Shown: positions 1 to 64,000 of the stretch, one piece after another
How positions within the stretch are numbered: the first letter of the stretch is position 1
Layout: each line of letters opens with the position of its first letter
Sequence record: MN850574.1
Direction: 5' to 3' (one strand)
DNA length: 64,000 nucleotides
From: Escherichia phage kaaroe
Program-made: the position numbers and the translations under genes
The notes under the pieces: model-generated
The model's input: the letters and a program-made list of their open reading frames with translations, nothing else
Told to the model about the DNA's origin: nothing
Databases searched by the model: none

Positions 1-422
1 AGACCAAATATATGACGATTAAAACTCATGAGTTAGCGAGTAAGGTCTATGGTCTTGAACGAGCCGATCCGAGTAAACCAGTGTATTTCTTAGAAGGTCC
101 GATCGATTCATTGTTTATTGATAACGGGTGTGCAATTACTGGCGGTACTTTGGGATTAGATGAAATTCCTTTCCCTGATCAGCGAGTGTTTGTACTTGAT
201 GCGGAACCACGGTCTGCCGATACAATGCACCGACTGGAAAAGTTTATCAATGCAGGGGAAAAGATTGTATTGTGGGACCGTTGCCCGTGGCATTCTAAAG
301 ACGTTAACGCCATGATTCAAGACGAGGGCGCTACACGCGACCAGATCATGGAATATATCAAAGAGAACACCGTACAAGGTCTGATGGCTAAAATGCGGTT
401 TATGAAATATTGTAAATTTTAA
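1..422 (+). CDS. 61: DNA primase gp61, C-terminal part (5' end lies outside window)
   Basis: ORF open to window start; Toprim-like acidic motifs (FLEGPIDS, VLDAEPR); position next to gene 56 as in T4-like genomes. Confidence 0.65.
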   Translation, partial: TKYMTIKTHELASKVYGLERADPSKPVYFLEGPIDSLFIDNGCAITGGTLGLDEIPFPDQRVFVLDAEPRSADTMHRLEKFINAGEKIVLWDRCPWHSKDVNAMIQDEGATRDQIMEYIKENTVQGLMAKMRFMKYCKF

Positions 423-436
423 TTAATGAGGTGAAT

Positions 437-955
437 ATGTCAGAATTTAATTCTTGTGCTGGTCTGGTTAACGAAAAAGATATTAACGCGGCTATCGCCG
501 CATATCATCACGCGATTGCAGAAGGTAAAGATCCGTTTCAGGTGATGCTCGAAATGCAAACTGGTTTGCAGGTTGCATTATCCGAAAAATTTGATTGGGT
601 CCCAAATCCAACTAAGCTAGAGACTTGCGGTGAAATGCTGGATTGGATGCAACGGATGGATGACGCTATCGCAGACGAAACACGAGAGCTTTACACATCG
701 CTGGGTGGAATGTCCAATGGTAAAGATGCAAGTGCAATCTGGAAAATGTGGAAAAAGAACCACGGAGAAGCGCGAGCGCGTAAATTCTCTGAACTGTCAC
801 CGGAAGATCAGCTTGAAGTGAAATTTGAATTTGTGGACGCGATCCACTTCATTCTGTCAAAGATGATCCCGCTGGGTATTGACGCTCAAGAACTCTTTAT
901 TCTGTACTATCTGAAAAATGCTGAAAACTTCGCCCGTCAAGAACGCGGCTACTAA
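437..955 (+). CDS. 56: dCTP pyrophosphatase (dCTPase) gp56
   Basis: KDPFQVMLEMQ, MSPEDQLEVKFE, YYLKNAENFARQERGY closely match T4 gp56; SD GAGGTG before ATG 437. Confidence 0.9.
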   Translation: MSEFNSCAGLVNEKDINAAIAAYHHAIAEGKDPFQVMLEMQTGLQVALSEKFDWVPNPTKLETCGEMLDWMQRMDDAIADETRELYTSLGGMSNGKDASAIWKMWKKNHGEARARKFSELSPEDQLEVKFEFVDAIHFILSKMIPLGIDAQELFILYYLKNAENFARQERGY

Positions 956-991
956 AAATTAGTTGACACTACTCTATAATGGTTTTATTAT

Positions 992-1024
992 GCCTCCCGT
1001 CGAAAGATTGGAGGCTTTTTTATT
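992..1024 (+). terminator. rho-independent terminator (hairpin GCCTCC..GGAGGC + T-run)
   Basis: GC stem followed by TTTTTTATT directly after gene 56; GGAGG of stem may double as SD for ATG 1025. Confidence 0.6.
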
Positions 1025-1528
1025 ATGCAATTTACACCAGAAGAACTTAACATCATTGATGAAGTGATGAACTCTAAAGAAAATATCGATATGTCGATCC
1101 TTAATGGATTGATCGAAAAGACTGAGCGGTTAGTGCATCATGAAGCCTTGTATCGCGGTGTGAGCAAAAGAGAAGGCCGTAAGCTGGATACCTTAATTGT
1201 TGGTGATTCTTTCGTTGTAGAGCGTCCTATGAGCTTTACGCCACTGCAATCAACAGCAGAGGACTTTGCAACCGATGTTTATGCAACAGGAAAGATTATT
1301 GCAATAAAACCTACCAAGCCTTGCATGAATTATTACGAACATGCTATTGACCGAGTGGTGTCTAAAGAGTATGACAATCCGACTACTCGACTGTCTTTGT
1401 ATGCTATGTTGGCAGATGAGCGCGAGTGCATATACAAGACAGGGACGACCATGATCCTTGATGAGATCGAGGAAGTTTACGCGTGTAACGGCGATCTGAT
1501 AGAGATTTACAAATTTTCTTTAATTTAA
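1025..1528 (+). CDS. putative ADP-ribosyltransferase (ModA/ModB-like)
   Basis: R-S-ExE-like triad (ALYRG ... MSFT ... ERECIY) resembling the Alt catalytic motifs in this window; position between 56 and dda as modA/modB in T4. Confidence 0.5.
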   Translation: MQFTPEELNIIDEVMNSKENIDMSILNGLIEKTERLVHHEALYRGVSKREGRKLDTLIVGDSFVVERPMSFTPLQSTAEDFATDVYATGKIIAIKPTKPCMNYYEHAIDRVVSKEYDNPTTRLSLYAMLADERECIYKTGTTMILDEIEEVYACNGDLIEIYKFSLI

Positions 1529-1531
1529 GTG

Positions 1532-1560
1532 TTGACAGGACAAACCAGATAGACAATAAT
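1532..1560 (+). promoter_or_regulatory. sigma70-type early promoter
   Basis: TTGACA-17-AATAAT, then conserved leader ACACACATACC..AAGGAGAATCAA and ATG 1590. Confidence 0.6.
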
Positions 1561-1589
1561 ACACACATACCAACTAAGGAGAATCAATT

Positions 1590-2345
1590 ATGAAACTGTT
1601 TGCTTTTAAATCTAACGAAGAATTGGCGCTGGTTGTTTTCCGGCTGAACTCTATCATGGCTGGCGCTTCACGTCGCAACAAAGACTTCTCTATGAGCTTA
1701 GTCACTGTGCGTAACATTTACCGTCAGACTCATTGCGCCTATTCAGGTGAAGCGTTCGGTGAAGGTGATGATGGACTCTCCTTAGAGCGCATTGATTGCA
1801 ATCTGGGATATGTTGATGGCAATGTAATTCCGGTTAAACTGAAATACAATTCTTTCCGTGGAAATCACACTATCGAATCTCTTAAAGAGATCCAGGAACT
1901 GGGAACTAACGGTAAACTTTCTGATGATGAAATTGCCCTACGTGCGAAGTACATCGAGTGGATCGAACTTAACGAGAATCGCATCAAAAATCAGGAAATG
2001 GCAATCGAAGAAAAGAAATTAGCAATCGAGCGCCACAAAAAGCACAACGAACCGGAGAAAGCAGAGGCAGCCGAGCGAGCGATTAAAAATACTCTCTTCC
2101 GTATGGAAGAACGTTATCAGAAAATTGCAGATCTCAAGCAAGCACTTAGCGAAATCAACAAGAAAGAAGAAAAACTTAAGGCTATTGCAAACAATACCGA
2201 AATCGTGCTAAAATATACCAGCGTTTTGATTGAATCTCTTTCTAAGTATGAGAACTTAACGCCAGCACAAAAAGAACGCGTGAAATACGGGCTTCCGATT
2301 GATGCGTCGTGGATTGAATTGATGAAAGCGAAGGTAGGTTTATAA
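1590..2345 (+). CDS. hypothetical protein (srd-position); degenerate HNH-like N-terminus plus K/E-rich coiled-coil C-terminus
   Basis: Complete ORF with promoter and SD; CAYSGE...ERIDCNLGYVDGNVIPV resembles an inactivated HNH motif. Confidence 0.55.
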   Translation: MKLFAFKSNEELALVVFRLNSIMAGASRRNKDFSMSLVTVRNIYRQTHCAYSGEAFGEGDDGLSLERIDCNLGYVDGNVIPVKLKYNSFRGNHTIESLKEIQELGTNGKLSDDEIALRAKYIEWIELNENRIKNQEMAIEEKKLAIERHKKHNEPEKAEAAERAIKNTLFRMEERYQKIADLKQALSEINKKEEKLKAIANNTEIVLKYTSVLIESLSKYENLTPAQKERVKYGLPIDASWIELMKAKVGL

Positions 2346-2659
2346 TGCATGTATTTGCTGTATGTTATCGTGATAAAGACGGATTCTTTCAATACTCAGT
2401 GGACGCGAAAGGTCGCGTCCTAACTTGCGAAACACATGATGCTGCGTTAGCGTCAATGTGTGATCAGATAGATTATTGTGAGAGTCTATTGGCGGGTGAA
2501 CCGAAATACAAGGTTGTACCTAAACGAAAATTTGGCATAATCCGGTCTTCTGAAATTGTTCGGGATGGTATCGAATATAAAATTCCTGAATATGAAAAAG
2601 AACGGGTACGGCGAGAACTCAATACTATCTGTGTTCGCAAGGTGAGGATTTTAGGATAA
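2345..2659 (+). CDS. hypothetical protein
   Basis: ORF start overlaps upstream stop (ATAATG); coupled to dda. Confidence 0.5.
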   Translation: MHVFAVCYRDKDGFFQYSVDAKGRVLTCETHDAALASMCDQIDYCESLLAGEPKYKVVPKRKFGIIRSSEIVRDGIEYKIPEYEKERVRRELNTICVRKVRILG

Positions 2660-4050
2660 TGAGCAGAGTATTAACTTTCGATATGTTAACAGACGGGCAA
2701 AAACATGCTTTTGATGTTCTAATGAAACGCATTGAACAAAAGAAGCATACAACTGTCCGTGGTGCGGCGGGTACTGGTAAAACCGCAATGATGAAATTCA
2801 TTGTTCAGGAAATGGTCCGCCGTGGTGTAACTGGTGTGGTTTTGGCAACGCCTACCCACCAGGCTAAAAAAGTTTTGAGTAAAGCGGTAGGTCGTCAAGC
2901 ATTTACTTTACATGCACTACTGCGACTAAACCCGACCAACTATGAAGATACTCAAGTATTTGAGCAAAAAGATACTCCTAAGCTAGATGATGTTCAGATC
3001 ATCATTGTTGATGAAGCGAGTATGGTCGATAAGAAACTATTTGATATTCTCATGAAGAGTATCAACGGTCGAATTGTTATTATTGCCGTGGGTGATCTGT
3101 ACCAGTTACGACCAGTTGATCCGAGCGGTGCAACGTCGATCTCTCCTTTCTTCACCGATGAAAGGTTTCAGAATGTAGAACTTACAGAGATTAAACGATC
3201 TAATGCGCCAATAATTGATGTGGCGACCGCTGTCCGTAATGGTAAATGGGTATTCGAAAAGCAGTGCGGTAACGAGGGTGTATTCCATAGCTCAACTCTG
3301 CCGGAGTTTATGAAGCATTATTTCGAAACCGTTAAAACGCCGGAAGACCTTCTAGAAAACCGTATTCTGGCCTACACTAACAAGAGCGTCGAAAAACTCA
3401 ATGAAATTGTGCGTAAGCGCGTTTATAACACCGATGAACCAGTGATTGTAGATGAAATTCTGGTTACTCAGGAACCATTGATCGAATATCTGCGAGATGA
3501 ACGCGGGAAGAAGATTCCCAATGTTATTTTTAACAATGGTGAGATGATCCGAGTTAAAGAGGTCATCCCGCGTGAATTTACATTACGTTGCACGGGGGTA
3601 GATCCGCAACCAGTTTTAGGATATACTCTGAAAGTGGAAAGCGTCGATGATGACGAAGACAAAGAAATCCTAAATCAGAAAGTCGGTTTAGATGCAGTCG
3701 GAATCACTACAGATAAACCAGATTTAGTAGAAATCAACATTCTGACAGAACAACGTCAGAAGAACATTTTCTCTATCTATCTGAATACGGTCGCCGGACA
3801 ATATCGCGAAATGAAGAAAGAGAATCCAAAATTTAAACCAGATTGGGATTCCTTCTGGACGATGAAGCGTATGTTCTTGAATGTAAAAGCATTACCAGCT
3901 TGCACCATTCATAAGTCACAAGGGATCAGCGTAGACCGCGTGTTCCTGTATACTCCTTGCATGTGTACAGACAATGTTGACTTTGAACTGGCAATGCAGT
4001 TATTATATGTGGGTGTTACCCGTGCGCGGTATCGAGTAGACTATATTTGA
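2659..4050 (+). CDS. dda: Dda DNA helicase (SF1)
   Basis: Walker A GAAGTGKT, APTHQAKKVL, TEIKRSNAPIIDVATAVRNGKW, LLYVGVTRARY match T4 Dda. Confidence 0.93.
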   Translation: MSRVLTFDMLTDGQKHAFDVLMKRIEQKKHTTVRGAAGTGKTAMMKFIVQEMVRRGVTGVVLATPTHQAKKVLSKAVGRQAFTLHALLRLNPTNYEDTQVFEQKDTPKLDDVQIIIVDEASMVDKKLFDILMKSINGRIVIIAVGDLYQLRPVDPSGATSISPFFTDERFQNVELTEIKRSNAPIIDVATAVRNGKWVFEKQCGNEGVFHSSTLPEFMKHYFETVKTPEDLLENRILAYTNKSVEKLNEIVRKRVYNTDEPVIVDEILVTQEPLIEYLRDERGKKIPNVIFNNGEMIRVKEVIPREFTLRCTGVDPQPVLGYTLKVESVDDDEDKEILNQKVGLDAVGITTDKPDLVEINILTEQRQKNIFSIYLNTVAGQYREMKKENPKFKPDWDSFWTMKRMFLNVKALPACTIHKSQGISVDRVFLYTPCMCTDNVDFELAMQLLYVGVTRARYRVDYI

Positions 4051-4060
4051 GGAAATTATT

Positions 4061-4228
4061 ATGATTATGCGAAGTATCCCAGAATTTAATGATGTGACGG
4101 TAAGCCGTCACAATGGAACTGTTACCATGTGCTTTAGATGGGGTCTATACGGCTGGAACGTGTCCGGCGATAGTGAAGCTGCATGTATCAATAAAATGAT
4201 CGAGCATTTCACTAAGCGAGGGTTTTGA
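4061..4228 (+). CDS. hypothetical small protein (55 aa)
   Basis: ATG 4061 after SD GAGGAA; below the ORF-track size cutoff, translated manually. Confidence 0.4.
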   Translation: MIMRSIPEFNDVTVSRHNGTVTMCFRWGLYGWNVSGDSEAACINKMIEHFTKRGF

Positions 4229-4229
4229 T

Positions 4230-4472
4230 ATGGTTGTTATTAATAATGTGGCTAATGTAATACATCTACAATCAATTGTCGCGTGGAACCGTCAAAAGAT
4301 TCATTGTGACTATGCACAACATGTAATGAATTTTAACAACAAAGTACGCGCATACATGGCAACGGAACGACTGTTAACCGATAATTACGGTAACGGGATT
4401 ATTGATTGTAGCGGTTTCATTCTGGATAAAAACGATCTGGAGTTGTTCCGGCATATCGCGGAGGATATTTAA
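4230..4472 (+). CDS. hypothetical protein
   Basis: ORF tightly packed between small ORF and dexA. Confidence 0.45.
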   Translation: MVVINNVANVIHLQSIVAWNRQKIHCDYAQHVMNFNNKVRAYMATERLLTDNYGNGIIDCSGFILDKNDLELFRHIAEDI

Positions 4473-4473
4473 A

Positions 4474-5142
4474 ATGCTTCCAGTGGATTTAATGATTGAC
4501 TTTGAAAGTTTAGGTTATCCGCCTGATGGGGCGGTTATCAATATGGCGGCAATCGGATTTAAAGAAGATCCGCACAATCCACCTACATTTAAAGAACTGG
4601 TTGGCAATTCCTTTCTGGTAAAATTTGATATTCCTTCCCAGAAAGGTGTAAGGGTGTTTGATCATGGTGTGGTTGAATGGTGGAAGAATACCACCTCAGA
4701 AGGCATGAGAAAGCAATTAATCACAAATGGTACGGAAGTATCAACTAAAGAAGGTTTAGCGCGTTTTAACGCATTCTGTGAAGCCGTAGGAGTAGATCCG
4801 GTTAAATCCGTATTGTGGTCACGCGGTAATGCGTTTGATATTCCGTTACTAGTTGATATGATCCGCCGTGCACACAATACACGAGAGACGTTCAGCCTTG
4901 AACCTGTGCGATTCTGGAATATCCGAGATGTTCGCACCGCCATTGAGCGTACATTGATGCATCGCGGGATGTGTGAGTGTCCGTTACCAATGGGTACGCT
5001 AGATGGTTTTATCGCACATGATGCAATTCATGATTGCGCTCGCGATATTCTTATGCTAATCTATGCACAACGTTATGCTATGGGTCTGGAAGACCTACCA
5101 GAAAATCCAGATCCAAATTCAGTTAAGAAACAAAGGGGATAA
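4474..5142 (+). CDS. dexA: exonuclease A (DexA)
   Basis: DFESLG, KFDIPSQKG, VEWWKN, FDIPLLVDMIRR match T4 DexA (DEDD exonuclease). Confidence 0.88.
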   Translation: MLPVDLMIDFESLGYPPDGAVINMAAIGFKEDPHNPPTFKELVGNSFLVKFDIPSQKGVRVFDHGVVEWWKNTTSEGMRKQLITNGTEVSTKEGLARFNAFCEAVGVDPVKSVLWSRGNAFDIPLLVDMIRRAHNTRETFSLEPVRFWNIRDVRTAIERTLMHRGMCECPLPMGTLDGFIAHDAIHDCARDILMLIYAQRYAMGLEDLPENPDPNSVKKQRG

Positions 5143-5143
5143 T

Positions 5144-5317
5144 ATGCCATTATACGATTATTCTTGTGAAGAACACGGTCAATTTCAGAAAATCCGCAAA
5201 ATTTCCGAGCGTGAAAAGGCAGAATGCCCTGAATGCGGTAAAGAATGCAAACAGGGATTGACTGCCCCGCGCGGGATTAATGGCGGGTACTATGATAAAA
5301 ATGTGCGCGTGTCATGA
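5144..5317 (+). CDS. FmdB-like zinc-ribbon protein
   Basis: MPLYDYSCEEHG...CPECG: CxxC...CxxC zinc ribbon; start overlaps dexA stop. Confidence 0.55.
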   Translation: MPLYDYSCEEHGQFQKIRKISEREKAECPECGKECKQGLTAPRGINGGYYDKNVRVS

Positions 5318-5416
5318 GTCATATACTTGACAATCACTCAATTTTTAATATGATTGTTGCAGCCGTCTTTGTGGCGGTTGCAGTAAGTTATGGTTATGTT
5401 ATGAAGAGGTTTAATA

Positions 5417-7240
5417 ATGAGTGAGTTTCGCATTTTATCTGATCGTGAACATGTCCTTAAGCGTGCAGGAATGTATATAGGATCAACAACTTACGAAGAA
5501 CATCAACGTTTCCTGTTCGGTAAATGGACAAAAATTTCATACGTTCCTGGACTGGTTAAAATCATTGATGAGATCATCGACAACTCTGTAGACGAGGCGA
5601 TCCGCACTAACTTTGAATTTGCCAATGTGATTAGCGTCGATATCCAAAACAATATTGTTACTGTAACAGACAATGGTCGCGGTATTCCTCAACATATGGT
5701 TACTACCCCAGAGGGTACGCAGATTCCGCAACCTGTCGCCGCATGGACACGAACAAAAGCAGGGTCTAACTTTGATGATACCAATCGATTAACGCAAGGG
5801 ATGAACGGTGTGGGGTCGTCGTTGTCAAATTTCTTTAGCGATTGGTTTACTGGTGTGACCTGTGACGGCGAAACAGAAATGACCGTTCAATGTACAAACG
5901 GTGCTGAAAATATCACATGGTCATCGAAACCATCAAAATTGAAGGGAACAAAGGTTACATTTTGCCCAGACTTCGACCACTTCGAAGGTTATATGATGGG
6001 CAACTCTGTTTTAGATATTGTTCATGATCGTCTGCAATCATTGAGCGTAATATTTCCTAAGATCACGTTTAAGTTTAATGGTAAACGTATTGTTAGTAAG
6101 TTCAAGGATTATGCTAAACTATACAATGATGATCCGTTTGTCATTGAAGATAAAAACTTTTCACTTGCCCTAGTTCCTGCGGTCGAGGGAGAAGGTTTTA
6201 AATCAGTATCCTTTGCTAATGGTCTGTTTACCAAAAACGGGGGAACACACGTTGATTATGTGACAGATGATCTTTGTGAAGAGATTGTAAAACGAATCAA
6301 GAAAGAATATAAGGTTGATGTTACTAAAGCTGCGGTTAAGTCTGGATTGACCTGTATTCTTATTGTTCGTGAATTGCCTAACCTTCGTTTTGATTCACAG
6401 ACAAAAGAACGATTGACTAATCCAACTGGTGATATCAAGCGTCATATTGATCTTGATTTTAAAAAGCTGGCTAAAGTCATTGCTAAGAAAGAAAACATTA
6501 TCATGCCTATTATTGCTGTAGTCCTGGCACGCAAAGAGGCAGCAGATAAAGCGGCAGCGACTAAGGCAGCAAAGGCAGCGAAACGGGCTAAGGTGGCAAA
6601 ACACGTTAAAGCTAACCTTATTGGAACTGACGCAGAAACTACCCTGTTTTTGACGGAAGGTGATTCCGCGATCAACTATCTGATCTCTGTACGTGATCAA
6701 GATTTACATGGAGGTTTCCCGTTGCGAGGCAAAACTCTTACAACGTGGGAACAACCGGAGGCAAAGATCGTTAAGAACGCCGAAATTTTTAACATCATGG
6801 CGATCACTGGCTTGCAATTTGGTGTTGATGCATTGGAAGTTATGCAATACAAAAATATTGCGATTATGACCGACGCTGATACTGACGGGATCGGGTCTAT
6901 TAAACCTAGTCTGATCTCTTTCTTTGCACGTTGGCCTGAATTGTTCGAAGATGGACGAATCCGGTTTATCAAAACACCTATTATCATTGCGGAACCAAAG
7001 AAAGGTGATGATGTTCGATGGTATTATGACCTAGAAGATTTCGAGAACGACCGAGATAATATCAAAGGTTACAACATTCGATATATCAAAGGTTTAGCAT
7101 CGCTCACAGAATCAGACTATCATCGCGTGATCAACGATCCTGTCATGGAGATCATCACGTTACCGGAAAACTATAAAGAGCTATTCGATTTGCTCTATAG
7201 TGAAGATGCAGATCAGCGCAAAATTTGGATGCAATCATAA
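5417..7240 (+). CDS. 39: DNA topoisomerase II large subunit, fused gp39+gp60 (GHKL ATPase + Toprim)
   Basis: N-terminal GyrB-like ATPase motifs (IDNSVDE, DNGRGIP, GLNGVG-like) and C-terminal Toprim (EGDSA, DADTDG) in one 607-aa ORF. Confidence 0.93.
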   Translation: MSEFRILSDREHVLKRAGMYIGSTTYEEHQRFLFGKWTKISYVPGLVKIIDEIIDNSVDEAIRTNFEFANVISVDIQNNIVTVTDNGRGIPQHMVTTPEGTQIPQPVAAWTRTKAGSNFDDTNRLTQGMNGVGSSLSNFFSDWFTGVTCDGETEMTVQCTNGAENITWSSKPSKLKGTKVTFCPDFDHFEGYMMGNSVLDIVHDRLQSLSVIFPKITFKFNGKRIVSKFKDYAKLYNDDPFVIEDKNFSLALVPAVEGEGFKSVSFANGLFTKNGGTHVDYVTDDLCEEIVKRIKKEYKVDVTKAAVKSGLTCILIVRELPNLRFDSQTKERLTNPTGDIKRHIDLDFKKLAKVIAKKENIIMPIIAVVLARKEAADKAAATKAAKAAKRAKVAKHVKANLIGTDAETTLFLTEGDSAINYLISVRDQDLHGGFPLRGKTLTTWEQPEAKIVKNAEIFNIMAITGLQFGVDALEVMQYKNIAIMTDADTDGIGSIKPSLISFFARWPELFEDGRIRFIKTPIIIAEPKKGDDVRWYYDLEDFENDRDNIKGYNIRYIKGLASLTESDYHRVINDPVMEIITLPENYKELFDLLYSEDADQRKIWMQS

Positions 7241-7244
7241 CACT

Positions 7245-7271
7245 TGACATACAAGGGAGATTCTCTATAAT
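7245..7271 (+). promoter_or_regulatory. sigma70-type early promoter
   Basis: TTGACA-15-TATAAT; inverted repeat GGGAGA/TCTCCC flanks the -10. Confidence 0.45.
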
Positions 7272-7305
7272 GGGAGTCTCCCTTTTCTTTTATGAGGATT
7301 TAACG

Positions 7306-7605
7306 ATGAGCAAAAAGAATAACATGATGATGAGTATGGCAAAGTTCATGGAAGCAGACCTGATCAAAAATACAGTACAGCATGAACGCCAGCGAGAAGC
7401 CGCAGTGATTGCAGAACAAGGTTTTCAGGTTATCCGCAATCCACCTAAAGATACGATTAAATCGAAATACAGAGAAGATCTGAAAGACCATGAAGTACGG
7501 GAACTGGTTAATGATCTGCGTGACATTGCCATCAAATATCATGGTTATCAGTGCTTACGAGAACTGATCGCAGAGCGAGTAATGGATGCATTGAAAAAAG
7601 ATTAA
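7306..7605 (+). CDS. hypothetical protein
   Basis: ATG 7306 with SD GAGGA; preceded by promoter. Confidence 0.55.
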   Translation: MSKKNNMMMSMAKFMEADLIKNTVQHERQREAAVIAEQGFQVIRNPPKDTIKSKYREDLKDHEVRELVNDLRDIAIKYHGYQCLRELIAERVMDALKKD

Positions 7606-7612
7606 AAATCTG

Positions 7613-7641
7613 TTGACACTGGATCGGGGATATATCATAAT
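7613..7641 (+). promoter_or_regulatory. sigma70-type early promoter
   Basis: TTGACA-17-CATAAT with GGGGAT/ (A)TCCCC dyad around -10. Confidence 0.55.
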
Positions 7642-7671
7642 GTCCCCATCGAAAACAAAAGGTTGACTTAT

Positions 7672-7866
7672 ATGAAACCGTTTAAGAATGAAGAAACTCA
7701 AAAATTTTGTGAAAAAATTGCAGAAATCTACTTGACAGGGAATAAGGAAAAAGCTAATATTATGTTCAAAGAGTCAGTTTCCATGATGAAAGTAGCACGC
7801 TGGGAACTGATCGCAATGCAAGACCAAATTCGTTATCTAGTAACAAAGGAGAATCAAAATGCGTAA
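7672..7866 (+). CDS. hypothetical protein
   Basis: ATG 7672 downstream of promoter. Confidence 0.5.
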   Translation: MKPFKNEETQKFCEKIAEIYLTGNKEKANIMFKESVSMMKVARWELIAMQDQIRYLVTKENQNA

Positions 7867-8053
7867 CCATTACATCGAATTGGCAAGCCGTAAAGTTTCA
7901 GACCTGAAAGGCGTAATTGCTTACTATGAAGAAGTCCTGAAAAACGAAATTGCCGAGTGGGAACGTAAAGAATACAGCAAGTGCTTAGAGAAAAGCCGCG
8001 CTGAACTGGTTGACGCAGAAGCCCATCTGCAATGGGTAATTGAAAATGTATAA
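7859..8053 (+). CDS. hypothetical protein
   Basis: SD AAGGAGA before ATG 7859; overlaps previous stop. Confidence 0.5.
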   Translation: MRNHYIELASRKVSDLKGVIAYYEEVLKNEIAEWERKEYSKCLEKSRAELVDAEAHLQWVIENV

Positions 8054-8064
8054 GGAGTAGAAAA

Positions 8065-8322
8065 ATGAGTCGAAGTTTTGATTTTATGATCGCCAAGTGT
8101 CATAGAGAAAAGAAATCGATGGACCTATTTATGAAATGTCTGAGATATGAATATGCGCACCTTCGTAAACACAAAATTGACCCGCAAGTTTCCTACGAAA
8201 ACATCAAGAAATATGCGAAAGAAGTGATTGACAACGATTGCACCGTGACATATAATGCGTTTATTGATTTATGGGCGTGGGATGTAATCTACGCAGAGAT
8301 GGACAAAGAAGATTTTAATTAA
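8065..8322 (+). CDS. hypothetical protein
   Basis: SD AAGGAG before ATG 8065. Confidence 0.5.
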   Translation: MSRSFDFMIAKCHREKKSMDLFMKCLRYEYAHLRKHKIDPQVSYENIKKYAKEVIDNDCTVTYNAFIDLWAWDVIYAEMDKEDFN

Positions 8323-8336
8323 GTGAGGATTATATT

Positions 8337-10445
8337 ATGAAAATGCATATTGATAATGAAGAAGTATTTGGCAGTGACTTGAGCGGTGCGGTTGATTTTT
8401 CACTGAAAGCAAGTAGCAAGGCTTTTATGGTGCTTTCTAAGAACACTTATCAATATTGTGAACGTGCTTGCGTCCGTGAGTATTCGTGCAATGCTACCGA
8501 CACTCACAAAGAAGCCGGAACCTTAGATCGTCCGTTTGATATTCATTTACCGACTGCAATCGAACCGTATTTTTCTGTGCGTGATTATGGTACTGGTATT
8601 CCGTCTAAGAAAGAATTAGAACAACTGTTTACGGTTTACTTTGAATCAACAAAAGACCAGACTAATGATTATATCGGATCTTTTGGTTTAGGTGCGAAAT
8701 CTGCTTATAGCTATACCGACACCTTTACAATCGTAAACTATTACAATGGTCGCGCTTATGGCTTTACGGCATTTGTGCAAAACTCTATGCCGAAAATGGT
8801 GCAGATTTTCGACGAACCGACCTATGAAGACAACGGTCTGAAAATCACTATTCCGGTGAAAGAAAAAGACATTCAGACATGGCATCGAGAAGCGCAATTT
8901 GTACTGCGTCATTTTGGGGAACACAAACCTAATATCAATGCAATCGAAATTAATTATTTCCCTAGCTTTGATAATTATTATGTGTGTAATGGGCGTGATA
9001 ACGATTCCTATGTAGTATATGCAATCATGGGTAAGATCCAGTATCCGATCCCGTATGAATATGTTCGCGGAACATGGTTAGAAGCTGTAAACCGCCAGCA
9101 CCAGACCATTTACATTAATTTTGAGTTGGGTGATCTGGACCTTATGCCATCGCGTGAAGAAGTTCACTTGTCAATTGAGACTAAAGCGAACATCGAAAAA
9201 CGCATTGCAGAAATCAATGAAATGATGTTGGAAAAGGTTAAAGAAAAGATCGCCAACATTAAAACAGAGCGTAAACTTGCGCAATTTATGAGCGAGTATT
9301 CATCGACTCAACGCAATATTATTAGCAAGATGGGTAAGATCGGACAATGGGACGATCCGGTAGCAATCTATAATAAGTTTGTTAATGCGGGTAAAGATTC
9401 GCCTAATGACGTAGAAGGTCAGGTGTATACTCTGTATCGTACTCGTCACACAATAAGTAAATTGCGCCCTGCTTTCGTTAGCAGTCAATACAACATTACG
9501 CATTTTGTATGGATGCATAAAGAAGATATTACGTGTCTTATTGATGATACCGATAAACCGAAACTGCGTGCACTGACTCTTAACGGCATGGTCCAGGAAT
9601 ACGGCATCAATAAAAAGGTACTGGTGTTCCGTCAGAAAAACGAAAAACATATGGAGACTTTCGAGTACATCAAACAGTATTATGATGATTCTGAAATGAC
9701 CGTGATTAAAGTGTCTGAGGCCGATGATCTGCGTGCTAAAGCAGTTAAACCGGAGAAGACCGAGCGTACACAACGTGAAGCGACTCCTAAGCTGCCTAAC
9801 GTGTATATCATGGAAAAGATTGGTGACAGTTGGCATAAAACCAGCCATCACATGAAAGCGGCAGAGATTCGCGAGTTATCAGGCTTGCACATGTTCCGCG
9901 TAGGTGATGCATTCGAAAGCCGTAGTCGTAAATCGATCCATAGTGAAAATACATTACACACGGCGCTTGACTACTTCGGGGTAACAAAGTATATTATTAC
10001 TCGAAACGAGACACAAAAATATCTCGTTGACGAACAATTGGAATGTGCGCTAGAATTTGTTCGCGGTAAGCTGGCTGGTCTGGCTAAGAAGGTTAAGACC
10101 AATCATCTGGGGTATGGCGAATATCTGGGTGTGATCACTATGTTGTTTCATGACGATGAACTAGAACGCTGTGTTCCAGAATTTATTGACAGACTGTACG
10201 GTCGTCATTATAATAAAGAGGTTTCCAAGTTACTCCTTCGTACTCGTTGGATTATGGACGCAGAAACTAAAAAGATTTGTGATGAAAAATTCACGGTAGC
10301 AAACGAACGAATTAAAGCAGTTTGTGCGAAGTTTAAAGAGAATAGCCCGTTACTGTATGATATTGTAGATAACTGGTATCGTATTCTGCATAATGACAAA
10401 CGCGCACAAGACTTTATGAAACTGGTTAAGAATGTTAAATTTTAA
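8337..10445 (+). CDS. rIIA: rIIA membrane-associated protein (GHKL ATPase-like)
   Basis: 702 aa (T4 rIIA ~725); N-terminal HATPase-like motifs (DYGTGIP, GSFGLGAKSAY); followed by rIIB. Confidence 0.85.
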   Translation: MKMHIDNEEVFGSDLSGAVDFSLKASSKAFMVLSKNTYQYCERACVREYSCNATDTHKEAGTLDRPFDIHLPTAIEPYFSVRDYGTGIPSKKELEQLFTVYFESTKDQTNDYIGSFGLGAKSAYSYTDTFTIVNYYNGRAYGFTAFVQNSMPKMVQIFDEPTYEDNGLKITIPVKEKDIQTWHREAQFVLRHFGEHKPNINAIEINYFPSFDNYYVCNGRDNDSYVVYAIMGKIQYPIPYEYVRGTWLEAVNRQHQTIYINFELGDLDLMPSREEVHLSIETKANIEKRIAEINEMMLEKVKEKIANIKTERKLAQFMSEYSSTQRNIISKMGKIGQWDDPVAIYNKFVNAGKDSPNDVEGQVYTLYRTRHTISKLRPAFVSSQYNITHFVWMHKEDITCLIDDTDKPKLRALTLNGMVQEYGINKKVLVFRQKNEKHMETFEYIKQYYDDSEMTVIKVSEADDLRAKAVKPEKTERTQREATPKLPNVYIMEKIGDSWHKTSHHMKAAEIRELSGLHMFRVGDAFESRSRKSIHSENTLHTALDYFGVTKYIITRNETQKYLVDEQLECALEFVRGKLAGLAKKVKTNHLGYGEYLGVITMLFHDDELERCVPEFIDRLYGRHYNKEVSKLLLRTRWIMDAETKKICDEKFTVANERIKAVCAKFKENSPLLYDIVDNWYRILHNDKRAQDFMKLVKNVKF

Positions 10446-10456
10446 GAGGTGATATT

Positions 10457-10588
10457 ATGACTAAACTGACCGCTATCCAGAAAGAAACCATCCGTAAACA
10501 ATACGCTCGCGGCTTGACTAAAGGCGAACTGGCACGAATCTATAATGTATCAGACCGCACAATCCGCAAGGTTGTCGAAGCAAAATAA
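10457..10588 (+). CDS. small helix-turn-helix protein (43 aa)
   Basis: TKGELARIYNVSDRTIRKVV HTH-like; manually translated, below ORF-track cutoff. Confidence 0.4.
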   Translation: MTKLTAIQKETIRKQYARGLTKGELARIYNVSDRTIRKVVEAK

Positions 10589-10650
10589 TTCTGGTATAAT
10601 GATGTGAATCGGGCGGCGATAGTCGCCCAACTAATAGAGGAATGAATACT

Positions 10651-11643
10651 ATGACTAAAGCAAAAATCACCGTCTCTGACCGTAACGTTCAATGCCTGGA
10701 TTCTGAAAAACAAATCAAACTGGCTAAACAGTGGGGCGAAGGTAAGTTTACTACCCGCGAAGCACTTGCGGCAGCATTTGGGGTATCTCGTCGTACTGCC
10801 TCCCGTGTATTACTGATTCAGAAAGACGCAGTAGCGGAAGGTCGCAAGGCACTAGAAAAACGTAAAGCACGCCGTAAAACCAGTAAAGGAAAAGGCGGTG
10901 AACGCGCAAAAAAGCCCGTGACTACTTCCTCAAAAATCGTAGCAATAGCCTCAACTAAGTTTATTACTATTACATGTGGTGACATTGTTTATACTGCTGA
11001 TCCATCGCATGTTAACTTTAATGAAGCACTGGAAGCGATTAAACATAATGATTTCATCAAAGCTATTACGCTGATTGACATTAAGAAAGCGGTTGAAGTA
11101 TATTATCACGGCGCTTTCCGTATCGAAAATGGTATTGTGTATTATCATAATATTGTTCTTGATAATAATCTGACTCGTCGAGTTGTGGAGTCGATTAAAG
11201 AGAATAAGCCATATACGCACTATCTGAACTTCTTTGAGAAGTGCAAGAAGAATCCTAGCCGTAAGGCGGTAGATCGTCTGTTTGACTTCTTAGAGCACAA
11301 CGACATTGAGATCGGGGAAGATGGTTGTTTCTATGCATGGAAACGTGTTGATGTTGATTATAAAGATTTCTTTACGCATACGTTTGATAATAGCCCAGGG
11401 CGCACGGTTAAAATGAAGCGTAAAGACGTGGACCCAGATGATGATCGCACTTGCTCTAATGGCCTCCACGTTGCAGCGAAACACTATATTCCTCACTATG
11501 GCGGTGGACGAGGCCGAATCATTAAATGCAAAGTTGATCCGCGTCACGTTGTAAGTATCCCGAAAGATTATGCGAATGCCAAAATGCGCTGCCATCGTTA
11601 CTATGTGGTTGAAGATGTAACCGAAGGTTTTAGCCATTACTAA
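10651..11643 (+). CDS. rIIB: rIIB protein
   Basis: SRLFDFLEHNDIEIGEDGCFYAWKRV, FDNSPGRTVKM, VSIPKDYANAKMRCHRYYVVEDVTE match T4 rIIB; alternative ATG at 10642. Confidence 0.93.
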   Translation: MTKAKITVSDRNVQCLDSEKQIKLAKQWGEGKFTTREALAAAFGVSRRTASRVLLIQKDAVAEGRKALEKRKARRKTSKGKGGERAKKPVTTSSKIVAIASTKFITITCGDIVYTADPSHVNFNEALEAIKHNDFIKAITLIDIKKAVEVYYHGAFRIENGIVYYHNIVLDNNLTRRVVESIKENKPYTHYLNFFEKCKKNPSRKAVDRLFDFLEHNDIEIGEDGCFYAWKRVDVDYKDFFTHTFDNSPGRTVKMKRKDVDPDDDRTCSNGLHVAAKHYIPHYGGGRGRIIKCKVDPRHVVSIPKDYANAKMRCHRYYVVEDVTEGFSHY

Positions 11644-11657
11644 CAGAGGAATTAATT

Positions 11658-11984
11658 ATGGTTGATATGAAAGTTACTTGCGAAAGTGCACATGTTGAAG
11701 TTGAAAGTAGCCAATATTCATTGCGTCCGTCCGGTCGCGTTACTGTGACTATGGATGATGTTGATTTGGTTAATAATGTTAGTGTTGAAGATATCGTTAA
11801 TGAGTATGATCATAGCGAACTACTAGACGCAATTCCTGAACATGTTGTGATCCAGCACGTAGTAAGCAATAATGATCCATCGACTTTCATTAAAGAATAT
11901 GGCGCTGATGAAATGCTCGATGAAATTGGCGAAAAGATTGTTATTGCATGGCTTGAAAACAACGGTTATACTGTAGAACAATAA
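11658..11984 (+). CDS. hypothetical strongly acidic protein
   Basis: About 23 D/E versus about 5 K/R in 108 aa. Confidence 0.5.
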   Translation: MVDMKVTCESAHVEVESSQYSLRPSGRVTVTMDDVDLVNNVSVEDIVNEYDHSELLDAIPEHVVIQHVVSNNDPSTFIKEYGADEMLDEIGEKIVIAWLENNGYTVEQ

Positions 11985-11992
11985 TCAACATA

Positions 11993-12015
11993 GGCCGCTT
12001 TGCGCGGCCTTTCTT
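11993..12015 (+). terminator. rho-independent terminator
   Basis: GGCCGC-TTTG-GCGGCC hairpin followed by TTTCTT. Confidence 0.55.
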
Positions 12016-12029
12016 AGAGGGAATACATT

Positions 12030-12323
12030 ATGACGGTCACGGTTATTACCAAATACGACGACGAAAATGTGATTTACGGTGACGTGGTTGTTGTTCACGG
12101 TCGTAGCATGAAAGTTACTGGTAATTGTAAAGATGGTGCTATTATTTGCGGTGAATTGGTGAGAACAGTCAATCCTATCACCGACGAACAAAAGCGAGTC
12201 ATTATCAGAAAACTTAAAGACAGTGGATATTGTAACGTCGTGGTGATTCAAGAAAAAATTGAAGTAGGTCACTTATACACAAATCAGAAAACAATTCCTG
12301 TATCAATGGTTAAAGGCGGTTAA
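12030..12323 (+). CDS. hypothetical protein
   Basis: SD GAGGGAA before ATG 12030. Confidence 0.5.
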   Translation: MTVTVITKYDDENVIYGDVVVVHGRSMKVTGNCKDGAIICGELVRTVNPITDEQKRVIIRKLKDSGYCNVVVIQEKIEVGHLYTNQKTIPVSMVKGG

Positions 12324-12325
12324 TA

Positions 12326-12688
12326 ATGCTAGGTCATTCTAAAATAGAAGATTGCTCATTCAGAGCAATGAAAGATGATTTTTCGGTCCTGTACGCGTCT
12401 ATCCGAGAGTTGTTTGTAGATTTTAAGCAATTCAGAGAATACAAAGGCGTTAAGATGCGGGAGTGGGTATTCTGGCCTTTCTATATCATTACTCTGTTTT
12501 CTATGGTATTTTGTTTTGTCGGGATCACTATCGCTAGTTTTGTCACTTGCGTTTTCCTGATTATCAGGTGTATCATGTTTGCTTTGATTGCTGCCCCGTT
12601 TATTGTGTCAATCCTTCCGTTAAAATGGCTATTGGATTGGGCTGATAAATCTGATAAAGTAAAGAATGTGATTTGTAAGCGTGTATGA
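12326..12688 (+). CDS. hypothetical membrane protein
   Basis: Long hydrophobic segments (FYIITLFSMVFCFVGITIASFVTCVFLIIRCIMFALIAAPFIVSILPL). Confidence 0.5.
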   Translation: MLGHSKIEDCSFRAMKDDFSVLYASIRELFVDFKQFREYKGVKMREWVFWPFYIITLFSMVFCFVGITIASFVTCVFLIIRCIMFALIAAPFIVSILPLKWLLDWADKSDKVKNVICKRV

Positions 12689-12695
12689 GGTGAAG

Positions 12696-14042
12696 ATGAA
12701 TAAATCAGTTACTTACCGCAGCCTTGAAAGCATTGTACATAATGAAGCTAAGGAATATGCGATCTATTCTGCCGAGGAACGCGGGATTCCTCAATTAGTG
12801 GATGGGCTTAAACCAGTGCAACGCTTTGTTATGGAGTGCGCACTTCAAAAGAGTAAAGGTGACCGTAAGAAATTCCGTAAGATGGCAGATATTGGATCTG
12901 GTGTTGCTGAGTTGGGGTATCACCACGGCGAAACTAATGCCGTAGAAGCCGGATCACTCATGGCGAATACATGGAGCAATAATACTCCACTGCTTGACGG
13001 TCAAGGTAACTTCGGATCGCGTTTAGTCCAGAAAGCAGGTGCGGCACGTTATATCTTTGCTCGCGTGCATGAAAACTTCTTTAAAATCTATAAAGATATG
13101 AATTGCGCACCTAAGCACGAAGATCTGGAACACATCCCGCCAGCGTTCTACTTGCCAGTTGTGCCAATGGTATTGGCTAACGGTATTAGTGGTATTGCTA
13201 CAGGGTATAAAACTGACATTTTACCGCATTCACTGGAAAGCCTTATTGAATGCACAGAGCTAGCACTTGCCGGAAAACTGGATAAAGAACCTAGTGTTCA
13301 ATTCCCGAAATTCACGGGTAAAGTTATCCCGCGAGATGATCGCGATGGTGTGATTCTTGAGGGTACATATGAACTAAACGGCAAGACTAAACTGACAATA
13401 TCAGAAGTTCCTTATAAGTTCGACCGTGAAGAATATGTAGCGGTACTGGATGCACTGGAAGAAAAAGATCTGATTGTATCGTATAATGACCGTTGCTCTA
13501 AGGACGGATTCAGATTTGAAGTAACACTGAAACGCGATTATTTCAAAAGCGAAGATGAATCCGCTCGACATGAGCAAATCATGAAGGATTTTAAACTAAC
13601 GCAGTTAGTAGCCCAGAATATCGTAGTAGTTAACGAACGTGGTTTAGTAGAAGTATTCGAGAAAGCGAGCGATCTGATCCGTCGATTCGTCGAAATCCGA
13701 TTAGGGTATGTCGATAAACGCATTGAATTGATGCAAGCGGAAACGCTGGAAGCATACAATTATGCAATGGCTAAAGCCGAATTTATCGATCGCGTAATTA
13801 AGGGCGAAATCGAGCTACAGGGCAAGAAAAAGGCCGAGGTAATGCAATCCATCAATGGACATGAAAAACTGCGTCCATACGCCGATAAGCTAGTTTCTAT
13901 GCCATTGTATAGCGTTACTCAAGAAGAGTATGATCGACTGGTCAAAGATGCCGATAAACATCATAGTGAATATGAGTATTGGACAAAGACGACCGCAATG
14001 AAGGAATATAAGAAAGATCTTAAAGAACTTAAGAAGGGTTGA
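12696..14042 (+). CDS. 52: DNA topoisomerase II medium subunit gp52 (GyrA-like)
   Basis: KPVQRFV, GYHHGE, LLDGQGNFGSR, ARYIFARV, IPPAFYLP match T4 gp52. Confidence 0.93.
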   Translation: MNKSVTYRSLESIVHNEAKEYAIYSAEERGIPQLVDGLKPVQRFVMECALQKSKGDRKKFRKMADIGSGVAELGYHHGETNAVEAGSLMANTWSNNTPLLDGQGNFGSRLVQKAGAARYIFARVHENFFKIYKDMNCAPKHEDLEHIPPAFYLPVVPMVLANGISGIATGYKTDILPHSLESLIECTELALAGKLDKEPSVQFPKFTGKVIPRDDRDGVILEGTYELNGKTKLTISEVPYKFDREEYVAVLDALEEKDLIVSYNDRCSKDGFRFEVTLKRDYFKSEDESARHEQIMKDFKLTQLVAQNIVVVNERGLVEVFEKASDLIRRFVEIRLGYVDKRIELMQAETLEAYNYAMAKAEFIDRVIKGEIELQGKKKAEVMQSINGHEKLRPYADKLVSMPLYSVTQEEYDRLVKDADKHHSEYEYWTKTTAMKEYKKDLKELKKG

Positions 14043-14044
14043 TT

Positions 14045-14242
14045 ATGAAAGAATATCCAGAAGGCGGTTATATTGCATTTGTGTACAACAATAAAAAGAT
14101 TGTGCCAATGGTCGTTGAGACTATGGAAGAAGCCAACCGGATCACTATTGAATCTCTGAGCAAATTAGCAGAGATGACAAACACACCAGAACACAGAGCA
14201 AAGATCGACAGCTTGATGAAAGAATTTTCAGAGAGGAAATAA
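14045..14242 (+). CDS. hypothetical protein
   Basis: ATG immediately after gene 52 stop. Confidence 0.45.
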   Translation: MKEYPEGGYIAFVYNNKKIVPMVVETMEEANRITIESLSKLAEMTNTPEHRAKIDSLMKEFSERK

Positions 14243-14245
14243 ATT

Positions 14246-14641
14246 ATGACTGAACGACGCATTACTTCAAATGGTTTGGGTACTCATCATGCCTGGATGG
14301 TTGACCCAGACAAAAATCCTTATAAACTTTACGATACAACGATTAAACCGTGGAATAATGGCGTATGGAAAACACCACCCACAACAGCACCTATTATGAC
14401 TGATCAGAAACCGTTTAGCCCGATGGCGGAACCAGTACAGATTAAGCCGTTACCTTACCAGATAACGACGAATAGCATCACCAACAAACAAGAAAATGAT
14501 ATTGATATGATCTACGAGATGATTAAACTTTGGCGTGATGTTTATCTGGGTGTTCTCTGCAACACAGATAAAAGTGCACATGCGGCAGCGGTACTGGCAT
14601 CTCATGCAGTAGACGAAGCCAAAAAGAAATTTAGTAAGTAA
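14246..14641 (+). CDS. hypothetical protein
   Basis: SD AGAGGAAA before ATG; followed by terminator. Confidence 0.5.
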   Translation: MTERRITSNGLGTHHAWMVDPDKNPYKLYDTTIKPWNNGVWKTPPTTAPIMTDQKPFSPMAEPVQIKPLPYQITTNSITNKQENDIDMIYEMIKLWRDVYLGVLCNTDKSAHAAAVLASHAVDEAKKKFSK

Positions 14642-14651
14642 CTGATTATTA

Positions 14652-14680
14652 AGCCGATCCTTGTGGTCGGCTTTTTTATT
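14652..14680 (+). terminator. rho-independent terminator
   Basis: GCCGATCC..GGTCGGC hairpin followed by TTTTTTATTTT. Confidence 0.7.
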
Positions 14681-14690
14681 TTAAAAGTTG

Positions 14691-14719
14691 TTGACTTCCA
14701 TAATCCATCATTGCATAAT
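14691..14719 (+). promoter_or_regulatory. sigma70-type early promoter
   Basis: TTGACT-17-CATAAT plus conserved leader ACACACATACC..AGGAGAATCAAAG, ATG 14751. Confidence 0.6.
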
Positions 14720-14750
14720 ACACACATACCAAACAAAAGGAGAATCAAAG

Positions 14751-15023
14751 ATGAACAACGAAAACAGCAAAGTGTTGGCAATTGCAGATAAAGTAGGTTA
14801 CTGGAAATGCTGGGATGATATGGAGAAATTAGGCGGTCGCTATCTCGATAACTTAGAGTTGCATTATTGCCAAGCGCGTAATGCAGAAGTTGCGGGAGTA
14901 GCAATCGAAGATATTCCGTCTAAAGTCTTCGGATTCTCTAAAGATGATACTCTAGAATATGTTTTCAAGGCTGTTATGGATCAAGCATGGGAAGACGCAG
15001 AGACACGCGCTCTTGACTGGTGA
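14751..15023 (+). CDS. hypothetical protein
   Basis: ATG 13 nt after conserved RBS cassette. Confidence 0.55.
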   Translation: MNNENSKVLAIADKVGYWKCWDDMEKLGGRYLDNLELHYCQARNAEVAGVAIEDIPSKVFGFSKDDTLEYVFKAVMDQAWEDAETRALDW

Positions 15024-15027
15024 TAAT

Positions 15028-15198
15028 ATGAACTGGTATAAAATTTGGAAAAATCAGGTGGAGGCTTATCTAGGGTATAAGCCAACCGACGAAGAATTAC
15101 TTGAAGCAATGTACGAAGACGGCTTAAATCCGAAAGTAGCCGCGCAAGAATACGCGGAATGGGTGAAGGTCGAAGATAACCTAAAGGGGAAACTATGA
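15028..15198 (+). CDS. hypothetical protein
   Basis: ATG 15028 just after upstream stop. Confidence 0.45.
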   Translation: MNWYKIWKNQVEAYLGYKPTDEELLEAMYEDGLNPKVAAQEYAEWVKVEDNLKGKL

Positions 15199-15395
15199 AG
15201 AAAATGATTGCGATTGCTTTGCTGGCTAGTGCATGTACGGTAAATGCTAATACCGCAGCGATGGTCGCGGCTGTAACTGCTGCAAATGCGTCTGTTATGG
15301 CATCGCAAGAGGCAGCACGCCAGCAAGCACAACAAGAAGCCCAGCGAAAAGCACATGAGGCGACGAAAAATTTCACGAAAATAACAAAAAACTAG
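15195..15395 (+). CDS. hypothetical secreted small protein
   Basis: N-terminal signal-peptide-like MKKMIAIALLASACTVNA; start overlaps upstream stop. Confidence 0.5.
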   Translation: MKKMIAIALLASACTVNANTAAMVAAVTAANASVMASQEAARQQAQQEAQRKAHEATKNFTKITKN

Positions 15396-15396
15396 T

Positions 15397-15425
15397 TGAC
15401 GCCAAAGGTCATCGGTAGTATTATA
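15397..15425 (+). promoter_or_regulatory. sigma70-type early promoter
   Basis: TTGACG-17-TATTAT, leader CATACCGAAACGAACTGGAGG, ATG 15459. Confidence 0.55.
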
Positions 15426-15458
15426 CTCCCATACCGAAACGAACTGGAGGAAATAAAA

Positions 15459-15701
15459 ATGGTTAAAGTTAATGTTATCGAAGTTGCACTGTACGACGCT
15501 GGGATCTTCCTGAATGAAAAAGAAGCTGCCGTCCTCGACGAACTGAAAACTGTTTTTGTTCCTGTAGTAGAAGACGTAGAAGCAATCAAAATCGCTTCTC
15601 GTAAACTGTCCCGCGAAGCATTCGACATGATTGATCCGGTTTTCAAAGTTATGCACGAATGCGCGGTTATGATGACCGAAGAAGAAGCGAAAAATTTCTA
15701 A
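15459..15701 (+). CDS. hypothetical protein
   Basis: ATG after conserved leader. Confidence 0.55.
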   Translation: MVKVNVIEVALYDAGIFLNEKEAAVLDELKTVFVPVVEDVEAIKIASRKLSREAFDMIDPVFKVMHECAVMMTEEEAKNF

Positions 15702-15708
15702 AAACTAG

Positions 15709-15737
15709 TTGACGTAAAGATAAGGGAGTAGTAACAT
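15709..15737 (+). promoter_or_regulatory. sigma70-type early promoter with dyad over -10
   Basis: TTGACG-17-TAACAT; inverted repeat GGGAGTA/TACTCCC brackets the -10; ATG 15767. Confidence 0.55.
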
Positions 15738-15766
15738 ACTCCCATACCAAACGAAAGGAGAATCAC

Positions 15767-15976
15767 ATGAAATCTATCGAGCAAGTAGTAACAGAGTTTA
15801 TGAGCTACGAAGGAAACCGCATCTTTGGACGTTCTCAAGTTCGCGAGATCGTAGAAGAAGTTGCTGGAGAGTTTGCGGAATCTGGTCACATTATCACGCA
15901 AGAACGTAAAGAAGAAGCAGTAAACCAGATCATGGCTATACAGAAAATGCGTATTAATGCACGAGCGGGGGCTTAA
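15767..15976 (+). CDS. hypothetical protein
   Basis: ATG after AGGAGAATCA RBS. Confidence 0.55.
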   Translation: MKSIEQVVTEFMSYEGNRIFGRSQVREIVEEVAGEFAESGHIITQERKEEAVNQIMAIQKMRINARAGA

Positions 15977-15977
15977 A

Positions 15978-16277
15978 ATGAATTTTACCGATAAAGTTTT
16001 TGAAATTAGTCGCACTACTTCAATTAAAAATCTTAGGGCGGCTGCATTTATGGTTGATAAAGGGTTTAATATGGCATCGTCTGACGGTGTACCGTACTTT
16101 GCACCAACTTTCGTTGGCTGGATGACTGATCGTAAACGTGATTACACTAAAGCATATCCGCATATGGTACTTAGTAAAATTATCACTAAAGTGTATCCAC
16201 ATATGGTACTTAATGACGTTATCACGGACCACGATCACTTTACAAACTTTATTGTTTCCGGTGAATGGCGAAAATAA
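15978..16277 (+). CDS. hypothetical protein with internal direct repeat
   Basis: AYPHMVLSKIITKVYPHMVLNDVIT repeat; ATG 15978. Confidence 0.45.
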   Translation: MNFTDKVFEISRTTSIKNLRAAAFMVDKGFNMASSDGVPYFAPTFVGWMTDRKRDYTKAYPHMVLSKIITKVYPHMVLNDVITDHDHFTNFIVSGEWRK

Positions 16278-16288
16278 TTTAAAACTAG

Positions 16289-16317
16289 TTGACACCGGAT
16301 TAAGGGAGTAGTAACAT
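16289..16317 (+). promoter_or_regulatory. sigma70-type early promoter with dyad over -10
   Basis: TTGACA-17-TAACAT, GGGAGTA/TACTCCC dyad, ATG 16352. Confidence 0.55.
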
Positions 16318-16351
16318 ACTCCCATCAAGACAAAACACTGAGGAATATATT

Positions 16352-17110
16352 ATGAAAAACATTATCGCTGCTATCGTTCTTTCTGCTACTGCTTTCGGTG
16401 CTAACGCTGCGTCCTTTGATTGCGCTAAAGCTACTACCAAATCAGAGAAGTTTATTTGTGCTAATGAGTCTATCTCCGCACTGGACTCTAAACTTCATGA
16501 GGTGTATGTTAAGGCTGTTAAGATTGATCCGTCTCTGAAACAAGAGCAACGAAACTGGAATAAAACTGTTCGTGATACAATGATCAATATAGGGCAGATT
16601 CAGCCACTGGAGGCTGTATATAACGCTCAAATCCAAAACTTGATGAATGTATTACCTAAAGAAGAAACCGCGTCAGAAAGCGATTCAGAGACTTCTGCGA
16701 AGGTTGAAGAAGAACAACCGAAACAGGAAGCAAAAGTGGTAGAAGAACCGAAGGTCGAAACTTTTACCTATCAATGTACCGTTCGTTATGAGTGGAGTAT
16801 GAAAGATGGAATTTCCACAAAAATTAAAGAGGCTCCACTGTATGCAAAATATGGAAACCAGCCAGGGGATCTTAAAGTAACCATTAAAAATGGGAAGATG
16901 GTTGATTTTGTATACACTGATGAATACAACGTACACAAAGCAAACGTACAAGAAACCGTTATGACTAAAGGCGGGTTTTATAAGAATGTTGGCAAGAAAG
17001 ATCTATATGAATACTCCGTTTTCGAACCAAACGACGGAACTATTCGATTTGAAAAACGTCATCCTACATTCGGTGGAGCAATTGATGTAGATCAATACGT
17101 TTGCAAGTAA
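16352..17110 (+). CDS. secreted protein with LprI/DUF1311-like N-terminal domain
   Basis: Signal peptide MKNIIAAIVLSATAFGANA; FDCAKA..FICANE..LD..L..VY...Q..W...RD pattern. Confidence 0.6.
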   Translation: MKNIIAAIVLSATAFGANAASFDCAKATTKSEKFICANESISALDSKLHEVYVKAVKIDPSLKQEQRNWNKTVRDTMINIGQIQPLEAVYNAQIQNLMNVLPKEETASESDSETSAKVEEEQPKQEAKVVEEPKVETFTYQCTVRYEWSMKDGISTKIKEAPLYAKYGNQPGDLKVTIKNGKMVDFVYTDEYNVHKANVQETVMTKGGFYKNVGKKDLYEYSVFEPNDGTIRFEKRHPTFGGAIDVDQYVCK

Positions 17111-17121
17111 GAGGTTAAATT

Positions 17122-17409
17122 ATGCAATTCAATAACATGAAGATTACAAAAGATTGGTGGAAGGCGATGCAAGATACTCCAGAAACCAAATTAAGCGAGA
17201 CAACAACCACAATACAAGTTGATTACGAAGATCCGAAAGACATATACAGAGAGATTTTAATCAGAGAGCTTATAAAAGCTGGAAACTATCAAACACCAGA
17301 TGGCCTTATTGACATGATGGTTAAAGGTCTGTATAGTGGTAAAAATCCAGATATTTTACCGTGGTACGAGGGATATTTTAAAACATATCGTGACCACAAC
17401 CGAAAATAA
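17122..17409 (+). CDS. hypothetical protein
   Basis: SD GAGG before ATG 17122. Confidence 0.5.
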   Translation: MQFNNMKITKDWWKAMQDTPETKLSETTTTIQVDYEDPKDIYREILIRELIKAGNYQTPDGLIDMMVKGLYSGKNPDILPWYEGYFKTYRDHNRK

Positions 17410-17432
17410 GTTGTTGACGTGAGGATTATATT

Positions 17433-17624
17433 ATGGTAATTTTTAATCGCGATGGTATCATAGTTCGGCAGCATCCATTCCTTGAATACTATCAGGTTGA
17501 ACAATGGGGATATGGAGATTGCAACCGCTCATACGGTCAAAGCTGGGGATACCGTACAGTTTTTGAATCAACTAATATTGACAAAGTACGACAGAAAGTT
17601 TTAGAACTTCTTAACGATAAGTGA
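17433..17624 (+). CDS. hypothetical protein
   Basis: Preceded by recurrent GTGAGGATTATATT-ATG initiation cassette. Confidence 0.5.
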   Translation: MVIFNRDGIIVRQHPFLEYYQVEQWGYGDCNRSYGQSWGYRTVFESTNIDKVRQKVLELLNDK

Positions 17625-17634
17625 GGATTACATC

Positions 17635-18003
17635 ATGGAAATTCAAAACAATTACGAAAAATGTGTTATTATCAATGATTTGCAACGTCAATTGCACAAC
17701 TACGAAACCGATTATAAAACAGCAACCAAAACTGGAAAGCTGAAAGTGTGGGAAGTCTGGTATAACCGGAACTATCTGGGAAGCATCCACAAACTTGATC
17801 GCAGTGATGTTTATACAATGCATGTAGGCGCTTGTGGTGAATCGGATGTAGCATTTAATTTCATGGAAGCACTTGCATTCTATGTAGAATATCTGGTAGA
17901 CTATATCGAGTTGGAAGAGGAAGTTGTAGAATTGCTTCCTCCACCGGAAGAAGCGCCGGAAGCAACGATCCTGAAAGCATTAAAGAAAATCTTTGTTAAG
18001 TGA
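17635..18003 (+). CDS. hypothetical protein
   Basis: GTGAGGATTACATC-ATG cassette; acidic proline-rich C-terminus. Confidence 0.5.
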   Translation: MEIQNNYEKCVIINDLQRQLHNYETDYKTATKTGKLKVWEVWYNRNYLGSIHKLDRSDVYTMHVGACGESDVAFNFMEALAFYVEYLVDYIELEEEVVELLPPPEEAPEATILKALKKIFVK

Positions 18004-18011
18004 GGTGAACT

Positions 18012-18344
18012 ATGAAAAATGTACTGATTGTGTGGGAACTGATTCCAGAAACTACTGAATTATACATGGTACAGGTTGACAATAAAGAATTTGAAATTCT
18101 GAAACGCGTCAACTGCAAATATATTAACATTGATGACATGACCCCAGAAATGGACTATGTAAACTATGCTCTCATGCAGCCTAGTTGGATTATGGATGAA
18201 ACTAAAGCAGACGCCGAATCGCTGGGTGTACCGGAAGAAGTATTAGCGAAATGGCATCAATTCAAAGTTGAAATAAAAGAGGGCGAACCGTTTATTCCTA
18301 GCGGTAAGATCGATGCGGTGATCGTAACAGGTTTTCATCTGTAA
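18012..18344 (+). CDS. hypothetical protein
   Basis: SD GAGGTGAA before ATG. Confidence 0.5.
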   Translation: MKNVLIVWELIPETTELYMVQVDNKEFEILKRVNCKYINIDDMTPEMDYVNYALMQPSWIMDETKADAESLGVPEEVLAKWHQFKVEIKEGEPFIPSGKIDAVIVTGFHL

Positions 18345-18356
18345 GGAGATTATACA

Positions 18357-18689
18357 ATGTTTAACTATGACAAATATGAATCATGGAAAGCGACCGAATT
18401 GAAAGAGGCAGCGCGGTTAATCACACCGCGTCTTTATCCGGTGTTGTTTAGCGCAGATAAAGTAACAAGGGAAGTAAACGAGGCGCTATCGGTTTTAGGC
18501 TATCTGATCGATAAAGTAGAGAAAACATCGGTATTCACAAATAGCGTAGAATATACCCGGTATCGAGTGTTTTTAGATTCCTTGCTCGTTGTCATTAAGG
18601 CACTAAATGATCATAACTACACCATGAACATGACGAAAATAATCGACGAAGCAAGAATTATGACAGAGAATATTTTCGGTAAATTTTGA
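18357..18689 (+). CDS. hypothetical protein (paralog of 18804-19127)
   Basis: Shares EVN.A.., AR...EN.(F/Y)GKF C-terminal motifs with the next-but-one ORF. Confidence 0.5.
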   Translation: MFNYDKYESWKATELKEAARLITPRLYPVLFSADKVTREVNEALSVLGYLIDKVEKTSVFTNSVEYTRYRVFLDSLLVVIKALNDHNYTMNMTKIIDEARIMTENIFGKF

Positions 18690-18803
18690 TTATGAAAGAT
18701 GATGAATCATTGAAAATTGCACTGGTTATGCTATTACAAGGTATAGAATTAGCAAACCACGAAAAAATGTTGAAACAACAGCGTGAAATTATGAGAGGTG
18801 ATT

Positions 18804-19127
18804 ATGATCGAGTTTGAAATTGACAACTTTCACGAAAAAGCAGAAGACCTAACCAAAATTTTGATTAGTCGAGGTGCATATAATACGAAAGATATTATAA
18901 AAGAAGTTAATGTAGCGATGGACGCGATCCGAAAGGAATTTAAACATATTTCAGCGATTGGAGAAAATGGTCATCTTGAAGATGTTGAGCTGGTAGCACT
19001 GCGACGCTATTACTTCTTTGTTGATTGCATCATTGATCTAGCTAAAAATTATAGTCATTACATGAAAGATATTGTAAAAGATGCACGTAAGCTGGCAGAG
19101 AATGTTTACGGGAAGTTTCCAGAATGA
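18804..19127 (+). CDS. hypothetical protein (paralog of 18357-18689)
   Basis: ATG 18804 after SD GAGAGGTG; similar length and C-terminal motif. Confidence 0.5.
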   Translation: MIEFEIDNFHEKAEDLTKILISRGAYNTKDIIKEVNVAMDAIRKEFKHISAIGENGHLEDVELVALRRYYFFVDCIIDLAKNYSHYMKDIVKDARKLAENVYGKFPE

Positions 19128-19372
19128 AATTAGAACAAGCGATTGTATACTTTGAGATGGGCTATGATATTGCTCGTGTAGAGTGGGAAGATGGTGATTT
19201 TGTCCGATTGATTGATCTTCCAGAAACAGCTATTGCACTGGTCAAAGTAGAAAACGGCGTACAACGAAATTACGCGTTTTCTGACGAAGACAAACAAGCC
19301 GATGACTGGTACGCTACCTGTTTTCATCATACAGCGTCAAAATGCGATTCAGGCGCGTCTATGCGCCAATAA
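19124..19372 (+). CDS. hypothetical protein
   Basis: Start overlaps upstream stop (ATGA). Confidence 0.45.
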   Translation: MKLEQAIVYFEMGYDIARVEWEDGDFVRLIDLPETAIALVKVENGVQRNYAFSDEDKQADDWYATCFHHTASKCDSGASMRQ

Positions 19373-19375
19373 AAA

Positions 19376-19402
19376 GAAGGGGAGGCCGAAAGGCTTCCCC
19401 TT
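19376..19402. terminator. bidirectional hairpin terminator between convergent genes
   Basis: AGGGGAGGCC-GAAA-GGCTTCCCCT between + ORF (stop 19372) and minus-strand holin (stop 19407), T-runs on both sides. Confidence 0.6.
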
Positions 19403-19406
19403 TAAG

Positions 19407-20063
19407 TTATCTAATCCTTCCGAGGATTCTGGCAGATTGATTGCAAAGAGTATCTAAATTCTCAATGTCAATATCCGGTTTATTCTTCCATGAAATGGCG
19501 ATACTACCAGAATAGACATTATCGAGATTGAATATAGGACAAGAATACATGAAACCTATATCGATATTCTCTAATTTCTTTTCTCTTGATGGAATATACT
19601 GGAAATCTTTATCGGTAAAATATGATTTACCTAAAAGATGCCTACGATATTCTTCACTCGTTTTATTGATAGGGAATCCGCCTAAATTTTTTTCATCGAT
19701 TGTGTGAGGTAGCTTTCCTTCATATGCCACCAAATCAACAAAATAGTTTAGGTTTTTCGGACGAAAACTAAAAACAGCAGAAAAATCGGCATCAGCCGAC
19801 ACATGAACTATCTGTAACTGCTCCTGTGCTGCATTATCAAAATTGCGGTCTTTCTCTACCTGGAGAATGTGAGCATAAGTCTCATAACGAGTCTCTTTAT
19901 AAAGCGCAAATAACTCGTTTTTACTATAAACGACAAATGCTAATATGGACAACACGACGGCAGCAAAAACACGAAGTACGAGCAACTCCGTGCTTTTAGT
20001 TGTGAAAATAGCGCGCAGGACATTTGAGATAGCAAAGTCTTTCCCTTTTTCAGAAACTTGCAT
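19407..20063 (-). CDS. t: holin (T4 gpt family)
   Basis: LEQLQIVHVSADADFSAVFSFRPKNLNYFVDLVAYEGKLP, MYSCPIFNLDN, ICNQSARILGR match T4 holin T. Confidence 0.93.
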   Translation of the reverse strand: MQVSEKGKDFAISNVLRAIFTTKSTELLVLRVFAAVVLSILAFVVYSKNELFALYKETRYETYAHILQVEKDRNFDNAAQEQLQIVHVSADADFSAVFSFRPKNLNYFVDLVAYEGKLPHTIDEKNLGGFPINKTSEEYRRHLLGKSYFTDKDFQYIPSREKKLENIDIGFMYSCPIFNLDNVYSGSIAISWKNKPDIDIENLDTLCNQSARILGRIR

Positions 20064-20096
20064 ATAATGCCCTAAGATAACTATGACAGTGTACTC

Positions 20097-20336
20097 TTAT
20101 TTAGGTAGTTGACTATCACTAGGTTTATCTTGCTCGTTACTATCTTCTGACTGATCTTTATTAAACTCCTTATAAAGTTCTTCCACAAAACGATCATCAA
20201 TTGGCGTATTGGTATAAGCCGCAAGACGACGAGCGCAATAGAAGAAAATTTTAGTGAGCATCTTTTCACTAATTAACTTTGACAATAATTTCATTCCGAA
20301 ATTAGACAAAGCACCAATGACGATATTATAGACCAT
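20097..20336 (-). CDS. hypothetical small protein between gene 37 and holin
   Basis: SD AAGGAGA; hydrophobic N-terminus; occupies the position of gene 38 but is only 79 aa. Confidence 0.5.
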   Translation of the reverse strand: MVYNIVIGALSNFGMKLLSKLISEKMLTKIFFYCARRLAAYTNTPIDDRFVEELYKEFNKDQSEDSNEQDKPSDSQLPK

Positions 20337-20376
20337 AGCCGTTTCTCCTTAGTAGTTCCCTTCCCTGGGAGTTTCC

Positions 20377-23139
20377 TTAATTCTTTTTAAGTTCCGCTAG
20401 TTCAGCTTTAACGGCATTCAATTCTTCGCTCATTTCCTGAAACGCCTTAATTAAAAGAGCGTTGACAGCAGAGTTAGAAATTGTTAAGATCTCTTCTGGC
20501 TTATCGGGATCGCCGATGTTAGAAGTTGTTACTGCTTCCGGTAATTCTTTTTCAAGATCCTGAGCAATAATACCAACTTCATGAGCAATGACAGTACGGT
20601 CGGTTAAAGATTTAACCTTGTCATAGGTGTATACCGTCAAGCGATTAACTTTATCAGTGGCATTCTCCTTATACTCTTCCTTGTTGATTTTAAGGCGAGC
20701 ATCAGAGCGAATGTAAACGTCGTTAAAGTTACCATTGCGTCCAGCTTGGAAATCGCCGTTTTTATAGAAGGTAGTATTAGATTCAACACCAGAACCTTTA
20801 ACATGAACTCGCCATGAACCTTCATTAAGAAGCATACCCAACGAGAATGTTACTGCACCTTGAACATAACGTTGCTTGATCAAAGGAACATATGTAGACG
20901 CATCACCACGGTCTAAACGTTGGAAAATAGGTGCTTTGACGTTATCATCATGTTGAGATGCAAAAGAACCAGCACCCGCAGAACCAGAATCTATAGTAAT
21001 GACGCTAGCGCCGCGTTGAATAGCATTACCAAAATTCAGACTACCGCCTACGTTAGCATCGCTTCCGCTATAGAAAGAACCTGCAACAGAGAACTTAACC
21101 GGACCAGTTCCACCCGCAGTACGTTCGGTATACCAATGATAACTTGTTGCATCCGTACATTCAAAAACTTGTTTTCGTGATTCATTACCCCATGTATGGA
21201 GACTAAATTGCGAAGAAGAACCACGGTTAGCATGGAATGTAATTTCGCCAGATTCTACACGCACAAATCCTTTAAATCGCGCAGTAATTTCACCGGTTGC
21301 CATTTTACGTTCAGTTGTGAAGTGTGCACCGCTATTGTCTTCAAACTGCAAAATGTTATCACGGGCGTTATTGCTATCACCCCAATGGTTGATTTTAAAG
21401 AAATCACGAGATCCTAATCGTCCACTAGAGAAATGAAGGAAACCTTTTTCTACATAAACATCACCCGTAAAACGAGCGGCTTTGCTTGCACGTTCTAACG
21501 TTAATGCAGCTTCGTTACCGTCACCGCCTAATTGAACGTTACCGGAAGTCAAATCGTAAATGAATGGTCGGTTGCCGTTCCACCCACCAAAACGATCATT
21601 TTCGGCAGTAGAAAGAAGATAAACTTTAGTGCCGTCATTACGCCAGAATGCACCATAATTACCAAAGATCATACGGTATGCATCAGAATTGGCAGCTACA
21701 TATTGACCATTAGTGTATACAATTTTGGTTGCACCTGCGCTTAAAGATACTTGACCACTTGCTTCTAGCTTAACAAAGTTTTTACCTTCGTCACTATACC
21801 ATTGAAAATCGTTGGTTTCTGTAGAACCAAAACCAAACCAGCCTTGACGTTTATTAGCCCCGTCTCGCTGATCCATATATTCAAAATAGTTACTACAACC
21901 AGTAGGACGCCACATACGAATCGCGTTATTGCCTTGCAGATGAAGTCTATTGACAAATAAACCATCACTACCAACAATTTTTAATACTTCTTTTTGGTCG
22001 GTGGAACCAGTAGCCAAACGATACACATCACCTTGAACAGTTTCATGCCATATTGTTTCCGCCGCACGACTGCGGAATTTACGCATATATTTTTTATTGT
22101 TGTCTGGTACGTTATTAAGGCTCACAATATCATAGGTTGCTTGTGAGTTATTATCAAACATCAACGTTCCGGCTTTGTTTTCTGTGTTGAACATCGTAAT
22201 AACACGAGCATCAAATTTAGTTCCGGTTGCTGGTGCAGTCGCCGAAAATTCAGGAACATCATAAACAGTCAATGCGACGTCAACAGTTTTTCCAAACTCT
22301 ACAATAACGTTATCGGTGTAACGACCATAGTTAACATAAATGTCATAGTTATCACCGGAAGTATTAATTGCAAATACTTCATGGACGTTCAAAGAATTTC
22401 GACGATATGCAGCAATAGTAACACCTTTAGGATTTCCATTCCCACCACGAATCACGATTTCAAGGAAATCCACCTGGTCGTAGGATTTAACATTAAATCC
22501 GTTTCCACCATAGATACGAATAAATGCCATTTTTCCTTGCTGGGGGATCATTGCGGTTGCAATCTTAAAGTAGCCACGAGTTGCGTCACCGGAAGGAACA
22601 GACATTTTAACGTTCTTAACAAACATACGGTCAATTTCTTGTTTGCTATAAACGTTCAATTCTCCTGGAGTTGGTTTATCACCTTCGTGATACATTTTAT
22701 AACTAAATGCTTTTTGACCTTCTCTATTATAGCCATAAGTTTCTACACGCGATCCAGTGTGCCCATACTGGAAAGTAAATCCTCGACCATGTTGGACACC
22801 GGAAGAGTGAGGAACGTTTAGCGTGAGTTCGAGAAGACCATCAAGACCATTGGTACGGAAAGCGCCAAAGTAGTTAAGATCTCTCGCTGTCTGATCTTCC
22901 AGATAGTTAGCGGTTTTACTTAAGATATAATTATTACCTTTAACCTTACCCGCCATTGTAACATCGCGGTCATAAACCGGAGGACAACTTAAATTGATAA
23001 TAGTACCGGAATCATTTTTAGTAAGAAGATATTGATCCGCAAGGTTGATTGCCAATTCCCCCGGATTCATCGTACTAGCATCAGGTTTACGACCTTTAGT
23101 GCTAGTGCGTTTAAATTGGATTCTGCTTAAATCTGCCAT
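20377..23139 (-). CDS. 37: long tail fibre distal subunit gp37 with C-terminal intramolecular-chaperone-like domain
   Basis: N-terminus MADLSRIQFKR..GELAINL and GAGSFASQ..ASTYVPLIKQRYVQG match T4 gp37; C-terminal 100 aa resemble S74-type autoproteolytic chaperone domains. Confidence 0.9.
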   Translation of the reverse strand: MADLSRIQFKRTSTKGRKPDASTMNPGELAINLADQYLLTKNDSGTIINLSCPPVYDRDVTMAGKVKGNNYILSKTANYLEDQTARDLNYFGAFRTNGLDGLLELTLNVPHSSGVQHGRGFTFQYGHTGSRVETYGYNREGQKAFSYKMYHEGDKPTPGELNVYSKQEIDRMFVKNVKMSVPSGDATRGYFKIATAMIPQQGKMAFIRIYGGNGFNVKSYDQVDFLEIVIRGGNGNPKGVTIAAYRRNSLNVHEVFAINTSGDNYDIYVNYGRYTDNVIVEFGKTVDVALTVYDVPEFSATAPATGTKFDARVITMFNTENKAGTLMFDNNSQATYDIVSLNNVPDNNKKYMRKFRSRAAETIWHETVQGDVYRLATGSTDQKEVLKIVGSDGLFVNRLHLQGNNAIRMWRPTGCSNYFEYMDQRDGANKRQGWFGFGSTETNDFQWYSDEGKNFVKLEASGQVSLSAGATKIVYTNGQYVAANSDAYRMIFGNYGAFWRNDGTKVYLLSTAENDRFGGWNGNRPFIYDLTSGNVQLGGDGNEAALTLERASKAARFTGDVYVEKGFLHFSSGRLGSRDFFKINHWGDSNNARDNILQFEDNSGAHFTTERKMATGEITARFKGFVRVESGEITFHANRGSSSQFSLHTWGNESRKQVFECTDATSYHWYTERTAGGTGPVKFSVAGSFYSGSDANVGGSLNFGNAIQRGASVITIDSGSAGAGSFASQHDDNVKAPIFQRLDRGDASTYVPLIKQRYVQGAVTFSLGMLLNEGSWRVHVKGSGVESNTTFYKNGDFQAGRNGNFNDVYIRSDARLKINKEEYKENATDKVNRLTVYTYDKVKSLTDRTVIAHEVGIIAQDLEKELPEAVTTSNIGDPDKPEEILTISNSAVNALLIKAFQEMSEELNAVKAELAELKKN

Positions 23140-23185
23140 TTTATAAAATCCTTAAACGGTTATTAGAATAATATTATTTAGAAAA

Positions 23186-23204
23186 GCGGGGATTGTCTCC
23201 CCGC
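23186..23204 (-). terminator. hairpin (possible attenuator) between genes 36 and 37
   Basis: GCGGGGAGACAATCCCCGC followed by TTTTC on minus strand. Confidence 0.4.
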
Positions 23205-23209
23205 TAAAA

Positions 23210-24700
23210 TTAGAAAGTACCAAAATCAATCACCGCATTAAGTGGAACTGCGCCAACATCAGCCGGAGTAGGTTTATTACCTTCATGATAAAGCTGATAG
23301 CGGTCCACGGTTTGAGTATTGTTTCTAGAACGGAAAAACACGACCTTTGAGTCGTGGGTGATCCCCAGCTTTTCGGTCCCTTTAATATCACTAATGCGGT
23401 GAATCATAGCAGTACCATCAGCACCGCTTAACGCCGCATAACAGTTATCCCCGTTATAGTTAGTTTTAGCTGTTCTAACACCGTTTGCAGCCGGAACAGT
23501 TAACGGTCCTGTCATGGTATCGCCAGTGACGTTAACATAGCGAATATCAGCCAATTTACGGTGATCTACATAGTTCCATGCAGTCCATGATTCATTAGAA
23601 CACGAACGCCAGCACATCGGATGGTCAATAGATTCAGGATAATACACCTGAACAATTCGACGAGTACCAACAGCATCTTCTGGGCGATATACCATCAAAA
23701 CGCCGTTATAATAGCTATCAGACGGTTTATTAGTACCTGATCCAGCATTTTCCACACGATAGATACCGCGATTAATAAGAGTGTTCCAATCAACGTTTCC
23801 AATGATGGTTGGATTTGCTACCATTGATTTTCTCTCAAAGTAGCTCAAACGAACCAATTCATTAGGACCAGCAGGATCGTTTGTCGCCAACATTCTAGGC
23901 GCTTGCAAGTTACCTTCCATAATATCACCAGCACGTTTAACCTGTGCATCATTGGTGACATTGCCTAGCCCAACATCGGCTTTAGTTGGTTTATTGTTGG
24001 TGTGATAAAAACGACCTTCTCTGCCATTAACAAAAATGGTAGGCTCATCTTTACTTCGGAAGACCAACGTGTCAAGAACGTTACCATAATAGATCTTAGT
24101 CGCATCAAAATTAATTAAATCACGTTCCCTTGCAATTAATTTCGAATCAACCGATAGTTTAACAGTGACAGTGTTTAAATTATATGTTCCTGTGAGGGTA
24201 TCACCGCGACGAGACACCAAATCTAAATCATTATTCGTTGGTTTATTAACAGGGCTATAGACGCGTTGACCTGTGTCTTTAATGGTTGTCCCTTCGATAG
24301 TCCCTTTAGACTTAAATTCGCCCGTTGTGGTGTCAATATACGCCATAATAACGCCATCACGGGCATTAACAAAGCCGATTGACTTCCATGAATGCAAACC
24401 CCAGCTTACGCCGTCAAAATTAGCAGCGTCGCTCTGACCTTTAAAGATACCATTCTTTTTGGTTTCTCCAGCCGATGCGCTACCTACGCTTAAACCTTCC
24501 TCGAAATGAACTTGCTTTTGAAATGTGCCACCTTCGGATGCACTAACAGCATCAAAATCGGTAGCCGAAGGTCTATCAAAAGCGGTATAGATTTTATGAC
24601 CTTTGTAGAAAAGCTGATCCCCCGCTGGCTGGATCGTCAAGTTTCCTTGCGTCCAAATGGGAGATCCACCTACAGTAGATCCATATTTCAAATCTGCCAT
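23210..24700 (-). CDS. 36: long tail fibre subunit gp36 (extended, 496 aa)
   Basis: N-terminus MADLKYGSTVGGSPIWTQGN..PAGD matches T4 gp36 N-terminus. Confidence 0.85.
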   Translation of the reverse strand: MADLKYGSTVGGSPIWTQGNLTIQPAGDQLFYKGHKIYTAFDRPSATDFDAVSASEGGTFQKQVHFEEGLSVGSASAGETKKNGIFKGQSDAANFDGVSWGLHSWKSIGFVNARDGVIMAYIDTTTGEFKSKGTIEGTTIKDTGQRVYSPVNKPTNNDLDLVSRRGDTLTGTYNLNTVTVKLSVDSKLIARERDLINFDATKIYYGNVLDTLVFRSKDEPTIFVNGREGRFYHTNNKPTKADVGLGNVTNDAQVKRAGDIMEGNLQAPRMLATNDPAGPNELVRLSYFERKSMVANPTIIGNVDWNTLINRGIYRVENAGSGTNKPSDSYYNGVLMVYRPEDAVGTRRIVQVYYPESIDHPMCWRSCSNESWTAWNYVDHRKLADIRYVNVTGDTMTGPLTVPAANGVRTAKTNYNGDNCYAALSGADGTAMIHRISDIKGTEKLGITHDSKVVFFRSRNNTQTVDRYQLYHEGNKPTPADVGAVPLNAVIDFGTF

Positions 24701-24734
24701 AAAGTAACCTCAAAAAATTAGTTATAGTTCCGAG

Positions 24735-24742
24735 TATTTATA
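24735..24742 (-). promoter_or_regulatory. T4-type late promoter (TATAAATA)
   Basis: Minus-strand TATAAATA about 35 nt upstream of gene 36 ATG. Confidence 0.7.
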
Positions 24743-24872
24743 GAATGTTAACAAAATATCGCTTCGCGACGTGCCGTAGGCACTGGCTATTTTTTAACCG
24801 AAACAAATTTCTATTATTCTAAAGATCTTTCTTCGTTTTGGTTACATTTTAACCAACTGTATAAAAAATAAA

Positions 24873-24896
24873 GCCGACCACATGGGTCGGCTTGTT
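24873..24896 (-). terminator. rho-independent terminator after gene 35
   Basis: GCCGACCCATGTGGGTCGGC hairpin followed by TTTATTTTTT on minus strand. Confidence 0.7.
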
Positions 24897-24903
24897 AAAA
24901 ATG

Positions 24904-26043
24904 TTAATCAACATCGAACTCTTTAAAGTTGTTGGATGTGATGTGTTTATTATCTCTGGGTAGTTTAAGAAGACTCATTACAGGGTTAGTAAAATCACCG
25001 TTATCCTGAATATGAGTTGTTCTAACACCATTAACACCAAATGAAGTAGGACCAGTAGTTTTGACAACTCCACTGATCGGCGTTATTAGTATGTTTCTAA
25101 TTTTAACAATACCTTCATTGGAGTTGGTTGGATATCTGATACAACCAGTTACTACACTATCAACTCCTTCCGGTACGGTATAGACGGCTTCAAACTTTTC
25201 CCATTGGTCTTTTTTGCTGGCATTGTATCGAACACCAGTTTGATATTGTCCATCGGTGAAGTAGTTGTGATAGAAACGCGCTGTTACGTTGGCTGCGGCT
25301 GCGGCACTATCACGGAACAATTCAAAGGATATTGATAGTTTGTCACCTGCCTTTATGTTAAAATCCTCAAGTGGGGCGCTGGTCTCATCATGAGGCCATT
25401 GTATTAGCTCGAAATGTTCGGCATCTTCGCTAACATACTCAACCGGATAATCTAAAAATCGTTGTGGTGTTCCTGTTATAGCAAGATCATCTATAGTATC
25501 ATAGACTTTCTCAATTTGTATAGATGAATCTTGTCCTTCCCCGTGAGTTGCTTGCATCCCTTCGCACACAATTTTACCCATTTTAGTAGAATAAATTGCT
25601 GCATATGATACACGAGGCATTTGCTGTAGCAAAATGTGATTCGGGAATGATACAGATCCCAGCTTAGAGAATACACCATCACTGATCGGATCTGCAAACA
25701 ATTCTCCATGCGTTGCCATCGCAATGATATAGTCACCTTTCAGCAAAGAAAGATAATCACGCATTGCCAAAACAGCACCGCGACCATAGAATACCTTTTC
25801 TTCGTGTAGTTGTCCAGTTGGAGTAAGAACTTTAAAATTTAGGCCATTTTCATAGCCAGTGCCAACGATCTCCACTCCATTAAATCTAATCCTTGCTGGT
25901 TTGGTAGAATCCGCATTAGATCCGCGCACTTCCAGCTTATACATCACAGAGTTATTTTCTGAAATGCTGGTAAATGTCGCAGAGTCTTCGTCGAAATGCG
26001 CAAACCTAATTCCAGTGTTGCGTAATTCTATATCTTGTGTCAT
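24904..26043 (-). CDS. 35: long tail fibre hinge protein gp35
   Basis: SVMYKLEVRG, VSYAAIYSTK, SFGVNGVRT resemble T4 gp35; position between 34 and 36. Confidence 0.75.
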   Translation of the reverse strand: MTQDIELRNTGIRFAHFDEDSATFTSISENNSVMYKLEVRGSNADSTKPARIRFNGVEIVGTGYENGLNFKVLTPTGQLHEEKVFYGRGAVLAMRDYLSLLKGDYIIAMATHGELFADPISDGVFSKLGSVSFPNHILLQQMPRVSYAAIYSTKMGKIVCEGMQATHGEGQDSSIQIEKVYDTIDDLAITGTPQRFLDYPVEYVSEDAEHFELIQWPHDETSAPLEDFNIKAGDKLSISFELFRDSAAAAANVTARFYHNYFTDGQYQTGVRYNASKKDQWEKFEAVYTVPEGVDSVVTGCIRYPTNSNEGIVKIRNILITPISGVVKTTGPTSFGVNGVRTTHIQDNGDFTNPVMSLLKLPRDNKHITSNNFKEFDVD

Positions 26044-26051
26044 AATAACCC

Positions 26052-26067
26052 CATAGGGGGCTTTCGC
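26052..26067 (-). other. GNRA-tetraloop hairpin GGGGGCGAAAGCCCCC between genes 34 and 35
   Basis: Perfect 6-bp G/C stem with GAAA loop on the minus strand; identical element at 37780-37795 (+). Confidence 0.5.
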
Positions 26068-26076
26068 CCCCTTTAA

Positions 26077-29000
26077 TTAGTCTTCCCAGATAAAGTCTAC
26101 GGTACGAGTCAGATTATTGGCGATGATTTTAACATTACCAACTTTGATCCAATCACGAACCGTCATAGAGTTCATTAAACCACCTTCTGCAACTACTGCC
26201 CCGATTTCCTGAGCGGTAGGCTTATTCTGTTTGGTGTAAATTTCACCCCATGCTGTCCATTGACCACCAGTACCGGAACGGATATAATGTTTATGAGTAC
26301 CATCAGGGGACCAAAGCTGGGTAAGCCCGTCCGCGTCAGTACCCCATTGCATCAGAGTACCGTTTTTCTTCTCTGGATAAGTTTCTTTGATGTTCTGGGT
26401 AGTAACTCGCATATTCCAGAAACCGATGTTACCGATTGCCGGAGCGGTTGCCGCGCTAGCTTCATGCTTAACAGAAACAATAGGCGCATTATCCATAGTC
26501 AGCTTACCGACCATTGTATCGCCAGCATTCTTAACAAACTGACGGTTAAGAACTTCGTCGGCGTTTCCTGCGTGTACGATCTGATATTTCTGTCCGGCGA
26601 TCTCTGTAGTTAACGTTTGATGACCTGCCTTGATGTTAACACTTCCACCGTGACCGATATTCAGCATACCATCTGAGGAACGAGTCATTGCCGGATTAGA
26701 CTGGTCAACTATGTATAAACCGCCTTGTTTCGCATACAGGTTACGACCTGCAATAAAGTCTCTATATGCTGTCGCGTCGCCATTGTGTTTCATAGCAAAG
26801 GCGTAATGCTCAACGACTCCACCATCATTGATTTTACCGAAAGCGATAGCATCACTATCAACAACTTGCGCTGTTCCAGTACCACCAACGATAATAGACC
26901 AAGAGTTTTTCATGCCTTCCGATGCGGTTGTGCCATGCAGAGTAATTCCGGTGTGACCGTCAACTCCACGCTCACCCAACACCAGATGACCATTACTCGG
27001 AACATCGGTCGAGTTCTTAGTCACAGACAGAGTTTCAAAGGAACCTGATTTTAAGCACTCTAAATCGCCCTTCACGTTAACGTTTTTATTAAACGTGTAA
27101 TTGCTCTCTATGGTCTGATCAATGTCTCTACGCGCCCATTTAGCGGCCTCTACGTTACCCAATTTCAAACTATTCTGAGCGGTTGCCATCTTAGGTAAGA
27201 AATTAGCAAGTGCGTAGTTTAATCCTTTAGGGGTAACAGCAATTCCGTCATGCTGGTAGTTTCCTAGTTCTTGAGTAGAACCTTGCAGATTATCACCAAC
27301 AAAACAGTTTTCCTGAGTAGCAACTTTCAAGAAGCCACGACGCGCTTCGGTTGCTTTCCATGTATCCTCTGTCTGAACAACATATTTGAAGTTCTTCGGA
27401 GAAATTGCTACATTGTCCATAATACCAGCCACGGTTTCGGCTTGAGTACCAACTCGGATAATACCTTCTTTACCTTCGGTGGCCTTTTTGCCTTGCAGCT
27501 TTTTAGGCGTGATGATTGTAGTATCATCTTGACCAGCGTCAGTAAGCTGAGTAGTCGCAACTTTAGCGACACCTTTTGTATCTTCGGTTGCATCCAGACC
27601 GCTGATCATGATACCTTGCCACAAATCACCAGTAAGGTTAAGCCCCTGAGTCGGATCTACTTTCAAACGCTGTGCATTCTCAAAGAAGGTTTTAATCTTC
27701 AATGGGGTAGAAATGCGATCATCGTCACGACCTGCGTCAAATTCCGGCTGAGTTGCAATTTCTGCTAAACCGTGTAAAGTTTCCGTTGCGCGGCGAGTAT
27801 GCAACTTTTTAGGCGTGATGATATGGTTATCACTTTGACCTAAGTTTGTTTCTTCCTGAGTTGCAATTTCAGCGATACCAGTGCGCGATTCGGTAGCAGT
27901 ACGTTTCGTTAGCGTGCGAGTCGTGATGAGTAAAGCATCTTGCTGGGTTGATTCTGTAGCCCCTTGCACTTCCGCGTCAGTTGCCAGATAGCCAACACCA
28001 CGGGAAGTTTCGGTCGCCTTGACTTCGTTGATGTTTTTTGGCGTAACAATTTTAGCATGGTCATTGATGTTATAGATCCCTGTACCAGCTTCGCCACGTC
28101 GAGCGGCAGCACTGCCGCCAGCCTGAACAATTTCAGCAATACCAGCGAGATCTTCGGAAGCGCGACGTTCTTCTAATTTCTTAGGAGTAATAGCGCGGGT
28201 ATCGTCTAAACCTTCATTGGTTTCGTGCTGGGTTGCAATTTCCATCACACCACGACGGGCTTCGGTAGCAACACAGTCATTTAACTTTTTAGGCGTAACG
28301 ATAACATCATCCAGGAAGTTGGAACCAGTATCTTGATGCGTTTCCGCTTGAGTCGCAATGCGAGCAATACCGCGTCGAGTTTCGTTGGCGGTTTTATTAG
28401 CCAGCATTTTTGGTGTTACTGCAACTTCGTCGCTAGGATTCTCTTCATGGTTTTTATTCGTTTCAGTTTGGGTAGCCAGTGCAATTACACCAACACGATC
28501 TTTACGAGTCGGATCTACTCGTTCTACAATCGGGTGAGCATGTGCCACCAACCAGTATTTCTTACCATCATCACCTTCTGAATAAGAGAACTCCAGATAA
28601 GGTACATAATCATTTGCAGCGTTGAAAGACAATTCAGATACTCCCGTCCATGTATCGGTCCCATTGAATGGGTACTCGCTACGCTTAGGAAACTGAACCA
28701 TGTTTTTCTGCATAAGGATTTTTGTATCCTCTGTGGCGGTGATAATACGGCAATTCTGGTTTCCGTTCATATACTGCATAGAAACTTGAATACGATCACC
28801 CGGCTCGACATTGGTCGGCAGCGTCAGAGTAACATCACGACCACCAAATACAGCAACATAGCTATTAGGTTGCAAGCGAGTGTCATCGATGATCGGTTTA
28901 AGACGAACAGACTGATCACCATCCCACAAACGCCATAAGTTTTCCGTCTTGTCAAAGATGAATACACCATGACCGCTACGCTTACCGATAATCTCTTTTA

Positions 29001-29817
29001 GACCGGACGTGCCAATTGATTGTTCTTCTGCGTGCTCATGAACTTTAACCGTAACGTGGTTGGTTGCGGTTAATCCGTCAAGGTCTGTAGTCTGGATCAT
29101 GTCGCCATTGTTGGCAAACTTAGGAAGCACTAAGGTAATATTACCCAACGAACTACGACGAAATACCTGATCACCATTCTGCATTTGAATAGCATCAATC
29201 GCTGGCTGTGCGTACACACCGCGTGGCTCTGTTCCTGTCTGATAAACATGCCAACGATTACGAACAAAGATGAAATAGTTCATTGCATACGGGGTAGTGC
29301 AATACCATTTTCGGTTGTACACATTACCGTTATGGTAAAACTCATGTCCTGTACTCAAGAACGATAATTCGTTAACACCACACTTGCCACCGATATCTTT
29401 TACTGTTATAGTGTCTCCCTCTGCTGGTTTAGTTGGCATAGAGAAAGTCAAGTTTGCAAATTGACCATCTGCTGCGATATAATCACCAGACTGTAAAGGA
29501 GTATCACCGGAAGTTGCTGCAATATAATCCCAACGTGGGTCCGTGCGCAGTGCTTGCCATTTAGTCGGGTCAAAATCACCTGCTGGCTTTGTGATATCTT
29601 CTTTTGCATAATACGGACGGTTTTGATAGATTGTAGTTCCGTATTGATCATAACCGCGAGTTGTGTCATACTGAGTAATACCATTATGGTAATTGAAAAA
29701 TTCAACGTTGACCGCATCGGTGTTGACATTCTTATCAGCCAATGCTACATTGACGACCTTTTCATTACCAGCGTCAAAGCCAAATGTGGCCTTGAAATGT
29801 TGAGAAAAATCTGCCAT
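26077..29817 (-). CDS. 34: long tail fibre proximal subunit gp34
   Basis: KPAGDFDPTKWQALRTD, LTLPTNVEPGD, FPKRSEYP, RRGIARIATQ, ISTPLKIKT and C-terminal VKIIANNLTRTVDFIWED match T4 gp34. Confidence 0.93.
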   Translation of the reverse strand: MADFSQHFKATFGFDAGNEKVVNVALADKNVNTDAVNVEFFNYHNGITQYDTTRGYDQYGTTIYQNRPYYAKEDITKPAGDFDPTKWQALRTDPRWDYIAATSGDTPLQSGDYIAADGQFANLTFSMPTKPAEGDTITVKDIGGKCGVNELSFLSTGHEFYHNGNVYNRKWYCTTPYAMNYFIFVRNRWHVYQTGTEPRGVYAQPAIDAIQMQNGDQVFRRSSLGNITLVLPKFANNGDMIQTTDLDGLTATNHVTVKVHEHAEEQSIGTSGLKEIIGKRSGHGVFIFDKTENLWRLWDGDQSVRLKPIIDDTRLQPNSYVAVFGGRDVTLTLPTNVEPGDRIQVSMQYMNGNQNCRIITATEDTKILMQKNMVQFPKRSEYPFNGTDTWTGVSELSFNAANDYVPYLEFSYSEGDDGKKYWLVAHAHPIVERVDPTRKDRVGVIALATQTETNKNHEENPSDEVAVTPKMLANKTANETRRGIARIATQAETHQDTGSNFLDDVIVTPKKLNDCVATEARRGVMEIATQHETNEGLDDTRAITPKKLEERRASEDLAGIAEIVQAGGSAAARRGEAGTGIYNINDHAKIVTPKNINEVKATETSRGVGYLATDAEVQGATESTQQDALLITTRTLTKRTATESRTGIAEIATQEETNLGQSDNHIITPKKLHTRRATETLHGLAEIATQPEFDAGRDDDRISTPLKIKTFFENAQRLKVDPTQGLNLTGDLWQGIMISGLDATEDTKGVAKVATTQLTDAGQDDTTIITPKKLQGKKATEGKEGIIRVGTQAETVAGIMDNVAISPKNFKYVVQTEDTWKATEARRGFLKVATQENCFVGDNLQGSTQELGNYQHDGIAVTPKGLNYALANFLPKMATAQNSLKLGNVEAAKWARRDIDQTIESNYTFNKNVNVKGDLECLKSGSFETLSVTKNSTDVPSNGHLVLGERGVDGHTGITLHGTTASEGMKNSWSIIVGGTGTAQVVDSDAIAFGKINDGGVVEHYAFAMKHNGDATAYRDFIAGRNLYAKQGGLYIVDQSNPAMTRSSDGMLNIGHGGSVNIKAGHQTLTTEIAGQKYQIVHAGNADEVLNRQFVKNAGDTMVGKLTMDNAPIVSVKHEASAATAPAIGNIGFWNMRVTTQNIKETYPEKKNGTLMQWGTDADGLTQLWSPDGTHKHYIRSGTGGQWTAWGEIYTKQNKPTAQEIGAVVAEGGLMNSMTVRDWIKVGNVKIIANNLTRTVDFIWED

Positions 29818-29845
29818 TATTGGGTCTCCTTTTATAGTATGTTCA

Positions 29846-29853
29846 TATTTATA
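29846..29853 (-). promoter_or_regulatory. T4-type late promoter (TATAAATA)
   Basis: Minus-strand TATAAATA about 30 nt upstream of gene 34 ATG in the divergent 34/rnh intergenic region. Confidence 0.7.
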
Positions 29854-29891
29854 AAATAAGGCTTGATAGAAACAAAAGAGGATGATATATT

Positions 29892-30077
29892 ATGGTTAAA
29901 GTTGATTTGTCAGAAGGTGCAAAATGGGTAGTTGACAGAATCCCTGATAAGGATTACAATTATTTCCGCGCCGAATTAAACAATGCAATTCTGCGAGTTA
30001 TGGAGAAGTACGGGTATGACCGTGAAGTATCTAACTCGTTTGGCGAATATGTTGTTGTGAGAGTGGAGAGAACTTAA
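29892..30077 (+). CDS. hypothetical protein
   Basis: SD AAGAGGATGA before ATG. Confidence 0.45.
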   Translation: MVKVDLSEGAKWVVDRIPDKDYNYFRAELNNAILRVMEKYGYDREVSNSFGEYVVVRVERT

Positions 30078-30079
30078 TT

Positions 30080-31027
30080 ATGACGTATAACCCATTTACA
30101 AAAACGACCGCTACACTTAATGATTTCTTCGATGATCCAGAAGATAAACTGCCGGAAGGTGTGCATTTGATTGATATGTCGCAGCTTATGATTGCTACTA
30201 TCTCACATACCTTTAAACCGGAAGATCCTATTAATGAAGGTATGATCCGTCATCTTATCCTTGACACCATGCGTTATAATATGACAAAATTCAAAGAGCA
30301 ATACCCAATTACGGTACTTGCCTTTGATTCAAGCAAAGGTTACTGGCGACGTGATATCGCACCTTACTATAAACGCAACCGTAAGGAAAAACGAGACGCA
30401 GATCCGCGTGATTGGGAGATGATCTTTGCTGCGATCAATAAGATCACCGAAGAGTTTAAAGAGAACATGCCTTATCACGTTATTAAGGTTGACAAAGTTG
30501 AAGCGGATGATATAATCGCTGTGTTAACTAAAAAGTTTTCTGTCGAAGGTCGCCAGGTGCTGATCAACTCAGGCGATGGTGACTACACACAGTTACACAA
30601 ATACAAAAACGTGAAACAGTGGTCGCCAGTACAGAAAGCGTGGAAGAAATGCAAATATGGTAGCCCTTACAAAGACCTTATGGTAAAATGTGTTAAGGGT
30701 GACGCAAAAGACGGTGTAGCTTCTATCAAGTGCCGTAGTGATTTCATTATCTCACGACTGGAAGGAGAACGAGCTAAACCAATTGCAACCAAATGGTTAG
30801 AGCAAATTTTCGATGCCGAAGATCCAAAGTCTTTGATGACAGAGGAAGAAGCACGACGCTTTGACGAAAACCGCGAACTTATTGATTTTGAATTTATTCC
30901 TGATAACATCGAATATGAAATTTTGTTAGCATGGGAGAAATCTAAACCAGCACCACGCGGTAAAATTTATAACTATTTTGTAACAAATGCGTTAGTTAAA
31001 ATGTTGCAGAAAATTGGTGAGTTCTAA
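30080..31027 (+). CDS. rnh: RNase H / 5'-3' exonuclease (FEN family)
   Basis: KGYWRRDIAPYYKRNR, MPYHVIKVDKVEADDIIAVL, GDGDYTQLHKYKNVKQWSP, PRGKIYNYF match T4 RNase H. Confidence 0.93.
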   Translation: MTYNPFTKTTATLNDFFDDPEDKLPEGVHLIDMSQLMIATISHTFKPEDPINEGMIRHLILDTMRYNMTKFKEQYPITVLAFDSSKGYWRRDIAPYYKRNRKEKRDADPRDWEMIFAAINKITEEFKENMPYHVIKVDKVEADDIIAVLTKKFSVEGRQVLINSGDGDYTQLHKYKNVKQWSPVQKAWKKCKYGSPYKDLMVKCVKGDAKDGVASIKCRSDFIISRLEGERAKPIATKWLEQIFDAEDPKSLMTEEEARRFDENRELIDFEFIPDNIEYEILLAWEKSKPAPRGKIYNYFVTNALVKMLQKIGEF

Positions 31028-31037
31028 GGGTTGATAT

Positions 31038-31634
31038 ATGAAAGAACTTGAATTAAAATACTATGCACACTCACAAATTGGCGTCGAAACAATCTGTGAT
31101 TTGTGGGTAGCAATGTATGACGGGTACAATCTAGTAGATCGTGCTAACACTCTAAAACACGAATTTTATTATGATACCGAAGATCATGCACTGCGTCGAA
31201 AAGGAATTTATGCTCGACTTGACGTTAATAGATCATTGATCATGGTCAAAATAGGTGATAGTGAATCTGGACTCTTCAACCGAGAAGAAATTACTTTTTC
31301 AACAATGGATGATTTCTATCATTATGTTGATAGTCTAGGCGTAAACTCCGACCTTATCGTTCCTTTATTGCAAGTAATGACATACCGCAAGTCATTGACA
31401 CTTGACCTTGAGGGTGCTATAGTGGAAATGTGCAAAGACACTTTCTATTATTGCAAAGTCGGCGAAAGAATGGGAGAGGCTCACTATGAACTTGAGTTCG
31501 AGTTAAAATCAGGTGATGAAAAAGCACTTGACATTATCCGAGAAATGATGCTAGAATATGTTGGTGACGATTTAAGTCCTAGCGAATTTTCAAAAGCTGA
31601 ACGTGGTTTTCAATTAATGACGAAAGAGGGTTAA
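31038..31634 (+). CDS. hypothetical protein
   Basis: 198-aa ORF with no T4 counterpart recognised between rnh and dsbA. Confidence 0.5.
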   Translation: MKELELKYYAHSQIGVETICDLWVAMYDGYNLVDRANTLKHEFYYDTEDHALRRKGIYARLDVNRSLIMVKIGDSESGLFNREEITFSTMDDFYHYVDSLGVNSDLIVPLLQVMTYRKSLTLDLEGAIVEMCKDTFYYCKVGERMGEAHYELEFELKSGDEKALDIIREMMLEYVGDDLSPSEFSKAERGFQLMTKEG

Positions 31635-31638
31635 TATT

Positions 31639-31914
31639 ATGACTGAACAGAAAAAAGAAAAAGTAGTATTTGACGAAGCAGTGCACGGAAATACCCTGGC
31701 ACAACTGATTAAAGAAGCCAGCGATCAGAAAACCATTCAAGAAGCATATGGCGATAAGATCAAAGAGATCAAACAGCGTGCTAAAGAAGAATTAGGCGTA
31801 GATGGTAAAATGTGGGGCATTCTGTTTAAACTGTATCACCAGCAACAGCGCGAAACCTTCGAAGCAGAACGCGATGAAGCAGTAGAACTCTATGATCGGG
31901 TGTTCAATGCTTAA
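31639..31914 (+). CDS. dsbA: putative dsDNA-binding protein DsbA-like
   Basis: About 90 aa, position rnh-dsbA-33-59 as in T4; ELGVDGKMW and VELYDRVF recalled as DsbA-like. Confidence 0.5.
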   Translation: MTEQKKEKVVFDEAVHGNTLAQLIKEASDQKTIQEAYGDKIKEIKQRAKEELGVDGKMWGILFKLYHQQQRETFEAERDEAVELYDRVFNA

Positions 31915-32161
31915 TGAACATGCGGTAAAAGCCGCGAATAAAACAGCAAACGGTCTTGCAATCGAAAAACTGGTTGTTGAAGAGGGATTGACTTATCTTG
32001 AAGCGACAACTCAGTTTGTAGAGGAAAACTCTATAGAATATGGTCACTATCAGAAATATATTCCGGTGTCCATTATTGACAAGATCACACAAGAATGTAT
32101 AGTAAATAGAACGCTCAGGAAGGGAGTGATCGACGAACCGACCAACACTCTCGATATTTAA
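31907..32161 (+). CDS. 33: putative late transcription co-activator gp33 (position-based)
   Basis: Small ORF immediately upstream of gene 59, as gene 33 in T4; no sequence confirmation. Confidence 0.4.
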   Translation: MLNEHAVKAANKTANGLAIEKLVVEEGLTYLEATTQFVEENSIEYGHYQKYIPVSIIDKITQECIVNRTLRKGVIDEPTNTLDI

Positions 32162-32170
32162 GGGGTATGT

Positions 32171-32851
32171 ATGATCAGAAACCGTCTTCCTCCAGATCCA
32201 GATATGCGAATTAATGCTAAATCTGTGTATATGTTATATTGCATGATGAAAGCTCATATGAACGGGCGTTATGATTGCGTAAAATACAATTGGAGGATGC
32301 GGTTATCTGATGCCGCATTCAATAAACGCAGAGATAAGTATTATTTCGCGAAATTAGCGGAAAAGTACAATCTAAGAGAATTATACTTCCTATTCCTAAG
32401 CAATCTGGTAGCTAATACCGATGCATGGGTAGGTGAAATCACCGATGTTGACGCATACGGGTTTTACATGGAGTACATCGGTAAAATCACTGATGCGGCA
32501 ACACGATTTGACGATGACATTAAAAGTCTTGTATACTTCTCAGAGAAACGCGGGGTTACTCTTAAAGAGCTAATTACATACAATCCCGCAACCGAAACTA
32601 GCGGTATATTTAAACTACTGCAAAATCGGATTATATCGTTTGAGTCGTTTATGTTGTTAGATAGCTTTCTAAATATAATCGACGAACACGACAAGGTAGC
32701 CAAAGACTTGATTTGGCAAACTTATAGTGTTAAAATGAAGGCGTACAAGAAACTACTTGTTATTGACGCCGCAAAAGCAAGAGCATTATTTGTTAAAGTA
32801 GTTAAAGAGTGTAAAGAAATATCTCAATTAAAAGCCGAAACAAATAGTTGA
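32171..32851 (+). CDS. 59: helicase loader gp59
   Basis: KSVYMLYCMMKAHMNGRYDCVKYNWRMRLSDAAFNKRRDKYYF, LVANTDAWVGEI, ISFESFMLLDSFLNIIDEHD match T4 gp59. Confidence 0.93.
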   Translation: MIRNRLPPDPDMRINAKSVYMLYCMMKAHMNGRYDCVKYNWRMRLSDAAFNKRRDKYYFAKLAEKYNLRELYFLFLSNLVANTDAWVGEITDVDAYGFYMEYIGKITDAATRFDDDIKSLVYFSEKRGVTLKELITYNPATETSGIFKLLQNRIISFESFMLLDSFLNIIDEHDKVAKDLIWQTYSVKMKAYKKLLVIDAAKARALFVKVVKECKEISQLKAETNS

Positions 32852-32875
32852 CAAGTAAATTTAAATCTGTATAAT
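32848..32875 (+). promoter_or_regulatory. sigma70-type promoter upstream of gene 32
   Basis: TTGACA-16-TATAAT about 37 nt upstream of ATG 32912. Confidence 0.6.
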
Positions 32876-32911
32876 AGTCTAGTAAATTAATCAAAAGAAG
32901 GAATAGTGAAT

Positions 32912-33880
32912 ATGTTTAAACGCCAAGATTCTTCCAAACTGCAAGCTCAACTGGCCGCACTGAAAGGTGGCAACGGTTTCTCCAAAGAAGATCCGAAAGA
33001 GTGGAAGATTAAGACTGATGCAGCAGGTAACGGTGAAGCCCTGATTCGCTTCCTGCCGTCTAAGACAGAAGACGGTCTGCCGATTGTGAAACTGGTAAAC
33101 CATTCCTTCAAAGTTAATGGCAAATGGTATTGGGAAAACTGCTCAAGCACCCACGGTGATTTTGATTCTTGCCCTGTGTGCAAATATATTAACGAAAAAG
33201 ACTTGTACAATACCGATAAAACCGAATGGCAACTGATTAAGCGTAAAGCGTCTTACTACGCAAACATTCTGGTACTGAAAGATCCTCAAGCACCAGAAAA
33301 TGAAGGTAAGGTATTCAAATTCCGCTTCGGTCAGAAAATTTATGATAAGATCGTTGCAATGGTGAACGTGAATACCGATATGGGCGAAGTTCCGGTAGAT
33401 GTAACTTGTGTGTTCTCTGGTGCTAACTTCCTCCTGAAAGCTAAGAAGGTTGATAAACACCAGAACTATGATGATTCTCGTTTCATGCAGCAATCACAGC
33501 TTCCGAAAATTGAAGACGAAGCATATCAGAAATATCTGATGGAAAACATGGTTGATCTGAGTGAGATTGTAGCGCCTAGCCAGTTTAAACCGTTCGATGA
33601 ACTGGAAACCAAATTTAAGAAAACTATGGGCGTTTCTATGGTAGCTGGTGCTGCGGCTTCCAGTGCTGCGGCAGCGATTAACAGCCAGCTTGACGATTTT
33701 GACGCACAGATGAATGCATTCGATTCTGGTATGACCGCAGCTAGCACTGTAGTTGGTATTAACGCAGCTAGCACGGCGTTAGATTCTTCCGCTGATGACC
33801 TGATGGCATCTCTGGACCTGGGTGGCGGTACTTCCTCCGCTTCTGATCTGGATGATCTTGACGCTCTGTTAGGGATGTAA
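32912..33880 (+). CDS. 32: ssDNA-binding protein gp32
   Basis: [66 protein letters not shown] match T4 gp32; acidic C-terminus. Confidence 0.95.
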
Positions 33881-33891
33881 TGAATTTTACA

Positions 33892-33916
33892 GCCTCCCTT
33901 CGGGGAGGCTTTTTAT
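33892..33916 (+). terminator. rho-independent terminator after gene 32
   Basis: GCCTCCC-TTCG-GGGAGGC followed by TTTTTATT. Confidence 0.75.
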
Positions 33917-33942
33917 TGCCTAAAATTTTATGAAAAAAGATG

Positions 33943-33970
33943 TTGACATGTTGGCGAGGTAATGTATAAT
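33943..33970 (+). promoter_or_regulatory. sigma70-type promoter
   Basis: TTGACA-16-TATAAT, then SD GGAGGA and ATG 34001. Confidence 0.55.
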
Positions 33971-34000
33971 GAACTCATCGAAACAACGGAGGATAAAAAT

Positions 34001-35245
34001 ATGAAAACTTACTTTGCAAAAGATGTTTGTTATATTATCAAAAATAAATCCGTCTCAAAAACACCAGAACATTACGAGAATCGCTCAATAAATTATGCAT
34101 TGTCTCATGGTTTCGTTTATTTGGGGTTTATTGGAGAATATTCTGGATGCCAAACCTTGTCAAATTTTGAATGTAAAAGACATGGAACGTTTGCGGTCAG
34201 AGTACAAAATCTAAATCATGCTAAACATGGTTGCCCAAAATGTGCCATTGAGGATAGGGCAGAAAAAAGAAAATTGAGTATAGAAAAGATTTATAACGAC
34301 ATAAATCGAATCTGTGACGAGAACGGAACTATAGAATTAACAGAAATTAAAGGTGGGTATAAAACAACAAAAACACGAAATTTATTTTTTAAATGTAAAT
34401 TGTGTAATGGCATGTTTAATACATCACATGATCATTTAAAACGAGGTCAAGCATGTCCAAAATGTCGGTATAAAAAAATTTCTGTGTGTAATACTAGAAA
34501 CCAACTTGATATTGAACTTGACATAAAAATAGAATGTAAAAAAAGAAAAACCGTTGAATTTGTAGAATTTGAAAATGGATATTGCAGATACAAGTCAAAA
34601 AATTTAATAATGAGATGTTTGCGTGGACACGGAAATTACACAACAACAGCAAACGACTTTTTTAAGGGACGTGGTTGTCCTACATGCGGAGGAACGAAAA
34701 GACTAACAGAAAAACAAGCATCTGAACAAATGATAAAAGAGTGTGAAATTAGAGGTTATGATTTTTTGGGATTTTTTAATGGGTATAAAAAGTCGGCAGA
34801 ACCTAATGCAAAATTAAAATGTAAACGCAGTGGGGTAGTTTTTTATACATCACACAACAATTTTATGAAAGGACAAAACTGTAAGTGTTGCTCTGAATTT
34901 GGATATAGAACAACGAAATCTGGTGTTTTCTATGTACAGAAACTGTTAGAAAATAATATTTTTTGTGGTGTTAAATTTGGTGTAACCAATAGAACAACAA
35001 AAGAACGAATTGGAGGTCAATCTCGCCTTTCCAAATTCGACCACGAGATCTTTTATGAACTTACTTTACAAGACGGTCAAAAGATCTTAGACTTAGAGAA
35101 CAAGATCAAGGAAGCGATGAAAGGTAAAACTTCCTATATCTCAAAAGAAGATATGCCGGATGGCTACACAGAAACAGTAGCGCCGTCAGAATTGAGCACT
35201 ATCATGTATATCGTAAAAACTTTTGAAAAAGAGTTGACAGCGTAA
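34001..35245 (+). CDS. multi-zinc-ribbon protein with C-terminal GIY-YIG/T5orf172-like domain (putative homing endonuclease)
   Basis: Four repeats of HG.F...N...GCPKC-type CxxC ribbons; C-terminal GVFYV..KFGVTNR..R motif; inserted between genes 32 and frd. Confidence 0.6.
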   Translation: MKTYFAKDVCYIIKNKSVSKTPEHYENRSINYALSHGFVYLGFIGEYSGCQTLSNFECKRHGTFAVRVQNLNHAKHGCPKCAIEDRAEKRKLSIEKIYNDINRICDENGTIELTEIKGGYKTTKTRNLFFKCKLCNGMFNTSHDHLKRGQACPKCRYKKISVCNTRNQLDIELDIKIECKKRKTVEFVEFENGYCRYKSKNLIMRCLRGHGNYTTTANDFFKGRGCPTCGGTKRLTEKQASEQMIKECEIRGYDFLGFFNGYKKSAEPNAKLKCKRSGVVFYTSHNNFMKGQNCKCCSEFGYRTTKSGVFYVQKLLENNIFCGVKFGVTNRTTKERIGGQSRLSKFDHEIFYELTLQDGQKILDLENKIKEAMKGKTSYISKEDMPDGYTETVAPSELSTIMYIVKTFEKELTA

Positions 35246-35261
35246 CGCAATAGTGTATAAT
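35234..35261 (+). promoter_or_regulatory. sigma70-type promoter
   Basis: TTGACA-16-TATAAT overlapping 3' end of the endonuclease-like ORF; ATG 35293. Confidence 0.5.
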
Positions 35262-35292
35262 GTACATATCGAAACAAAGAGAGGATTATATT

Positions 35293-35622
35293 ATGTGGAC
35301 TGTAGAACAAATCGTAGATGAAAAAGTAAGTATTATCTCATGTGGCACTATTGAAGAATGCCTAAAAGCCGCCAATCGTGAATGTATTACGGTTTATGAA
35401 GCCCGTCGCGGGGATGGTACTGTGTTAACCAGCGACTATCGATATGAACCAAAAATGATTACCTTTCGTTTCTGGGAAAATGGTGTTAATGTTGGGGTAT
35501 CTCACTTAAAACGTTTTCGTGATTATTCTGACCGTTATTTCATCACACCGGATAACGGTCAAGAATTTAAGACAGCAATCACAGAAGAAAATGTAAACGA
35601 AAACTATTTCAAACTGATTTGA
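35293..35622 (+). CDS. hypothetical protein
   Basis: GAGAGGATTATATT-ATG cassette. Confidence 0.5.
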   Translation: MWTVEQIVDEKVSIISCGTIEECLKAANRECITVYEARRGDGTVLTSDYRYEPKMITFRFWENGVNVGVSHLKRFRDYSDRYFITPDNGQEFKTAITEENVNENYFKLI

Positions 35623-35637
35623 TGGGAGATTTATATT

Positions 35638-36207
35638 ATGATTCAATGTGTATTTGCGATTGGTGACACTAAAATGTCAGATGAAAACTGGGCTTTTGGT
35701 TTTAAAGGCGGTTTACCGTGGGGTCGTCCAATCAAAAAGGACATGGAAAACTTTAAAATGCGCACTATGGGAGATGTTGATCTTGCGGCGGTAGTAATGG
35801 GACGTAATACCTTTGAAAGTCTGCCTAAAGCACTGGAAGGTCGTCTTAATGTGGTTATTAGTACCGATGCCAGCAAGCCGACACCGAAAGCCAAAAACGG
35901 CGACCAGCCTAATGTGTATACTGGAATTGAATTAAAGGATCTGTTAAAAGTCCTGGAGAAAACGCAAGGTTTGGTAAGTGTTATCGGCGGACCTTCCCTG
36001 ATTGAAAAAGCGGTTGACTTTGCGGATCGTATTGTGTTAACGTATGTTCAACGTTCAGGAATCAACGATCCATTTGAATATGATGTTGGTATCTCTAAGG
36101 AAATGATTCAGGAATTATATTTTGACTTTGTAACCAAAGAAGAACATAATTACTTCCTTGATGATTACCTGATCAGCGAACAAATTTTAGAACGTAAGAA
36201 GGCGTAA
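35638..36207 (+). CDS. frd: dihydrofolate reductase
   Basis: AFGFKGGLPWG, MGRNTFESLP, VIGGPSL motifs of DHFR. Confidence 0.88.
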   Translation: MIQCVFAIGDTKMSDENWAFGFKGGLPWGRPIKKDMENFKMRTMGDVDLAAVVMGRNTFESLPKALEGRLNVVISTDASKPTPKAKNGDQPNVYTGIELKDLLKVLEKTQGLVSVIGGPSLIEKAVDFADRIVLTYVQRSGINDPFEYDVGISKEMIQELYFDFVTKEEHNYFLDDYLISEQILERKKA

Positions 36208-36208
36208 C

Positions 36209-36298
36209 ATGAAAATTCTGACAGATTATGAGTGCAAACATTGTGGTGAATCTTTGATGTTTGCTGGTAGTCGGTGTTTACACTGCGGACGGGAACAA
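36209..36298 (+). CDS. tiny zinc-ribbon peptide (29 aa)
   Basis: MKILTDYECKHCGESLMFAGSRCLHCGREQ; ATG overlaps frd stop; manually translated. Confidence 0.3.
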
Positions 36299-36300
36299 TA

Positions 36301-36570
36301 ATGAAAGTCGGTATTATTCAATTATGGACGGCTACCAGTGAAAACTACGCAGTAGCCGTAGATTATTACGGTTTACAATATCTCTATGATGAAGCGAGCG
36401 CATCATGGCTTCCTGTGCAAGAAAATAGCGATATATCAAGACCTGCTACTATATTCGACCGTGGCGTTGTCTTTATCGATATTGACGAGACAGTAGCAAA
36501 ACTGCGTAAGAAAGCAATCAATAAGAAAAAGGTGATGTGGGATGAAAGAATATTTGAAACTATTGCGTGA
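36301..36570 (+). CDS. hypothetical protein
   Basis: ATG 36301; 3' end overlaps td start. Confidence 0.4.
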   Translation: MKVGIIQLWTATSENYAVAVDYYGLQYLYDEASASWLPVQENSDISRPATIFDRGVVFIDIDETVAKLRKKAINKKKVMWDERIFETIA

Positions 36571-37774
36571 TGTTCTTGATAATGGATGGCCTCGTGAAGA
36601 CCGAACTGGGGTAGGTACGCTATCTAAATTCGGCGCAGAGATGCGAATTGATTTAAGCAAGGGTTTCCCATTACTGACCACTAAAAAGATGGCTACAGCC
36701 TCTGTAATTGGCGAATTGCTATGGTTTATGGAGGGATCACTTGACCGCCGTCGCTTACAGGAAATTACACGCGGTAAGTTTGACGAAGAAGCCTTCGACA
36801 TTTGGCGCGGCAACTGTCTTGATATGAAAGAAAAGAATCCTTTGCGATTCAATGGTTATAATGTCGGCAATATGTATGGTATGGCATGGCGACGCAAACC
36901 GATTCATCCACACGGTGAAATCAAAATTAAGCGCGTTAAGAGCAAATATGCACATACATTTAAGCACCCGTGGGTAGAAGACTTTACGCCAACCAATGAA
37001 ACAGAAGACCGTTTATGTGCTATCTGGCGTGGTATGCGTTATGAAGAGTTTGATTCTGAATATAATCAATTCTTAGTAGCAGACCACTGGAAGACTCAAT
37101 CTAATTTTGTTAATGATGCATATTGCTTGTGGGGATTCCAGGAATGGGTAGATGATGGTTATTTCGGTTATCTGCTTGATAGTGATTATCTGGGCGGGGA
37201 TATTTTAGCGCCAGATACCACGATCTTTGCTAGTATGGACGTAGACACATCGAGCACTAAAGACGATGAAGAATATGTCTATCGACCGAAGATTTGGGAA
37301 GACCAGTTACAAAACGTGATTGAACAAATTAAAAACAATCCAACGGATCGACGTATCATCATTGACTCATGGAACGTACAAGGAACACATAATGCTGTAT
37401 TAGGTGTATGTCATCCTTTCGTGCAATTCTACGTCAATGAAGGTAAACTGTCTTGTATGTGGTTTCAGCGAAGCGTAGACAGCTTTTTAGGCTTGCCCTT
37501 TAACGTCGCCAGCTATGCGCTGTTAACTCACATCATAGCGAAAATGTGTGATCTTGAGGTAGGAGAACTGATTTTCTCTGGTGGAGATACTCACATTTAC
37601 AAAAACCATTTTGATCAAGTTATGGAACAGTTAAGCCGTGTTCCGTTTGATAAACCAACGATTGAGTTGCCGGAATTTAAATCTTTAGATGAGGTATTGA
37701 CAAAGACTCCGAAAGACTTTAAAATTCACAACTATCAAAGCCATCCAGCAATCACCGCTCAAATGGCAGTATAA
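36542..37774 (+). CDS. td: thymidylate synthase with ~105-aa in-frame insertion, no intron
   Basis: DRTGVGT, LLTTKK, DRRIIIDSWN, CHPFVQFYV, QRSVDSFLGLPFNVASYALL, SGGDTHIYKNH conserved; 410 aa versus 286 in T4. Confidence 0.93.
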   Translation: MKEYLKLLRDVLDNGWPREDRTGVGTLSKFGAEMRIDLSKGFPLLTTKKMATASVIGELLWFMEGSLDRRRLQEITRGKFDEEAFDIWRGNCLDMKEKNPLRFNGYNVGNMYGMAWRRKPIHPHGEIKIKRVKSKYAHTFKHPWVEDFTPTNETEDRLCAIWRGMRYEEFDSEYNQFLVADHWKTQSNFVNDAYCLWGFQEWVDDGYFGYLLDSDYLGGDILAPDTTIFASMDVDTSSTKDDEEYVYRPKIWEDQLQNVIEQIKNNPTDRRIIIDSWNVQGTHNAVLGVCHPFVQFYVNEGKLSCMWFQRSVDSFLGLPFNVASYALLTHIIAKMCDLEVGELIFSGGDTHIYKNHFDQVMEQLSRVPFDKPTIELPEFKSLDEVLTKTPKDFKIHNYQSHPAITAQMAV

Positions 37775-37779
37775 ACAAA

Positions 37780-37795
37780 GGGGGCGAAAGCCCCC
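37780..37795 (+). other. GNRA-tetraloop hairpin GGGGGCGAAAGCCCCC downstream of td
   Basis: Perfect stem-loop without a T-run; identical to the minus-strand element at 26052-26067. Confidence 0.5.
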
Positions 37796-37842
37796 AATAT
37801 GGAGGATAAACTTGTTCCTGCTAAAATATGAAGTGAGGTAAT

Positions 37843-40086
37843 ATGATTAAAAATGTTGTTAAGTCTTCCGGTCTGACTGTTCCTTTTGAAAAAGAAAAAG
37901 TAATGAAAATTCTGGAAGCGGCAGCCGAAGGTCATAACGTTGATCCATATGAATTGTTTGATATGGTTGAACCACTTCTGACAGAAGGTATGTCTACCAA
38001 CGATATCCAGAAAGTATTGATTAAGGTCGCAGCAGATAACATTACTGTAGAAACACCCGATTATCAATATGTAGCAAGTAACCTTGCAATGTTCGCGCTT
38101 CGCAAATCAGTATACGGTCAATTCCAACCGATTGATTTTTACAGCCATATTGAGCGTAATATTGCAACCGGAAAATATGATCGCGAAATTCTGCAAAAGT
38201 ATTCCCGTGAAGAAGTGGAATATCTGGAGAAATTCATCGACCATAAACTTGATTTTAAAATGACCTATGCTGGTGCGATGCAGTTAAAAGAGAAATATCT
38301 TGTTCAAGATCGCAGCACTAAGAAAATCATCGAAACACCGCAATTTGCGTATATGCTGATCGGTATGTGCTTGCATCAAGAAGAGACAGAAAATCGACTT
38401 GAACATGTGATTGATTTTTATAATGCGGTTGCGAATAAGCAAATCTCTCTGCCTACTCCGATTATGGCAGGTGTGCGTACCCCAACACGCCAATTTAGTT
38501 CGTGTGTGGTGATTGAAAGTGATGACTCATTGCAGGGTATTAATGAAACCGCAAATGCAATCATCAAGTATATTAGCAAGCGTGCTGGTATCGGTATCAA
38601 CGCTGGCATGATTCGCGCGGAAGGATCTAAGATCGGGCATGGTGAAGTTCGTCATACTGGAGTTATCCCATTCTGGAAACATTTTCAGACTGCCGTTAAG
38701 TCATGCTCACAAGGCGGTATTCGTGGCGGGGCAGCGACACTCTATTACCCAATGTGGCATTTAGAGTTTGAAAGTCTGATTGTGTTAAAGAACAATAAGG
38801 GCGTGGAAGATAACCGCATTCGCCATCTTGACTACGGCGTACAGATTAATAACCTGATGGTAGAGCGATTCCTTAAACGGGATTACATTACTCTGTTTAG
38901 TCCAGATGTTGCGGGTGGCTTGTTGTGGGATCTGTACTTCCGAGACGAGGAAGGTTTCCGCCAACTTTACGAAAAACTGGAAAAAGATCCGAGTGTTCGT
39001 AAAACTCGTGTTAAAGCCGAAGACCTGTTTTTAGCGGTGGCAATTGAACGTTTTAACACTGGTCGAATCTATCCAACGTTCACAGACAACATGAACAATC
39101 ACGGGGCGTTTATTCGTAATGTAGCACCGATTAAACAATCTAACCTGTGTTGTGAAATTGCTCTGCCTACTAAACCGATGGGTCGTGATGATTCAGAGAT
39201 CAGCCTATGTACTTTGGCAGCATATGTTTTAGGAAACTTTGATATCGAAAATATGGAAGAAGTAGAACGCATTGCTATGGTTATGGTGCGTGCACTTGAC
39301 AACCTGTTAGATTATCAGGATTATCCTGTAGAGCAAGCTATGACAGCCAAAAAACGTCGCTCTCTGGGTGTTGGGGTGACTAACTTTGCATCGTATCTCG
39401 CGGATAATTTCTTCACATATGAAGACGCTAACGAGTTTACGCATAAAACGTTTGAACGCTTGCAATATGCTCTGATTAAGGCTAGTGTGCAACTGGCTAA
39501 AGAGAAGGGTGCTTGCGAACTGATGCACGAAACCCGCTATGGTCGCGGTGAACTGCCTATCGACTGGTACAAAAAGACAGTAGATGAACTGGTTGATCCG
39601 GTGTATGAGATGGATTGGGAAGAACTGCGCGAAGACCTGAAAAAATATGGCATTCGTAATAGTACGCTTTCGGCTCTGATGCCTTGTGAGTCGTCTTCTC
39701 AGGTATCTAACAGCACAAACGGTATTGAACCACCTCGCGGGATTGTATCGGTTAAAGGATCGAAAGAAGGGCAATTTAATCAGGTTATTCCGAACGTAGA
39801 GAATAATGCTGATGTTATTGACCTGCTTTGGACACTGATCAAGAAAGGTAACAAGCCCTATCTGACACTGGCAGCGATCATGCAGAAGTTTGTAGATCAG
39901 GCGATTAGTTCCAATACATCCTATGATCCAAGCACTTATAAGACTGGTAAAGTCGATATTGCTGATGTGTTAGATGATATGTTGTTCGCTCAACATTACG
40001 GTCTGAAAACCCTGTATTATGCGAACGTTCGCGACGGTGCAGATGGTACGGAAGACGCTAGCGAGTGCTCATCTTGCAAGCTGTAA
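37843..40086 (+). CDS. nrdA: ribonucleotide reductase large subunit (class Ia NrdA)
   Basis: ATP-cone N-terminus, SSCVVIE-like, ESSSQVSNSTNGIEP and other NrdA motifs; 747 aa. Confidence 0.95.
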   Translation: MIKNVVKSSGLTVPFEKEKVMKILEAAAEGHNVDPYELFDMVEPLLTEGMSTNDIQKVLIKVAADNITVETPDYQYVASNLAMFALRKSVYGQFQPIDFYSHIERNIATGKYDREILQKYSREEVEYLEKFIDHKLDFKMTYAGAMQLKEKYLVQDRSTKKIIETPQFAYMLIGMCLHQEETENRLEHVIDFYNAVANKQISLPTPIMAGVRTPTRQFSSCVVIESDDSLQGINETANAIIKYISKRAGIGINAGMIRAEGSKIGHGEVRHTGVIPFWKHFQTAVKSCSQGGIRGGAATLYYPMWHLEFESLIVLKNNKGVEDNRIRHLDYGVQINNLMVERFLKRDYITLFSPDVAGGLLWDLYFRDEEGFRQLYEKLEKDPSVRKTRVKAEDLFLAVAIERFNTGRIYPTFTDNMNNHGAFIRNVAPIKQSNLCCEIALPTKPMGRDDSEISLCTLAAYVLGNFDIENMEEVERIAMVMVRALDNLLDYQDYPVEQAMTAKKRRSLGVGVTNFASYLADNFFTYEDANEFTHKTFERLQYALIKASVQLAKEKGACELMHETRYGRGELPIDWYKKTVDELVDPVYEMDWEELREDLKKYGIRNSTLSALMPCESSSQVSNSTNGIEPPRGIVSVKGSKEGQFNQVIPNVENNADVIDLLWTLIKKGNKPYLTLAAIMQKFVDQAISSNTSYDPSTYKTGKVDIADVLDDMLFAQHYGLKTLYYANVRDGADGTEDASECSSCKL

Positions 40087-40094
40087 AATAAGTG

Positions 40095-40123
40095 TTGACG
40101 CGGGGAGAAATCCCCGCTATAAT
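40095..40123 (+). promoter_or_regulatory. sigma70-type early promoter with palindromic spacer
   Basis: TTGACG-17-TATAAT; spacer is CGGGGAGAAATCCCCG. Confidence 0.6.
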
Positions 40124-40154
40124 ACAACCATCAAAAACAAGTGAGGATTTTATT

Positions 40155-40323
40155 ATGACCAAATTAAAATGTGTTGCTGTAGATTTTTGAACTAGCTGAT
40201 AGCTTTGTTGTTGGTGATGAATATGATGCTCAACATGATGGGACTTGCTACTACGTCGAGGATGAATATGGTGTAGAATGGGCGATTCTTCCTGATGATA
40301 AATGTTTTGAGGTTGTCGGATAA
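40155..40323 (+). CDS. small ORF interrupted by +1 frame change at TTT-TGA (programmed frameshift or homopolymer error)
   Basis: MTKLKCVAVDF stops at UGA after UUU; +1 frame continues ELADSFVVGDEYDAQHDGTCYYVEDEYGVEWAILPDDKCFEVVG with no start codon of its own. Confidence 0.4.
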
Positions 40324-40496
40324 TGGCTACTGTATGGTTATTGATTGCAATCAGCAATTCAATGTATAATTACGGAAATATGTCAAGCATTGAATTTGCA
40401 ACAAAGCAGGATTGCGTTAAAGCTCGCGAGATTATCCGCGAAGACAATAAACGCTTTATGAATCTATATTGCGTTGAAAAACAAAAGGTGAACTAA
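40323..40496 (+). CDS. small hydrophobic-N-terminus protein (57 aa), tandem paralog A
   Basis: MATVWLLIAISNS...; start overlaps upstream stop (TAATG). Confidence 0.5.
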   Translation: MATVWLLIAISNSMYNYGNMSSIEFATKQDCVKAREIIREDNKRFMNLYCVEKQKVN

Positions 40497-40663
40497 TGGC
40501 TACATTATGGTTATTGCTTTCCGTTAGCGTAGGCTCATATAATAAAGGAACTGTTACCAGCGTGGAGTTTTCATCACATCAAAGCTGTTTTGAAGCCGTG
40601 CAGGAATTGCAACAGGATAACGAAATAAACAGAAATACTAAGTTCTTTTGTGTTAAAAAGTGA
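40496..40663 (+). CDS. small hydrophobic-N-terminus protein (55 aa), tandem paralog B
   Basis: MATLWLLLSVSVG..., same length and conserved Cys spacing as paralog A; TAATG overlap. Confidence 0.5.
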   Translation: MATLWLLLSVSVGSYNKGTVTSVEFSSHQSCFEAVQELQQDNEINRNTKFFCVKK

Positions 40664-40678
40664 TAGTGAGGTGAATTA

Positions 40679-41839
40679 ATGAGCGTATTTAACCGCGAAC
40701 ATGTTGATATTATGAACGAACCAATGTTTCTGGGTAGTGGGTTGGGTATCGCTCGCTATGATATTCAGCGTCATCAAGTATTTGAAGAACTGATCGAAAA
40801 GCAATTGTCATTTTTCTGGCGTCCAGAAGAAATTTCACTTGCAACCGACCGCATTCAATATCTTAATATGGGTGACGTTGAAAAGCGTTTCTTTACTGAA
40901 AACTTGAAGTATCAGACATTACTTGATTCTATTCAAGGTCGCGCACCGTCCGCAGCATTTGGTCCAATTGTATCTGATCCAACTCTCGATACATGGTTGC
41001 AAACATGGACATTCAGCGAAACGATTCATAGCCGAAGCTATACACACATTATGCGTAACTGTTTCATTGATCCGGCTAGTGAGTTCGACCAGATCATCGA
41101 TAACCCTGCTATCATGAAGCGAGCGGAATCTATCGGGAAATATTATGATGATGTTCTTTATTGGATTCGTAAGTATGAGAATGCAAAAGAAGATCTCCGC
41201 TATTGGGAAGAACGAGACGACCAGACAGCATTAGATGATGCAAGAAGATTTTTTGAAGATACAAAACGAGATCTGATGGCTTCGATTTATCTGTGTGCAC
41301 ACTGCGTCAATGCACTGGAAGCAATTCGTTTTTATGTGTCCTTTGCATGTACTTTCAGCTTTGCCGAACGTGGTTTACTGGAAGGTAACGCGAAGATCAT
41401 GAAATTTATTGCGCGTGATGAACAACTTCACTTAAAAGGCACACAATACATTATTCGTCAATGGCAAACGGGGGTTGATGGTGATGAGTGGAAACAGATT
41501 GCGGAAGAACTTGAAGGCGAAGCAACGAAAATCTTTCTGGATGTTGTCGAGCAAGAAAAAGAATGGGTAGACCACCTATTCGCAATGGGGGCAATTCCTA
41601 ACCTGTCACCGGAAATTCTGAAAACCTATGTAGAATACCTGGCAGATTCCCGTATGCGTGCTGCCGGACTGAAAAGCCCGTTTAGTGTTCGTCGTCATCC
41701 GTTACCGTGGATGCGTAAATGGTTGAACTCTGACGAAGTACAGAATGCAGCGCAGGAAGTAGAGATTATGTATCTGGTATCTCAGGTTAATACCGATTTA
41801 ACAGATGACGACTACAACCGATTCGGGAAATATCTATGA
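40679..41839 (+). CDS. nrdB: ribonucleotide reductase small subunit (NrdB)
   Basis: Diiron/tyrosyl radical motifs (FSETIHSRSYTHI, FACTFSFAERG, ARDEQLH); 386 aa, uninterrupted. Confidence 0.95.
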   Translation: MSVFNREHVDIMNEPMFLGSGLGIARYDIQRHQVFEELIEKQLSFFWRPEEISLATDRIQYLNMGDVEKRFFTENLKYQTLLDSIQGRAPSAAFGPIVSDPTLDTWLQTWTFSETIHSRSYTHIMRNCFIDPASEFDQIIDNPAIMKRAESIGKYYDDVLYWIRKYENAKEDLRYWEERDDQTALDDARRFFEDTKRDLMASIYLCAHCVNALEAIRFYVSFACTFSFAERGLLEGNAKIMKFIARDEQLHLKGTQYIIRQWQTGVDGDEWKQIAEELEGEATKIFLDVVEQEKEWVDHLFAMGAIPNLSPEILKTYVEYLADSRMRAAGLKSPFSVRRHPLPWMRKWLNSDEVQNAAQEVEIMYLVSQVNTDLTDDDYNRFGKYL

Positions 41840-42312
41840 TATATTTTGTCGATTTAGATTTTACGATCACAGATCCAACACATCGACTAGCAAAGATGCC
41901 AACCGAAAATCTTGATAAAGTCGAGTCATGGATCGAATATAACAAAGCATGTGGGGGAGATTCCCCCATTTACGATGTAATTCGTGTTATTAATGCTCTT
42001 TCCGACAACGGGCATTTGATTTACATCCTCACCGGACGAAGTTCACATGCTTACATGGAAACAATTGATTGGTTAATTTCTAACGGGGTGTGTTTTGATA
42101 AAATCTTTATGAGAGGCCGTACCGATTCCCGTAAAGATTATCACATCAAATTAGAGGTAATTAAATCCTTTGATAAAGATGAAGTTGTCGGAGTCTTTGA
42201 GGATAACCCAGAAGTGATTAAAGTTTTGCGTGAAAATGGTTATCGTGTCTTTGACGTAGGAAATCACAAAGATAAGACGCGAGCGGATATTGCAAATCAC
42301 GGTCATGATTAA
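41836..42312 (+). CDS. HAD-superfamily phosphatase-like protein
   Basis: N-terminal DxDxT motif (FVDLDFTIT); start overlaps nrdB stop. Confidence 0.6.
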   Translation: MIYFVDLDFTITDPTHRLAKMPTENLDKVESWIEYNKACGGDSPIYDVIRVINALSDNGHLIYILTGRSSHAYMETIDWLISNGVCFDKIFMRGRTDSRKDYHIKLEVIKSFDKDEVVGVFEDNPEVIKVLRENGYRVFDVGNHKDKTRADIANHGHD

Positions 42313-42323
42313 TGTTTGTTCAA

Positions 42324-42348
42324 AGTCGCCCATAGTGGCGACTTTTTT
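42324..42348 (+). terminator. rho-independent terminator
   Basis: GTCGCC-CATAGT-GGCGAC followed by TTTTTTGTT. Confidence 0.7.
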
Positions 42349-42359
42349 GTTATTGGGTG

Positions 42360-42388
42360 TTGACAATCTGATCTTGCCATAGCATAAT
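42360..42388 (+). promoter_or_regulatory. sigma70-type early promoter
   Basis: TTGACA-17-CATAAT, leader ACGCACATCGAAACGGAGGAA, ATG 42413. Confidence 0.6.
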
Positions 42389-42412
42389 ACGCACATCGAA
42401 ACGGAGGAACAT

Positions 42413-42631
42413 ATGGAAACAGAAGAACAAGTCATTGCATATTTTCATCGTAAAAAGATGAAACTTAGAATTGAAAAGCAGTACATCAATCACTACATTG
42501 ACCGAGTTCACTTAACAAGTACACCTTACCTATTCCGGTTGATAAACCCTAGAAAACGGTGGGAGAAGTTGGATAGAAACACAAAAATAATTGATAAGCT
42601 CACCCAGTGGTGGAATGAATACAACAAGTAA
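42413..42631 (+). CDS. hypothetical protein
   Basis: ATG after conserved leader. Confidence 0.55.
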   Translation: METEEQVIAYFHRKKMKLRIEKQYINHYIDRVHLTSTPYLFRLINPRKRWEKLDRNTKIIDKLTQWWNEYNK

Positions 42632-42638
42632 AAAGTAG

Positions 42639-42667
42639 TTGACACTGAATAACGGGGGTAGTAAGAT
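42639..42667 (+). promoter_or_regulatory. sigma70-type early promoter with dyad over -10
   Basis: TTGACA-17-TAAGAT; GGGGGTA/TACTCCC dyad; ATG 42701. Confidence 0.55.
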
Positions 42668-42700
42668 ACTCCCATCGAAACGAAACAAAGGAGAATCAAA

Positions 42701-42919
42701 ATGAAATTTACTTGCACCGACTCTATCAGCAAACACTTTGTAGTAGGCGAAGTATACGAATCTACTACCATTCGCCAGCGTGACCTGATGGGTCGCCTTT
42801 ACAATCAGCCAGTATTCATTATTGGCGAAGAATTGTTCTACATTGAAAACCGTCCGTGGGTTGCTTTCAATAAACGAGGACGCAAGGTAGCAAAATTCGA
42901 ACTTGTCATTAAAAAGTAG
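42701..42919 (+). CDS. hypothetical protein
   Basis: AGGAGAATCAAA-ATG cassette. Confidence 0.55.
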   Translation: MKFTCTDSISKHFVVGEVYESTTIRQRDLMGRLYNQPVFIIGEELFYIENRPWVAFNKRGRKVAKFELVIKK

Positions 42920-42948
42920 TTGACAGCATGAAACGGGGGTAGTAATAT
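42920..42948 (+). promoter_or_regulatory. sigma70-type early promoter with dyad over -10
   Basis: TTGACA-17-TAATAT; GGGGGTA/TACCCCC dyad; ATG 42987. Confidence 0.55.
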
Positions 42949-42986
42949 ACCCCCATCGAAACGAAATACACTTTAAGGAGAATCAA

Positions 42987-43136
42987 ATGAACAACTTTGA
43001 CGCGGTACTGAAAATGGCAATCGAAACTTACGCGGAGATCTCCGGCGAGAAAGTAGAGGACATTATCAAAGAATGTCAGAACTTTGAAAGCCAGACAGCC
43101 AAGAATGTTCAAATGTTGATGTTTGCGGTTGCATAA
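42987..43136 (+). CDS. hypothetical small protein (49 aa)
   Basis: AGGAGAATCAA-ATG cassette; manually translated. Confidence 0.45.
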   Translation: MNNFDAVLKMAIETYAEISGEKVEDIIKECQNFESQTAKNVQMLMFAVA

Positions 43137-43144
43137 AAAAGCAG

Positions 43145-43173
43145 TTGACAGCATATCACGGGAGTAGTAAGAT
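43145..43173 (+). promoter_or_regulatory. sigma70-type early promoter with dyad over -10
   Basis: TTGACA-17-TAAGAT; GGGAGTA/TACTCCC dyad; ATG 43207. Confidence 0.55.
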
Positions 43174-43206
43174 ACTCCCATACCAAAACAACTAAGGAGT
43201 ATCAAG

Positions 43207-43605
43207 ATGATTAAATTTCAAACTCGCAAAGATGTTCTGGACTTCGTTAAAGTTTTCGGTTACGCTGCATTGCAACATGCAATGGACAAAATGACCATCT
43301 CCCCAGATCAGACTATGCTGATCCGTATGGTTAAAGCAACCGCCTACAAAAACGACATTACCCTCTCAGAAATCAACGACGGTAATACTGTTCGCGAGGT
43401 AATTGTTTCTTTCGAATCACCGAAAATTGGCGGTTTTCATACCACGATGTTAGGTGAAATCACTGTCACTGTATACGGGCAAGGTGGCGGAGTGTTTACC
43501 GTCAAAGAAGCAATGGAAAATGGAACGCTGAACAAAGAAAAACTGGAATTTGTCCTGAAAATCATCAAGGAGCGTAACGAAGCTCGCGATATTCTGGAAA
43601 GTTAA
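43207..43605 (+). CDS. hypothetical protein
   Basis: AAGGAGTATCAAG-ATG cassette; followed by terminator. Confidence 0.55.
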   Translation: MIKFQTRKDVLDFVKVFGYAALQHAMDKMTISPDQTMLIRMVKATAYKNDITLSEINDGNTVREVIVSFESPKIGGFHTTMLGEITVTVYGQGGGVFTVKEAMENGTLNKEKLEFVLKIIKERNEARDILES

Positions 43606-43611
43606 TAAGGT

Positions 43612-43637
43612 GGGCGGGAGAAATCCCGCCTTTGTTG
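43612..43637 (+). terminator. rho-independent terminator
   Basis: GGGCGGGA-GAAA-TCCCGCC followed by TTTGTTG. Confidence 0.65.
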
Positions 43638-43655
43638 TGACGTGAGGAAAGGATA

Positions 43656-44117
43656 ATGATTAATGAGCTAATAGAAAACTATGGATTCGTTAAATATTCA
43701 TGTTTAGAGTGTAAAGATGGTGATGTGATTCTGCCGCCTCAGAAGAACCGTTTAAATGTTCTTTACGCTATTGTTGTTGATGATGAACTGGTATACATTG
43801 GTCAGACTGTCAATCTCAGAAAGCGGATCAATTATTACCGGACTAGCATTAACAGACAAACACCAACAGCGGATACTCGCAAGAGTAAGAATATTCATAA
43901 GGCGCTAGAGGAAGGTAAGACAGTAACATTCTATTACCGACAGTGCTTTGAGTTGTACATCGAGAATCCAACGGGTAAGGATATTATAAGCACTGCCGAT
44001 ATCGAAGAACCTGTTTTGATCACCAAATTTAAACCAGAATGGAACACAAATTATGTCAACAAAAGAAAACAACAAAAAAGTTTTAGCATTGTTCAAAAAT
44101 CTGATGGCACTATGTGA
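43656..44117 (+). CDS. GIY-YIG endonuclease (Seg-like homing endonuclease, short form)
   Basis: LYAIVVDDELVYIGQTVNLRKRINYYR contains GIY..YIG..NLRKR motif; 3' end overlaps rnlA by ~65 nt. Confidence 0.65.
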   Translation: MINELIENYGFVKYSCLECKDGDVILPPQKNRLNVLYAIVVDDELVYIGQTVNLRKRINYYRTSINRQTPTADTRKSKNIHKALEEGKTVTFYYRQCFELYIENPTGKDIISTADIEEPVLITKFKPEWNTNYVNKRKQQKSFSIVQKSDGTM

Positions 44118-45222
44118 CGGATCTGATACGTTCTATTACAAAGATGAAATTACGGCGATGCAAACCCGTATGCGCATTTTTAGTTATCTGTACTTGAGCA
44201 AACCGGAAATGTGGAATAAACCAGATGCGTTAGAGTGTCGCGGGATCATGTTTGAAATTGACGATAAAGGTCGTCCGGTCCGCATCGCATCTCGTCCTAT
44301 GGAGAAGTTTTTTAATTTGGGTGAGAATGATCGCGCTCGCTTTAAGCCGGAAGATGTGGAAATGGTCATGGACAAAATGGACGGTAGTCTAGTAAGCACA
44401 TACATTGATAACGGCTATGTTCAGTTGAAGTCTAAAGCGGCCTTGTACTCAAGCCAGGCAGAGAGAGCAAACGGTCTTCTGTATTCAGAGAAGTATGCGG
44501 ATCTACGCGCTAAGATTGCTGATATTGGGTCTGATTATACTTTCAACTTTGAATATACAGCGCCCAGCAACCGAATTGTTGTAGAATATTCTGAACCGTC
44601 GCTAACACTTCTGAATGTACGCCATAACGTCACAGGAGAGTACGTACCGCATCAAATGCTATTTTCTGACGCAATCCTACGTCCTCATCTGGTAAATGCG
44701 TTACAGGTTGATTCAGCGCGTTTTAGCAATATTCTTGATGAAGTTCGGACCGCAGAAGGTATCGAAGGAATTGTTGCACGCACTAAAGACGGTCAAATGT
44801 TCAAAGTGAAGAGTGAATGGTATATTGGTGTGCATAACATTAAAAACACATCGATGTTTCCTAATAACCTGATCTACTATGTCGTAGAAAGCGAAACCGA
44901 TGATTTGCGTGCTGCATATGAAGGCGAACCGGAAGCACTGGAACGAATCGAGCTATTCGAGGAAGCATTCAGGTCTATTCTTCGCAATGCCTTCACGACA
45001 GCAACAGAATTTTATAACGCACACGCGGGAGAAGACAGAAAGACATATGCATCAAATGCGACTATCGAATCACGTAAACATGGTGATGCACAAGCATATA
45101 TTTTCATGTGTCTGATGATTGCATTTGATGGTCTTGATTATGACCGTATTCTGGATTCAATGAAAACTTACTATCTACGGAATTATAAGAAACTTATTCC
45201 GGCTGATAAGATTGATTGGTAA
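44053..45222 (+). CDS. rnlA: RNA ligase 1 (Rnl1, gene 63)
   Basis: ALECRGIMFE, PVRIASRPMEKFFNLGEN, KMDGSLVSTY, NFEYTAPSNRIV, DRKTYA match T4 Rnl1. Confidence 0.93.
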   Translation: MSTKENNKKVLALFKNLMALCDGSDTFYYKDEITAMQTRMRIFSYLYLSKPEMWNKPDALECRGIMFEIDDKGRPVRIASRPMEKFFNLGENDRARFKPEDVEMVMDKMDGSLVSTYIDNGYVQLKSKAALYSSQAERANGLLYSEKYADLRAKIADIGSDYTFNFEYTAPSNRIVVEYSEPSLTLLNVRHNVTGEYVPHQMLFSDAILRPHLVNALQVDSARFSNILDEVRTAEGIEGIVARTKDGQMFKVKSEWYIGVHNIKNTSMFPNNLIYYVVESETDDLRAAYEGEPEALERIELFEEAFRSILRNAFTTATEFYNAHAGEDRKTYASNATIESRKHGDAQAYIFMCLMIAFDGLDYDRILDSMKTYYLRNYKKLIPADKIDW

Positions 45223-45228
45223 TAATAA

Positions 45229-45252
45229 GCGGGGCTAGTTCCCCGCCTTTTG
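45229..45252 (+). terminator. rho-independent terminator
   Basis: GCGGGG-CTAGTT-CCCCGC followed by CTTTTGTCG. Confidence 0.6.
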
Positions 45253-45266
45253 TCGTTGGGGGTAAT

Positions 45267-45590
45267 ATGTCAAAGCTGATATACATTGTTATCATCTCTG
45301 TGTTGCTAGGGGTAGGTGGTAATATGTGGTGGGAAAATAAAAAGGAGGTAGATCGACTGAATCAGGAATTTACAGAGTATAAGAAAAAGACAGATGAAAA
45401 GATGAAGGTCGTAGACTCACTACAAAAGGAGATGTACGGAATAAGAACTAAGTTTGCAGAAGAACAAAACAAAGCAATGAAAGACGCTACACGAGGCTAT
45501 GTAGTAGCACAAAAACCAAAGTTGGTAGAGAAACAGCTTAATGATTCATTTAAGGAGTTTACCGAAGAATTAAAGGAGGCTACTAAATGA
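45267..45590 (+). CDS. putative i-spanin (type II membrane protein with periplasmic coiled coil)
   Basis: N-terminal TM LIYIVIISVLLGVGG then K/E-rich helical region; adjacent to pseT as the T4 spanin pair. Confidence 0.5.
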   Translation: MSKLIYIVIISVLLGVGGNMWWENKKEVDRLNQEFTEYKKKTDEKMKVVDSLQKEMYGIRTKFAEEQNKAMKDATRGYVVAQKPKLVEKQLNDSFKEFTEELKEATK

Positions 45591-46039
45591 GCATAGAAAT
45601 ATTGCCTACACAAGAGCAGATAAGCAATTTTAATCTGGTTGATTATCTGTGGATAGGTGCAAGCATTATTATCCTGATGGTGTTTTCAATTTTCGTGATA
45701 CACTGGATGTTTAAGAAAGCACATAAGAATTTTCAGACCTCCATAATCCATGTCTTCGCTTTGCCTATTGTATTTGCGCTTTCTTCGTGTACAATGGACC
45801 ATTATTCACAGGAACCGAAATTACATCCTCCACTACCAGCACCAATAGAAAAAGTTGACATTGACCTGAAAGTGGATACAATAGACGGTAAACCTAGAGT
45901 TTCTATGTCGTGGGAGGACTCCCAAAAATTCAGAGTCTGGCTTGCGGATATTAAGAGATATACACTTGAAAGTAAGTTGATCATGTGTTATTATCGAAAA
46001 GAACTTAATGAGGAACGGTGCAAACCGAAGGAGAAATAA
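45587..46039 (+). CDS. putative o-spanin-like membrane/lipoprotein
   Basis: ATGA overlap with upstream ORF; hydrophobic segments and lipobox-like FALSSC; ends overlapping pseT start. Confidence 0.4.
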   Translation: MSIEILPTQEQISNFNLVDYLWIGASIIILMVFSIFVIHWMFKKAHKNFQTSIIHVFALPIVFALSSCTMDHYSQEPKLHPPLPAPIEKVDIDLKVDTIDGKPRVSMSWEDSQKFRVWLADIKRYTLESKLIMCYYRKELNEERCKPKEK

Positions 46040-46917
46040 TGCCGAAATGTGAAGTGATTTTAACCGTTGGTTGTTCTGGGTCCGGTAAAACTACATGGGC
46101 TATGGAAACGTGTAAACGGTTTAGTAATTATCGTAATGTGAATCGTGATGATCTTCGTCTTATGTTGTTTGGTGTTGACTCACATTTGAAATACAAGTAT
46201 ACTAAGGAAAAAGAAAAGCTGGTAGAGTCTATTCAGAGAATGATTGCTCGTGAGACTCTATCACGCGGATTGAGTATCATTATCTCCGATACCAACCTGA
46301 AAGAAAAACATCGTGTATTCTACAAAGAACTTGCAAAAGAATTTAACGCGGTGTATACTGAACAAGTGTTCAATGAATCATTTGAGACACTAAAGAAACG
46401 TAATTTCTATCGCGGCGAGAAAGCAATTCCACTTTCTCATTTGCGCAACCAATTTTATCTGATGCAGGAATATATGGGTCAAGAAGTATACAAACCGAAT
46501 ACTATGCTGCCAAAGGCAGTGATCTTTGATATTGATGGAACATTAGCGGATAAGGGCGGTCGTCATCCGTTTGACTGGACAAAGGTCAAAGAAGATAAAC
46601 CACGTCCGCAAGTGATCGAAATGCTTAAACTGTATCGTGATAATGGCTATCGTATCATTACATGCTCAGGTCGTGAGGATGTTTGCGAAGAAGATACTCT
46701 GCAATGGTTGCGTGAACAGGGTATTGAACCTAGTGATCACTTTCAACGTGAAACTAATGATCGTCGTCCTGATCATGAAGTAAAGAAAGAGATTTTCTTC
46801 TCTGAAATTGCACCGCGATATCATGTTGTTTTGGCAGTAGATGACCGTGATCAAGTGGTTGACATGTATCGCTCAATTGGTGTAGAATGTTTTCAGGTTA
46901 ACTACGGAGACTTTTAA
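46039..46917 (+). CDS. pseT: polynucleotide 5'-kinase / 3'-phosphatase
   Basis: GCSGSGKTTWA P-loop, IISDTNL, AVIFDIDGTLA HAD motif, AVDDRDQVVDMYRSIGVECFQV match T4 Pnkp. Confidence 0.93.
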   Translation: MPKCEVILTVGCSGSGKTTWAMETCKRFSNYRNVNRDDLRLMLFGVDSHLKYKYTKEKEKLVESIQRMIARETLSRGLSIIISDTNLKEKHRVFYKELAKEFNAVYTEQVFNESFETLKKRNFYRGEKAIPLSHLRNQFYLMQEYMGQEVYKPNTMLPKAVIFDIDGTLADKGGRHPFDWTKVKEDKPRPQVIEMLKLYRDNGYRIITCSGREDVCEEDTLQWLREQGIEPSDHFQRETNDRRPDHEVKKEIFFSEIAPRYHVVLAVDDRDQVVDMYRSIGVECFQVNYGDF

Positions 46918-47120
46918 TGTTTACCGATAAACTCAAGCAATTAGGCGAAGCACTTGCTAAACGTGGTTTTAATGTTGAAATTGAACCAGCACCAGTTAAC
47001 CCGTTTAGTGATGAGCGTCGCAGTGTGTATGTCATTATGAGCAATGATCATGGCGTGAATACATTCAATGTAAAACAGTATAGCGACGGATCAGTAGAAT
47101 ACTTTCGCGTATACGGTTAA
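46917..47120 (+). CDS. hypothetical protein
   Basis: ATG overlaps pseT stop (TAATG). Confidence 0.45.
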   Translation: MFTDKLKQLGEALAKRGFNVEIEPAPVNPFSDERRSVYVIMSNDHGVNTFNVKQYSDGSVEYFRVYG

Positions 47121-47141
47121 TTAATATGTGAGGATTATATT

Positions 47142-47648
47142 ATGTTGTCACAAACTTACATGCAGATCGCTTATCTAATCGCAAAGAACTCTAAATGCGT
47201 TTCGTGGAAGGTAGGCGCACTGATCGAAAAAGACGGGCGAATCATTTCTACTGGATTTAATGGCACTCCAGCAGGGCAAGTAAATTGTAGCTGTCATGCA
47301 CATAAAAGCGGTTGGCTGGATGATGACGGAAAAATGATCCCAGAAAAACGACCAGAACATAGTGCATGGTCACAGAAAAACGAGATCCATGCTGAATTAA
47401 ATGCTATTTTGTTTGCTGCCCGTAGCGGTGTATCGATTGAAGGCGCTAGTATGTGGTGTACTGCTTCACCGTGTCCAGATTGCGCTAAAGCAATTGCAAA
47501 CAGTGGTATTAAACATCTATACTATTGCGACACATATGATCGAAATGGTGGGCGTGATTGGGCTGATATTTTGGATAAAGCCGACATTACGGTTACTCGT
47601 ATTCCAAAAGCATTATTGTCTGATTTGAAGGTTATTGATAATGACTGA
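47142..47648 (+). CDS. cd: dCMP deaminase
   Basis: CDA zinc motifs HAE and CTASPCPDCAKAI. Confidence 0.9.
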   Translation: MLSQTYMQIAYLIAKNSKCVSWKVGALIEKDGRIISTGFNGTPAGQVNCSCHAHKSGWLDDDGKMIPEKRPEHSAWSQKNEIHAELNAILFAARSGVSIEGASMWCTASPCPDCAKAIANSGIKHLYYCDTYDRNGGRDWADILDKADITVTRIPKALLSDLKVIDND

Positions 47649-47955
47649 ACAAGTTGATAATATCGCACTTCGTGAAGCACTAAAGAAAATGTTTTCGGTC
47701 GGTACTCACTCTTTGCAGTTTACTAAGAAAGATGGTACTGTCCGTGAGATGATCGCCACGCGAGATCCGGCACTGATGCCTTTCGAAACATACGAAAAGT
47801 GGTTAGTTCCTAATGTTGAAAAACCGCGTAAAGAATCAGAAACATCTTTGCCAGTATATGAAATTGCAGTTGAAGGTTTCCGTAGTTTTGGGCTTGATAG
47901 TCTGATTAATGTAGACGGGCTGACTCCAGCGCAGATCGTCGAAATTTATAAATAA
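47641..47955 (+). CDS. hypothetical protein
   Basis: ATG 47641 overlaps cd stop. Confidence 0.45.
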   Translation: MTEQVDNIALREALKKMFSVGTHSLQFTKKDGTVREMIATRDPALMPFETYEKWLVPNVEKPRKESETSLPVYEIAVEGFRSFGLDSLINVDGLTPAQIVEIYK

Positions 47956-47996
47956 TTCATCATTAAACTGTATTGATTTGAAGAGGTAATAAAATT

Positions 47997-48320
47997 ATGA
48001 CCGTTAAAACTCCTAAAGCACTTGGTGACTATGTGATCATTGAAGCTAAAGCAGAAAGCGCAGGGACAGAAGTAAAAAGCTCTATGGGGATCATTATTGA
48101 GCAAAAGCGCACTATGGGCGAGATTCCGCTGGTAGGTAAGATTATTGATATCGGTGAAACGGTAGATAAAGAATTGCTGGGTAAAACTGTTTTACTGCCA
48201 CATGGCAAGATGAATAAAGTTCCTCATCCAGACGTTATTAACGGCGTTAAGAAGGAAGAAGAGATCGACCTGAAATGGACTGTAACGCACAAACAGAATA
48301 TTGTGGTAGTTTACGGTTAA
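47997..48320 (+). CDS. 31: co-chaperonin gp31 (GroES-like)
   Basis: GDYVIIEA, KVPHPDVI and ~110 aa as T4 gp31; position between cd and ligase. Confidence 0.8.
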   Translation: MTVKTPKALGDYVIIEAKAESAGTEVKSSMGIIIEQKRTMGEIPLVGKIIDIGETVDKELLGKTVLLPHGKMNKVPHPDVINGVKKEEEIDLKWTVTHKQNIVVVYG

Positions 48321-48330
48321 TGATTTTAAA

Positions 48331-48358
48331 CGGCGGGAAATAATCCCGCCTATATTTT
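48331..48358 (+). terminator. rho-independent terminator
   Basis: GGCGGGA-AATAA-TCCCGCC followed by TATATTTTG. Confidence 0.6.
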
Positions 48359-48403
48359 GACTATATGATTTTGTAAGTTATTGATTATTAAGGAAATTTT
48401 ATT

Positions 48404-48568
48404 ATGAAAACTATGAATGTAAACATCCACGAAATCCATACCGAAGTATTCACCGAAGAAGACCAGTTTGGTGTATGGGTAAACCCTCATTCGATTACTA
48501 TCGATATTCCTAATGACGATTATGATCCGTTCTCTCTGATTAGCGAGATTAGTTTCAATGACTTCTGA
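48404..48568 (+). CDS. hypothetical small protein (54 aa)
   Basis: ATG after AAGGAAATTTTATT; manually translated; 3' end overlaps NADAR ORF. Confidence 0.35.
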   Translation: MKTMNVNIHEIHTEVFTEEDQFGVWVNPHSITIDIPNDDYDPFSLISEISFNDF

Positions 48569-49037
48569 AATTGATATCTATGCGGGTGGACCTTATCCAT
48601 CGGGTGAATTGAGTAATTTCAATAAAAGACCATTCCGTCTATTTGGTTGCGATATTAACAGCACAGAAGGATTTTTACAGGGGCTAAGATTTAAGAACCC
48701 TCAGAGACAAAGAGAAATCTTTTTGATGCACGGTGGCAAAGCAAAAAGAACCGGAAGAACTGAAAAGATTGAGAATCACATGTTATATTTTCAGGGTCGC
48801 CAGATTCATCGAATGAGTGAGCATTATTACAGACTGGTACATCTGGCATTTGTTACGATGGCACGGAATAACCCAGAATTTTGTAAAGCATTACTCTCTA
48901 CCGGAAATAAGAAATTACGTCATAGCATAGGTGGAACTGATCCGTTAAAGACTATATTGACTGAATCGGAATTTTGTAGTATCCTCAATGATATTCGTGA
49001 ACGTTTAACAAAACGAGGTGAAAATGTCAATTCTTAA
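48558..49037 (+). CDS. NADAR-domain (YbiA/DUF1768-like) protein
   Basis: IDIYAGGPYPSGELSNFNKRPFRLFGCDINSTEGFLQGLRF parallels the YbiA N-terminal SNF...EH.FQ..KF core. Confidence 0.65.
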   Translation: MTSEIDIYAGGPYPSGELSNFNKRPFRLFGCDINSTEGFLQGLRFKNPQRQREIFLMHGGKAKRTGRTEKIENHMLYFQGRQIHRMSEHYYRLVHLAFVTMARNNPEFCKALLSTGNKKLRHSIGGTDPLKTILTESEFCSILNDIRERLTKRGENVNS

Positions 49038-50520
49038 TATCATTAATCAGCTTGCAGCAACAGACAAAACATCGCTGAAAGAAAAGATTCTGAAAGAATC
49101 CGCGAGCAATGAAACGCTGAAAGAATGCTTTTATCTGGCATATTGCAAACAGGTTACGTTTGGCGTAAAGAAATACGATAAACCGTCTCGCTATTCGTCT
49201 GTATTGTCTTTATCCGGTGCATTACAGGTCTTTAAAAATAAACTTGCCACGCGTCAAGTAACTGGTAATGCAGCATTACAGCTAGTTACCGATACTCTGA
49301 CTTGCTTGTCAGAAAATGATGCTAAAGTTGCAATGATGGTCCTGAATCGTGATCTGGAATGTGGTTGTTCCGCTACTACTGCAAACAAGGTATGGAAGAA
49401 ACTGATCCCTCAGCAACCGTGCCACCTTGCATCGTCATGTTCTGATAAGACTATTGCTAATATCAAGTATCCGGCGTATGCACAACTTAAAAGCGATGGC
49501 GCTCGTGGTATGGCTGATATTGACGGGGAAACATTAGCAATCTATACCCGCTCAGGTAATACCTATCAAGGGCTTGATGATTTGTTTGCGGTTTTAGAGC
49601 GTCTACGAGGCCGTGGAATTGTTCTAGATGGCGAATTGGTATATATGCCTACCCTTTCGCAAACACCAGCGCAGAACTTCGTTGAAAGCGTTTATGATGG
49701 TACTCTGTCATGGATATTTGAAGAAGAGGAAATGCCATTAACGCCAGTAGCGGAAGCAGTGAAAGAATCCGTTGTTGCAGATCGTCAGACCGGAAATGGT
49801 ATCCTCAACAAATCACTTAAAGGAACTATTCCAAAAGAAGAAGCCCAATGTATTGTTTACACTGTCTGGGATGTTATCGACCGTGATGTGTATTACGGAA
49901 ACGAGAAAGCAACGAAGCAATATAAAGATCGATTCGAAGAACTAAAACAGATTGTTGAAGAACTTAACGATCCTCGTGTTCAGATCATCGAAAACACTGT
50001 AGTTAACAATATCGATGAAGCTCGCGAAGTATATCATCGTTATGTCAACATGGGCTTAGAAGGTATTATCCTTAAAAATTTACATGGTGTATTTGAAGAT
50101 CGCCGTAGTAAAGATCAGGTTAAATTTAAAGAAGTGATTGACTTCGACGCGGAAATTGTTGATGTATATCCGCATAGTAAAGACCCCAATAAGGTAGGCG
50201 GTTTTACTGTCCGTAGTGCGTGCGGACGAATGATGACTAACACCGGATCGGGATTAACCGACACTACAACCGAAAAAGGTGATGATGGTATCGAACGTGT
50301 AATTCCGTTCGATCGTCGAAATGAACTCGACCGAGAAATGTTATGGGCTGACCGTCATAACCTGATTGGAAAAGTCATTGAGATGACATGCAACGGGTAT
50401 ATCCGCAGCAAATCACGTAAAGAAGATGAACCGGAGTTCTCTTTATTTCTCCCAATCATCAAACGTATTCGCTACGACAAGACCACTGCAAATACAGTAA
50501 AAGAGGTATTCGATGTGTGA
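49024..50520 (+). CDS. 30: ATP-dependent DNA ligase gp30
   Basis: AQLKSDGARG, LDGELVY, ANKVWKKLIPQQP, GLEGIILKN, GSGLTD match T4 DNA ligase. Confidence 0.93.
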   Translation: MSILNIINQLAATDKTSLKEKILKESASNETLKECFYLAYCKQVTFGVKKYDKPSRYSSVLSLSGALQVFKNKLATRQVTGNAALQLVTDTLTCLSENDAKVAMMVLNRDLECGCSATTANKVWKKLIPQQPCHLASSCSDKTIANIKYPAYAQLKSDGARGMADIDGETLAIYTRSGNTYQGLDDLFAVLERLRGRGIVLDGELVYMPTLSQTPAQNFVESVYDGTLSWIFEEEEMPLTPVAEAVKESVVADRQTGNGILNKSLKGTIPKEEAQCIVYTVWDVIDRDVYYGNEKATKQYKDRFEELKQIVEELNDPRVQIIENTVVNNIDEAREVYHRYVNMGLEGIILKNLHGVFEDRRSKDQVKFKEVIDFDAEIVDVYPHSKDPNKVGGFTVRSACGRMMTNTGSGLTDTTTEKGDDGIERVIPFDRRNELDREMLWADRHNLIGKVIEMTCNGYIRSKSRKEDEPEFSLFLPIIKRIRYDKTTANTVKEVFDV

Positions 50521-50989
50521 TAATGAAGGGGCGAAAGCCCCTAAACCTAAAAAATTGTCAAAGAAAGAGCAACGCCAGATCCTGAAAATGAAATATGGTG
50601 GACGTTGTGCCTATTGTGGCGAGGAACTAGGGGATCGCTGGCACGCGGACCACATCAAACCAGTATTGCGACGCTCAAAGGTAGTCTATGATGAAAATGG
50701 ACGAATTGCCCGTAATGATGATGGATCATGGAAATATAAGGTTGTAGGAATGCATAAACCGGAGCATGATATACTTGATAACATGAATCCGGCGTGTGTG
50801 CAATGCAATCTTTATAAAAGCTGTATGGGCTTAGAATACTGGCGTAAGTGTATACGCGAGAACTTCCAGAAGTACATTCAGCGCAATATGGGATTGCGAG
50901 CGGCTAAACGCTTTGGCTTGCTGTCAATCCACGACCAGCCAGTAGAATTTTATTTCGAAAAGTACGATCGCGAGCATCAAGAAAAATAA
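50513..50989 (+). CDS. HNH endonuclease
   Basis: CAYCGEEL...HADHIKPV...N...CVQCNLYK zinc-finger HNH motif; start overlaps ligase stop. Confidence 0.75.
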   Translation: MCDNEGAKAPKPKKLSKKEQRQILKMKYGGRCAYCGEELGDRWHADHIKPVLRRSKVVYDENGRIARNDDGSWKYKVVGMHKPEHDILDNMNPACVQCNLYKSCMGLEYWRKCIRENFQKYIQRNMGLRAAKRFGLLSIHDQPVEFYFEKYDREHQEK

Positions 50990-51002
50990 TTCAAAAAGTT
51001 GT

Positions 51003-51031
51003 TGACAGGGGATCGGTGATCCCCTATACTA
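51003..51031 (+). promoter_or_regulatory. early promoter cassette with palindromic spacer
   Basis: TTGACA-GGGGATCGGTGATCCCC-TATACT, conserved leader, ATG 51076. Confidence 0.65.
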
Positions 51032-51075
51032 CACACATCAAAACGAAACACACTTTCTTAAACGGAGAATCAAAA

Positions 51076-51387
51076 ATGAAATACATCGTAACGCTGCCAA
51101 TGATTGACTTCGACGGAACCATGAACACCCAGAAGACCATGAGCGCGGAGAACCAACTGAAAAACGCTACCCTGATTCGTGAAGTTCGCAAGGCACTGGC
51201 AAAAGAATTTAACACCAAAATTCATTCTGTAACTGGCGAACGTTTCGCGGATCATCTTGATATCAACATCAAACCAGTGCGCAACGGTGTTATCTCTGTA
51301 ACAACCAGCCGCCCACATGCTGACGCTGATAATCTGACCGCTCGCGCAGAAGATGTAATTATGACCGTTATCATGGAAAAACTTTAA
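51076..51387 (+). CDS. hypothetical protein
   Basis: GGAGAATCAAAA-ATG cassette. Confidence 0.55.
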   Translation: MKYIVTLPMIDFDGTMNTQKTMSAENQLKNATLIREVRKALAKEFNTKIHSVTGERFADHLDINIKPVRNGVISVTTSRPHADADNLTARAEDVIMTVIMEKL

Positions 51388-51395
51388 AAAAGTTG

Positions 51396-51424
51396 TTGAC
51401 AGGGGATCACCGATCCCCTATACT
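51396..51424 (+). promoter_or_regulatory. early promoter cassette with palindromic spacer
   Basis: TTGACA-GGGGATCACCGATCCCC-TATACT, ATG 51459. Confidence 0.65.
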
Positions 51425-51458
51425 ACACACATACCGAAACGAACTAGGAGAATCAATT

Positions 51459-51638
51459 ATGAACTTCAACGAAATCATCGCTAAAATCCGCTACAACGAA
51501 GAAACCATTGAACTGATGCAAAACAATATCACCAATGGCTATATGATTGCAGCGTCACAAGAAATCATTGATTTGACGGTAGCAGAAAATGCTCAGTTGA
51601 AACATCAACTTTCAACGGCTGGCGTGATTGTTATGTAA
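51459..51638 (+). CDS. hypothetical small protein (59 aa)
   Basis: Conserved leader/RBS then ATG 51459. Confidence 0.5.
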   Translation: MNFNEIIAKIRYNEETIELMQNNITNGYMIAASQEIIDLTVAENAQLKHQLSTAGVIVM

Positions 51639-51655
51639 TAAAGAGAGGTGACTAA

Positions 51656-51958
51656 ATGGCAAAAGTTCAGGTAGGTGAGGTCTTCAAAATGGAAGACCAC
51701 ACCGTGGAAGAGATGAAAGGCGCAGTATTGAAAGTAATTAATTCAATGTGGCGTAGTGTGCTTTACATCAACTTTATCGACGGTGATGTGTGGTGGGCTA
51801 GCGATAGCGATAAATGGGATATCAAGTTCTACAAAGGTCATACTCACTGGTTAGGATCAGAGGATGTTGTAGAAGTTCTTGCGGTTGATGTTATGCCAGG
51901 AGAGATCGAGAATCTTAGCGGAACAGCAAAAGAAGCATTGACACGCCATTTTGCGTAA
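51656..51958 (+). CDS. hypothetical protein, member of HxHW...AVDV paralog family
   Basis: GHTHWLGSEDVVEVLAVDV motif shared with four other ORFs (53007, 53709, 54034, 54731). Confidence 0.55.
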   Translation: MAKVQVGEVFKMEDHTVEEMKGAVLKVINSMWRSVLYINFIDGDVWWASDSDKWDIKFYKGHTHWLGSEDVVEVLAVDVMPGEIENLSGTAKEALTRHFA

Positions 51959-52014
51959 TGTAGTATAACAATAATCGGGAGGGTAATACTCTCCCACAAA
52001 TTGAGGATAATATT

Positions 52015-52206
52015 ATGTGTGGTCTTAAAATGGTTGCTGAATATAAGCGAACTGGTAATGTTATGATGTATCGACGCAATACCAACGAAGAATGGAAACC
52101 TTCAAACCGCATTAAATCCATCCAGACGTTTATGAATAACATAAAAGAAAACCTTTTCGTTAAGCGTGCTGGTGTTGGACATTGGGAAGTTTACGAAGCT
52201 GTATAA
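52015..52206 (+). CDS. hypothetical protein
   Basis: TTGAGGATAATATT-ATG cassette; upstream dyad GGGAGGGTAATACTCTCCC. Confidence 0.5.
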   Translation: MCGLKMVAEYKRTGNVMMYRRNTNEEWKPSNRIKSIQTFMNNIKENLFVKRAGVGHWEVYEAV

Positions 52207-52222
52207 TTTTGAGGAAAATACT

Positions 52223-52516
52223 ATGGAACATACTAATTTGTTTGTAGCCGAACCTTTCGTTGAAGGCAATAAAAATCTGGCTAATACCGTTATTCTTTAT
52301 GAAGATTGGATCTTTTACATCGACGAGCATTTAGATGTATTTTGTCGCACAGATAAAAGTGACCAATTTCCAATTGAAAAAAATCGAACATCAAATCATT
52401 GGTACGGCGGGAATGACGAAACCGACCTAGCTATTGTTCTAGAATCAGGCGTAGAATCTGAACATGCCAATGAAGTGGCAGACAAATTTATGAAATACGC
52501 ATATAAAGCATTATAA
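52223..52516 (+). CDS. hypothetical protein
   Basis: SD GAGGAAAATACT then ATG 52223. Confidence 0.5.
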   Translation: MEHTNLFVAEPFVEGNKNLANTVILYEDWIFYIDEHLDVFCRTDKSDQFPIEKNRTSNHWYGGNDETDLAIVLESGVESEHANEVADKFMKYAYKAL

Positions 52517-52521
52517 AGTTG

Positions 52522-52550
52522 TTGACAGGGGATCGGTGATCCCCTATAAT
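52522..52550 (+). promoter_or_regulatory. early promoter cassette with palindromic spacer
   Basis: TTGACA-GGGGATCGGTGATCCCC-TATAAT, ATG 52583. Confidence 0.65.
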
Positions 52551-52582
52551 GCACACATACCAACGAGATAGGAGAATCAAAA

Positions 52583-52750
52583 ATGTTCCAGACTAAAGCA
52601 GAATGCGAAGCATACATTGTAGCAAACCACGGTGAAGACTACCTGAAATTCGATATCGTAGTAGCACAGAAGATCACCGGAATGGTTGCAAAATATCTGG
52701 GTGTTAAAGAAGGTTACTATCCGAGCAACGCACCGGAAATCAACAAATAA
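52583..52750 (+). CDS. hypothetical small protein (55 aa), near-identical paralog of 55863-56030
   Basis: MFQTKAECEAYIVANHGEDYLKFDIVVAQKITGMVAKYLGVKEGYYPSNAPEINK versus MFETKAACEAYIIETHGEDYLKFDIVVAQKIVGMVAKYLGVKEGYYPSNAPEINK. Confidence 0.55.
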   Translation: MFQTKAECEAYIVANHGEDYLKFDIVVAQKITGMVAKYLGVKEGYYPSNAPEINK

Positions 52751-52753
52751 TAG

Positions 52754-52782
52754 TTGACAATGATTAAAGGGAGTAGTAAGAT
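52754..52782 (+). promoter_or_regulatory. early promoter cassette
   Basis: TTGACA-17-TAAGAT with GGGAGTA/ TACTC remnant dyad, ATG 52815. Confidence 0.55.
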
Positions 52783-52814
52783 ACTCACATCAAGACAACA
52801 AACGGAGAATCAAA

Positions 52815-52994
52815 ATGAAAGCTATCGAAGTTCAGAAGTACATGGAACTCATCATTGAAGGTAAAGCACATACAGTATTGACTACCCACGTAGGATATGA
52901 TAAAAATGTGCATATGCTGGTAGACAATATCGGCTGGATGAAGTTTAACCCTAACGAGAACGTACAAGCTCAAGAAATGACCATCCCTTTCTAA
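52815..52994 (+). CDS. hypothetical small protein (59 aa)
   Basis: GGAGAATCAAA-ATG cassette. Confidence 0.5.
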   Translation: MKAIEVQKYMELIIEGKAHTVLTTHVGYDKNVHMLVDNIGWMKFNPNENVQAQEMTIPF

Positions 52995-53006
52995 GAGGAA
53001 TATATT

Positions 53007-53285
53007 ATGATGCGAATTACTGCAACGCTGGATAAGACACACAAAGAAAGATTTTTCGGTATGATCTTAAAAACGCCGATTTTCGATAATTACCTTTATG
53101 TTGACTATGAAGGTCACATTAGCTATAAATGTAAAAATGATATTCGTGATTCCTTTGGTGATAAATCACAAGCTGATATTCATGACCACTGGTGGAACCA
53201 TGACGAACCTTTACGAGTTATCGCAGTTGATGTAAAAACAACAAAAGAAGCTGATAAGGTAGTGAATGATTATGAGCAAATTTAA
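53007..53285 (+). CDS. hypothetical protein, HxHW...AVDV paralog family
   Basis: IHDHWWNHDEPLRVIAVDV motif. Confidence 0.55.
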   Translation: MMRITATLDKTHKERFFGMILKTPIFDNYLYVDYEGHISYKCKNDIRDSFGDKSQADIHDHWWNHDEPLRVIAVDVKTTKEADKVVNDYEQI

Positions 53286-53529
53286 AGAATACAAAGCATA
53301 TCAACAGATCCTGCGAGTATACGCACCAGAGTTCGCCGAAAAGATGATGGAAGATGCATCAAAATGCCCGTCCTTTTCTGGAAACAAAAACCATTATTCT
53401 ACTCGTATTGTATCATGGAAAGAAACATGTTACACTCAACAGTGGATAAACGTTTTCTCAAAAACAATTGGTTGGAATGGTGTTAATTATGGGTATTCAG
53501 AGTCAATTCAAAGATTATCGAGTGTATAA
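53266..53529 (+). CDS. hypothetical protein (paralog pair with 53489-53707)
   Basis: FKEYKAY...AEKMMEDASKCPSF...NK..IV.W shared with next ORF. Confidence 0.5.
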   Translation: MIMSKFKEYKAYQQILRVYAPEFAEKMMEDASKCPSFSGNKNHYSTRIVSWKETCYTQQWINVFSKTIGWNGVNYGYSESIQRLSSV

Positions 53530-53707
53530 AGAAATCTGTGCTGTATTTGATGAGAAAACAGCAGATAAAATGATGAAAGAAGCGTCACAATGTTCATCTT
53601 TTGTTGATAACAAAGATTTAAGAGTAAATGAGATCGTGTGCTGGAGCGACACGAAACATGAAATTGTATGGCGTACCGTGTACTATAGCCGCGACCGAGG
53701 ATTATAA
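53489..53707 (+). CDS. hypothetical protein (paralog pair with 53266-53529)
   Basis: FKDYRVY...ADKMMKEASQCSSF; ATG 53489 inferred from paralog alignment. Confidence 0.45.
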   Translation: MGIQSQFKDYRVYKEICAVFDEKTADKMMKEASQCSSFVDNKDLRVNEIVCWSDTKHEIVWRTVYYSRDRGL

Positions 53708-53708
53708 A

Positions 53709-54029
53709 ATGAAATTAACTAAAAAGATTTTCCCAGAATTGCGTAACTGTCTGTTACTGGTTACTGAATATAAACCTTATACGATCTATTTGTACGTTGA
53801 TGAAAATCTGAAAATCCGTTACTATGATTATACGTCTCCAGTGATGAAATCATTTGCTCACTCGATCGCAAATAACTGTATGAATCACAATCATTGGGTA
53901 TCAGAAACGGATGACGATGCGTCAGAAGTTGTAGTGGTTGCATGGAATCTATCACCAGCGGAAGCAGATCAAGCACGCATTAAGCATTATGCGAAAAACA
54001 ATTGGTTTGACCTTATAAATGAGGACTAA
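53709..54029 (+). CDS. hypothetical protein, HxHW...AVDV paralog family
   Basis: MNHNHWVSETDDDASEVVVVAWNL motif variant. Confidence 0.5.
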   Translation: MKLTKKIFPELRNCLLLVTEYKPYTIYLYVDENLKIRYYDYTSPVMKSFAHSIANNCMNHNHWVSETDDDASEVVVVAWNLSPAEADQARIKHYAKNNWFDLINED

Positions 54030-54033
54030 TATT

Positions 54034-54312
54034 ATGTTCAAAGTAGGTGATAAGTTTATTCTTAGTCGTGATATTCTCCCTAATCTGAAAGGTTGTATCA
54101 TCAATCCTAGTAAAAATTCATGGTTTTATCTGTTTATCGATGATGATCTAAATGTACGCGCCGAATATAAAGAAGGTCTTCGTACTGGTCTTGGTTTCTT
54201 TCACGATCATGACCATAGCCATTGGCTAAACGGTGGATTCGAAGCAACGGTGATAGCGGTTGATGTGGATTACACAAACATCATAGAAAAATATCAAAAA
54301 ATTATTTTATAA
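54034..54312 (+). CDS. hypothetical protein, HxHW...AVDV paralog family
   Basis: HDHDHSHWLNGGFEATVIAVDV motif. Confidence 0.55.
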   Translation: MFKVGDKFILSRDILPNLKGCIINPSKNSWFYLFIDDDLNVRAEYKEGLRTGLGFFHDHDHSHWLNGGFEATVIAVDVDYTNIIEKYQKIIL

Positions 54313-54318
54313 AAAGTG

Positions 54319-54347
54319 TTGACATAAGATCGGGTGTATAGCATAAT
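54319..54347 (+). promoter_or_regulatory. early promoter cassette with dyad over -10
   Basis: TTGACA-17-CATAAT; perfect inverted repeat GGGTGTAT/ATACACCC brackets -10; ATG 54394. Confidence 0.6.
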
Positions 54348-54393
54348 ACACCCATCGAAACGAGATACACTTTCTAACTAGGAGAATCAAATT

Positions 54394-54681
54394 ATGGCAT
54401 ACATTACTATCACTCTGAAAGTTAACAAATTTGCTCACGCTGCACACGAAACCGATAATGCAATCCGTAACAACAAGTTCGCACGTCTGGTACGCGATGC
54501 AGTAGCTAAAGAGTTCAACTTCAAATTTGCAGATGGTAAAGTTATCACTAAATGGACTCATGACGGCGAAACTAAAGTAGAACTTGCTGACAACTTCGCA
54601 AATCAGGAATATGCACACCGTCGCATTAATGAAATCATCAGCGATGAACTCTACTACGGTGTACAGGAAGGACTGTTTTAA
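54394..54681 (+). CDS. hypothetical protein
   Basis: Conserved leader/RBS, followed by terminator. Confidence 0.55.
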   Translation: MAYITITLKVNKFAHAAHETDNAIRNNKFARLVRDAVAKEFNFKFADGKVITKWTHDGETKVELADNFANQEYAHRRINEIISDELYYGVQEGLF

Positions 54682-54684
54682 TAT

Positions 54685-54708
54685 ACGGGGCGTTAAGCCC
54701 CCTTTTCA
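54685..54708 (+). terminator. rho-independent terminator
   Basis: GGGGCGTTAAGCCCC hairpin followed by CTTTTCATC; same hairpin recurs at 58887. Confidence 0.65.
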
Positions 54709-54730
54709 TCCAACTATTGAGGATAATACT

Positions 54731-55039
54731 ATGAAAGATAATATCTTTGAATTTACCCGCGAAAATCTCCCAATGTTCCGAAAGTCTCTGCTTAAACTAG
54801 AGAACAGCAATTACGATGTATATTTTTACATCACCGAAGATCTAGAGATCCTTTACGCTGATTACCCAGGTCCGATCCGTACCTTCGAAGAAGCATCGCA
54901 GTATAAAAATGTTCACGGTCATGAGCACTGGTTACGAGAAAACCCAGGTCGCAAGAAAGCACGCGTTAAAGTGATTGCGATTGACGTAACACCAGCATAC
55001 GCCGACCGGATTGCACTGAATGATTATTTGTCTAAATGA
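54731..55039 (+). CDS. hypothetical protein, HxHW...AVDV paralog family
   Basis: HGHEHWLRENPGRKKARVKVIAIDV motif. Confidence 0.55.
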   Translation: MKDNIFEFTRENLPMFRKSLLKLENSNYDVYFYITEDLEILYADYPGPIRTFEEASQYKNVHGHEHWLRENPGRKKARVKVIAIDVTPAYADRIALNDYLSK

Positions 55040-55047
55040 TTTTATTA

Positions 55048-55075
55048 GCCGACCTTAGCGTCGGCTTTTTTATTG
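55048..55075 (+). terminator. rho-independent terminator
   Basis: AGCCGACC-TTAG-CGTCGGCT followed by TTTTTTATT. Confidence 0.75.
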
Positions 55076-55095
55076 CATAAAATTAAAAAAAAGAA

Positions 55096-55124
55096 TTGAC
55101 ACCAGATCACGCCTATAGCATAAT
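55096..55124 (+). promoter_or_regulatory. early promoter cassette
   Basis: TTGACA-17-CATAAT, leader ACACCCATCGAAACGAG.., ATG 55165. Confidence 0.6.
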
Positions 55125-55164
55125 ACACCCATCGAAACGAGATACCACTTAGGAGAATCAAACA

Positions 55165-55434
55165 ATGGCACTGACTAAAACCACTACCAACTTTGCAAAA
55201 CGTCACGGCTTCGACATTGAAATCAATAGCTTTAACGATTACACTCTTCTGTGTGTATATGAAATCGAAAATGATTGCGAGTGGATGTTCAGCTATCGCG
55301 TAAACGAAGACGGATCTTTCACTTGGAACGGAAATATCTATCTTGCACAGGAAGTAAAAGAAGAACTTCCGGCGAATATCAAAGATGAGAAACATTTACG
55401 TCAAGTTTTAAAATTTATTTCTGAAAATATCTAA
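55165..55434 (+). CDS. hypothetical protein
   Basis: AGGAGAATCAAACA-ATG cassette. Confidence 0.55.
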   Translation: MALTKTTTNFAKRHGFDIEINSFNDYTLLCVYEIENDCEWMFSYRVNEDGSFTWNGNIYLAQEVKEELPANIKDEKHLRQVLKFISENI

Positions 55435-55442
55435 AAAAGTTG

Positions 55443-55471
55443 TTGACACCAAAGTAAGAACATAGCATAAT
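55443..55471 (+). promoter_or_regulatory. early promoter cassette
   Basis: TTGACA-17-CATAAT, ATG 55505. Confidence 0.6.
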
Positions 55472-55504
55472 ACACCCATACCGAAACGAACTGGAGAATC
55501 AAAA

Positions 55505-55786
55505 ATGAAATTCATCAAAGCAACCGAAATCCTGAAAAACAAAGAAGCATACATCGGAAACATCGTTGGTATGAACATTCGCGGCGCTGGTAGCCAGTGG
55601 ACCAAACTGGTTGATGTTAAAGCTAAAGGCGATAAAATTGAGTTCACTGTAAAAATGCTTACTCATAACGCACATATGGGTATCAAGACAAAAACGATGG
55701 CAGCAGATAAAAGCATTAACTATCAGGGTCTGGGTGATTGGCTGAACTGGTGCAAAATGCACAATATCGAAACTAATCACGAATAA
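55505..55786 (+). CDS. hypothetical protein
   Basis: Conserved leader/RBS. Confidence 0.55.
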   Translation: MKFIKATEILKNKEAYIGNIVGMNIRGAGSQWTKLVDVKAKGDKIEFTVKMLTHNAHMGIKTKTMAADKSINYQGLGDWLNWCKMHNIETNHE

Positions 55787-55800
55787 TTTTAAAAAAGTTG

Positions 55801-55829
55801 TTGACGGGGATCGGGAGATCCCCTATAAT
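55801..55829 (+). promoter_or_regulatory. early promoter cassette with palindromic spacer
   Basis: TTGACG-GGGATCGGGAGATCCCC-TATAAT, ATG 55863. Confidence 0.65.
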
Positions 55830-55862
55830 ACACACATAACGAAACGAAATAGGAGAATCAAA

Positions 55863-56030
55863 ATGTTCGAGACTAAAGCAGCATGTGAAGCATATATCAT
55901 TGAAACCCACGGCGAAGATTATCTGAAATTTGACATTGTAGTAGCACAGAAGATTGTAGGGATGGTTGCAAAATATCTGGGTGTTAAAGAAGGTTACTAT
56001 CCGAGCAACGCACCAGAAATTAACAAATAA
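55863..56030 (+). CDS. hypothetical small protein (55 aa), near-identical paralog of 52583-52750
   Basis: See 52583 entry; about 90 percent identical at protein level by eye. Confidence 0.55.
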   Translation: MFETKAACEAYIIETHGEDYLKFDIVVAQKIVGMVAKYLGVKEGYYPSNAPEINK

Positions 56031-56044
56031 TTTTATAAAAAGTA

Positions 56045-56073
56045 TTGACAGGGGAGGATAACTCCCCTACAAT
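56045..56073 (+). promoter_or_regulatory. early promoter cassette with palindromic spacer (operon 56114-58346)
   Basis: TTGACA-GGGGAGGATAACTCCCC-TACAAT, ATG 56114; no further promoter until 58355. Confidence 0.65.
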
Positions 56074-56113
56074 ACAACCATCAAGACGAGATACCACTTA
56101 GGAGAATCAAACA

Positions 56114-56365
56114 ATGGCTAACATCGAAACCGCAAAGAAAATCGCTAAAGACCTGAACGTTAAAGGCTTCCGTAAACTGAAATTACAGCGTGTACGCTAC
56201 ACCATCGGCAAACAGTGCTCTTTCATGAGCGAAGAAGTTGCTAACAGCCTCATTGATAACCTGATTGCGGCTGGCTGGGAAGTTGCGGATCTGAAAACTT
56301 GCCGCGAACTGGCTAACAAAGGTCTTTTAGATTCTGTTACTATCAAACCAATGGGGGCAGCGTGA
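56114..56365 (+). CDS. hypothetical protein (operon gene 1)
   Basis: Conserved leader/RBS. Confidence 0.55.
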   Translation: MANIETAKKIAKDLNVKGFRKLKLQRVRYTIGKQCSFMSEEVANSLIDNLIAAGWEVADLKTCRELANKGLLDSVTIKPMGAA

Positions 56366-56607
56366 AAAGAAAATTAATTAAACGCAATAAGGAATTTCTT
56401 AATAACTGCATTAAGGCCGCTAATGGTTGGCCTTTGTGCCTCTTCCTTTATGATTGGTATTCTAAACAATCAGTTGAGGAAACACGACACTATAAGAAGA
56501 TCAGAAAAGAATCATATACAAAACAAGGCCGCATTAACGGACTTTACTTAATGTGGCACGGCAAAGAACCTTCTAAAATCTGCGTTGGATTAAAGGGGCG
56601 TATATGA
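56362..56607 (+). CDS. hypothetical protein (operon gene 2, GTG start)
   Basis: GTGA overlap with upstream stop; ORF track 56362-56607. Confidence 0.45.
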   Translation: MKRKLIKRNKEFLNNCIKAANGWPLCLFLYDWYSKQSVEETRHYKKIRKESYTKQGRINGLYLMWHGKEPSKICVGLKGRI

Positions 56608-57320
56608 AACAAAAATTAATATTCTGTAACTTTGACGGATCGGGGATAATGGGGCTAGAATGGGCTAAAGCAGGTCATAAGGTGATCTGCTTTAATGCTG
56701 ACGATGGCGACCACGGCACATACAAAAAGTATAATACCAGATTTGAACACCCAAACATTACCTATGTAAACACATGGATTGATTTGAACTGGCTAGAAAG
56801 AGCAATGGACCTTGAATGGGGGAAACCGGATATTATCTTTGCATTCCCACCGTGCACCAATTTAGCTGTTAGTGGCGCTGCACACTTTGAACGAAAGAAA
56901 CGAGAACAAGGACCATTGATTCAAGTTCATGATGTAAGGGCAGCTAAAATAACCGCTTATTTGGGTGAATGGCTAGGAGTTCCCTACATGATAGAGAATC
57001 CTGTAAGCGTTATCTCTAGCATGTGGCGTAAGCCTGATTACATGTTCCACCCGTGGGAATATGGCGGTTATTTGCCGGAAGATGATAAACATCCTACTTT
57101 TCCTGAGTATATCGCCGCCCGTGATATGTACCCGAAAAAGACTTGCTTATGGACCGGACAAGGCTTTATAATGCCAGAAAAGAAACCGTTGCAGATTAAT
57201 AAAGGGTACAGTAAACAGCATTCTAAGCTAGGCGGGAAAGGAACGAAAACAAAGACTATCAGGTCACTTACCCCGCGAGGATTCGCAAAGGCAGTATTTG
57301 AAGCAAATAAGGATCTATGA
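56604..57320 (+). CDS. C5-cytosine-methyltransferase-like catalytic core protein (operon gene 3)
   Basis: Motif-I-like FDGSGIMG, motif-IV-like FPPCTNLAVSG, motif-VI-like IENPVS; 238 aa, no obvious target-recognition domain. Confidence 0.45.
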   Translation: MKQKLIFCNFDGSGIMGLEWAKAGHKVICFNADDGDHGTYKKYNTRFEHPNITYVNTWIDLNWLERAMDLEWGKPDIIFAFPPCTNLAVSGAAHFERKKREQGPLIQVHDVRAAKITAYLGEWLGVPYMIENPVSVISSMWRKPDYMFHPWEYGGYLPEDDKHPTFPEYIAARDMYPKKTCLWTGQGFIMPEKKPLQINKGYSKQHSKLGGKGTKTKTIRSLTPRGFAKAVFEANKDL

Positions 57321-57655
57321 TGAGATTGTTTAAGTATTCGCTAACGTCAAATTACGATAAACAAGGTCATTGCATCCGTTGCCCTGATTGTCATAGCCAT
57401 AACATCGAAAGCAAGATCACCGATCATATTGATGGACTTTGGTCGCCAGCAAGTGAAATAGAATACTATTGCGCTGATTGTGGAATTGTAGTAGCATATT
57501 GGGCATACGGATCATATGATCCATACTTCCAGATGGGAGAACGTTCAATCCCTGCGCTTATCTGGAGAATTAAGAACAATATCCGCTATTCATGGGATGA
57601 GTTCTTAAAAGATATTGATTTACGTGATGATCCATTCAGGAGAACTATATTATGA
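57317..57655 (+). CDS. zinc-ribbon protein (operon gene 4)
   Basis: CIRCPDCHSH ... CADCG; ATGA overlap with upstream stop. Confidence 0.5.
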   Translation: MMRLFKYSLTSNYDKQGHCIRCPDCHSHNIESKITDHIDGLWSPASEIEYYCADCGIVVAYWAYGSYDPYFQMGERSIPALIWRIKNNIRYSWDEFLKDIDLRDDPFRRTIL

Positions 57656-57831
57656 TAACACCACAACTACACGGTAAAGAGATTTGCGATCTTACTTGGG
57701 AAGAGTTGGTCATGTATCGCGACACCTACAAATGGTTTGAATCCATGAAAGAATTTGTAGCAGCAGTACGAGAAGAAATGAGCATTCGCCAGTATGCGGA
57801 CGCATATATTGAAAAGGTAAGCACACTATGA
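57652..57831 (+). CDS. hypothetical small protein (59 aa, operon gene 5)
   Basis: ATGA overlaps at both ends; manually translated. Confidence 0.4.
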   Translation: MITPQLHGKEICDLTWEELVMYRDTYKWFESMKEFVAAVREEMSIRQYADAYIEKVSTL

Positions 57832-58346
57832 ACCGTTTAACGCCTAAACGCCGTTACTATACCAATACTAAAAACTTTGTCATCTCTGTTTATGAGGCGT
57901 GGTTAGAAGATGGCTTTATCAACATGAACCCAGATTATCAGCGTCCTTTGGTATGGGACACCGAAAACAAACGTATGTTTATCGAAAACCTGATTAATGA
58001 TTTTCCGGTTGGTGCTATCGCAATGGCTAAGATTGATGATGGCTCTCGCTATGAGATCGAAATCGTGGACGGTAAACAGCGTTTAAACGCAATATTCTCC
58101 TTCATGAAGGATGAGTTTAGCATTGCTGGTAATGATGATTCTATGTTGTATTACAGTGATTTTACGCCAGCAGAAAAGCGACGTTTCCGAAATCTCGGAC
58201 TACCCGCGATCATGATGGAAGAGAGCACACGAGAAGACCGATTAGAGTATTTCTACAAAACAAACTTTTTCGGTGTGCCTCAATCGGAAGAACATCGCCA
58301 GCATGTGATTGCCCTATTGCAAGATGAGCAATTAAAAAATAACTAA
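57828..58346 (+). CDS. DUF262/ParB-like nuclease-domain protein (operon gene 6)
   Basis: NPDYQRPLVW and IVDGKQRLNAIF (DGQQR-type) motifs typical of DUF262, the GmrSD N-terminal domain. Confidence 0.6.
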   Translation: MNRLTPKRRYYTNTKNFVISVYEAWLEDGFINMNPDYQRPLVWDTENKRMFIENLINDFPVGAIAMAKIDDGSRYEIEIVDGKQRLNAIFSFMKDEFSIAGNDDSMLYYSDFTPAEKRRFRNLGLPAIMMEESTREDRLEYFYKTNFFGVPQSEEHRQHVIALLQDEQLKNN

Positions 58347-58354
58347 AAAAGTTG

Positions 58355-58383
58355 TTGACAGGGGATCATCGATCCCCTATAAT
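58355..58383 (+). promoter_or_regulatory. early promoter cassette with palindromic spacer
   Basis: TTGACA-GGGGATCATCGATCCCC-TATAAT, ATG 58418. Confidence 0.65.
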
Positions 58384-58417
58384 ACACACATACCGAAACG
58401 AACTAGGAGAATCAAAC

Positions 58418-58597
58418 ATGAAACACTTAACCATCGAATCGGCAATCATCGCAATCGCTAAAGTTCAAGCGGCTTATAATTGCACTGACATTGAAGCCAT
58501 TTCAAAAATGCAAGCAGAAGCAGCAAAAGCGGGTGACGAGAAATCTTTAGATGTTCTCTGCGAAATCAAAGCAGAATTGATTTCAAAAATGTTCTAA
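58418..58597 (+). CDS. hypothetical small protein (59 aa)
   Basis: Conserved leader/RBS. Confidence 0.5.
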   Translation: MKHLTIESAIIAIAKVQAAYNCTDIEAISKMQAEAAKAGDEKSLDVLCEIKAELISKMF

Positions 58598-58603
58598 AAG
58601 TTG

Positions 58604-58632
58604 TTGACATAACAGAGGGTGTATATCACAAT
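58604..58632 (+). promoter_or_regulatory. early promoter cassette with dyad over -10
   Basis: TTGACA-17-CACAAT; inverted repeat GGGTGTAT/ATACACCC; ATG 58669. Confidence 0.6.
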
Positions 58633-58668
58633 ACACCCATACCGAAACGAACTACTAAGGAGTATCAA

Positions 58669-58881
58669 ATGGCTAACATCGAAATCATCATTACCGACGT
58701 AACTTATGACCGCATTAACGAAATCGGTACTGCATTACTGGAAGATGGAACAACTCGTACCATCAACTACGCAGAATACGTTGAAATGCGCGGTTGTATT
58801 AAACGAGTAGGAAAATATATCCTGATTGAAAAAGACTATTCAGGATACACCTTAGAGCAATTGCTCGATGGTGCATTATAA
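58669..58881 (+). CDS. hypothetical protein
   Basis: AAGGAGTATCAA-ATG cassette. Confidence 0.55.
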   Translation: MANIEIIITDVTYDRINEIGTALLEDGTTRTINYAEYVEMRGCIKRVGKYILIEKDYSGYTLEQLLDGAL

Positions 58882-58885
58882 TAAA

Positions 58886-58908
58886 TGGGGGCGTTAAGCC
58901 CCTTTTTC
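58886..58908 (+). terminator. rho-independent terminator
   Basis: GGGGCGTTAAGCCCC hairpin followed by TTTTTCAT. Confidence 0.7.
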
Positions 58909-58948
58909 ATAAATATAGGTTTATAGGTTATCAACTAGAGGATATAAA

Positions 58949-61000
58949 ATGTTTAACTTAGAAATCGACGATCTAATGATTGAATCTTTCGAGAAATGGC
59001 TGTTGACGGAAGAGGAAGAAAACTTTGGCAGTATTGCTCCGGTACAGTGCTTAAAGCCTAAGCAGAATCCTAAACAGCTTTTTGCAGTACAGACACGCGA
59101 TAAAGATGTGATTGTCCGTCTTTGTAACTTCACCAACAAAACACCTAAAATCATTCGTATGGGTGACAAGACCGCACATGTTGTACTGTGCGAAATGAAC
59201 AAAAGCGGTCGTATTGTACAGCTTAAAAATGGTCTAGGCGATAACCCGATTGCAGTTATGTCAAGTGCTTTTGATGTGGTTATGGAAACAGCCCGTAAAG
59301 CGCAATTAGACGCTGTTATGTTCCGTTTTAACGTATCCCGCATGAAAGGTAAGACCGAACTGGTTAAGCGCGTTATAGAGCGTTTGGTGCGTCGTACACC
59401 GAAGTTTGAAGTATTCCAGCAGGAAGTAATGACCAGCAAAAAGATCGCTTTAGTTGTTGTCAAGCGTCGCGGGATGGCGATTGATAAGATTAAAGGTATT
59501 AAACTTGATGAATCCTTGTTCACTAAAGTAGAAAGTGATTTAGGTGATCGCTGGGTATCTAAGGCTACTGGTGAATCTCTGACTAAAGATGAGGCATATG
59601 CGGCTAGTCTTGTGTCAGAAGAAGAACGAAACGCGGAAGCAGAACAACGCGTAGCGGCTAAATCTCGTTTGACTAAAGAAGAAATGCTGAAAACTCAAGC
59701 GACATATAACAGCGACTACGTGAATCATCCAGAAAAAATTAATCTTAAACCGGAAGAAGATATCACCGAAGCAGAACCTAAGAAACAGTTTAATACTCTG
59801 ATTGACCGTCAAGCCTTAGAACGTTCAACCGCCCGTTCTCTGAATGACTGGACAAGTGATATTATCACTCGCTATGGTTTCATGCGTACTATTTTTGAAA
59901 GCGAAGCCGATGCAAAATACGCAGTAAGCGAACTGGTAAAAGTTCAGGATCAATATGATCCATTGTCTGCGGAAGTTATCGCAGCCTCGGTCAAACGCTT
60001 AAAAGAAATCATGAGCGAGGAAGTATTCGAAAACAAGATCACCGCCCTGGCAATGGATCGAGTAGACCAGTCTATGCCAGCAGATGTAAAAGCTGAAATG
60101 CTGCGTAGTCATATCACCCAGATTAAAACAGATGCCCTACGTAATATTGCCTCCGGTATGTTTGAAGCAATTGCTAGCAACATGGGTGAAATGATGGCAG
60201 ATATTGATCTTGATCTGCCGGGCGCGGAAGGTTTTGTGTTGAGCGAATATGCCGATGCAGCATACATCAATATGAACAACTTCCTAACCGACCGTAAGCT
60301 GGAAGAGTTTGAAGGCATCGCAGATCCAGAAGAATTGGTCAAGATGTGCGATGCACTGGATAATGCCTTCTCCAACTATGGCGTTAAACTTGATCCGGGT
60401 ACTATTCTGTATCGTGGTATGGACTTCCGGTCGCAAATGTGGGAAACTGCACGTAAGCAAAAAGCGTTTTACTTTAAAAACTATGTGAGCACTTCCCTTG
60501 CACCTAACATTTTTGGCGGCTGGAATGCAAACGTGGCTAGTGCCGTTGCTGGTGTTGATTCTATGGCTGGCTCTCGCGGTGAAGGTGGCGCTAATGTTGC
60601 TTTCTCCATTGCTGGCGCGGAAAACATCCCTGTATTGCCAGTAGGTAACAAAGCATTTGCTTACAAAGAATGCGAGATTTTACTTCCTCGCGGTGTTGTG
60701 TTATCCTTTGATACGGTAACTCGTGCTACGGCATCGACGGATTCACAAGAAACTTATTACATCGAGGCACATATTATGAACAAAAATGAACTGGCAGCAT
60801 TACAAGAATCTGGCGAGATGATCGCGGACGGTGATGCATTCATCCGTGAAGGTGTTGTTAAACCGGCTTCTGACCTGTCTTTCTCCAGCTTCATTAGCGA
60901 AGCTAAAACCGAACGTAAGAAAGCAGATAAGGCAACTCTACGTCAGCTTATCGCTGATCTGGTATCTGTAGACGCAATGCCAGATAAATTTAAAATGTAA
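58949..61000 (+). CDS. alt: ADP-ribosyltransferase Alt (virion-packaged)
   Basis: 683 aa (T4 Alt 682); SLFTKVESDLGD, LYRGMDFRS, FYFKNYVSTSLAPNIFGG, ECEILLPRG (R-S-ExE) match T4 Alt. Confidence 0.9.
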   Translation: MFNLEIDDLMIESFEKWLLTEEEENFGSIAPVQCLKPKQNPKQLFAVQTRDKDVIVRLCNFTNKTPKIIRMGDKTAHVVLCEMNKSGRIVQLKNGLGDNPIAVMSSAFDVVMETARKAQLDAVMFRFNVSRMKGKTELVKRVIERLVRRTPKFEVFQQEVMTSKKIALVVVKRRGMAIDKIKGIKLDESLFTKVESDLGDRWVSKATGESLTKDEAYAASLVSEEERNAEAEQRVAAKSRLTKEEMLKTQATYNSDYVNHPEKINLKPEEDITEAEPKKQFNTLIDRQALERSTARSLNDWTSDIITRYGFMRTIFESEADAKYAVSELVKVQDQYDPLSAEVIAASVKRLKEIMSEEVFENKITALAMDRVDQSMPADVKAEMLRSHITQIKTDALRNIASGMFEAIASNMGEMMADIDLDLPGAEGFVLSEYADAAYINMNNFLTDRKLEEFEGIADPEELVKMCDALDNAFSNYGVKLDPGTILYRGMDFRSQMWETARKQKAFYFKNYVSTSLAPNIFGGWNANVASAVAGVDSMAGSRGEGGANVAFSIAGAENIPVLPVGNKAFAYKECEILLPRGVVLSFDTVTRATASTDSQETYYIEAHIMNKNELAALQESGEMIADGDAFIREGVVKPASDLSFSSFISEAKTERKKADKATLRQLIADLVSVDAMPDKFKM

Positions 61001-61017
61001 TTTTTAAGAAATAATGG

Positions 61018-61046
61018 TTGACTCAAACGGGGACTAGTTTTATACT
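61018..61046 (+). promoter_or_regulatory. promoter with dyad flanking -10
   Basis: TTGACT-17-TATACT; CGGGGACTAGT / ACTAGCCCCG inverted repeat; ATG 61079. Confidence 0.55.
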
Positions 61047-61078
61047 AGCCCCGTTTTCTGTTATATGGGAGGTTTAAA

Positions 61079-61903
61079 ATGTTCAAGAAATTACAGGATT
61101 TTCGTCTTTCAGAAGAATCACGCGAATCAATGATGGAACGTATGGATAATTACATCGAAACATATGACATTGAGGGGATTAATGGTTACATGATCACTGA
61201 GATGATCAGCGATCAGATTAACTTTGATGATTATGTGAAGGTTATCCGCTTCCTTGAGCGCGAGACACAAGATTATGGATTTGTAAAGAAAATCATTAAT
61301 GTGATGTATGAAGTACACTCCGAAGACTTTGGAGATAATGTATTCAAACATTACAAACATAACAACATAACCCCAGCAGAATATAATGCAATCTGTGATT
61401 ATGTGTCTGAACAATACGAATGGGTAAATGGTGCTCTCTTAGGGGAAGAAGACATGACCGATGAGATATCAGAGATTGTTGATTTGATGGATTGTGTCAT
61501 GGATAAAACCGAAAAGTTAAACGGTACTCTTTATCGAGGTCAACATCTTGACATTCAGACAATAGAGCGTATCATTGAAGATAAGGAGTTTACCTTTAAA
61601 AACTTTGTATCTACCAGCATGACACCGATCATCTTTGGAGGATGGCTATCAAACAGCACTAGCCTTTATTGTGAGAATCGATATGAATCAATGACCGGAA
61701 AGATGCAACATTCTTGTAATGTATCATGGGTAATTGACGTAAAAGATCATAAAGGTTTTGTTGTTGGGTCAATTGCATGGAACCCTTGCGAATGTGAAGT
61801 AATTTTACCGCGAGGGACTTGCGTCAAGGTAAACGACGTAGTAGAATCTTTCGGCGATGAGAATCGTAGACAATTTACAATTTTCGGTGAGGTGACTAAA
61901 TGA
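61079..61903 (+). CDS. second ADP-ribosyltransferase (Alt/Mod-like paralog)
   Basis: LYRGQHLD, FKNFVSTSMTPIIFGG, ECEVILPRG triad aligned to the Alt C-terminal domain. Confidence 0.75.
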   Translation: MFKKLQDFRLSEESRESMMERMDNYIETYDIEGINGYMITEMISDQINFDDYVKVIRFLERETQDYGFVKKIINVMYEVHSEDFGDNVFKHYKHNNITPAEYNAICDYVSEQYEWVNGALLGEEDMTDEISEIVDLMDCVMDKTEKLNGTLYRGQHLDIQTIERIIEDKEFTFKNFVSTSMTPIIFGGWLSNSTSLYCENRYESMTGKMQHSCNVSWVIDVKDHKGFVVGSIAWNPCECEVILPRGTCVKVNDVVESFGDENRRQFTIFGEVTK

Positions 61904-62385
61904 AAATGATTAAACTGATTGGTCTTGCGGCTGCATTCATGCTTACTGGTTGTGCCAACATGGAAGCTATGATGAATGCTAAATCAGATCCGGTTTTCTT
62001 GCTTCGTGAATGTAAAGCAGCATATGCAAGTGATGATCAGATCGAATCATGCTTTATTTCTAAAATGGAACGTCGAGACGTAGATCGAGTTAAAGTTGGT
62101 TTAGCACCACAAACGCAGATGTTCAAGGAGGCAATCAAAGAAGCGCGGGAAGAGAAAGCACAAGAAGAAAAGAAGCGTCAAGAAGAATTGCGCAAGCAGA
62201 AAGAAGAGTCTATACAACTTGAGAAGATGAAAGCGCGGGATCGCTGTATTATCATGTCTGACATGCAGATAGAGCAAGAAGCAAGAAAGGCAGCATTAAA
62301 CGGTGATTATGACCGTTATGAAGAACTTAACAGCGCAGAATTTCAAACTAAGGCACTAAAATATTGCAATGATTTAGCAAAATAA
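61900..62385 (+). CDS. putative lipoprotein with K/E-rich C-terminus
   Basis: Signal peptide with lipobox LTGC (MKMIKLIGLAAAFMLTGC); ATGA overlap with upstream ORF. Confidence 0.55.
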   Translation: MKMIKLIGLAAAFMLTGCANMEAMMNAKSDPVFLLRECKAAYASDDQIESCFISKMERRDVDRVKVGLAPQTQMFKEAIKEAREEKAQEEKKRQEELRKQKEESIQLEKMKARDRCIIMSDMQIEQEARKAALNGDYDRYEELNSAEFQTKALKYCNDLAK

Positions 62386-62388
62386 AAA

Positions 62389-62412
62389 GGCGGGGATAAT
62401 CCCCGCCTTTCG
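62389..62412. terminator. bidirectional hairpin terminator between convergent genes
   Basis: GGCGGGGA-TAA-TCCCCGCC flanked by A-run upstream and TTTCGC downstream; between + ORF and minus-strand gene 54. Confidence 0.7.
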
Positions 62413-62416
62413 CTTA

Positions 62417-63349
62417 TCAGAACCAGTTAGTGACAGTATTCACCACACGCCCACCAACGCCATTTAGACGCGATAAAGCATTACCAGCAGCAGATAACCC
62501 ACTATCAAGTAAATTATTGCCGAAAGTGTTTGTTATTGCGTTTATTGCCTTATCCTCAATCCATTCTCGCGCGGCTTGCTCTCCTACAGCACCAGTTTGC
62601 ATAGTCCTATACGCAAAAGTAACATCGAATGTTGTAATTTCGTTGTTATTTTCATAGGTTAATTCCGGTGCACTCACACCAACAGGAACACAACCATTAA
62701 ACATCATGATCGTGTGAGGAACTCCCATTCGGTTATGTAAGTTAACCTGAATATCTGCTTCAACGTCAACAGGAAGCGCACGAAGCCCTGTAACGGGGTC
62801 TTCTACTGAGTTAACCCAATCCTGCATTGCTCTATAGTTTGATGCGCTAGAGTCCATTCTAAAGCTCAATACAAGCGGATCGAAATCACGTCCGGTAATT
62901 CGAATGTTTGGCGCATTGTGGTTACGGTCCATTTCATAATTCAATCTGTTTTCTGGAACCTTAACAGCATACACCAGAAGACCGCTTGTCTTATATGCCA
63001 TATTGAACCAGTCAAGCGCATATGTACCAACATCAAATTGCCCCAGAAGAGATTGAACTACGCGGGATGACATTGCACCTAAAAGATACTTTTTGACACC
63101 GGATGAATCAACAGCACGCCTAACACCCTGTACAGCAAGATTTGTTAATGCGTCAGTATAATCACCACGAGTAATCCCGAAATAGTCATTTAATGCATTT
63201 GGTATAATATCATATACCGCACCGCCCATACTTTCTAGGATCGCTTGTGTCTTATTACTTGGAGTGGTGGCAAATGCCACGCTGAATAAGTTAGATCGCT
63301 GAAAGTCAAGGTTAGCGGCTTGTTCGTTAAAATCATTTAAATCAAACAT
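62417..63349 (-). CDS. 54: baseplate tail-tube initiator gp54
   Basis: FNMAYKTSGLLVYAVKVPENRLNYE, NIRITGRDFDPLVLSFRMDS, NYRAMQDWVNSVEDPVTGLRALP match T4 gp54. Confidence 0.93.
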   Translation of the reverse strand: MFDLNDFNEQAANLDFQRSNLFSVAFATTPSNKTQAILESMGGAVYDIIPNALNDYFGITRGDYTDALTNLAVQGVRRAVDSSGVKKYLLGAMSSRVVQSLLGQFDVGTYALDWFNMAYKTSGLLVYAVKVPENRLNYEMDRNHNAPNIRITGRDFDPLVLSFRMDSSASNYRAMQDWVNSVEDPVTGLRALPVDVEADIQVNLHNRMGVPHTIMMFNGCVPVGVSAPELTYENNNEITTFDVTFAYRTMQTGAVGEQAAREWIEDKAINAITNTFGNNLLDSGLSAAGNALSRLNGVGGRVVNTVTNWF

Positions 63350-64000
63350 TATACCACACTCCCAAATATAGTACCACGGGAAAGTGTCAAGATCTCTCTA
63401 AATGATACTTCCAGAACAAATGTACTAGGCAAGTTAGGAGAAATAGCAAGGCCATTAAACTTACCATCAGGCGACTTGTCCAGACGTACACTTGAGATCT
63501 GAGCGGGACCAAATGCATCGCTACGCCCTTCAAACGATGTACGCTTGCCGAAGTTAGAGATCATCCATATTGTCGGGTTAGATACAGTAATTGCGTTTGA
63601 TAGAAAATCGGTGATCCCTTCAAACAGAGTATCATTTCTCTTCGCTTCCTCTGGGGTGGATTTTCTCAATAGTGTATTTTTATACCACGCATCAACTTCC
63701 GCTTTTAATTCTTTTGCGGTGCTGGAAATACCACTAGACCCATAAGACAACTCTAAAAACGTTTCGTATATGATCAGAATATTGCGAAGGTCTTCAATAC
63801 TACGTGGGGTTAGATGCCATACGTAGTTTTTAGTTCGTGCGTCAGCACCAGCATACATGCTTCGCGCAGTATTATAAATCTGTTCACCGTGATCGGCAAG
63901 GTATCCACCAGTAATACTTTCGATACCACCAAAAACGGCAGTAGATGCCATATTAGAAAGAGCACCGCCTAAAGTACCACCACCGCGAGAAATAACAGAT
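63349..64000 (-). CDS. 48: baseplate tail-tube cap gp48, C-terminal part (N-terminus outside window)
   Basis: Minus-strand frame stays open to the window edge; stop overlaps gene 54 start (TAATG); position as gene 48 in T4. Confidence 0.6.
   Translation of the reverse strand, partial: SVISRGGGTLGGALSNMASTAVFGGIESITGGYLADHGEQIYNTARSMYAGADARTKNYVWHLTPRSIEDLRNILIIYETFLELSYGSSGISSTAKELKAEVDAWYKNTLLRKSTPEEAKRNDTLFEGITDFLSNAITVSNPTIWMISNFGKRTSFEGRSDAFGPAQISSVRLDKSPDGKFNGLAISPNLPSTFVLEVSFREILTLSRGTIFGSVV

Follow-up and report, generated by a model that had tools for sequence, protein, structure and literature searches.

Gene 37 of an RB49-like coliphage encodes a predicted self-cleaving chaperone domain and is followed by a homologue of the PM2 lysis factor gp l

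Introduction

The distal tail-fibre locus of Escherichia phage kaaroe raises the question of which protein recognizes the receptor. Gene 37, coding for the distal subunit of the long tail fibre, ends in a chaperone-like region, and the slot of gene 38 holds only an ORF for 79 aa, followed by the holin gene t. A preliminary description of this DNA had concluded that the fibre trimerizes with the help of its own domain, that a gp38 adhesin is absent, and that receptors are bound by a tip made of gp37 itself. We analyzed the locus within a 64-kb stretch of the phage genome, hereafter the window. The reading we favour, to which we assign a probability of about 85%, is that gp37 is made as a 920-aa precursor with a self-cleaving S74 chaperone, that its exposed end docks a gp38 encoded about 55 kb away, and that the 79-aa ORF encodes an accessory lysis factor and no substitute for gp38.

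Results

A megablast search with the 64-kb window returned Krischvirus genomes as all of its top DNA matches, and on sequence the window is assigned to an RB49-like Krischvirus. The locus, in which distal long-tail-fibre genes meet lysis genes, has the standard arrangement of such coliphages, which has already been published. Gene 37 (20377..23139, minus strand, with its stop codon at 20377-20379) encodes a protein of 920 aa including the chaperone domain, and matched phrog_1699, 'long tail fiber protein distal subunit' (8e-152). Within its shaft, aa 418-528 (21556..21888, minus strand) form a Gp34_trimer-like domain (PF21446, 4.6e-28), which also matched the T4 gp34 structures 4UXE, 5NXF, and 5NXH and the Mu fibre 5YVQ. 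The 79-aa ORF (20097..20336, minus strand) is the only one between gene 37 and the holin gene, and the coordinates and ORFs given in the preliminary description were reproduced. The ATG of this ORF is preceded, at a distance of 7 nt, by a strong ribosome-binding site, AAGGAG. Directly downstream, gene t (19407..20063, minus strand) encodes a T4-type holin (PF11031 Phage_holin_T, 4.5e-61; phrog_860 holin, 5e-88) with one hydrophobic segment at aa 23-48, as judged by hydropathy.

The transcriptional layout was inspected on the same strand. A hairpin terminator (24893-24871) follows gene 35, and an exact match to the T4-type late promoter box, TATAAATA, is located upstream of gene 36 (24735..24742, minus strand). 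No terminator-like site was found between the gene 37 stop codon and the end of t. The count of late-promoter motifs in the window was not above chance, so that it is from its position that the box is taken as the probable start of a late transcription unit comprising g36, g37, orf79, and t.

The chaperone-like character noted earlier for the gp37 C-terminus was borne out by a match of aa 812-871 to PF13884 (Peptidase_S74, E 1.4e-11), which scored 44.9 bits against a cut-off of 22 and covered profile positions 1-58 of 58. The domain constitutes the last 109 of the 920 residues (aa 812-920; 20380..20706, minus strand), C-terminal to the fibre passenger of gp37, and is predicted to be removed after trimerization. 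In an alignment spanning aa 793-918, the gp37 C-terminus was matched with the chaperone-domain part of S16 gp37 (PDB 6F45_A, E 2.4e-6), and weaker matches were obtained with the tail fibre 8JOV and the MYRF auto-processing domain 7DC3.

Inspection for a Ser/Lys dyad, suggested in the preliminary description, located Ser812 and Lys817 in 'NDVYIR-SDARLK' at the N-terminal boundary of the domain, the Lys five residues after the Ser. The motif S812-D-A-R-L-K817 (20689..20706, minus strand) was read directly from the sequence and positioned by the S16 alignment, and 'NDVYIRSDxRLK' is kept in every homologue that covers the stretch. S812 falls on the cleavage serine of S16 in the 6F45_A alignment. 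The known cleavage sites are DLNVS^SDRRIKK in S16 gp37 and DVYIR^SDGRLKI in fPS-phage (PMC7917993). Alignment to these two sites places the predicted scissile bond of gp37 between R811 and S812, which would yield a mature protein of aa 1-811 (20707..23139, minus strand) ending in AGRNGNFNDVYIR811.

If the S74 domain were instead kept uncleaved on gp37, it could block or replace the attachment of gp38. Such a state finds some room in the AlphaFold2 monomer model of the C-terminal 147 aa of gp37, which was built on a 16-sequence alignment and is uninformative at its low confidence (pLDDT 51.9, with a terminal helix at 116-146). However, the dyad is preserved together with the motif around it, and neither varies among homologues. 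Over the domain, identity to RB49 gp37 is 96-98%, and the RB49 domain is self-cleaving according to the literature (PMC9569957). Retention of the domain thus appears very improbable. The S74 domain with its dyad makes self-assisted trimerization followed by self-cleavage the best reading of this region, and to that extent the earlier proposal of a self-chaperoned fibre stands; its other half, with gp37 as the tip, does not.

Compared with RB49 gp37, the protein is a mosaic, being 61% identical overall and 920 aa long versus 979 aa. Residues 600-800 diverge strongly from their RB49 counterparts (18-50% identity); there, the match is with FL38 and MIZ6. Identity to FL38 gp37 reaches 98-100% over aa 551-920, and identity to MIZ6 gp37 96-100% over aa 651-811. 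The end that cleavage would leave, NFNDVYIR811, is the same as the fPS/T2-like motif (PMC7917993) and as the ends in RB49, FL38, and MIZ6. As a whole, the tip motif DVYIR^SD(A/G)RLKI differs very little from the one in gp38-using T2-like Tequatrovirus phages (PMC7917993). Because aa 700-800, just ahead of the tip, are only 18-30% identical to RB49, it is FL38 and MIZ6, and not RB49 itself, that support gp38 docking on this fibre.

We then searched for gp38. Tblastn with Phi1 gp38 gave no match in the 64-kb window at E<=10, and among the window ORFs of at least 120 aa none was a Gly-rich ORF of the gp38 type. The reported absence of the adhesin therefore holds for the window, but it does not hold for this type of genome: all of the listed Krischvirus genomes, Phi1, RB49, MIZ6, and FL38 among them, have a GP38 gene at a distance of about 55 kb from g37, and tblastn detected it in the listed genomes. 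The Phi1 gene lies at 44989-45765, close to rI / rI.-1, and its product matches PF05268 GP38 (1e-70) and Gp38_N (PF21721, 4e-18), as does a 261-aa protein of MIZ6 with the same values. In FL38, gp38 is encoded at 161725-162510 and g37 at 104377-107166; FL37 and FL38 are both listed among Krischvirus phages encoding gp38 (PMC12032242). By synteny with Phi1, g38 is expected about 35 kb beyond the start of the window. Since 64 kb of the genome is covered, the gp38 of this phage itself is deduced from its relatives and not seen.

These results bear on the model in which the phage has no gp38, gp37 folds via its own chaperone domain, and the cleaved end of gp37 is the receptor-binding tip. A gp38 homologue was indeed not found in the window, the S74 domain is real, and many other phage fibres with S74-type chaperone domains bind their receptors directly. 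Nevertheless, a gp38 gene is present in all close relatives, FL38 and MIZ6 with their near-identical gp37 tip among them, so that in each of these phages another gene does code for a gp38 homologue. It occupies a distant, conserved locus, which Phi1 synteny places outside the window. The motif NDVYIR|SDxRLK is, moreover, common to T2-like phages that use gp38. In RB49, gp38 attaches after the gp37 chaperone domain has cleaved itself, and host range maps to gp38, where the mutations E230K/Y231S are located (PMC9569957); mapping of host-range mutations to gp38 was reported by Golomidova et al. In T2/S16-type fibres the chaperone domain and gp38 occur together, cleavage creating the docking site (PMC7917993), and an S74 domain therefore says nothing about the absence of gp38. 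A fibre without gp38 is almost certainly not what this phage has, and the claim that gp37 itself is the tip is unsupported. Docking of gp38 on cleaved gp37 is the preferred reading.

What, then, is the 79-aa ORF that occupies the slot? It matched phrog_402 (5.2e-20), the same PHROG that is matched by gp l of phage PM2 (8.2e-14). In hhalign, the family profile of the ORF was matched to PM2 gp l with 94.4% probability (E 9e-8). The ORF aligns gap-free along the entire 51 aa of gp l. Homologues of the ORF with 61-92% identity bear a precomputed match to PF26925 (Phage_PM2_Gpl). In a pairwise BLASTP comparison, the ORF and gp l gave no significant match (E 0.5, the alignment containing a spurious gap of 19 residues), and it is on profiles that the homology is based. 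A Pfam search with the ORF gave only sub-threshold noise (TPR_LAA1_C, DUF1287); the Pfam copy used apparently lacks the PF26925 model. An exhaustive search of representative sequences also brought up giant proteins with repeats, one of 3836 aa (25 matched stretches) and others of 2491 aa and 1059 aa, which were rejected as spurious: they lack the T-x-T-P-x-D-D motif and match via 'SEKKIVKEKFFF...ACRARRAL' repeats.

The ORF product is 97.5% identical to its RB49 counterpart. It has no transmembrane segment (maximal KD19 hydropathy 1.31, below 1.6), is modelled by AlphaFold as three helices, and carries an acidic tail. PM2 gp l (P18) is an outer-membrane-disrupting lysis factor whose mutant has a lysis defect (Krupovic et al. 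2007, as cited in PMC6356626). In every tailed-phage record inspected, the gp l-type small protein is annotated as 'hypothetical', and we found no functional study of such a protein from any tailed phage in the literature.

We compared the gene neighbourhoods of the family, whose members occur in lysis cassettes of mutually unrelated phages. In the window the ORF directly adjoins holin t. The order in one metagenomic T4-like contig (L007) is a GP38 gene, the small ORF, and holin T; in another (L004) the small ORF and holin T come after a gene for a 524-aa fibre that has no S74 match on record. FelixO1-like phages have a tail fibre gene, the small ORF, and then a gene for an unrelated single-TMD protein that the depositors annotated as holin (phrog_4038, unknown function). 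In PM2, gp l comes after the holin gp k. Two Vibrio phages have the small ORF after the endolysin gene and no same-strand fibre gene adjacent; one of the two carries an inserted HNH gene. In PKM.Lu.22.1 the homologue is found among structural genes. The small ORF was also observed beside a fibre gene in both T4-like and FelixO1-like phages.

In other T4-like phages, a fibre-accessory role of small ORFs that follow g37 was put forward as a speculation by Trojet et al. (PMC3157838), and the 79-aa protein could accordingly be a factor for gp37/gp38 assembly or attachment rather than a lysis protein. Its location directly downstream of a fibre or adhesin gene in Krischvirus, the metagenomic T4-like contigs, and FelixO1-like phages would fit such a role, as would the lack of a terminator between g37 and the ORF and the structural neighbours in PKM.Lu.22.1. 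Yet the ORF stays beside the holin gene regardless of the type of fibre (S74 fibre, Gp10_C fibre, or gp38), in the two Vibrio phages it follows the endolysin gene and has no same-strand fibre gene beside it, and the mutant phenotype of the homologous PM2 gp l is a defect in lysis. A fibre-accessory function is therefore unlikely, and a role in lysis, suggested by homology and gene context, is preferred for the 79-aa protein.

The kaaroe phage already encodes an i-spanin/o-spanin pair, and an outer-membrane-disrupting role of the 79-aa protein would therefore be redundant. We tentatively propose, at slightly less than even odds, that the gp l-type protein is a lysis component that is conserved but has gone unrecognised, and that it accompanies single-TMD holins belonging to three unrelated types: T4 holin T, the putative holin of FelixO1-like phages, and PM2 gp k. 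Its action in Krischvirus would be additional to that of the canonical spanins; it might, for example, modulate the holin or be a second factor that disrupts the outer membrane.

Discussion

On the basis of these results, we propose that gp37 is synthesised as a 920-aa precursor whose last 109 residues, the Peptidase_S74 intramolecular chaperone, would nucleate trimerization of the fibre. By homology, the domain would then cleave itself between Arg811 and Ser812, with Ser812 as the nucleophile and Lys817 as the base. The exposed trimeric end, ...NDVYIR, would dock one monomer of a T2/S16-type gp38 adhesin, and this gp38 would be the actual receptor-binding protein. Its gene, not beside gene 37 in this lineage, should lie about 55 kb away, past the edge of the window. 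The 79-aa ORF encodes a member of the PM2 gp l (P18) family, a small, soluble, helical protein that may aid disruption of the outer membrane at lysis and does not replace gp38. Most likely the ORF shares a late transcript with holin t and serves as an accessory lysis factor.

Contrary to the preliminary conclusion, host range in RB49-like phages is to be predicted from gp38, whose gene is displaced, rather than from the tip of gp37. The presence of an S74 domain in gp37 is no evidence for a missing gp38, and a gene missing from a partial window is not a gene missing from the genome. The gp37/gp38 arrangement was already known; only the finding that the ORF occupying the slot of gene 38 is a member of the PM2 gp l family of lysis factors and accompanies holins is mildly new. 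With this assignment, a widespread hypothetical protein, unannotated in the Krischvirus and FelixO1-like records inspected, acquires a function that can be tested.

Among known systems, PM2 gp l resembles the 79-aa protein in that neither has a transmembrane segment and both are encoded beside a single-TMD holin. They differ in gene order, the 79-aa ORF being upstream of the holin gene and gp l downstream, in the extra acidic tail of about 20 aa on the 79-aa protein, and in the canonical spanin pair of its host phage.

The chaperone domain belongs to the same PF13884 family as that of the K1F endosialidase endoNF and is likewise C-terminal to a trimeric fibre. The Ser-Lys dyad of endoNF presumably has the five-residue spacing seen in gp37. 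Peptidase_S74 is known from phage T5 pb1 as well and, among eukaryotes, from the auto-processing domain of MYRF. Unlike endoNF, gp37 has a T4-type fibre as its passenger and not a sialidase or tailspike, and a separate adhesin would be added after cleavage.

With the gp37-gp38 fibre of S16 (PDB 6F45) and those of the T2/T6 type, the fibre shares a C-terminal chaperone domain with an SDxRxK motif. In those phages cleavage exposes a short beta-strand tip, at which a monomeric, polyglycine-rich gp38 adhesin docks. Gene 38 is directly downstream of gene 37 in S16, T2, and T6, but not here; with S16, furthermore, the identity of the chaperone domain is low (E 2.4e-6) and the tip before the cleavage site is unlike except for its last residues. 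The closest likeness in layout is with the Krischvirus phages RB49, Phi1, and JSE, which have the gene order g34-g35-g36-g37-small ORF-t and the same holin, the small ORF being RB49p252/'dc5' in RB49. They combine a self-cleaving gp37 chaperone domain with a g38 moved to a distant locus, and the kaaroe phage differs from RB49 in the mosaic shaft and tip of its gp37.

Organization of the tail fibre and holin locus

The fibre genes and the holin gene t occupy a minus-strand block with a GC skew opposite to that of the flanking DNA, in the order 34, 35, 36, 37, a 79-aa ORF and a 218-aa ORF. PHROG and Pfam matches assigned gene 34 (26077-29817), gene 35 (24904-26043), gene 36 (23210-24700) and gene 37 (20377-23139, 920 aa), and the 218-aa ORF at 19407-20063 is a T4-type holin t (Phage_holin_T, E 4.5e-61). 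Between gene 37 and t, the "gene 38 slot" contains nothing but the 79-aa ORF (20097-20336, minus strand), as the preliminary description had stated. All megablast matches of 19400-23200 were to RB49-like Krischvirus phages, including MIZ6 (91% identity over 100% of the query), FL38 (95% over 93%) and RB49 (90% over 78%). These matches identify the window as part of an RB49-like "pseudo-T-even" coliphage, running opposite to the RB49/Phi1 numbering.

T4-type late promoter boxes (TATAAATA, minus strand) were located just upstream of gene 36 (24735-24742) and gene 34 (29846-29853); such boxes are no more frequent in the window than expected by chance, and these two were assigned as promoters by position alone. 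A strong hairpin terminator with a 9-bp stem and a T-run follows gene 35 (24871-24893, minus strand), and no terminator was found between gene 37 and the end of t. The boxes and the hairpin together suggest two late units, g34-g35 and g36-g37-orf79-t. Transcription of the second would begin at the box at 24735-24742, judging from its position, and would read through gene 36, gene 37, the small ORF and t.

Several plus-strand ORFs elsewhere in the window were also inspected. Two adjacent ORFs at 18357-18689 (110 aa) and 18798-19127 (109 aa) resemble each other in their C-terminal halves (...DEARIMTENIFGKF and ...KDARKLAENVYGKF) and look like tandem paralogues that have diverged. In the 252-aa ORF at 16352-17110, a signal peptide and an N-terminal segment with Cys, similar by eye to LprI/DUF1311-type periplasmic domains, precede a Glu/Lys-rich linker. 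The 427-aa ORF at 33962-35245, in which a zinc-ribbon-like Cys-pair module recurs several times and the C-terminal segment resembles, by eye, T5orf172/GIY-YIG-like homing-endonuclease-associated domains, may represent a mobile insertion among the early genes.

The chaperone domain and mosaic structure of gp37

The C-terminal chaperone-like domain noticed earlier in gp37 proved to be real. Residues 812-871 matched PF13884 (Peptidase_S74, "chaperone of endosialidase") with an E-value of 1.4e-11 and 44.9 bits, above the curated cut-off of 22 bits and across the whole 58-position profile. Residues 793-918 aligned with the C-terminal part of gp37 of Salmonella phage S16 (PDB 6F45, E 2.4e-6), and weaker structure matches were obtained with a phage tail fibre (8JOV) and the human MYRF auto-processing domain (7DC3). 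The Ser/Lys dyad, which the preliminary description had proposed to look for, was read from the sequence as S812-D-A-R-L-K817, right behind ...NFNDVYIR811, and NDVYIRSDxRLK was found in all homologues spanning the site. Profile, dyad and position all agree with Peptidase_S74. Cleavage of S16 gp37 at DLNVS^SDRRIKK has been aligned to DVYIR^SDGRLKI of T2-like Yersinia phages (PMC7917993). Since DVYIR^SDARLKI in the window is the same motif, cleavage between R811 and S812 is expected by homology. The gp37 precursor would thus trimerise with the aid of its own C-terminal domain, and S812/K817 would then cut at R811/S812.

Taken as a whole, gp37 is a three-way mosaic, matching RB49 at aa 51-150 (100%), MIZ6 at aa 351-500 (94-100%) and FL38 at aa 501-920 (98-100%), and no single database phage matched it from end to end. 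Identity to RB49 drops to 18-30% in the pre-tip region (aa 700-800) but reaches 96-98% in the chaperone domain. The shaft contains a Gp34_trimer domain (aa 418-528; 21556-21888, minus strand; PF21446, 4.6e-28) related to the T4 gp34 C-terminal region (PDB 4UXE, 5NXF) and Mu tail fibre S (5YVQ), which shows that domains have been shuffled between the proximal half-fibre and the distal one.

gp38 is probably encoded outside the window

The preliminary description had gone on to propose that the phage lacks gp38 and that gp37 itself forms the receptor-binding tip. Within the 64-kb window, tblastn with Phi1 gp38 gave no match at E<=10, and none of the ORFs was glycine-rich in the manner of gp38. 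In Phi1, however, gene 38 ("gp38 distal long tail fiber adhesin") is annotated at 44989-45765, far from g37 at about 151.6-155.6 kb. Because an rIIA-sized ORF occupies 8337-10445 in the window and Phi1 rIIA occupies 1-2109, window position 1 corresponds to about 10.4 kb of Phi1, and synteny would place g38 about 35 kb beyond the window edge. As a side observation, the displaced g38 of Phi1 lies only ~2.3 kb from rI.-1 and the lysis-inhibition regulator rI (44989-48390); the adhesin gene has left the side of the holin gene for the vicinity of the gene that regulates the holin, a shift of no established significance.

With Phi1 gp38 as query, tblastn detected full-length gp38 in the listed Krischvirus genomes, among them RB49, JSE, ECD7, Cognac, Whisky and GoldenSnicker. 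MIZ6, the closest relative, encodes a 261-aa protein at 123322-124107 (PF05268 GP38, 1e-70; PF21721 Gp38_N, 4e-18), with g37 at 65234-67990, and FL38 carries gp38 at 161725-162510 and g37 at 104377-107166. FL37 and FL38 have been described as gp38-encoding Krischvirus phages in which gp38 is not near the holin (PMC12032242). As gp37 of FL38 is 98-100% identical to that of the window over aa 551-920, and gp37 of MIZ6 96-100% over aa 651-811, the window's tip occurs in gp38-encoding phages. RB49 host-range mutants carry E230K/Y231S in gp38 (Golomidova et al., PMC9569957).

The earlier interpretation was thus half right: the chaperone domain stands, but neither a missing gp38 nor a receptor tip formed by gp37 is supported, as the listed relatives encode gp38 and RB49 host range maps to it. 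The error arose because only part of a genome was read. The S74 domain of gp37 and gp38 are not alternatives, because in T2/S16-type fibres the two work together, cleavage exposing the docking surface (PMC7917993). By analogy with the Krischvirus relatives and these published fibres, one gp38 monomer, encoded elsewhere, would dock at the ...NDVYIR end of the trimer and bind the receptor.

The 79-aa ORF belongs to the PM2 gp l family

A strong ribosome-binding site (AAGGAG) precedes the ATG of the 79-aa ORF by 7 nt. The ORF is 97.5-100% identical across several Krischvirus genomes, including RB49, where it is annotated as hypothetical protein RB49p252 and overlapped by "dc5". It matched phrog_402 ("unknown function") at 5.2e-20. 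For its homologues in the database, precomputed matches to PF26925 (Phage_PM2_Gpl) are on record; our local Pfam copy, apparently without that model, gave no such match for the ORF itself. Compared pairwise with gp l, the lysis factor of phage PM2 (NC_000867.1, 9922-10077), which contributes to outer-membrane disruption during lysis (Krupovic et al. 2007, cited in PMC6356626), the ORF gave no significant BLASTP match (E 0.5). PM2 gp l could, however, be aligned gap-free with the small-ORF family along its full length. A ten-member profile of the family gave 94.4% probability (E 9e-8) against PM2 gp l in hhalign, and PM2 gp l itself matched phrog_402 at 8.2e-14. The 79-aa protein has three predicted helices and then a disordered acidic tail and, like PM2 gp l, no hydrophobic transmembrane segment. 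Three giant repeat proteins (P0035, P0036 and P0040; 3836, 2491 and 1059 aa) also scored, by virtue of a much-repeated "SEKKIVKEKFFF...ACRARRAL" unit; the similarity was judged spurious, since they are without the TxTPxDD family motif and resemble translated repeat DNA.

Gene neighbourhoods were compared. In PM2, gp l is immediately behind holin gp k; in Vibrio phage 1.036.O the small ORF is right behind the endolysin (phrog_315, 2.7e-47); and in the related Vibrio phage 1.177.O it follows a D-Ala-D-Ala carboxypeptidase and an HNH homing endonuclease gene (1901-2476; phrog_59, 1.7e-42) lying in the interval between endolysin and gp l-like ORF. In FelixO1-like mistaenkt and Panisse, a tail fibre gene precedes the small ORF and an unrelated single-TMD protein follows (holin according to the depositors; phrog_4038, unknown function). 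PKM.Lu.22.1 is the exception, in which the ORF sits among structural genes. One T4-like metagenomic contig has a 524-aa Gp10_C-type fibre with no S74 match on record, the small ORF and holin T; in another the order is GP38 gene, small ORF, holin T, so that the ORF coexists with an in-place g38. Most contexts point to lysis, not to the fibre, and the 79-aa protein is most likely an accessory lysis protein. The main rival reading, a fibre accessory factor, seems improbable to us. That gp l-type proteins are a conserved lysis component travelling with single-TMD holins is a broader reading, to which we give a probability of roughly 0.45.

A canonical two-component spanin pair adjoins pseT elsewhere in the window, with an i-spanin (45216-45590, plus strand; phrog_739, 1e-26; N-terminal TM helix) and a lipobox-bearing (FALSSC) o-spanin (45587-46039, plus strand; phrog_812, 2.4e-32). 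The listed spanin ORF starts are probably too far upstream, the true i-spanin start probably being the internal MSKLIY. Given this pair, the small protein, if it acts on the outer membrane, would not be the sole such factor; a role as holin partner is equally possible.

Relation to known systems

Pfam already places the small ORF in the PM2 gp l family (PF26925). This placement is absent from phage annotations and the PHROG label, and we found no paper discussing the family in either T4-like or FelixO1-like phages. The main finding, a gp37 with an S74 domain and a small ORF where an adjacent g38 would be, is already known, as it matches the published description of RB49-like phages (Trojet et al.; Golomidova et al.) and the S16 structural paradigm. 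The published RB49 arrangement is the same as that of the window, with S74 on gp37 and g38 not adjacent, and the S16 paradigm fits the window's gp37, whose SDARLK aligns with the S16 cleavage motif SDRRIK.

Follow-up and report, generated by a model that had tools for sequence, protein, structure and literature searches.

Organization of the region downstream of gene 32

The stretch of DNA analyzed here (the window) comprises 64,000 nucleotides of sequence record MN850574.1, Escherichia phage kaaroe, and belongs to an RB49-like Krischvirus. Downstream of gene 32 it contains the following features.

33891..33915, + strand: intrinsic terminator of gene 32, 8-bp GC-rich stem and T run (hairpin 33891-33910)
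33935..33986, + strand: left copy of a 52-nt direct repeat (family D1), promoter and 5' leader, CATCGAAACAA
33943..33970, + strand: promoter P1, TTGACA-N16-TATAAT, 12/12 match to the sigma-70 consensus, 5' of the nuclease gene
33988..33992, + strand: Shine-Dalgarno sequence GGAGG, 8 nt 5' of the ATG, read directly
34001..35245, + strand: CDS of a putative zinc-ribbon array / GIY-YIG (T5orf172-type) endonuclease, 414 aa, PHROG 681 'endonuclease' (E 1e-73)
35226..35277, + strand: right copy of the 52-nt direct repeat (family D1)
35234..35261, + strand: promoter P2, TTGACA-N16-TATAAT, 12/12 match to the sigma-70 consensus
35293..35622, + strand: 109-aa ORF, homologue of RB49 ORF239, precedes frd, no Pfam match

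The 414-aa ORF, which an earlier note on this DNA had reported, was found intact: in the sequence as well as in the ORF list it starts and ends exactly at 34001-35245 (+) without interruption, and a Shine-Dalgarno sequence and a promoter lie 5' of it. No paralogue of the protein was detected by tblastn within the 64-kb window. The gene order is gene 32, nuclease gene, 109-aa ORF (35293-35622), frd; thus the insertion is indeed 3' of gene 32, as noted before, but the 109-aa ORF intervenes before frd. The slot had also been described as short in T4, which is incorrect, the 32-frd interval of T4 being 1257 bp long and containing frd.1, frd.2 and frd.3.

The gene 32 terminator is the sole terminator-like site across 33700-35700 and is kept in the relatives. 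P1, located directly 3' of the terminator hairpin, is predicted to drive the nuclease gene, and P2 is predicted to drive the ORF239 homologue. The -35 hexamer of P2 is located within the last two sense codons before the TAA of the nuclease gene (the ORF ends in EKELTA), and its spacer contains a short 3-bp palindrome, GCGTAACGC. The two copies of the 52-nt repeat (71% identity, spacing 1291) bracket the cassette, with P1 in the left and P2 in the right copy. The earlier statement that the gene carries its own promoter has to be qualified accordingly: there is a perfect promoter 5' of the gene, but it is a shared cassette element. In phage PHB13, where the site is empty, a single hybrid promoter/leader is found, which would drive the ORF239 homologue.

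The N-terminal zinc-ribbon array

The N-terminal part of the protein consists of four repeat units.

34064..34270, + strand: zinc-ribbon unit 1, aa ~22-90, ligands C58, H61, C78, C81
34280..34489, + strand: zinc-ribbon unit 2, aa ~94-163, ligands C132, C135, C152, C155, containing the best CapR stretch (aa 101-155)
34502..34708, + strand: zinc-ribbon unit 3, aa ~168-236, ligands C206, H210, C226, C229
34709..34900, + strand: zinc-ribbon unit 4, aa ~237-300, C274, C294, C296, C297

Four tandem repeats of ~45 aa, each ending in a cysteine pair, had been proposed. The number of repeats and the cysteine pairs were confirmed, but the repeat period is 74, 74 and 68 aa (unit length 67-76 aa). Four stretches of the protein matched the CapR homology domain (PF21817; 46.5 bits vs a cutoff of 24.2, E 4e-12), and DUF4379 (PF14311), which like DUF723 (PF05265) is related to that domain, also scored above threshold (25.0 bits vs 24.5). 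An NCBIfam scan of the 414-aa protein yielded only a sub-threshold zinc-ribbon match. In an alignment of the four units a Tyr and three Cys are invariant, and the AlphaFold model of the full-length protein (pLDDT 87, pTM 0.39) contains four equivalent units of a helix plus beta-strands. Taking together the Pfam CapR match, the unit alignment and the AlphaFold model, the repeat array is more than a chance pattern.

The unit-terminal cysteine pairs are C78-x2-C81, C152-x2-C155, C226-x2-C229 and C294-x2-C297 (the last one in CKCC). About 20 residues before the CxxC there is an upstream ligand pair in units 1-3 (C58-x2-H61, C132-x2-C135 and C206-x3-H210). Units 1-3 thus have four ligands with a spacing of 20, within the 20-26 residues that separate the two ligand pairs of CapR-type units. 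The first ligand pair of unit 4 is degenerate, because only C274 is present there beside C294, C296 and C297. The Cys pairs of CapR are needed for DNA binding, and PLE CapR is the only protein for which sequence-specific DNA binding by the CapR-homology domain has been demonstrated (PMC8096241). Internal nucleotide repeats, through which units might be gained or lost, are weak (73-93% identity over 14-27 nt).

The C-terminal nuclease domain

34901..35242, + strand: GIY-YIG superfamily domain, T5orf172/MUG113 branch, aa 301-414

The GVFYV...KFGVTNR..R block, noticed earlier, is present at aa 308-336. The residues Y311, K325, G327, R336, G359, E366, G388, E391 and T392 are invariant in the family. 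The predicted structure has the elements of the GIY-YIG alpha/beta fold: a beta1-beta2 hairpin with both motifs, helix alpha1, a third strand and flanking helices. The tyrosine of the GIY motif, located in beta1, is Y311 (GVFYV), which does not vary among 31 alleles or among 37 diverse homologues. The second tyrosine, that of the YIG motif, is absent; in the corresponding K325-F326-G327 (KFG) an invariant Lys stands instead of the Tyr, and the Gly is retained. R336 (in helix 333-343), E366 (in the helix after beta3) and E391 are all invariant across 37 divergent homologues. The catalytic Arg is likely to be R336 and the catalytic Glu E366 and/or E391, with Y311 as the likely GIY tyrosine; the equivalence of the Glu to E75 of I-TevI or E180 of Odn was deduced from topology, not from residue-level superposition.

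Searches with the window copy itself returned no nuclease family. There was no match to T5orf172 (PF10544) or MUG113 (PF13455) at E<=1 for the whole protein or at E<=10 for the C-terminus, and no nuclease match at all in Pfam and NCBIfam even at E up to 10. The family assignment is therefore transitive and structural. A profile search with the domain yielded 1956 cluster representatives, with the match C-terminal or near-C-terminal in all 150 of those listed. When 36 diverse domain homologues were scanned against Pfam (scan set of 37 sequences, E<=1), 24 matched MUG113 (best E 5e-8), 21 T5orf172 (best E 1e-7) and 7 GIY-YIG; PF01541 (GIY-YIG) was found in only 7/37 scanned sequences at E<=1 and did not match the window copy. 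Among the proteins matched by the domain profile (E ~1e-20 to 1e-30) were P0066 and P0085, which over the matched region scored 25.9 bits vs 22.3 with MUG113 (P0066), and 25.5 bits with MUG113 and 22.9 vs 20 with T5orf172 (P0085).

An AlphaFold model of the isolated nuclease domain (pLDDT 94) was compared with BFVD by Foldseek. Among the matches, with E-values of 1e-6 to 1e-13, were proteins bearing the names GIY-YIG domain, T5 Orf172 or homing endonuclease; the Odn-like protein Mt1B1_P17 was matched as well. When the full-length model was compared with the PDB by Foldseek, no meaningful match emerged (best E 0.014, TM ~0.1), which is unsurprising given its flexible multi-domain build and its pTM of 0.39. 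Sequence searches of the PDB, with the protein or with the 37-sequence domain profile, were also negative. Structure and transitive profile evidence thus give good support to a C-terminus with a GIY-YIG fold of the T5orf172/MUG113 kind, as had been suggested, although Pfam does not match the window copy.

Occupancy of the slot and diversity of the alleles

In the 40 best-matching phage records the slot 3' of gene 32 carries an allele of the gene in 28 and lacks it in 12, so that presence of the insert at the 32-frd junction is sporadic, as the earlier note anticipated. It had named two findings as arguments against its reading, the lack of a nuclease-fold match and conservation of the gene at this locus in all related phages; neither holds. 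The slot can be empty (PHB13), with the RB49 ORF239 homologue directly following gene 32; it can be occupied by an unrelated ORF (MIZ6), by an allele alone, or by an allele together with that ORF (FL37, Cognac). Occupancy is incongruent with the phage backbone: the window allele is of the type found in phiS (flanks 92.9% identical), not of that found in closer relatives such as Delraymugoa (97.5%). The Krischvirus relatives, otherwise ~95% identical, are easily grown coliphages.

There are 11 allele types among 14 isolates, each with 3-6 zinc units, and ~30 arrays in metagenome clusters. The N-terminal parts of the alleles are 27-48% identical, whereas the last 71 aa are ~96% identical; the median protein identity between alleles is 96% for aa 344-414 vs 28% for aa 1-300. 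At the nucleotide level the conserved part corresponds to the following segment.

35000..35245, + strand: constant 3' segment, 90-100% nucleotide identity to otherwise unrelated alleles

The constant segment is the right-hand homology arm for allele replacement, with breakpoints at ~34964-35204 depending on the allele. The distribution of allele identities is bimodal, with 98-99% between alleles of one type, 63% in the related JEP8/Delraymugoa-W115 pairs and below 50% otherwise. Short alleles occur in Sf20 (281 aa), ELT4 (269 aa) and W115 (338 aa). All ORFs of the 14 alleles are intact, with no internal stop, and in three close allele pairs dN/dS was 0.43, 0.08 and 0.19, which shows purifying selection within allele lineages.

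Other sources of this diversity were considered. Positive selection within allele lineages is not supported by the dN/dS values of 0.08-0.43. Hypermutation of the diversity-generating-retroelement type was rejected, as indels and whole units account for the differences between alleles and the identities follow the bimodal distribution given above. An origin of the array in a satellite or prophage of E. coli, the Odn scenario, was also discarded: blastn gave no match in 5,426 E. coli genomes, and plasmid matches were weak. In the case of Odn-like proteins, such DNA matches exposed the satellite targets (PMC10448857).

Recombination endpoints

P1 and P2 are both conserved in 15 relatives, and the P1 element is present in all relatives. 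The promoters are mosaic among the relatives; for example, the second promoter of Cognac has a P1-type spacer. The cassette of the window and the non-nuclease cassette of MIZ6 have P1 and the leader in common up to the Shine-Dalgarno sequence, then diverge. The only recent transfer that could be traced is that between the window and phiS. The two alleles are 98-100% identical at the nucleotide level, as compared with 72% for the P1 spacer and 58-78% for the next ORF, and the boundaries of the high-identity block fall in the leader and in the -35 hexamer of P2. For this one allele pair, no private variants common to the window and phiS were found in 1040 nt upstream and 950 nt downstream, and classical homing with co-conversion is therefore not visible.

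Promoter-early stem-loop (PeSL) cassettes provide a frame for these observations. Flanking consensus sigma-70 promoters preceded by AT-rich DNA and recombinants with crossovers inside the motif were both found. As to the stem-loops, the strong hairpin before P1 (33891-33910), that of the gene 32 terminator, would be the stem-loop component of the upstream PeSL-like element, and P2 has only the 3-bp palindrome. PeSL-type shuffling of cassettes accounts for the transfer between the window and phiS no less well than classical homing does. Judged from the sequence, the mobility actually shown is promoter-repeat recombination; self-driven homing by the putative endonuclease is plausible. For exchange between such repeats a nuclease would not be needed (PeSL shuffling, PMC2839356).

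Interpretation

We lean, with modest confidence, toward the view that the gene encodes a sequence-specific endonuclease, that it is one of many alleles in a promoter-bounded slot, and that it has a homing or marker-exclusion role. The predicted enzyme would be expressed immediate-early. Its four CapR-type zinc-ribbon units, arranged as beads on a string, would read a long DNA target, and the C-terminal GIY-YIG domain (T5orf172/MUG113 branch) would cut nearby. The gene represents one of many deeply divergent alleles occupying the slot 3' of gene 32 in RB49-like (Krischvirus) phages, where cassettes are gained, lost and replaced by homologous recombination with endpoints in the PeSL-like promoter/5'-leader repeats on both sides and, in allele replacement, in the 3' half of the nuclease domain, which is conserved. 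Acting most probably as a free-standing homing or marker-exclusion endonuclease, the protein would cut the DNA of co-infecting relatives without this allele, and the break would stimulate recombination of the cassette. The gene anatomy, the fold and family, the polymorphism of the slot, the recombination endpoints and purifying selection are established by the comparisons described above; that the protein binds DNA, that it cuts it and that cutting is tied to the spread of the gene is what we infer.

Homing endonuclease genes usually decay after fixation. Intact alleles under purifying selection, set against this usual decay, may therefore point to a function useful to the phage. According to the most serious rival explanation, which we regard as rather unlikely, the cassette moves solely by recombination between PeSL-like promoter/leader repeats, and the nuclease persists through an advantage that it gives to the phage; like ICP1 Odn, it might cut rival phages, satellites or other foreign DNA, and the variety of DNA-binding arrays would mirror a variety of targets. 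Exchange endpoints lying exactly in the promoter/leader repeats, the mosaic promoters, the use of the same slot and brackets by a non-nuclease ORF, flanking markers without co-conversion, and the integrity of every allele with dN/dS <1 all agree with it. There are also precedents, both for domesticated T5orf172 nucleases (PMC8263062, PMC10448857) and, in RB49 and phi1, for PeSL mini-circles (PMC2839356). However, a search of 5,426 complete E. coli genomes at the DNA level did not find the gene, plasmids yielded only weak matches, to Gram-positive zinc-ribbon proteins, and the family as a whole looks selfish, being free-standing, multi-copy and located near essential genes. Another variant, which we consider speculative and still less probable, regards the slot as a specificity-swapping locus: the constant 3' module and the brackets would serve as arms for exchanging divergent arrays, genomes with a rival allele or an empty slot would be cut, and frequency-dependent competition would preserve the many alleles, amounting to self/non-self exclusion among co-infecting siblings rather than homing to one target.

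The two remaining explanations do without nuclease activity as the main function. The protein could be mainly a DNA-binding regulator, either domesticated like the satellite protein CapR or an autorepressor like I-TevI, that acts early in infection on a promoter of the phage or the host, with the nuclease inactive or secondary. In its favour are the CapR homology of the N-terminal units, the action of CapR as a transcriptional repressor at the -35 region of a promoter (PMC8096241), and the predicted immediate-early promoter of the gene. Nevertheless, this role is improbable: the window protein has kept the nuclease domain that CapR lacks, Y311, R336, E366 and E391 do not vary among 37 divergent homologues, and no other part of the protein is as conserved as its nuclease half. 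It is very improbable that the gene is an inactive selfish remnant undergoing decay; the short alleles of Sf20, ELT4 and W115 could be seen in this light, but internal stops were found in 0/14 alleles, dN/dS is 0.08-0.43 in the three close allele pairs, and the promoter and Shine-Dalgarno sequence are perfect.

A gene annotated as 'hypothetical' in the nearest relatives becomes assignable to the CapR-zinc-finger/T5orf172 putative homing endonucleases, by itself an ordinary result. Extension of this family to a T4-type genus (Krischvirus) is of modest value. The locus itself is a clean natural experiment: constant brackets and a constant catalytic third are combined with many unrelated arrays, and there are empty and alternative-cargo states. 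With this constant frame, varied arrays and easily grown relatives, it is practical to test self-driven spread against riding on PeSL recombination, and to test how zinc-ribbon arrays encode DNA specificity.

Comparison with known systems

SLX1/HIGLE proteins are structure-specific GIY-YIG nucleases of eukaryotic DNA repair that have a RING/PHD finger and SLX4 as their partner. They are 10-15% identical to the window domain, a likeness at the level of fold only. The Seg enzymes of T4 (SegG, between genes 59 and 32) and I-TevI likewise belong to the GIY-YIG superfamily and have a modular, 'beads on a string' build, and Seg/SegG and the window gene are free-standing in the 59-32-frd-td neighbourhood. 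Seg/Tev enzymes, however, have their nuclease domain at the N-terminus, with the canonical Tyr of YIG, and bind DNA through NUMOD/HTH modules, whereas the window protein has a C-terminal domain with KFG and four CapR zinc ribbons. The insertion points also differ, the window gene being 3' of gene 32 and SegG before it. The architecture, called unusual in the earlier note, is so relative to Seg/Tev, but it has been described for T5orf172 putative homing endonucleases with CapR/DUF723/DUF4379 repeats (PMC10448857, PMC8096241).

The window gene belongs with these CapR-zinc-finger/T5orf172 putative homing endonucleases, which include ICP1 gp174, gp165 and others (Barth, Dunham & Seed 2023, PMC10448857; Netter et al. 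2021, PMC8096241). Common to both are an N-terminal treble-clef/zinc-ribbon array followed by a C-terminal T5orf172/MUG113-like GIY-YIG domain, a free-standing position next to an essential replication gene, variable unit number, and homologous nuclease domains on unrelated DNA-binding regions. The window copy differs in its host lineage (Krischvirus, T4-type) and in falling below the Pfam T5orf172 and MUG113 thresholds. PMC10448857 notes T4 itself as being without such genes and does not mention Krischvirus; nor does it contain the pattern seen here, many alleles competing for one promoter-bracketed slot with a near-identical 3' third. In RefSeq the RB49, Phi1 and GEC-3S homologues are already labelled 'endonuclease', and a title/abstract search for Krischvirus and endonuclease found no paper analyzing the post-gene-32 locus.

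Odn (ICP1 gp88), an origin-directed T5orf172 nuclease, cleaves DNA in vitro, and E180A abolishes cleavage (Barth et al. 2021, PMC8263062). Of the T5orf172-branch members cited here, Odn alone has been shown to cleave DNA in vitro. Odn and the window protein both have a T5orf172/GIY-YIG domain with conserved (in the window protein, likely) catalytic Arg and Glu. The window protein differs in having zinc-ribbon units, and a cellular or satellite counterpart was not found in 5,426 E. coli genomes.

The PeSL cassettes of RB49 and phi1 (Arbiol et al. 2010, PMC2839356; Comeau et al. 2014, PMC4122927) belong to the same phage genus. ORF240 and the post-gene-32 slot are not mentioned in PMC2839356. 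As in the window slot, variable early genes lie between strong consensus sigma-70 promoters (with associated stem-loops in the described cassettes), and recombination between the promoters leads to insertion, deletion and replacement. The window cassette differs from them in that its cargo is a putative nuclease, which may stimulate recombination, and in that the right promoter overlaps the end of the CDS.

Organization of the nuclease cassette

The window comes from a T4-type, RB49-like coliphage (genus Krischvirus). An earlier note had described a multi-zinc-ribbon protein with a nuclease-like C-terminus encoded between gene 32 and frd, and this observation was confirmed, with corrections. 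The features of the region are (coordinates on the plus strand):

33880: end of gene 32, upstream of the nuclease gene
33891-33910: terminator-like hairpin after gene 32, the sole such site in the region
33943-33970: promoter P1, TTGACA-N16-TATAAT (12/12 sigma-70 consensus), 3' of the gene 32 hairpin
33988-33992 (+): Shine-Dalgarno sequence GGAGG of the nuclease gene
34001-35245 (+): nuclease coding sequence, 414 aa, ATG at 34001, TAA at 35243-35245
35234-35261: promoter P2 (12/12 consensus), overlapping the nuclease gene end and driving the 109-aa ORF
35293-35622 (+): 109-aa ORF, homologue of RB49 ORF239, no Pfam match
35638-36207: frd, after the 109-aa ORF, with td next

The -35 hexamer of P2 lies within the final two sense codons of the nuclease ORF (protein end ...EKELTA). 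A third perfect consensus promoter, TTGACAAGTAAATTTAAATCTGTATAAT (32848-32875, plus strand), is located directly upstream of gene 32. Of 15 relatives scanned, 13 keep it with no more than one change, and the strict pattern gave no match in Cognac and ELT4.

The C-terminal nuclease domain

The direct Pfam match that had been proposed as a check was not obtained: by sequence, the window copy matched no nuclease family in Pfam or NCBIfam at E values up to 10. For the isolated domain (aa 296-414), AlphaFold predicted a fold built of a beta-hairpin, a helix, a strand and further helices (pLDDT 94), and comparison of this model with viral models (BFVD) by Foldseek gave 95 matches at E<=1e-3, including proteins named 'GIY-YIG domain-containing', 'Bacteriophage T5 Orf172...' and 'homing endonuclease', as well as the Odn-like protein of Mt1B1_P17. 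A domain profile search of 1.84 billion proteins yielded 1956 cluster representatives, 666 of them at E<=1e-10; among the matches listed, the matched region was at or near the C-terminus in 150 of 150. Within the region of the match, sampled hits exceeded the Pfam thresholds of MUG113 and T5orf172, and when 36 diverse homologous domains were scanned together with the window copy (E<=1), MUG113 was found in 24, T5orf172 in 21 and GIY-YIG in 7 of the 36. Y311, K325, G327, R336, G359, E366, G388, E391 and T392 are invariant across the alignment of diverse homologues; the second motif Tyr of GIY-YIG is Lys in the window domain. Because of this evidence from fold, profile, homologues and invariant residues, the domain is placed, by transitive homology and fold, in the GIY-YIG superfamily, within its T5orf172/MUG113 branch. 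The nuclease reading of the C-terminus is well supported, with a putative activity. The protein also matched PHROG 681, 'endonuclease' (E 1e-73).

The zinc-ribbon repeats

The four repeats ending in CxxC are real, but their period is not the ~45 aa estimated earlier: the measured spacings are 74, 74 and 68 aa. A second ligand pair is present ~20 residues upstream of CxxC, giving the following units:

Unit 1: C58, H61 ... C78, C81
Unit 2: C132, C135 ... C152, C155
Unit 3: C206, H210 ... C226, C229
Unit 4: C274 ... C294, C296, C297

A Tyr and three Cys are invariant in the alignment of the four units. In Pfam, the repeats matched PF21817, the CapR homology domain, in four stretches (E 4e-12; 46.5 bits, cutoff 24.2), and DUF4379 'treble clef' was likewise matched. 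In the full-length AlphaFold model (pLDDT 87, pTM 0.39) four equivalent helix and beta units follow one another like beads on a string.

Similar arrays are joined to other C-terminal domains in the metagenome homologues P0044, P0046, P0047, P0052 and P0058. P0052 showed weak, sub-threshold matches to the PD-(D/E)xK families REase_MTES_1575 and DUF559; the IEYQG.QH-type C-terminus of P0044, P0046 and P0047 is interpreted as another such domain, and P0058 matched PvuRts1I-like N weakly. The array has the look of a portable module for targeting DNA.

States of the slot in related phages

Presence at this locus is sporadic, which fits the mobility suggested earlier: among the 40 best-matching phage records, the slot that follows gene 32 and precedes the ORF239 homologue holds an allele in 28 and none in 12. 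Four states of the slot were confirmed. It is empty in PHB13 and carries an unrelated 109-aa ORF in MIZ6. An allele alone is found in RB49 (485 aa), Phi1 (460), JEP8 (541), Delraymugoa (542), GEC-3S (392), W115 (338), Sf20 (281), ELT4 (269), JK32 (412), Whisky (486) and phiS (414), and an allele plus the unrelated 109-aa ORF in FL37 and Cognac. This ORF (MFLNAT..., no Pfam match) occupies 1400-1729 of the MIZ6 locus (L001), 2661-2990 of FL37 (L012) and 2657-2986 of Cognac (L013); it serves as an alternative or extra cargo between the same promoter brackets, so that the number of cassettes in the slot can range from none to two.

Among fourteen isolates there are 11 types of allele, and every ORF is intact. 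N-terminal parts of one type share 98-99% identity; JEP8/Delraymugoa share 63% with W115, and the remaining comparisons gave 27-48%. Across 31 alleles, metagenomic ones included, zinc units number 3-6, and the median identity of allele pairs rises from 28% over aa 1-300 to 53% over aa 301-343 and 96% over aa 344-414. DNA identity to the window rises from 30-60% to 90-100% between ~34964 and 35204, at an allele-dependent position. The dN/dS values in allele lineages (0.43, 0.08 and 0.19) indicate that the nuclease genes are under purifying selection.

Movement of the cassettes

Every cassette in the slot has the same bracket, TTGACA-N16-TATAAT followed by the leader CATCGAAACAA(C/A)GGAGGAT, and the two copies in the window make up a direct repeat of 52 nt with 71% identity. 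That exchange endpoints fall in these repeats is seen from four observations. In PHB13 there is one hybrid promoter/leader; the second promoter of Cognac has a spacer of the P1 type; P1 and leader of the window are identical, up to the Shine-Dalgarno sequence, to those before the non-nuclease ORF of MIZ6; and the window and phiS alleles are 98-100% identical from the leader to the P2 -35 hexamer, with 72% identity in the P1 spacer and 58-78% in the next ORF. Across the 1040 nt before and the 950 nt after the cassette, no private variants common to window and phiS were found.

Judged from sequence, this pattern appears to be the signature of modular shuffling of the promoter-early stem-loop (PeSL) type, described in RB49 and phi1 in a paper that makes no mention of the slot after gene 32 (PMC2839356). 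On the single allele pair of window and phiS, it is not the co-conversion gradient expected of classical homing. Homing by the putative nuclease is plausible, and recombination could still be stimulated by a nuclease-induced break; the mobility mechanism that the sequences document is promoter-repeat recombination.

Directly downstream of the nuclease cassette, the ORF239 homologue (35293-35622) forms a second mosaic segment: its nucleotide identity to phiS is just 58-78%, and its 5' end shares 83-100% with the other relatives in the comparison. Within frd, 35838-35975 is a small mosaic patch (66-84% nt identity to phiS vs 92-100% for the rest of the gene), and the Ala/Ser/Asp-rich C-terminal tail of gp32 differs from phiS by a 27-nt indel (window 33736-33762).

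Comparison with known systems

The 32-frd slot had been thought short in T4; this is incorrect, since the T4 interval measures 1257 bp and contains frd.1, frd.2 and frd.3. SegG, a GIY-YIG endonuclease, is encoded between T4 genes 59 and 32, and td of T4 harbours I-TevI. The neighbourhood is therefore prone to endonuclease genes in T4 and in the window lineage, with different genes and different insertion points in the two. Unlike that of T4, td of the window (36542-37774, plus strand; thymidylate synthase, 410 aa) has neither intron nor I-TevI. Its aa 2-410 matched all 266 positions of Pfam Thymidylat_synt in one stretch, which implies ~140 extra aa inserted in the enzyme; td is of similar length (1221-1233 nt) in Krischvirus relatives.

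RB49, Phi1 and GEC-3S homologues are annotated 'endonuclease' in RefSeq, and one record reads 'putative GIY-YIG nuclease family protein'. Odn, a T5orf172 nuclease of phage ICP1, cuts DNA in vitro and is inactivated by E180A (PMC8263062); searches of E. coli genomes and plasmids gave no evidence of an Odn-like captured target domain. The zinc-finger DNA-binding domain of the satellite repressor CapR, whose Cys pairs are required for DNA binding, is common to ICP1 putative homing endonucleases with T5orf172 (PMC8096241). Barth, Dunham and Seed, who do not mention Krischvirus, found CapR, DUF723 or DUF4379 zinc fingers in 87% of 229 T5orf172 putative homing endonucleases, often repeated, with unit number altered through recombination and unrelated DNA-binding regions joined to homologous nuclease domains; T5orf172 genes are absent from T4 (PMC10448857). 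The zinc-ribbon and T5orf172-type architecture has thus already been described, and the window gene extends this known kind of putative homing endonuclease. Its slot, multi-allelic and bracketed by promoters, with a catalytic third that stays constant, adds a feature of modest interest that lends itself to experiment.

What the first reader, a model, noticed from the sequence alone, without database searches (positions are those of the whole stretch)
36542..37774. Thymidylate synthase without the group I intron but with a ~105-residue in-frame insertion
The ORF is continuous at 410 aa, whereas T4 td is 286 aa and split by an intron encoding I-TevI. Conserved TS blocks flank an insertion placed after the GMAWRRKP segment (equivalent to the Q-W-R loop) and before DRRIIIDSWN. 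This is the loop where some bacterial TS enzymes carry a small-domain insert. The inserted segment is rich in W/Y/D/E and has no recognised similarity.
Basis: partly seen in the sequence, partly recalled or inferred. Interest (0 to 1): 0.55.

Follow-up and report, generated by a model that had tools for sequence, protein, structure and literature searches.

The report
Endonuclease relic inside phage thymidylate synthase
The extra 132 residues in this RB49-like phage's thymidylate synthase are the stripped-down remnant of a selfish homing-endonuclease-type gene that inserted in frame into a surface loop, is never spliced out, and is still conserved by selection; intact and apparently mobile copies sit at the same spot in other phages.

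Summary
The ORF is real: 36542-37774, 410 aa, a ThyA-type thymidylate synthase (TS) with all catalytic residues and no intron. The window is a Krischvirus (RB49-like) genome.

All the extra length is one block, residues 121-252 (132 aa, not ~105). It lies after YGMAWRRKP and before the DQLQNV helix. This is not the L. casei small-domain site, which lies before the YGxQWR motif.

The insert does have relatives. At the same loop, other phage TSs carry 190-290-aa inserts made of three modules (A, B, C). These are collinear with a family of at least 1,875 free-standing ~220-aa phage proteins annotated as HNH endonucleases; their module C matches I-HmuI's DNA-binding domain.

In Bacillus phage 015DV002 the 810-bp element is absent from sister phages with ~92-93% identical TS, and a ~120-bp co-conversion tract flanks it. 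That is a homing footprint. No intein or intron features are found.

The Krischvirus copy keeps only module B. It has lost the family's invariant Cys, Lys and Asn residues and is acidic (net -12). Yet it folds confidently (pLDDT about 92), is present in all 58 relatives found, and is as constrained as the TS core (dN/dS 0.12 against 0.09).

Verdict: a fixed, inactivated relic of a non-splicing, in-frame homing-type element, possibly exapted. Whether module B is a true HNH domain remains unproven.

The parts
36530..36535 (+). Shine-Dalgarno-like AGGTGA, 6 nt upstream of the td ATG
   Evidence: Read directly from the sequence.
36542..37774 (+). td gene: 410-aa ThyA-type thymidylate synthase carrying the insert (stop codon 37772-37774)
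   Evidence: PF00303, E=1.3e-84; 58 Krischvirus records are 90-99.9% identical over at least 80% of the gene.
36542..36901 (+). N-terminal TS core, residues 1-120, ending in YGMAWRRKP (= E. coli Y94-P102)
   Evidence: Alignments A1 and A2. R21, E58, W88, Y112, W116 and R117 are invariant.
36902..37297 (+). In-frame insert, residues 121-252 (132 aa): relic of a homing-endonuclease-type element
   Evidence: Boundaries come from A1 and from the 015DV002/015DV004 junctions. Homology: tblastn of the UE-S1 insert, E=2e-16; hhalign probability 88%, E=3e-6. The fold is confident.
36893..36931 (+). Ascending strand of the two-stranded beta-ribbon stalk (residues 118-130, RKPIHPHGEIKIK)
   Evidence: AF2 secondary structure E118-130. 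The 'P.xPHG..xIxRK' motif is shared by the inserts of most TS lineages in A2, but not by P0034/P0035 or 015DV002.
36989..37237 (+). Module B core (residues ~150-232). It has helices 153-169, 181-193 and 199-204 and a beta-hairpin at 210-213/228-231, and contains the degenerate LLDSDY motif (family consensus: LDKDY)
   Evidence: Net charge -12, pI 4.1. The family-invariant C, K, C and N are replaced, while W162, W183, F189 and F229 are kept.
37055..37066 (+). Four codons (S172-N175) that are deleted in frame in some close relatives (L013, L014/P0001); they lie in the shrunken 'RCY...Y' loop
37232..37273 (+). Acidic loop SMDVDTSSTKDDEE (residues 231-244), at the place where module C sits in long forms
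37274..37303 (+). Descending strand of the stalk (residues 245-254, YVYRPKIWED), returning to the TS core
   Evidence: AF2 E245-254. 'V.RPKI..DQL' is shared by the inserts of most TS lineages in A2.
37298..37771 (+). C-terminal TS core, residues 253-410, containing R270/R271, the catalytic C290 (37409-37411), R310, S311, D313, N321, H351 and Y353
   Evidence: (the offset of 144 maps these to E. coli R126/R127, C146, R166, S167, D169, N177, H207, Y209).
37490..37495 (+). Codons G317|L318: the position equivalent to the T4 td group I intron insertion site, uninterrupted here
   Evidence: T4 exon ends ...DVFLG | LPFN...; query DSFLG-LPFN.

Best explanation
The gene encodes a working ThyA-type thymidylate synthase. 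The surface loop after the YGxQWR motif (E. coli T103-I109) is occupied by the remains of a selfish element.

An I-HmuI-like, endonuclease-annotated phage gene has repeatedly inserted in frame into this loop of phage td genes. It has three modules: A (beta-rich), B (a helical core plus beta-hairpin with invariant Cys, D-K-D and Asn residues) and C (an I-HmuI-type DNA-binding domain). The element has no intron or intein, so it is translated as part of TS. It is tolerated because a two-stranded beta-ribbon holds it away from the enzyme body.

In the Krischvirus lineage the element is old and fixed. It has been whittled down to module B, which has lost the family's invariant polar residues and has become strongly acidic. 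It therefore almost certainly no longer binds or cuts DNA. Purifying selection still maintains its fold.

Status of each step:
- Shown: the single insertion, the homology, the modular reduction, the lack of splicing signatures, the confident fold, the purifying selection, and the homing footprint of the intact form in Bacillus phages.
- Inferred: that TS is active with the insert in place; that the ancestral element moved by endonuclease-driven homing; and why the relic is retained (structural entrenchment and/or a new role).
For: TS identity and a single insert:
-.

Relatives at the same loop:
- Exhaustive phmmer with the insert alone finds only TSs with larger inserts at the same loop (E down to 1e-10), apart from one spurious repeat protein.
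- Those larger inserts hit phrog_2081, 'HNH endonuclease', at E=2e-35.
- A2 shows the A/B/C modules and a 250 -> 199 -> 150 -> 141 aa reduction series with invariant W162, W183, F189, D192 and F229.

Link to free-standing proteins:
- Free-standing ~220-aa proteins have the same A+B+C layout, and the family has at least 1,875 members.
- Module C matches I-HmuI: PDB profile hit to 1u3e at E=0.005; hhalign probability 92%, E=6e-7.
- The short-insert profile matches the free-standing family profile: hhalign probability 88%, E=3e-6.
- Foldseek of the insert model hits insert-bearing TSs, the free-standing KIL3b protein (E=1.8e-4), then proteins named HNH or homing endonuclease.

Mobility of the intact form:
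- In 015DV002 against 015DV004 there is a clean 810-bp insertion in td genes that are 97-100% identical away from the junction, with a 62-65% identity tract of about 120 bp just 3' of the insertion.
- The element occurs in several unrelated TS backgrounds.

No splicing:
- No Hint or intein Pfam hit.
- No HN/Cys-type junctions.
- No Rfam intron.
- No hidden out-of-frame ORF.

State of the relic:
- Charge -12 against roughly neutral to basic in most other forms, and LDKDY changed to LDSDY.
- pLDDT 92.4 for the full protein and 91.5 for the insert alone.
- Present in 58 of 58 Krischvirus records.
- dN/dS 0.116 for module B against 0.088 for the C-terminal TS core within the same diverged tract.
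Against: - No nuclease activity or homing has been demonstrated for any member. The Bacillus footprint could reflect recombination driven by another nuclease.
- Direct similarity of the Krischvirus insert to PHROG 2081 is weak (E=0.1); the link goes through intermediates.
- Purifying selection as strong as on the TS core is more than a pure 'junk relic' view predicts.
Confidence: 0.75

Rival explanations
1. Exapted domain. This shares the same origin as the best explanation and is not exclusive of it. In this view the relic has acquired a new job and is retained for that reason. Possible jobs are a protein-protein docking surface in the T4-type dNTP-synthesis complex, an acidic DNA-mimic or decoy against related endonucleases or host factors, or a modulator of TS activity.
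For: - dN/dS for module B is about 0.12, as low as for the catalytic half of TS at dS about 0.9-1.4.
- Charge shifts directionally to acidic across the short-insert lineage, from -3 to -12.
- The insert is fixed in all 58 Krischvirus genomes and in diverged relatives in the same gp32-frd-td-nrdA context.
- The fold is rigid and confidently predicted, with pTM 0.90 for the whole protein.
Against: - The positions conserved across the family are mostly aromatic or hydrophobic core residues, as expected if only foldability is selected.
- A domain inserted in an essential enzyme is under selection not to misfold, whether or not it has a function.
- The 4-codon in-frame deletion polymorphism suggests that erosion continues.
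- No partner or activity is known.
Confidence: 0.3
2. The Krischvirus insert is still an active homing endonuclease that mobilises itself between td alleles.
For: It is homologous to a family annotated as HNH endonucleases. A mosaic breakpoint lies inside the insert, at about 37000, between the query and L014.
Against: - Modules A and C, which include the only part with a demonstrated link to a DNA-binding domain, are absent.
- The family-invariant R, C, K, Y, C and N residues are replaced.
- Net charge is -12.
- There is no presence/absence polymorphism among 58 genomes.
- The nearest insert-less TS core is only 49-56% identical.
Confidence: 0.04
3. This is a lineage-specific TS elaboration analogous to the L. 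casei small domain or the eukaryotic inserts, with no mobile-element ancestry (essentially the first reader's view).
For: This loop varies naturally in length among TSs. Pfam and NCBIfam see nothing in the insert.
Against: - The site is different from the L. casei insert.
- Homology to free-standing non-TS phage proteins is significant.
- Long forms reproduce a whole free-standing ORF.
- The 015DV002 case shows an insertion polymorphism with a conversion tract.
Confidence: 0.03
4. The insert is an intein or an in-frame intron that is removed after transcription or translation.
For: It is an in-frame insertion in a conserved nucleotide-metabolism gene that is a classic intron and intein host. 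Many long forms begin with Cys ('PC.PHG').
Against: - Neither the short nor the long forms hit a Hint or intein Pfam domain.
- The C-terminal junction is ...RPKIWE|DQL, with no His-Asn followed by Cys/Ser/Thr.
- Rfam finds no intron.
- AF2 places the insert as an integral domain on a beta-ribbon continuous with the TS core.
Confidence: 0.01

Closest known systems
I-HmuI-type HNH homing endonucleases of phages (PDB 1u3e); PHROG families 2081, 953 and 374, labelled 'HNH endonuclease'
   Same: - The long TS inserts and the free-standing ~220-aa proteins share I-HmuI's C-terminal DNA-binding domain.
- They have a three-part layout like that of I-HmuI (I-HmuI's own domain layout is recalled from knowledge, not tested here).
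- The free-standing copies examined lie among phage structural genes (between terminase and portal; on the opposite strand between tail genes) or next to a tRNA cluster, placements typical of homing endonuclease genes.
- The Krischvirus insert is homologous to the family's central module B.
   Different: - Module B does not detectably align to the I-HmuI HNH core and has D-K-D instead of D-H.
- The Krischvirus copy lacks modules A and C and the invariant polar residues.
- It lies inside an enzyme rather than being free-standing or intron-encoded.
ShiLan domain: a non-splicing insertion in a mycobacteriophage DNA methylase with a hidden HNH (Arsenault, Gosselin & Gogarten 2025, PMC11855218)
   Same: Both are insertions in a phage enzyme gene that keep the host reading frame open and show no intein or intron features. 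Both are predicted to loop out of the host protein and to have a homing-like distribution.
   Different: In ShiLan the HNH is encoded out of frame, and the in-frame product is only a hairpin-like loop. In the TS elements the endonuclease-like protein itself is in frame and is translated as a folded domain of the host enzyme. There is no alternative-frame ORF here. The host gene is TS, which is central to dTMP supply.
Inteins carrying homing endonucleases, and the T4 td group I intron with I-TevI
   Same: All are selfish endonuclease-type elements lodged in conserved nucleotide-metabolism genes, td included. They spread with co-conversion of flanking sequence (for the TS element; T4 td intron).
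   Different: There is no splicing apparatus at the RNA or protein level. The insertion site (after YGxQWR) differs from the T4 intron site (DVFLG|LPFN). The host protein keeps the element permanently.
Genes-in-pieces created by free-standing homing endonuclease genes (Aeromonas phage Aeh1 nrdA split by mobE; from my own knowledge)
   Same: A homing endonuclease gene invades a nucleotide-metabolism gene without an intron or intein. A relative of this phage (L017) shows exactly such a split nrdA.
   Different: There the host gene is broken into two polypeptides. Here the element is fused in frame and the host protein remains one chain.
L. casei-type TS small domain and other TS loop inserts
   Same: Both are extra residues in the variable, surface-exposed part of the TS fold.
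   Different: The loop is different: the L. casei insert lies before YGxQWR. The sizes differ (50 against 132 aa). There is no sequence relationship.

Membership tests
ThyA-type thymidylate synthase (Pfam PF00303) | Whole-protein match above the curated threshold | tested here: met
   PF00303, 284 bits against a cutoff of 24.3, covering residues 2-410. TIGR03284, 283.5 bits against a cutoff of 108.
ThyA-type thymidylate synthase (Pfam PF00303) | Catalytic Cys and the dUMP/folate-site residues (E. coli R21, E58, R126/R127, C146, R166, S167, D169, N177, H207, Y209) | tested here: met
   R21, E58, R270/R271, C290, R310, S311, D313, N321, H351 and Y353 are aligned and conserved.
ThyA-type thymidylate synthase (Pfam PF00303) | Enzymatic activity and homodimer formation with the insert in place | not testable with these tools
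   Inferred only, from residue conservation, dN/dS of 0.09 on the core and a confident TS-like model.
L. casei-type TS small-domain insert | Insertion located between the helix ending near E. coli residue 89 and the YGxQWR motif | tested here: not met
   In A1 the L. casei extra residues fall before YGSQWR, while the query's fall after YGMAWRRKP.
Intein | Hint splicing domain, N-terminal Cys/Ser, and C-terminal His-Asn followed by Cys/Ser/Thr | tested here: not met
   No Hint or intein Pfam hit in the query or in nine long forms. The junctions are ...RRKP|IHPHG and ...PKIW|EDQL.
Group I intron (as in T4 td) | Structured intron RNA interrupting the ORF | tested here: not met
   The ORF is continuous. 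There is no Rfam match at E<=1. The T4 intron site is a different place in the gene.
I-HmuI-like 'HNH endonuclease' phage family (phrog_2081 and free-standing A+B+C proteins) | Sequence and profile homology to the family core (module B) | tested here: met
   phmmer to long TS inserts down to E=1.3e-10. tblastn of the UE-S1 insert, E=2e-16. hhalign of A6 against A5, probability 88%, E=3e-6. Foldseek to the free-standing KIL3b protein, E=1.8e-4. The direct PHROG hit is only E=0.1.
I-HmuI-like 'HNH endonuclease' phage family (phrog_2081 and free-standing A+B+C proteins) | N-terminal beta-rich module A and C-terminal I-HmuI NUMOD-like DNA-binding module C | tested here: not met
   Both are absent from the Krischvirus insert and present in long forms and free-standing proteins.
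I-HmuI-like 'HNH endonuclease' phage family (phrog_2081 and free-standing A+B+C proteins) | Family-invariant polar residues of module B (R90, C91, D134-K135-D136, Y145, C150, N158 in A5 numbering) | tested here: not met
   Only the two Asp residues are kept. R, C, K, Y and C are replaced and the Asn region is missing.
I-HmuI-like 'HNH endonuclease' phage family (phrog_2081 and free-standing A+B+C proteins) | Module B is a genuine HNH / beta-beta-alpha-metal nuclease fold | tested here: inconclusive
Mobile homing element | Presence/absence polymorphism among close relatives, with co-conversion of flanking sequence | tested here: not met
   Not met for the Krischvirus copy, which is present in 58 of 58 records and whose nearest insert-less core is 49-56% identical. 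Met for the intact form in Bacillus phage 015DV002 against 015DV004.
Mobile homing element | Site-specific endonuclease activity on the empty allele | not testable with these tools
   Requires biochemistry or phage crosses.
ShiLan-type insertion (out-of-frame hidden HNH) | An endonuclease ORF in an alternative frame of the insertion | tested here: not met
   No alternative-frame ORF longer than 70 aa overlaps 36880-37310, and none spans the insert.

The most novel reading that the evidence does not exclude
Phage td genes host a previously undescribed kind of homing element: an endonuclease-type gene that invades a permissive enzyme loop directly in frame, needs no intron or intein, and is expressed as a domain of the obligately dimeric host enzyme. 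The Krischvirus copy is a domesticated descendant. Its acidic, nuclease-dead module has been kept for a new function, for example immunity or decoy against related endonucleases, or docking within the dNTP-synthesis machinery.
Probability: 0.25. Interest if true: 0.85.

Novelty: new variant of a known kind. Interest (0 to 1): 0.62.

Why it matters
Homing endonuclease genes are thought to need a splicing vehicle (an intron or intein) or an intergenic position to avoid killing their host gene. These TS inserts show a third option: direct in-frame fusion into a tolerant surface loop.

The data cover the whole sequence of states:
- an intact element with a homing-type footprint in Bacillus phages;
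- intact copies in jumbo and T4-like phages;
- trimmed intermediates;
- the fixed, inactivated but selectively maintained relic in RB49-like phages.

This provides a natural series for studying how selfish DNA becomes a permanent protein domain. It also offers a well-characterised enzyme scaffold for domain-insertion engineering. On the practical side it corrects annotations: some of these TS genes are labelled 'HNH endonuclease' or 'hypothetical protein'.

Tried and rejected
Searches that led nowhere:
- The word-indexed protein search with the insert alone found nothing. The exhaustive HMMER search was needed.
- Pfam and NCBIfam on the insert and on free-standing homologues returned no family apart from sub-threshold I-HmuI_NUMOD-like hits for module C.
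- The AFDB50 fold library was unavailable.
- The RB49 genome paper is not held. Four literature searches found no description of this TS insert.

Hypotheses tested and rejected:
- Intein.
- Intron.
- A hidden out-of-frame ORF as in ShiLan.
- Recent acquisition: GC content in the insert is the same as in the flanks.
- Equivalence to the L. casei small domain.
- Other copies of the module in the window: none.

Inconclusive or revised:
- A second homing footprint was sought in the P0034/P0066 pair. The site is the same, but the genes are too diverged overall to resolve a conversion tract.
- The first whole-gene dN/dS was confounded by a recombination mosaic and was redone by segment.
- P0011 is a low-complexity repeat protein and was treated as spurious.
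Full report
**What is there**

The window is a Krischvirus (RB49-like, T4-type) phage genome. The 1,233-bp stretch is 90-99.9% identical to 58 phage records, and all of them cover at least 80% of it. An uninterrupted ORF at 36542-37774 (+) encodes 410 aa, with AGGTGA 6 nt upstream of the ATG. It lies between frd (35638-36207) and nrdA (37843-40086), the T4 order.

The protein is a ThyA-type thymidylate synthase (TS): PF00303, E=1.3e-84. Solved TSs match at about E=1e-68 in two blocks, query 1-82 and 254-410. Residues equivalent to E. coli R21, E58, R126/R127, C146, R166, S167, D169, N177, H207 and Y209 are all present.

**Checking the observation**

I aligned the protein with these references (A1):
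- E. coli ThyA;
- T4 Td, rebuilt from its two exons;
- three other phage TSs;

All the extra length is one block after YGMAWRRKP. It replaces the short loop that is T103-I109 in E. coli and 'GV' in T4. The junctions seen in a Bacillus phage pair put the block at residues 121-252. That is 132 aa: +126 relative to E. coli and +131 relative to T4, not about 105.

The block ends before the conserved DQLQNV helix, not directly before DRRIII. The L. casei small domain lies upstream of YGxQWR, so it is in a different loop. The T4 intron site (DVFLG|LPFN) corresponds to G317|L318 here and is uninterrupted. Rfam finds no intron, and GC content in the insert equals that of the flanks.

**The insert has relatives**

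Pfam sees nothing in the insert. An exhaustive phmmer search of 1.8 billion representative proteins with the insert alone returned 12 proteins:
- one close TS;
- ten TSs, or contig-truncated TS fragments, with larger inserts at the same loop (the eight full-length ones are 417-525 aa);
- one spurious repeat protein.

Those larger inserts match PHROG 'HNH endonuclease' families strongly: phrog_2081 at E=2e-35, covering profile positions 5-226 of 433.

A search with the full-length protein gave a graded series. Aligned as A2, it resolves the insert into these parts:
- a beta-ribbon 'stalk' (P.xPHG..xIxRK ... V.RPKI..DQL);
- module A, beta-rich (...F..TGSY...KD.F.PSV.GVGY.G);
- module B (LYxxWxxM..RCY...Y..VC.RW.NF.NF..D...WGFQE.VD...LDKDY...YSP.TC.F...N);
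- module C (...Y.Y.G..F.S...L....G.SRKA.LP).

Measured from W116 to L256 of the query, the segment shrinks from about 250 aa (A+B+C) to 199, to about 150, to 141 aa. The Krischvirus protein keeps only the stalk and a diverged module B.

**Free-standing counterparts**

The same A+B+C layout makes up whole free-standing phage proteins of about 180-230 aa:
- KIL1 gp152 lies between the terminase and portal genes.
- Vibrio phage Bennett gp140 lies next to a tRNA cluster.
- The Vibrio phage 1.242.O protein lies on the opposite strand between tail genes.

The family has at least 1,875 members. They carry no Pfam domain except an occasional C-terminal I-HmuI_NUMOD-like hit.

A 40-sequence profile of this family hits only I-HmuI (PDB 1u3e) among solved structures, through module C (E=0.005).

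The short Krischvirus-type insert profile aligns to the free-standing family profile at probability 88%, E=3e-6, over 91 columns. The UE-S1 long insert matches window 36914-37309 at E=2e-16.

**Structure**

AlphaFold2 with A2 gives a confident full-length model: pLDDT 92.4, pTM 0.90. Strands 118-130 and 245-254 form a two-stranded ribbon. This ribbon carries a compact domain with helices 153-169, 181-193 and 199-204 and a hairpin at 210-213/228-231. The insert alone also folds confidently: pLDDT 91.5, pTM 0.84.

Foldseek against viral predicted structures finds other insert-bearing TSs first (E=5e-6 and 2e-5). Next comes the free-standing KIL3b protein (E=1.8e-4), followed by proteins named HNH or homing endonuclease.

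**Is the element mobile?**

Bacillus phage 015DV002 has a 564-aa TS with a full A+B+C insert. Its sister phages 015DV004, 000TH008 and 000TH009 have TSs that are about 92-93% identical in protein sequence and lack the insert.

At the DNA level the 015DV002 and 015DV004 genes are 97-100% identical on both sides away from the junction. They differ by a clean 810-bp (270-codon) insertion and by a ~120-bp tract immediately 3' of it that is only 62-65% identical. Such a tract is the classic co-conversion footprint of homing from a divergent donor.

TS-core comparisons show the element in several unrelated backgrounds:
- the 015DV002 core is 93% identical to insert-less 015DV004;
- P0034 is 92% identical to insert-less P0066;
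- P0018 and P0019 are about 68% identical to an insert-less Slopekvirus TS;
- P0033 is 66% identical to insert-less P0079.

This implies repeated invasion of the same loop. A long form (P0019) also sits in a T4-type frd-td-nrdA-nrdB locus.

None of these inserts shows a Hint or intein domain, splice-type junction residues or an intron RNA. TS catalytic residues stay invariant in all 26 aligned hosts. The element therefore appears to be carried permanently within the enzyme.

**State of the Krischvirus copy**

- It lacks modules A and C.
- Of the residues invariant in module B of the free-standing family, it keeps the aromatic core (W162, W183, F189, F229) and two Asp residues.
- It has lost R90, C91, K135 (LDKDY is LLDSDY here), Y145, C150 and N158. 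Nearly invariant H113 is also replaced.
- Module B has net charge -12 (pI 4.1). It ranges from -6 to +6 (pI about 5-9, mostly 7-9) in long and free-standing forms. The short-insert lineage shows a graded shift from -3 to -12. DNA binding or cleavage is therefore very unlikely.
- Some close relatives carry a 4-codon in-frame deletion in the shrunken 'RCY' loop.

Even so, the domain is not drifting. Diverged relatives with short inserts (52-87% identity) all lie in the same gp59/gp32-frd-td-nrdA context. The nearest insert-less TS core is only 49-56% identical.

Query and L014 form a recombination mosaic: 92-98% nt identity up to about 37000, 70-88% from 37000 to 37900, and high again in nrdA. 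I therefore computed Nei-Gojobori dN/dS by segment:

| Segment | dS | dN/dS |
|---|---|---|
| Module B plus 3' stalk (residues 153-253) | 0.90 | 0.116 |
| C-terminal TS core (residues 254-410) | 1.37 | 0.088 |

The relic is thus about as constrained as the catalytic half of the enzyme.

**Interpretation**

The most likely reading is a fixed, inactivated relic of a non-splicing, in-frame homing-type element.

- Shown: the homology, the modular reduction, the absence of splicing features, the confident fold, the purifying selection, and the homing footprint of the intact form.
- Inferred: that Td is active with the insert; that the ancestral element moved through its own nuclease; and why the relic persists.

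There are two non-exclusive reasons for persistence. One is entrenchment: the stalk is part of the fold, and only a precise deletion would be viable. The other is exaptation, suggested by the low dN/dS and the directional shift to an acidic surface. I could not inspect model coordinates, so the geometry relative to the active site and dimer interface is not established.

**Comparison with what is known**

- The closest published analogue I found is the ShiLan domain, a non-splicing insertion in a mycobacteriophage methylase (PMC11855218). There the HNH is encoded out of frame, whereas here the endonuclease-like protein is itself in frame. No alternative-frame ORF exists here.
- Inteins and the T4 td intron share the selfish logic but have a splicing apparatus.
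- 'Genes in pieces' is the non-fused alternative. It is visible in a relative, L017, where nrdA is split by a canonical HNH gene sharing module C.
- I found no paper describing this TS insert. The RB49 genome paper was not available.

**Verdict**

The feature is a new variant of a known kind of system (homing-endonuclease elements). I rate its interest as moderately high. The reasons are the unusual splicing-free, in-frame arrangement and the complete series from an apparently mobile element to a conserved protein domain.

Noticed in passing
L017:4689-7876 (metagenomic relative with a short td insert): nrdA is split into two ORFs (476 and 324 aa) by a 237-aa gene at 6196-6909. That gene has a canonical HNH motif (HEKHHVIPRCMGGTNDKSNIVVLTPEEHYLAH) plus the same I-HmuI-type module C (hhalign probability 97.6%). 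This is a 'genes in pieces' arrangement like Aeh1 nrdA/mobE.
   Followed up: partly
window ~37000-37900, compared with L014: There is a recombination mosaic. The query and L014 are 92-98% identical up to about 37000 (inside the insert) and 70-88% identical through module B, the td 3' half and the td-nrdA spacer. They are 89-100% identical again in nrdA. The N-terminal 118 TS residues show no amino-acid differences, against 28 in the C-terminal core.
   Followed up: partly
L020:1501-2683 (Bacillus phage KKP_4048; also KKP_4047, KKP_4050 and TimeGriffin): td is annotated as two CDSs (1501-2067 and 2360-2683) separated by about 290 bp. This is a different interruption from the A+B+C insert. Rfam finds no intron there at E<=0.1.
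   Followed up: partly
L006:2249-3682 (Vibrio phage D69); Klebsiella phage phiKp_21 (P0023): Insert-bearing TS genes are mis-annotated. The 477-aa D69 protein is labelled 'HNH endonuclease', and the 517-aa phiKp_21 protein is labelled 'hypothetical protein'.
   Followed up: yes
window 36274-36570 (+): A 98-aa GTG-start ORF lies between frd and td and overlaps the td start by 29 nt. An 89-aa gene is called at the equivalent place in L014 and L015 (3760-4029), and 'hypothetical protein' features overlap td in many Krischvirus records. No function was examined.
   Followed up: no
L015 compared with L014 (two contigs encoding the identical P0001 Td): The neighbourhoods differ by mobile-looking genes. 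L015 has an HNH_3-domain gene upstream of gp32 where L014 has gp59, and it has an extra DNA methylase gene (7587-8426) downstream of nrdA.
   Followed up: no
P0029 (613 aa, JGI metagenome): This long-insert TS has about 95 additional N-terminal residues before the TS start. This is either a mis-called start or a further fused segment.
   Followed up: no
L007:128-4522 (Pseudomonas phage KIL1): The free-standing 178-aa module gene lies between the terminase large subunit and portal genes. Both of those are annotated as joined (two-piece) CDSs, which suggests further intervening elements in this structural region. tblastn found 4-6 copies of the module per KIL-type genome.
   Followed up: no
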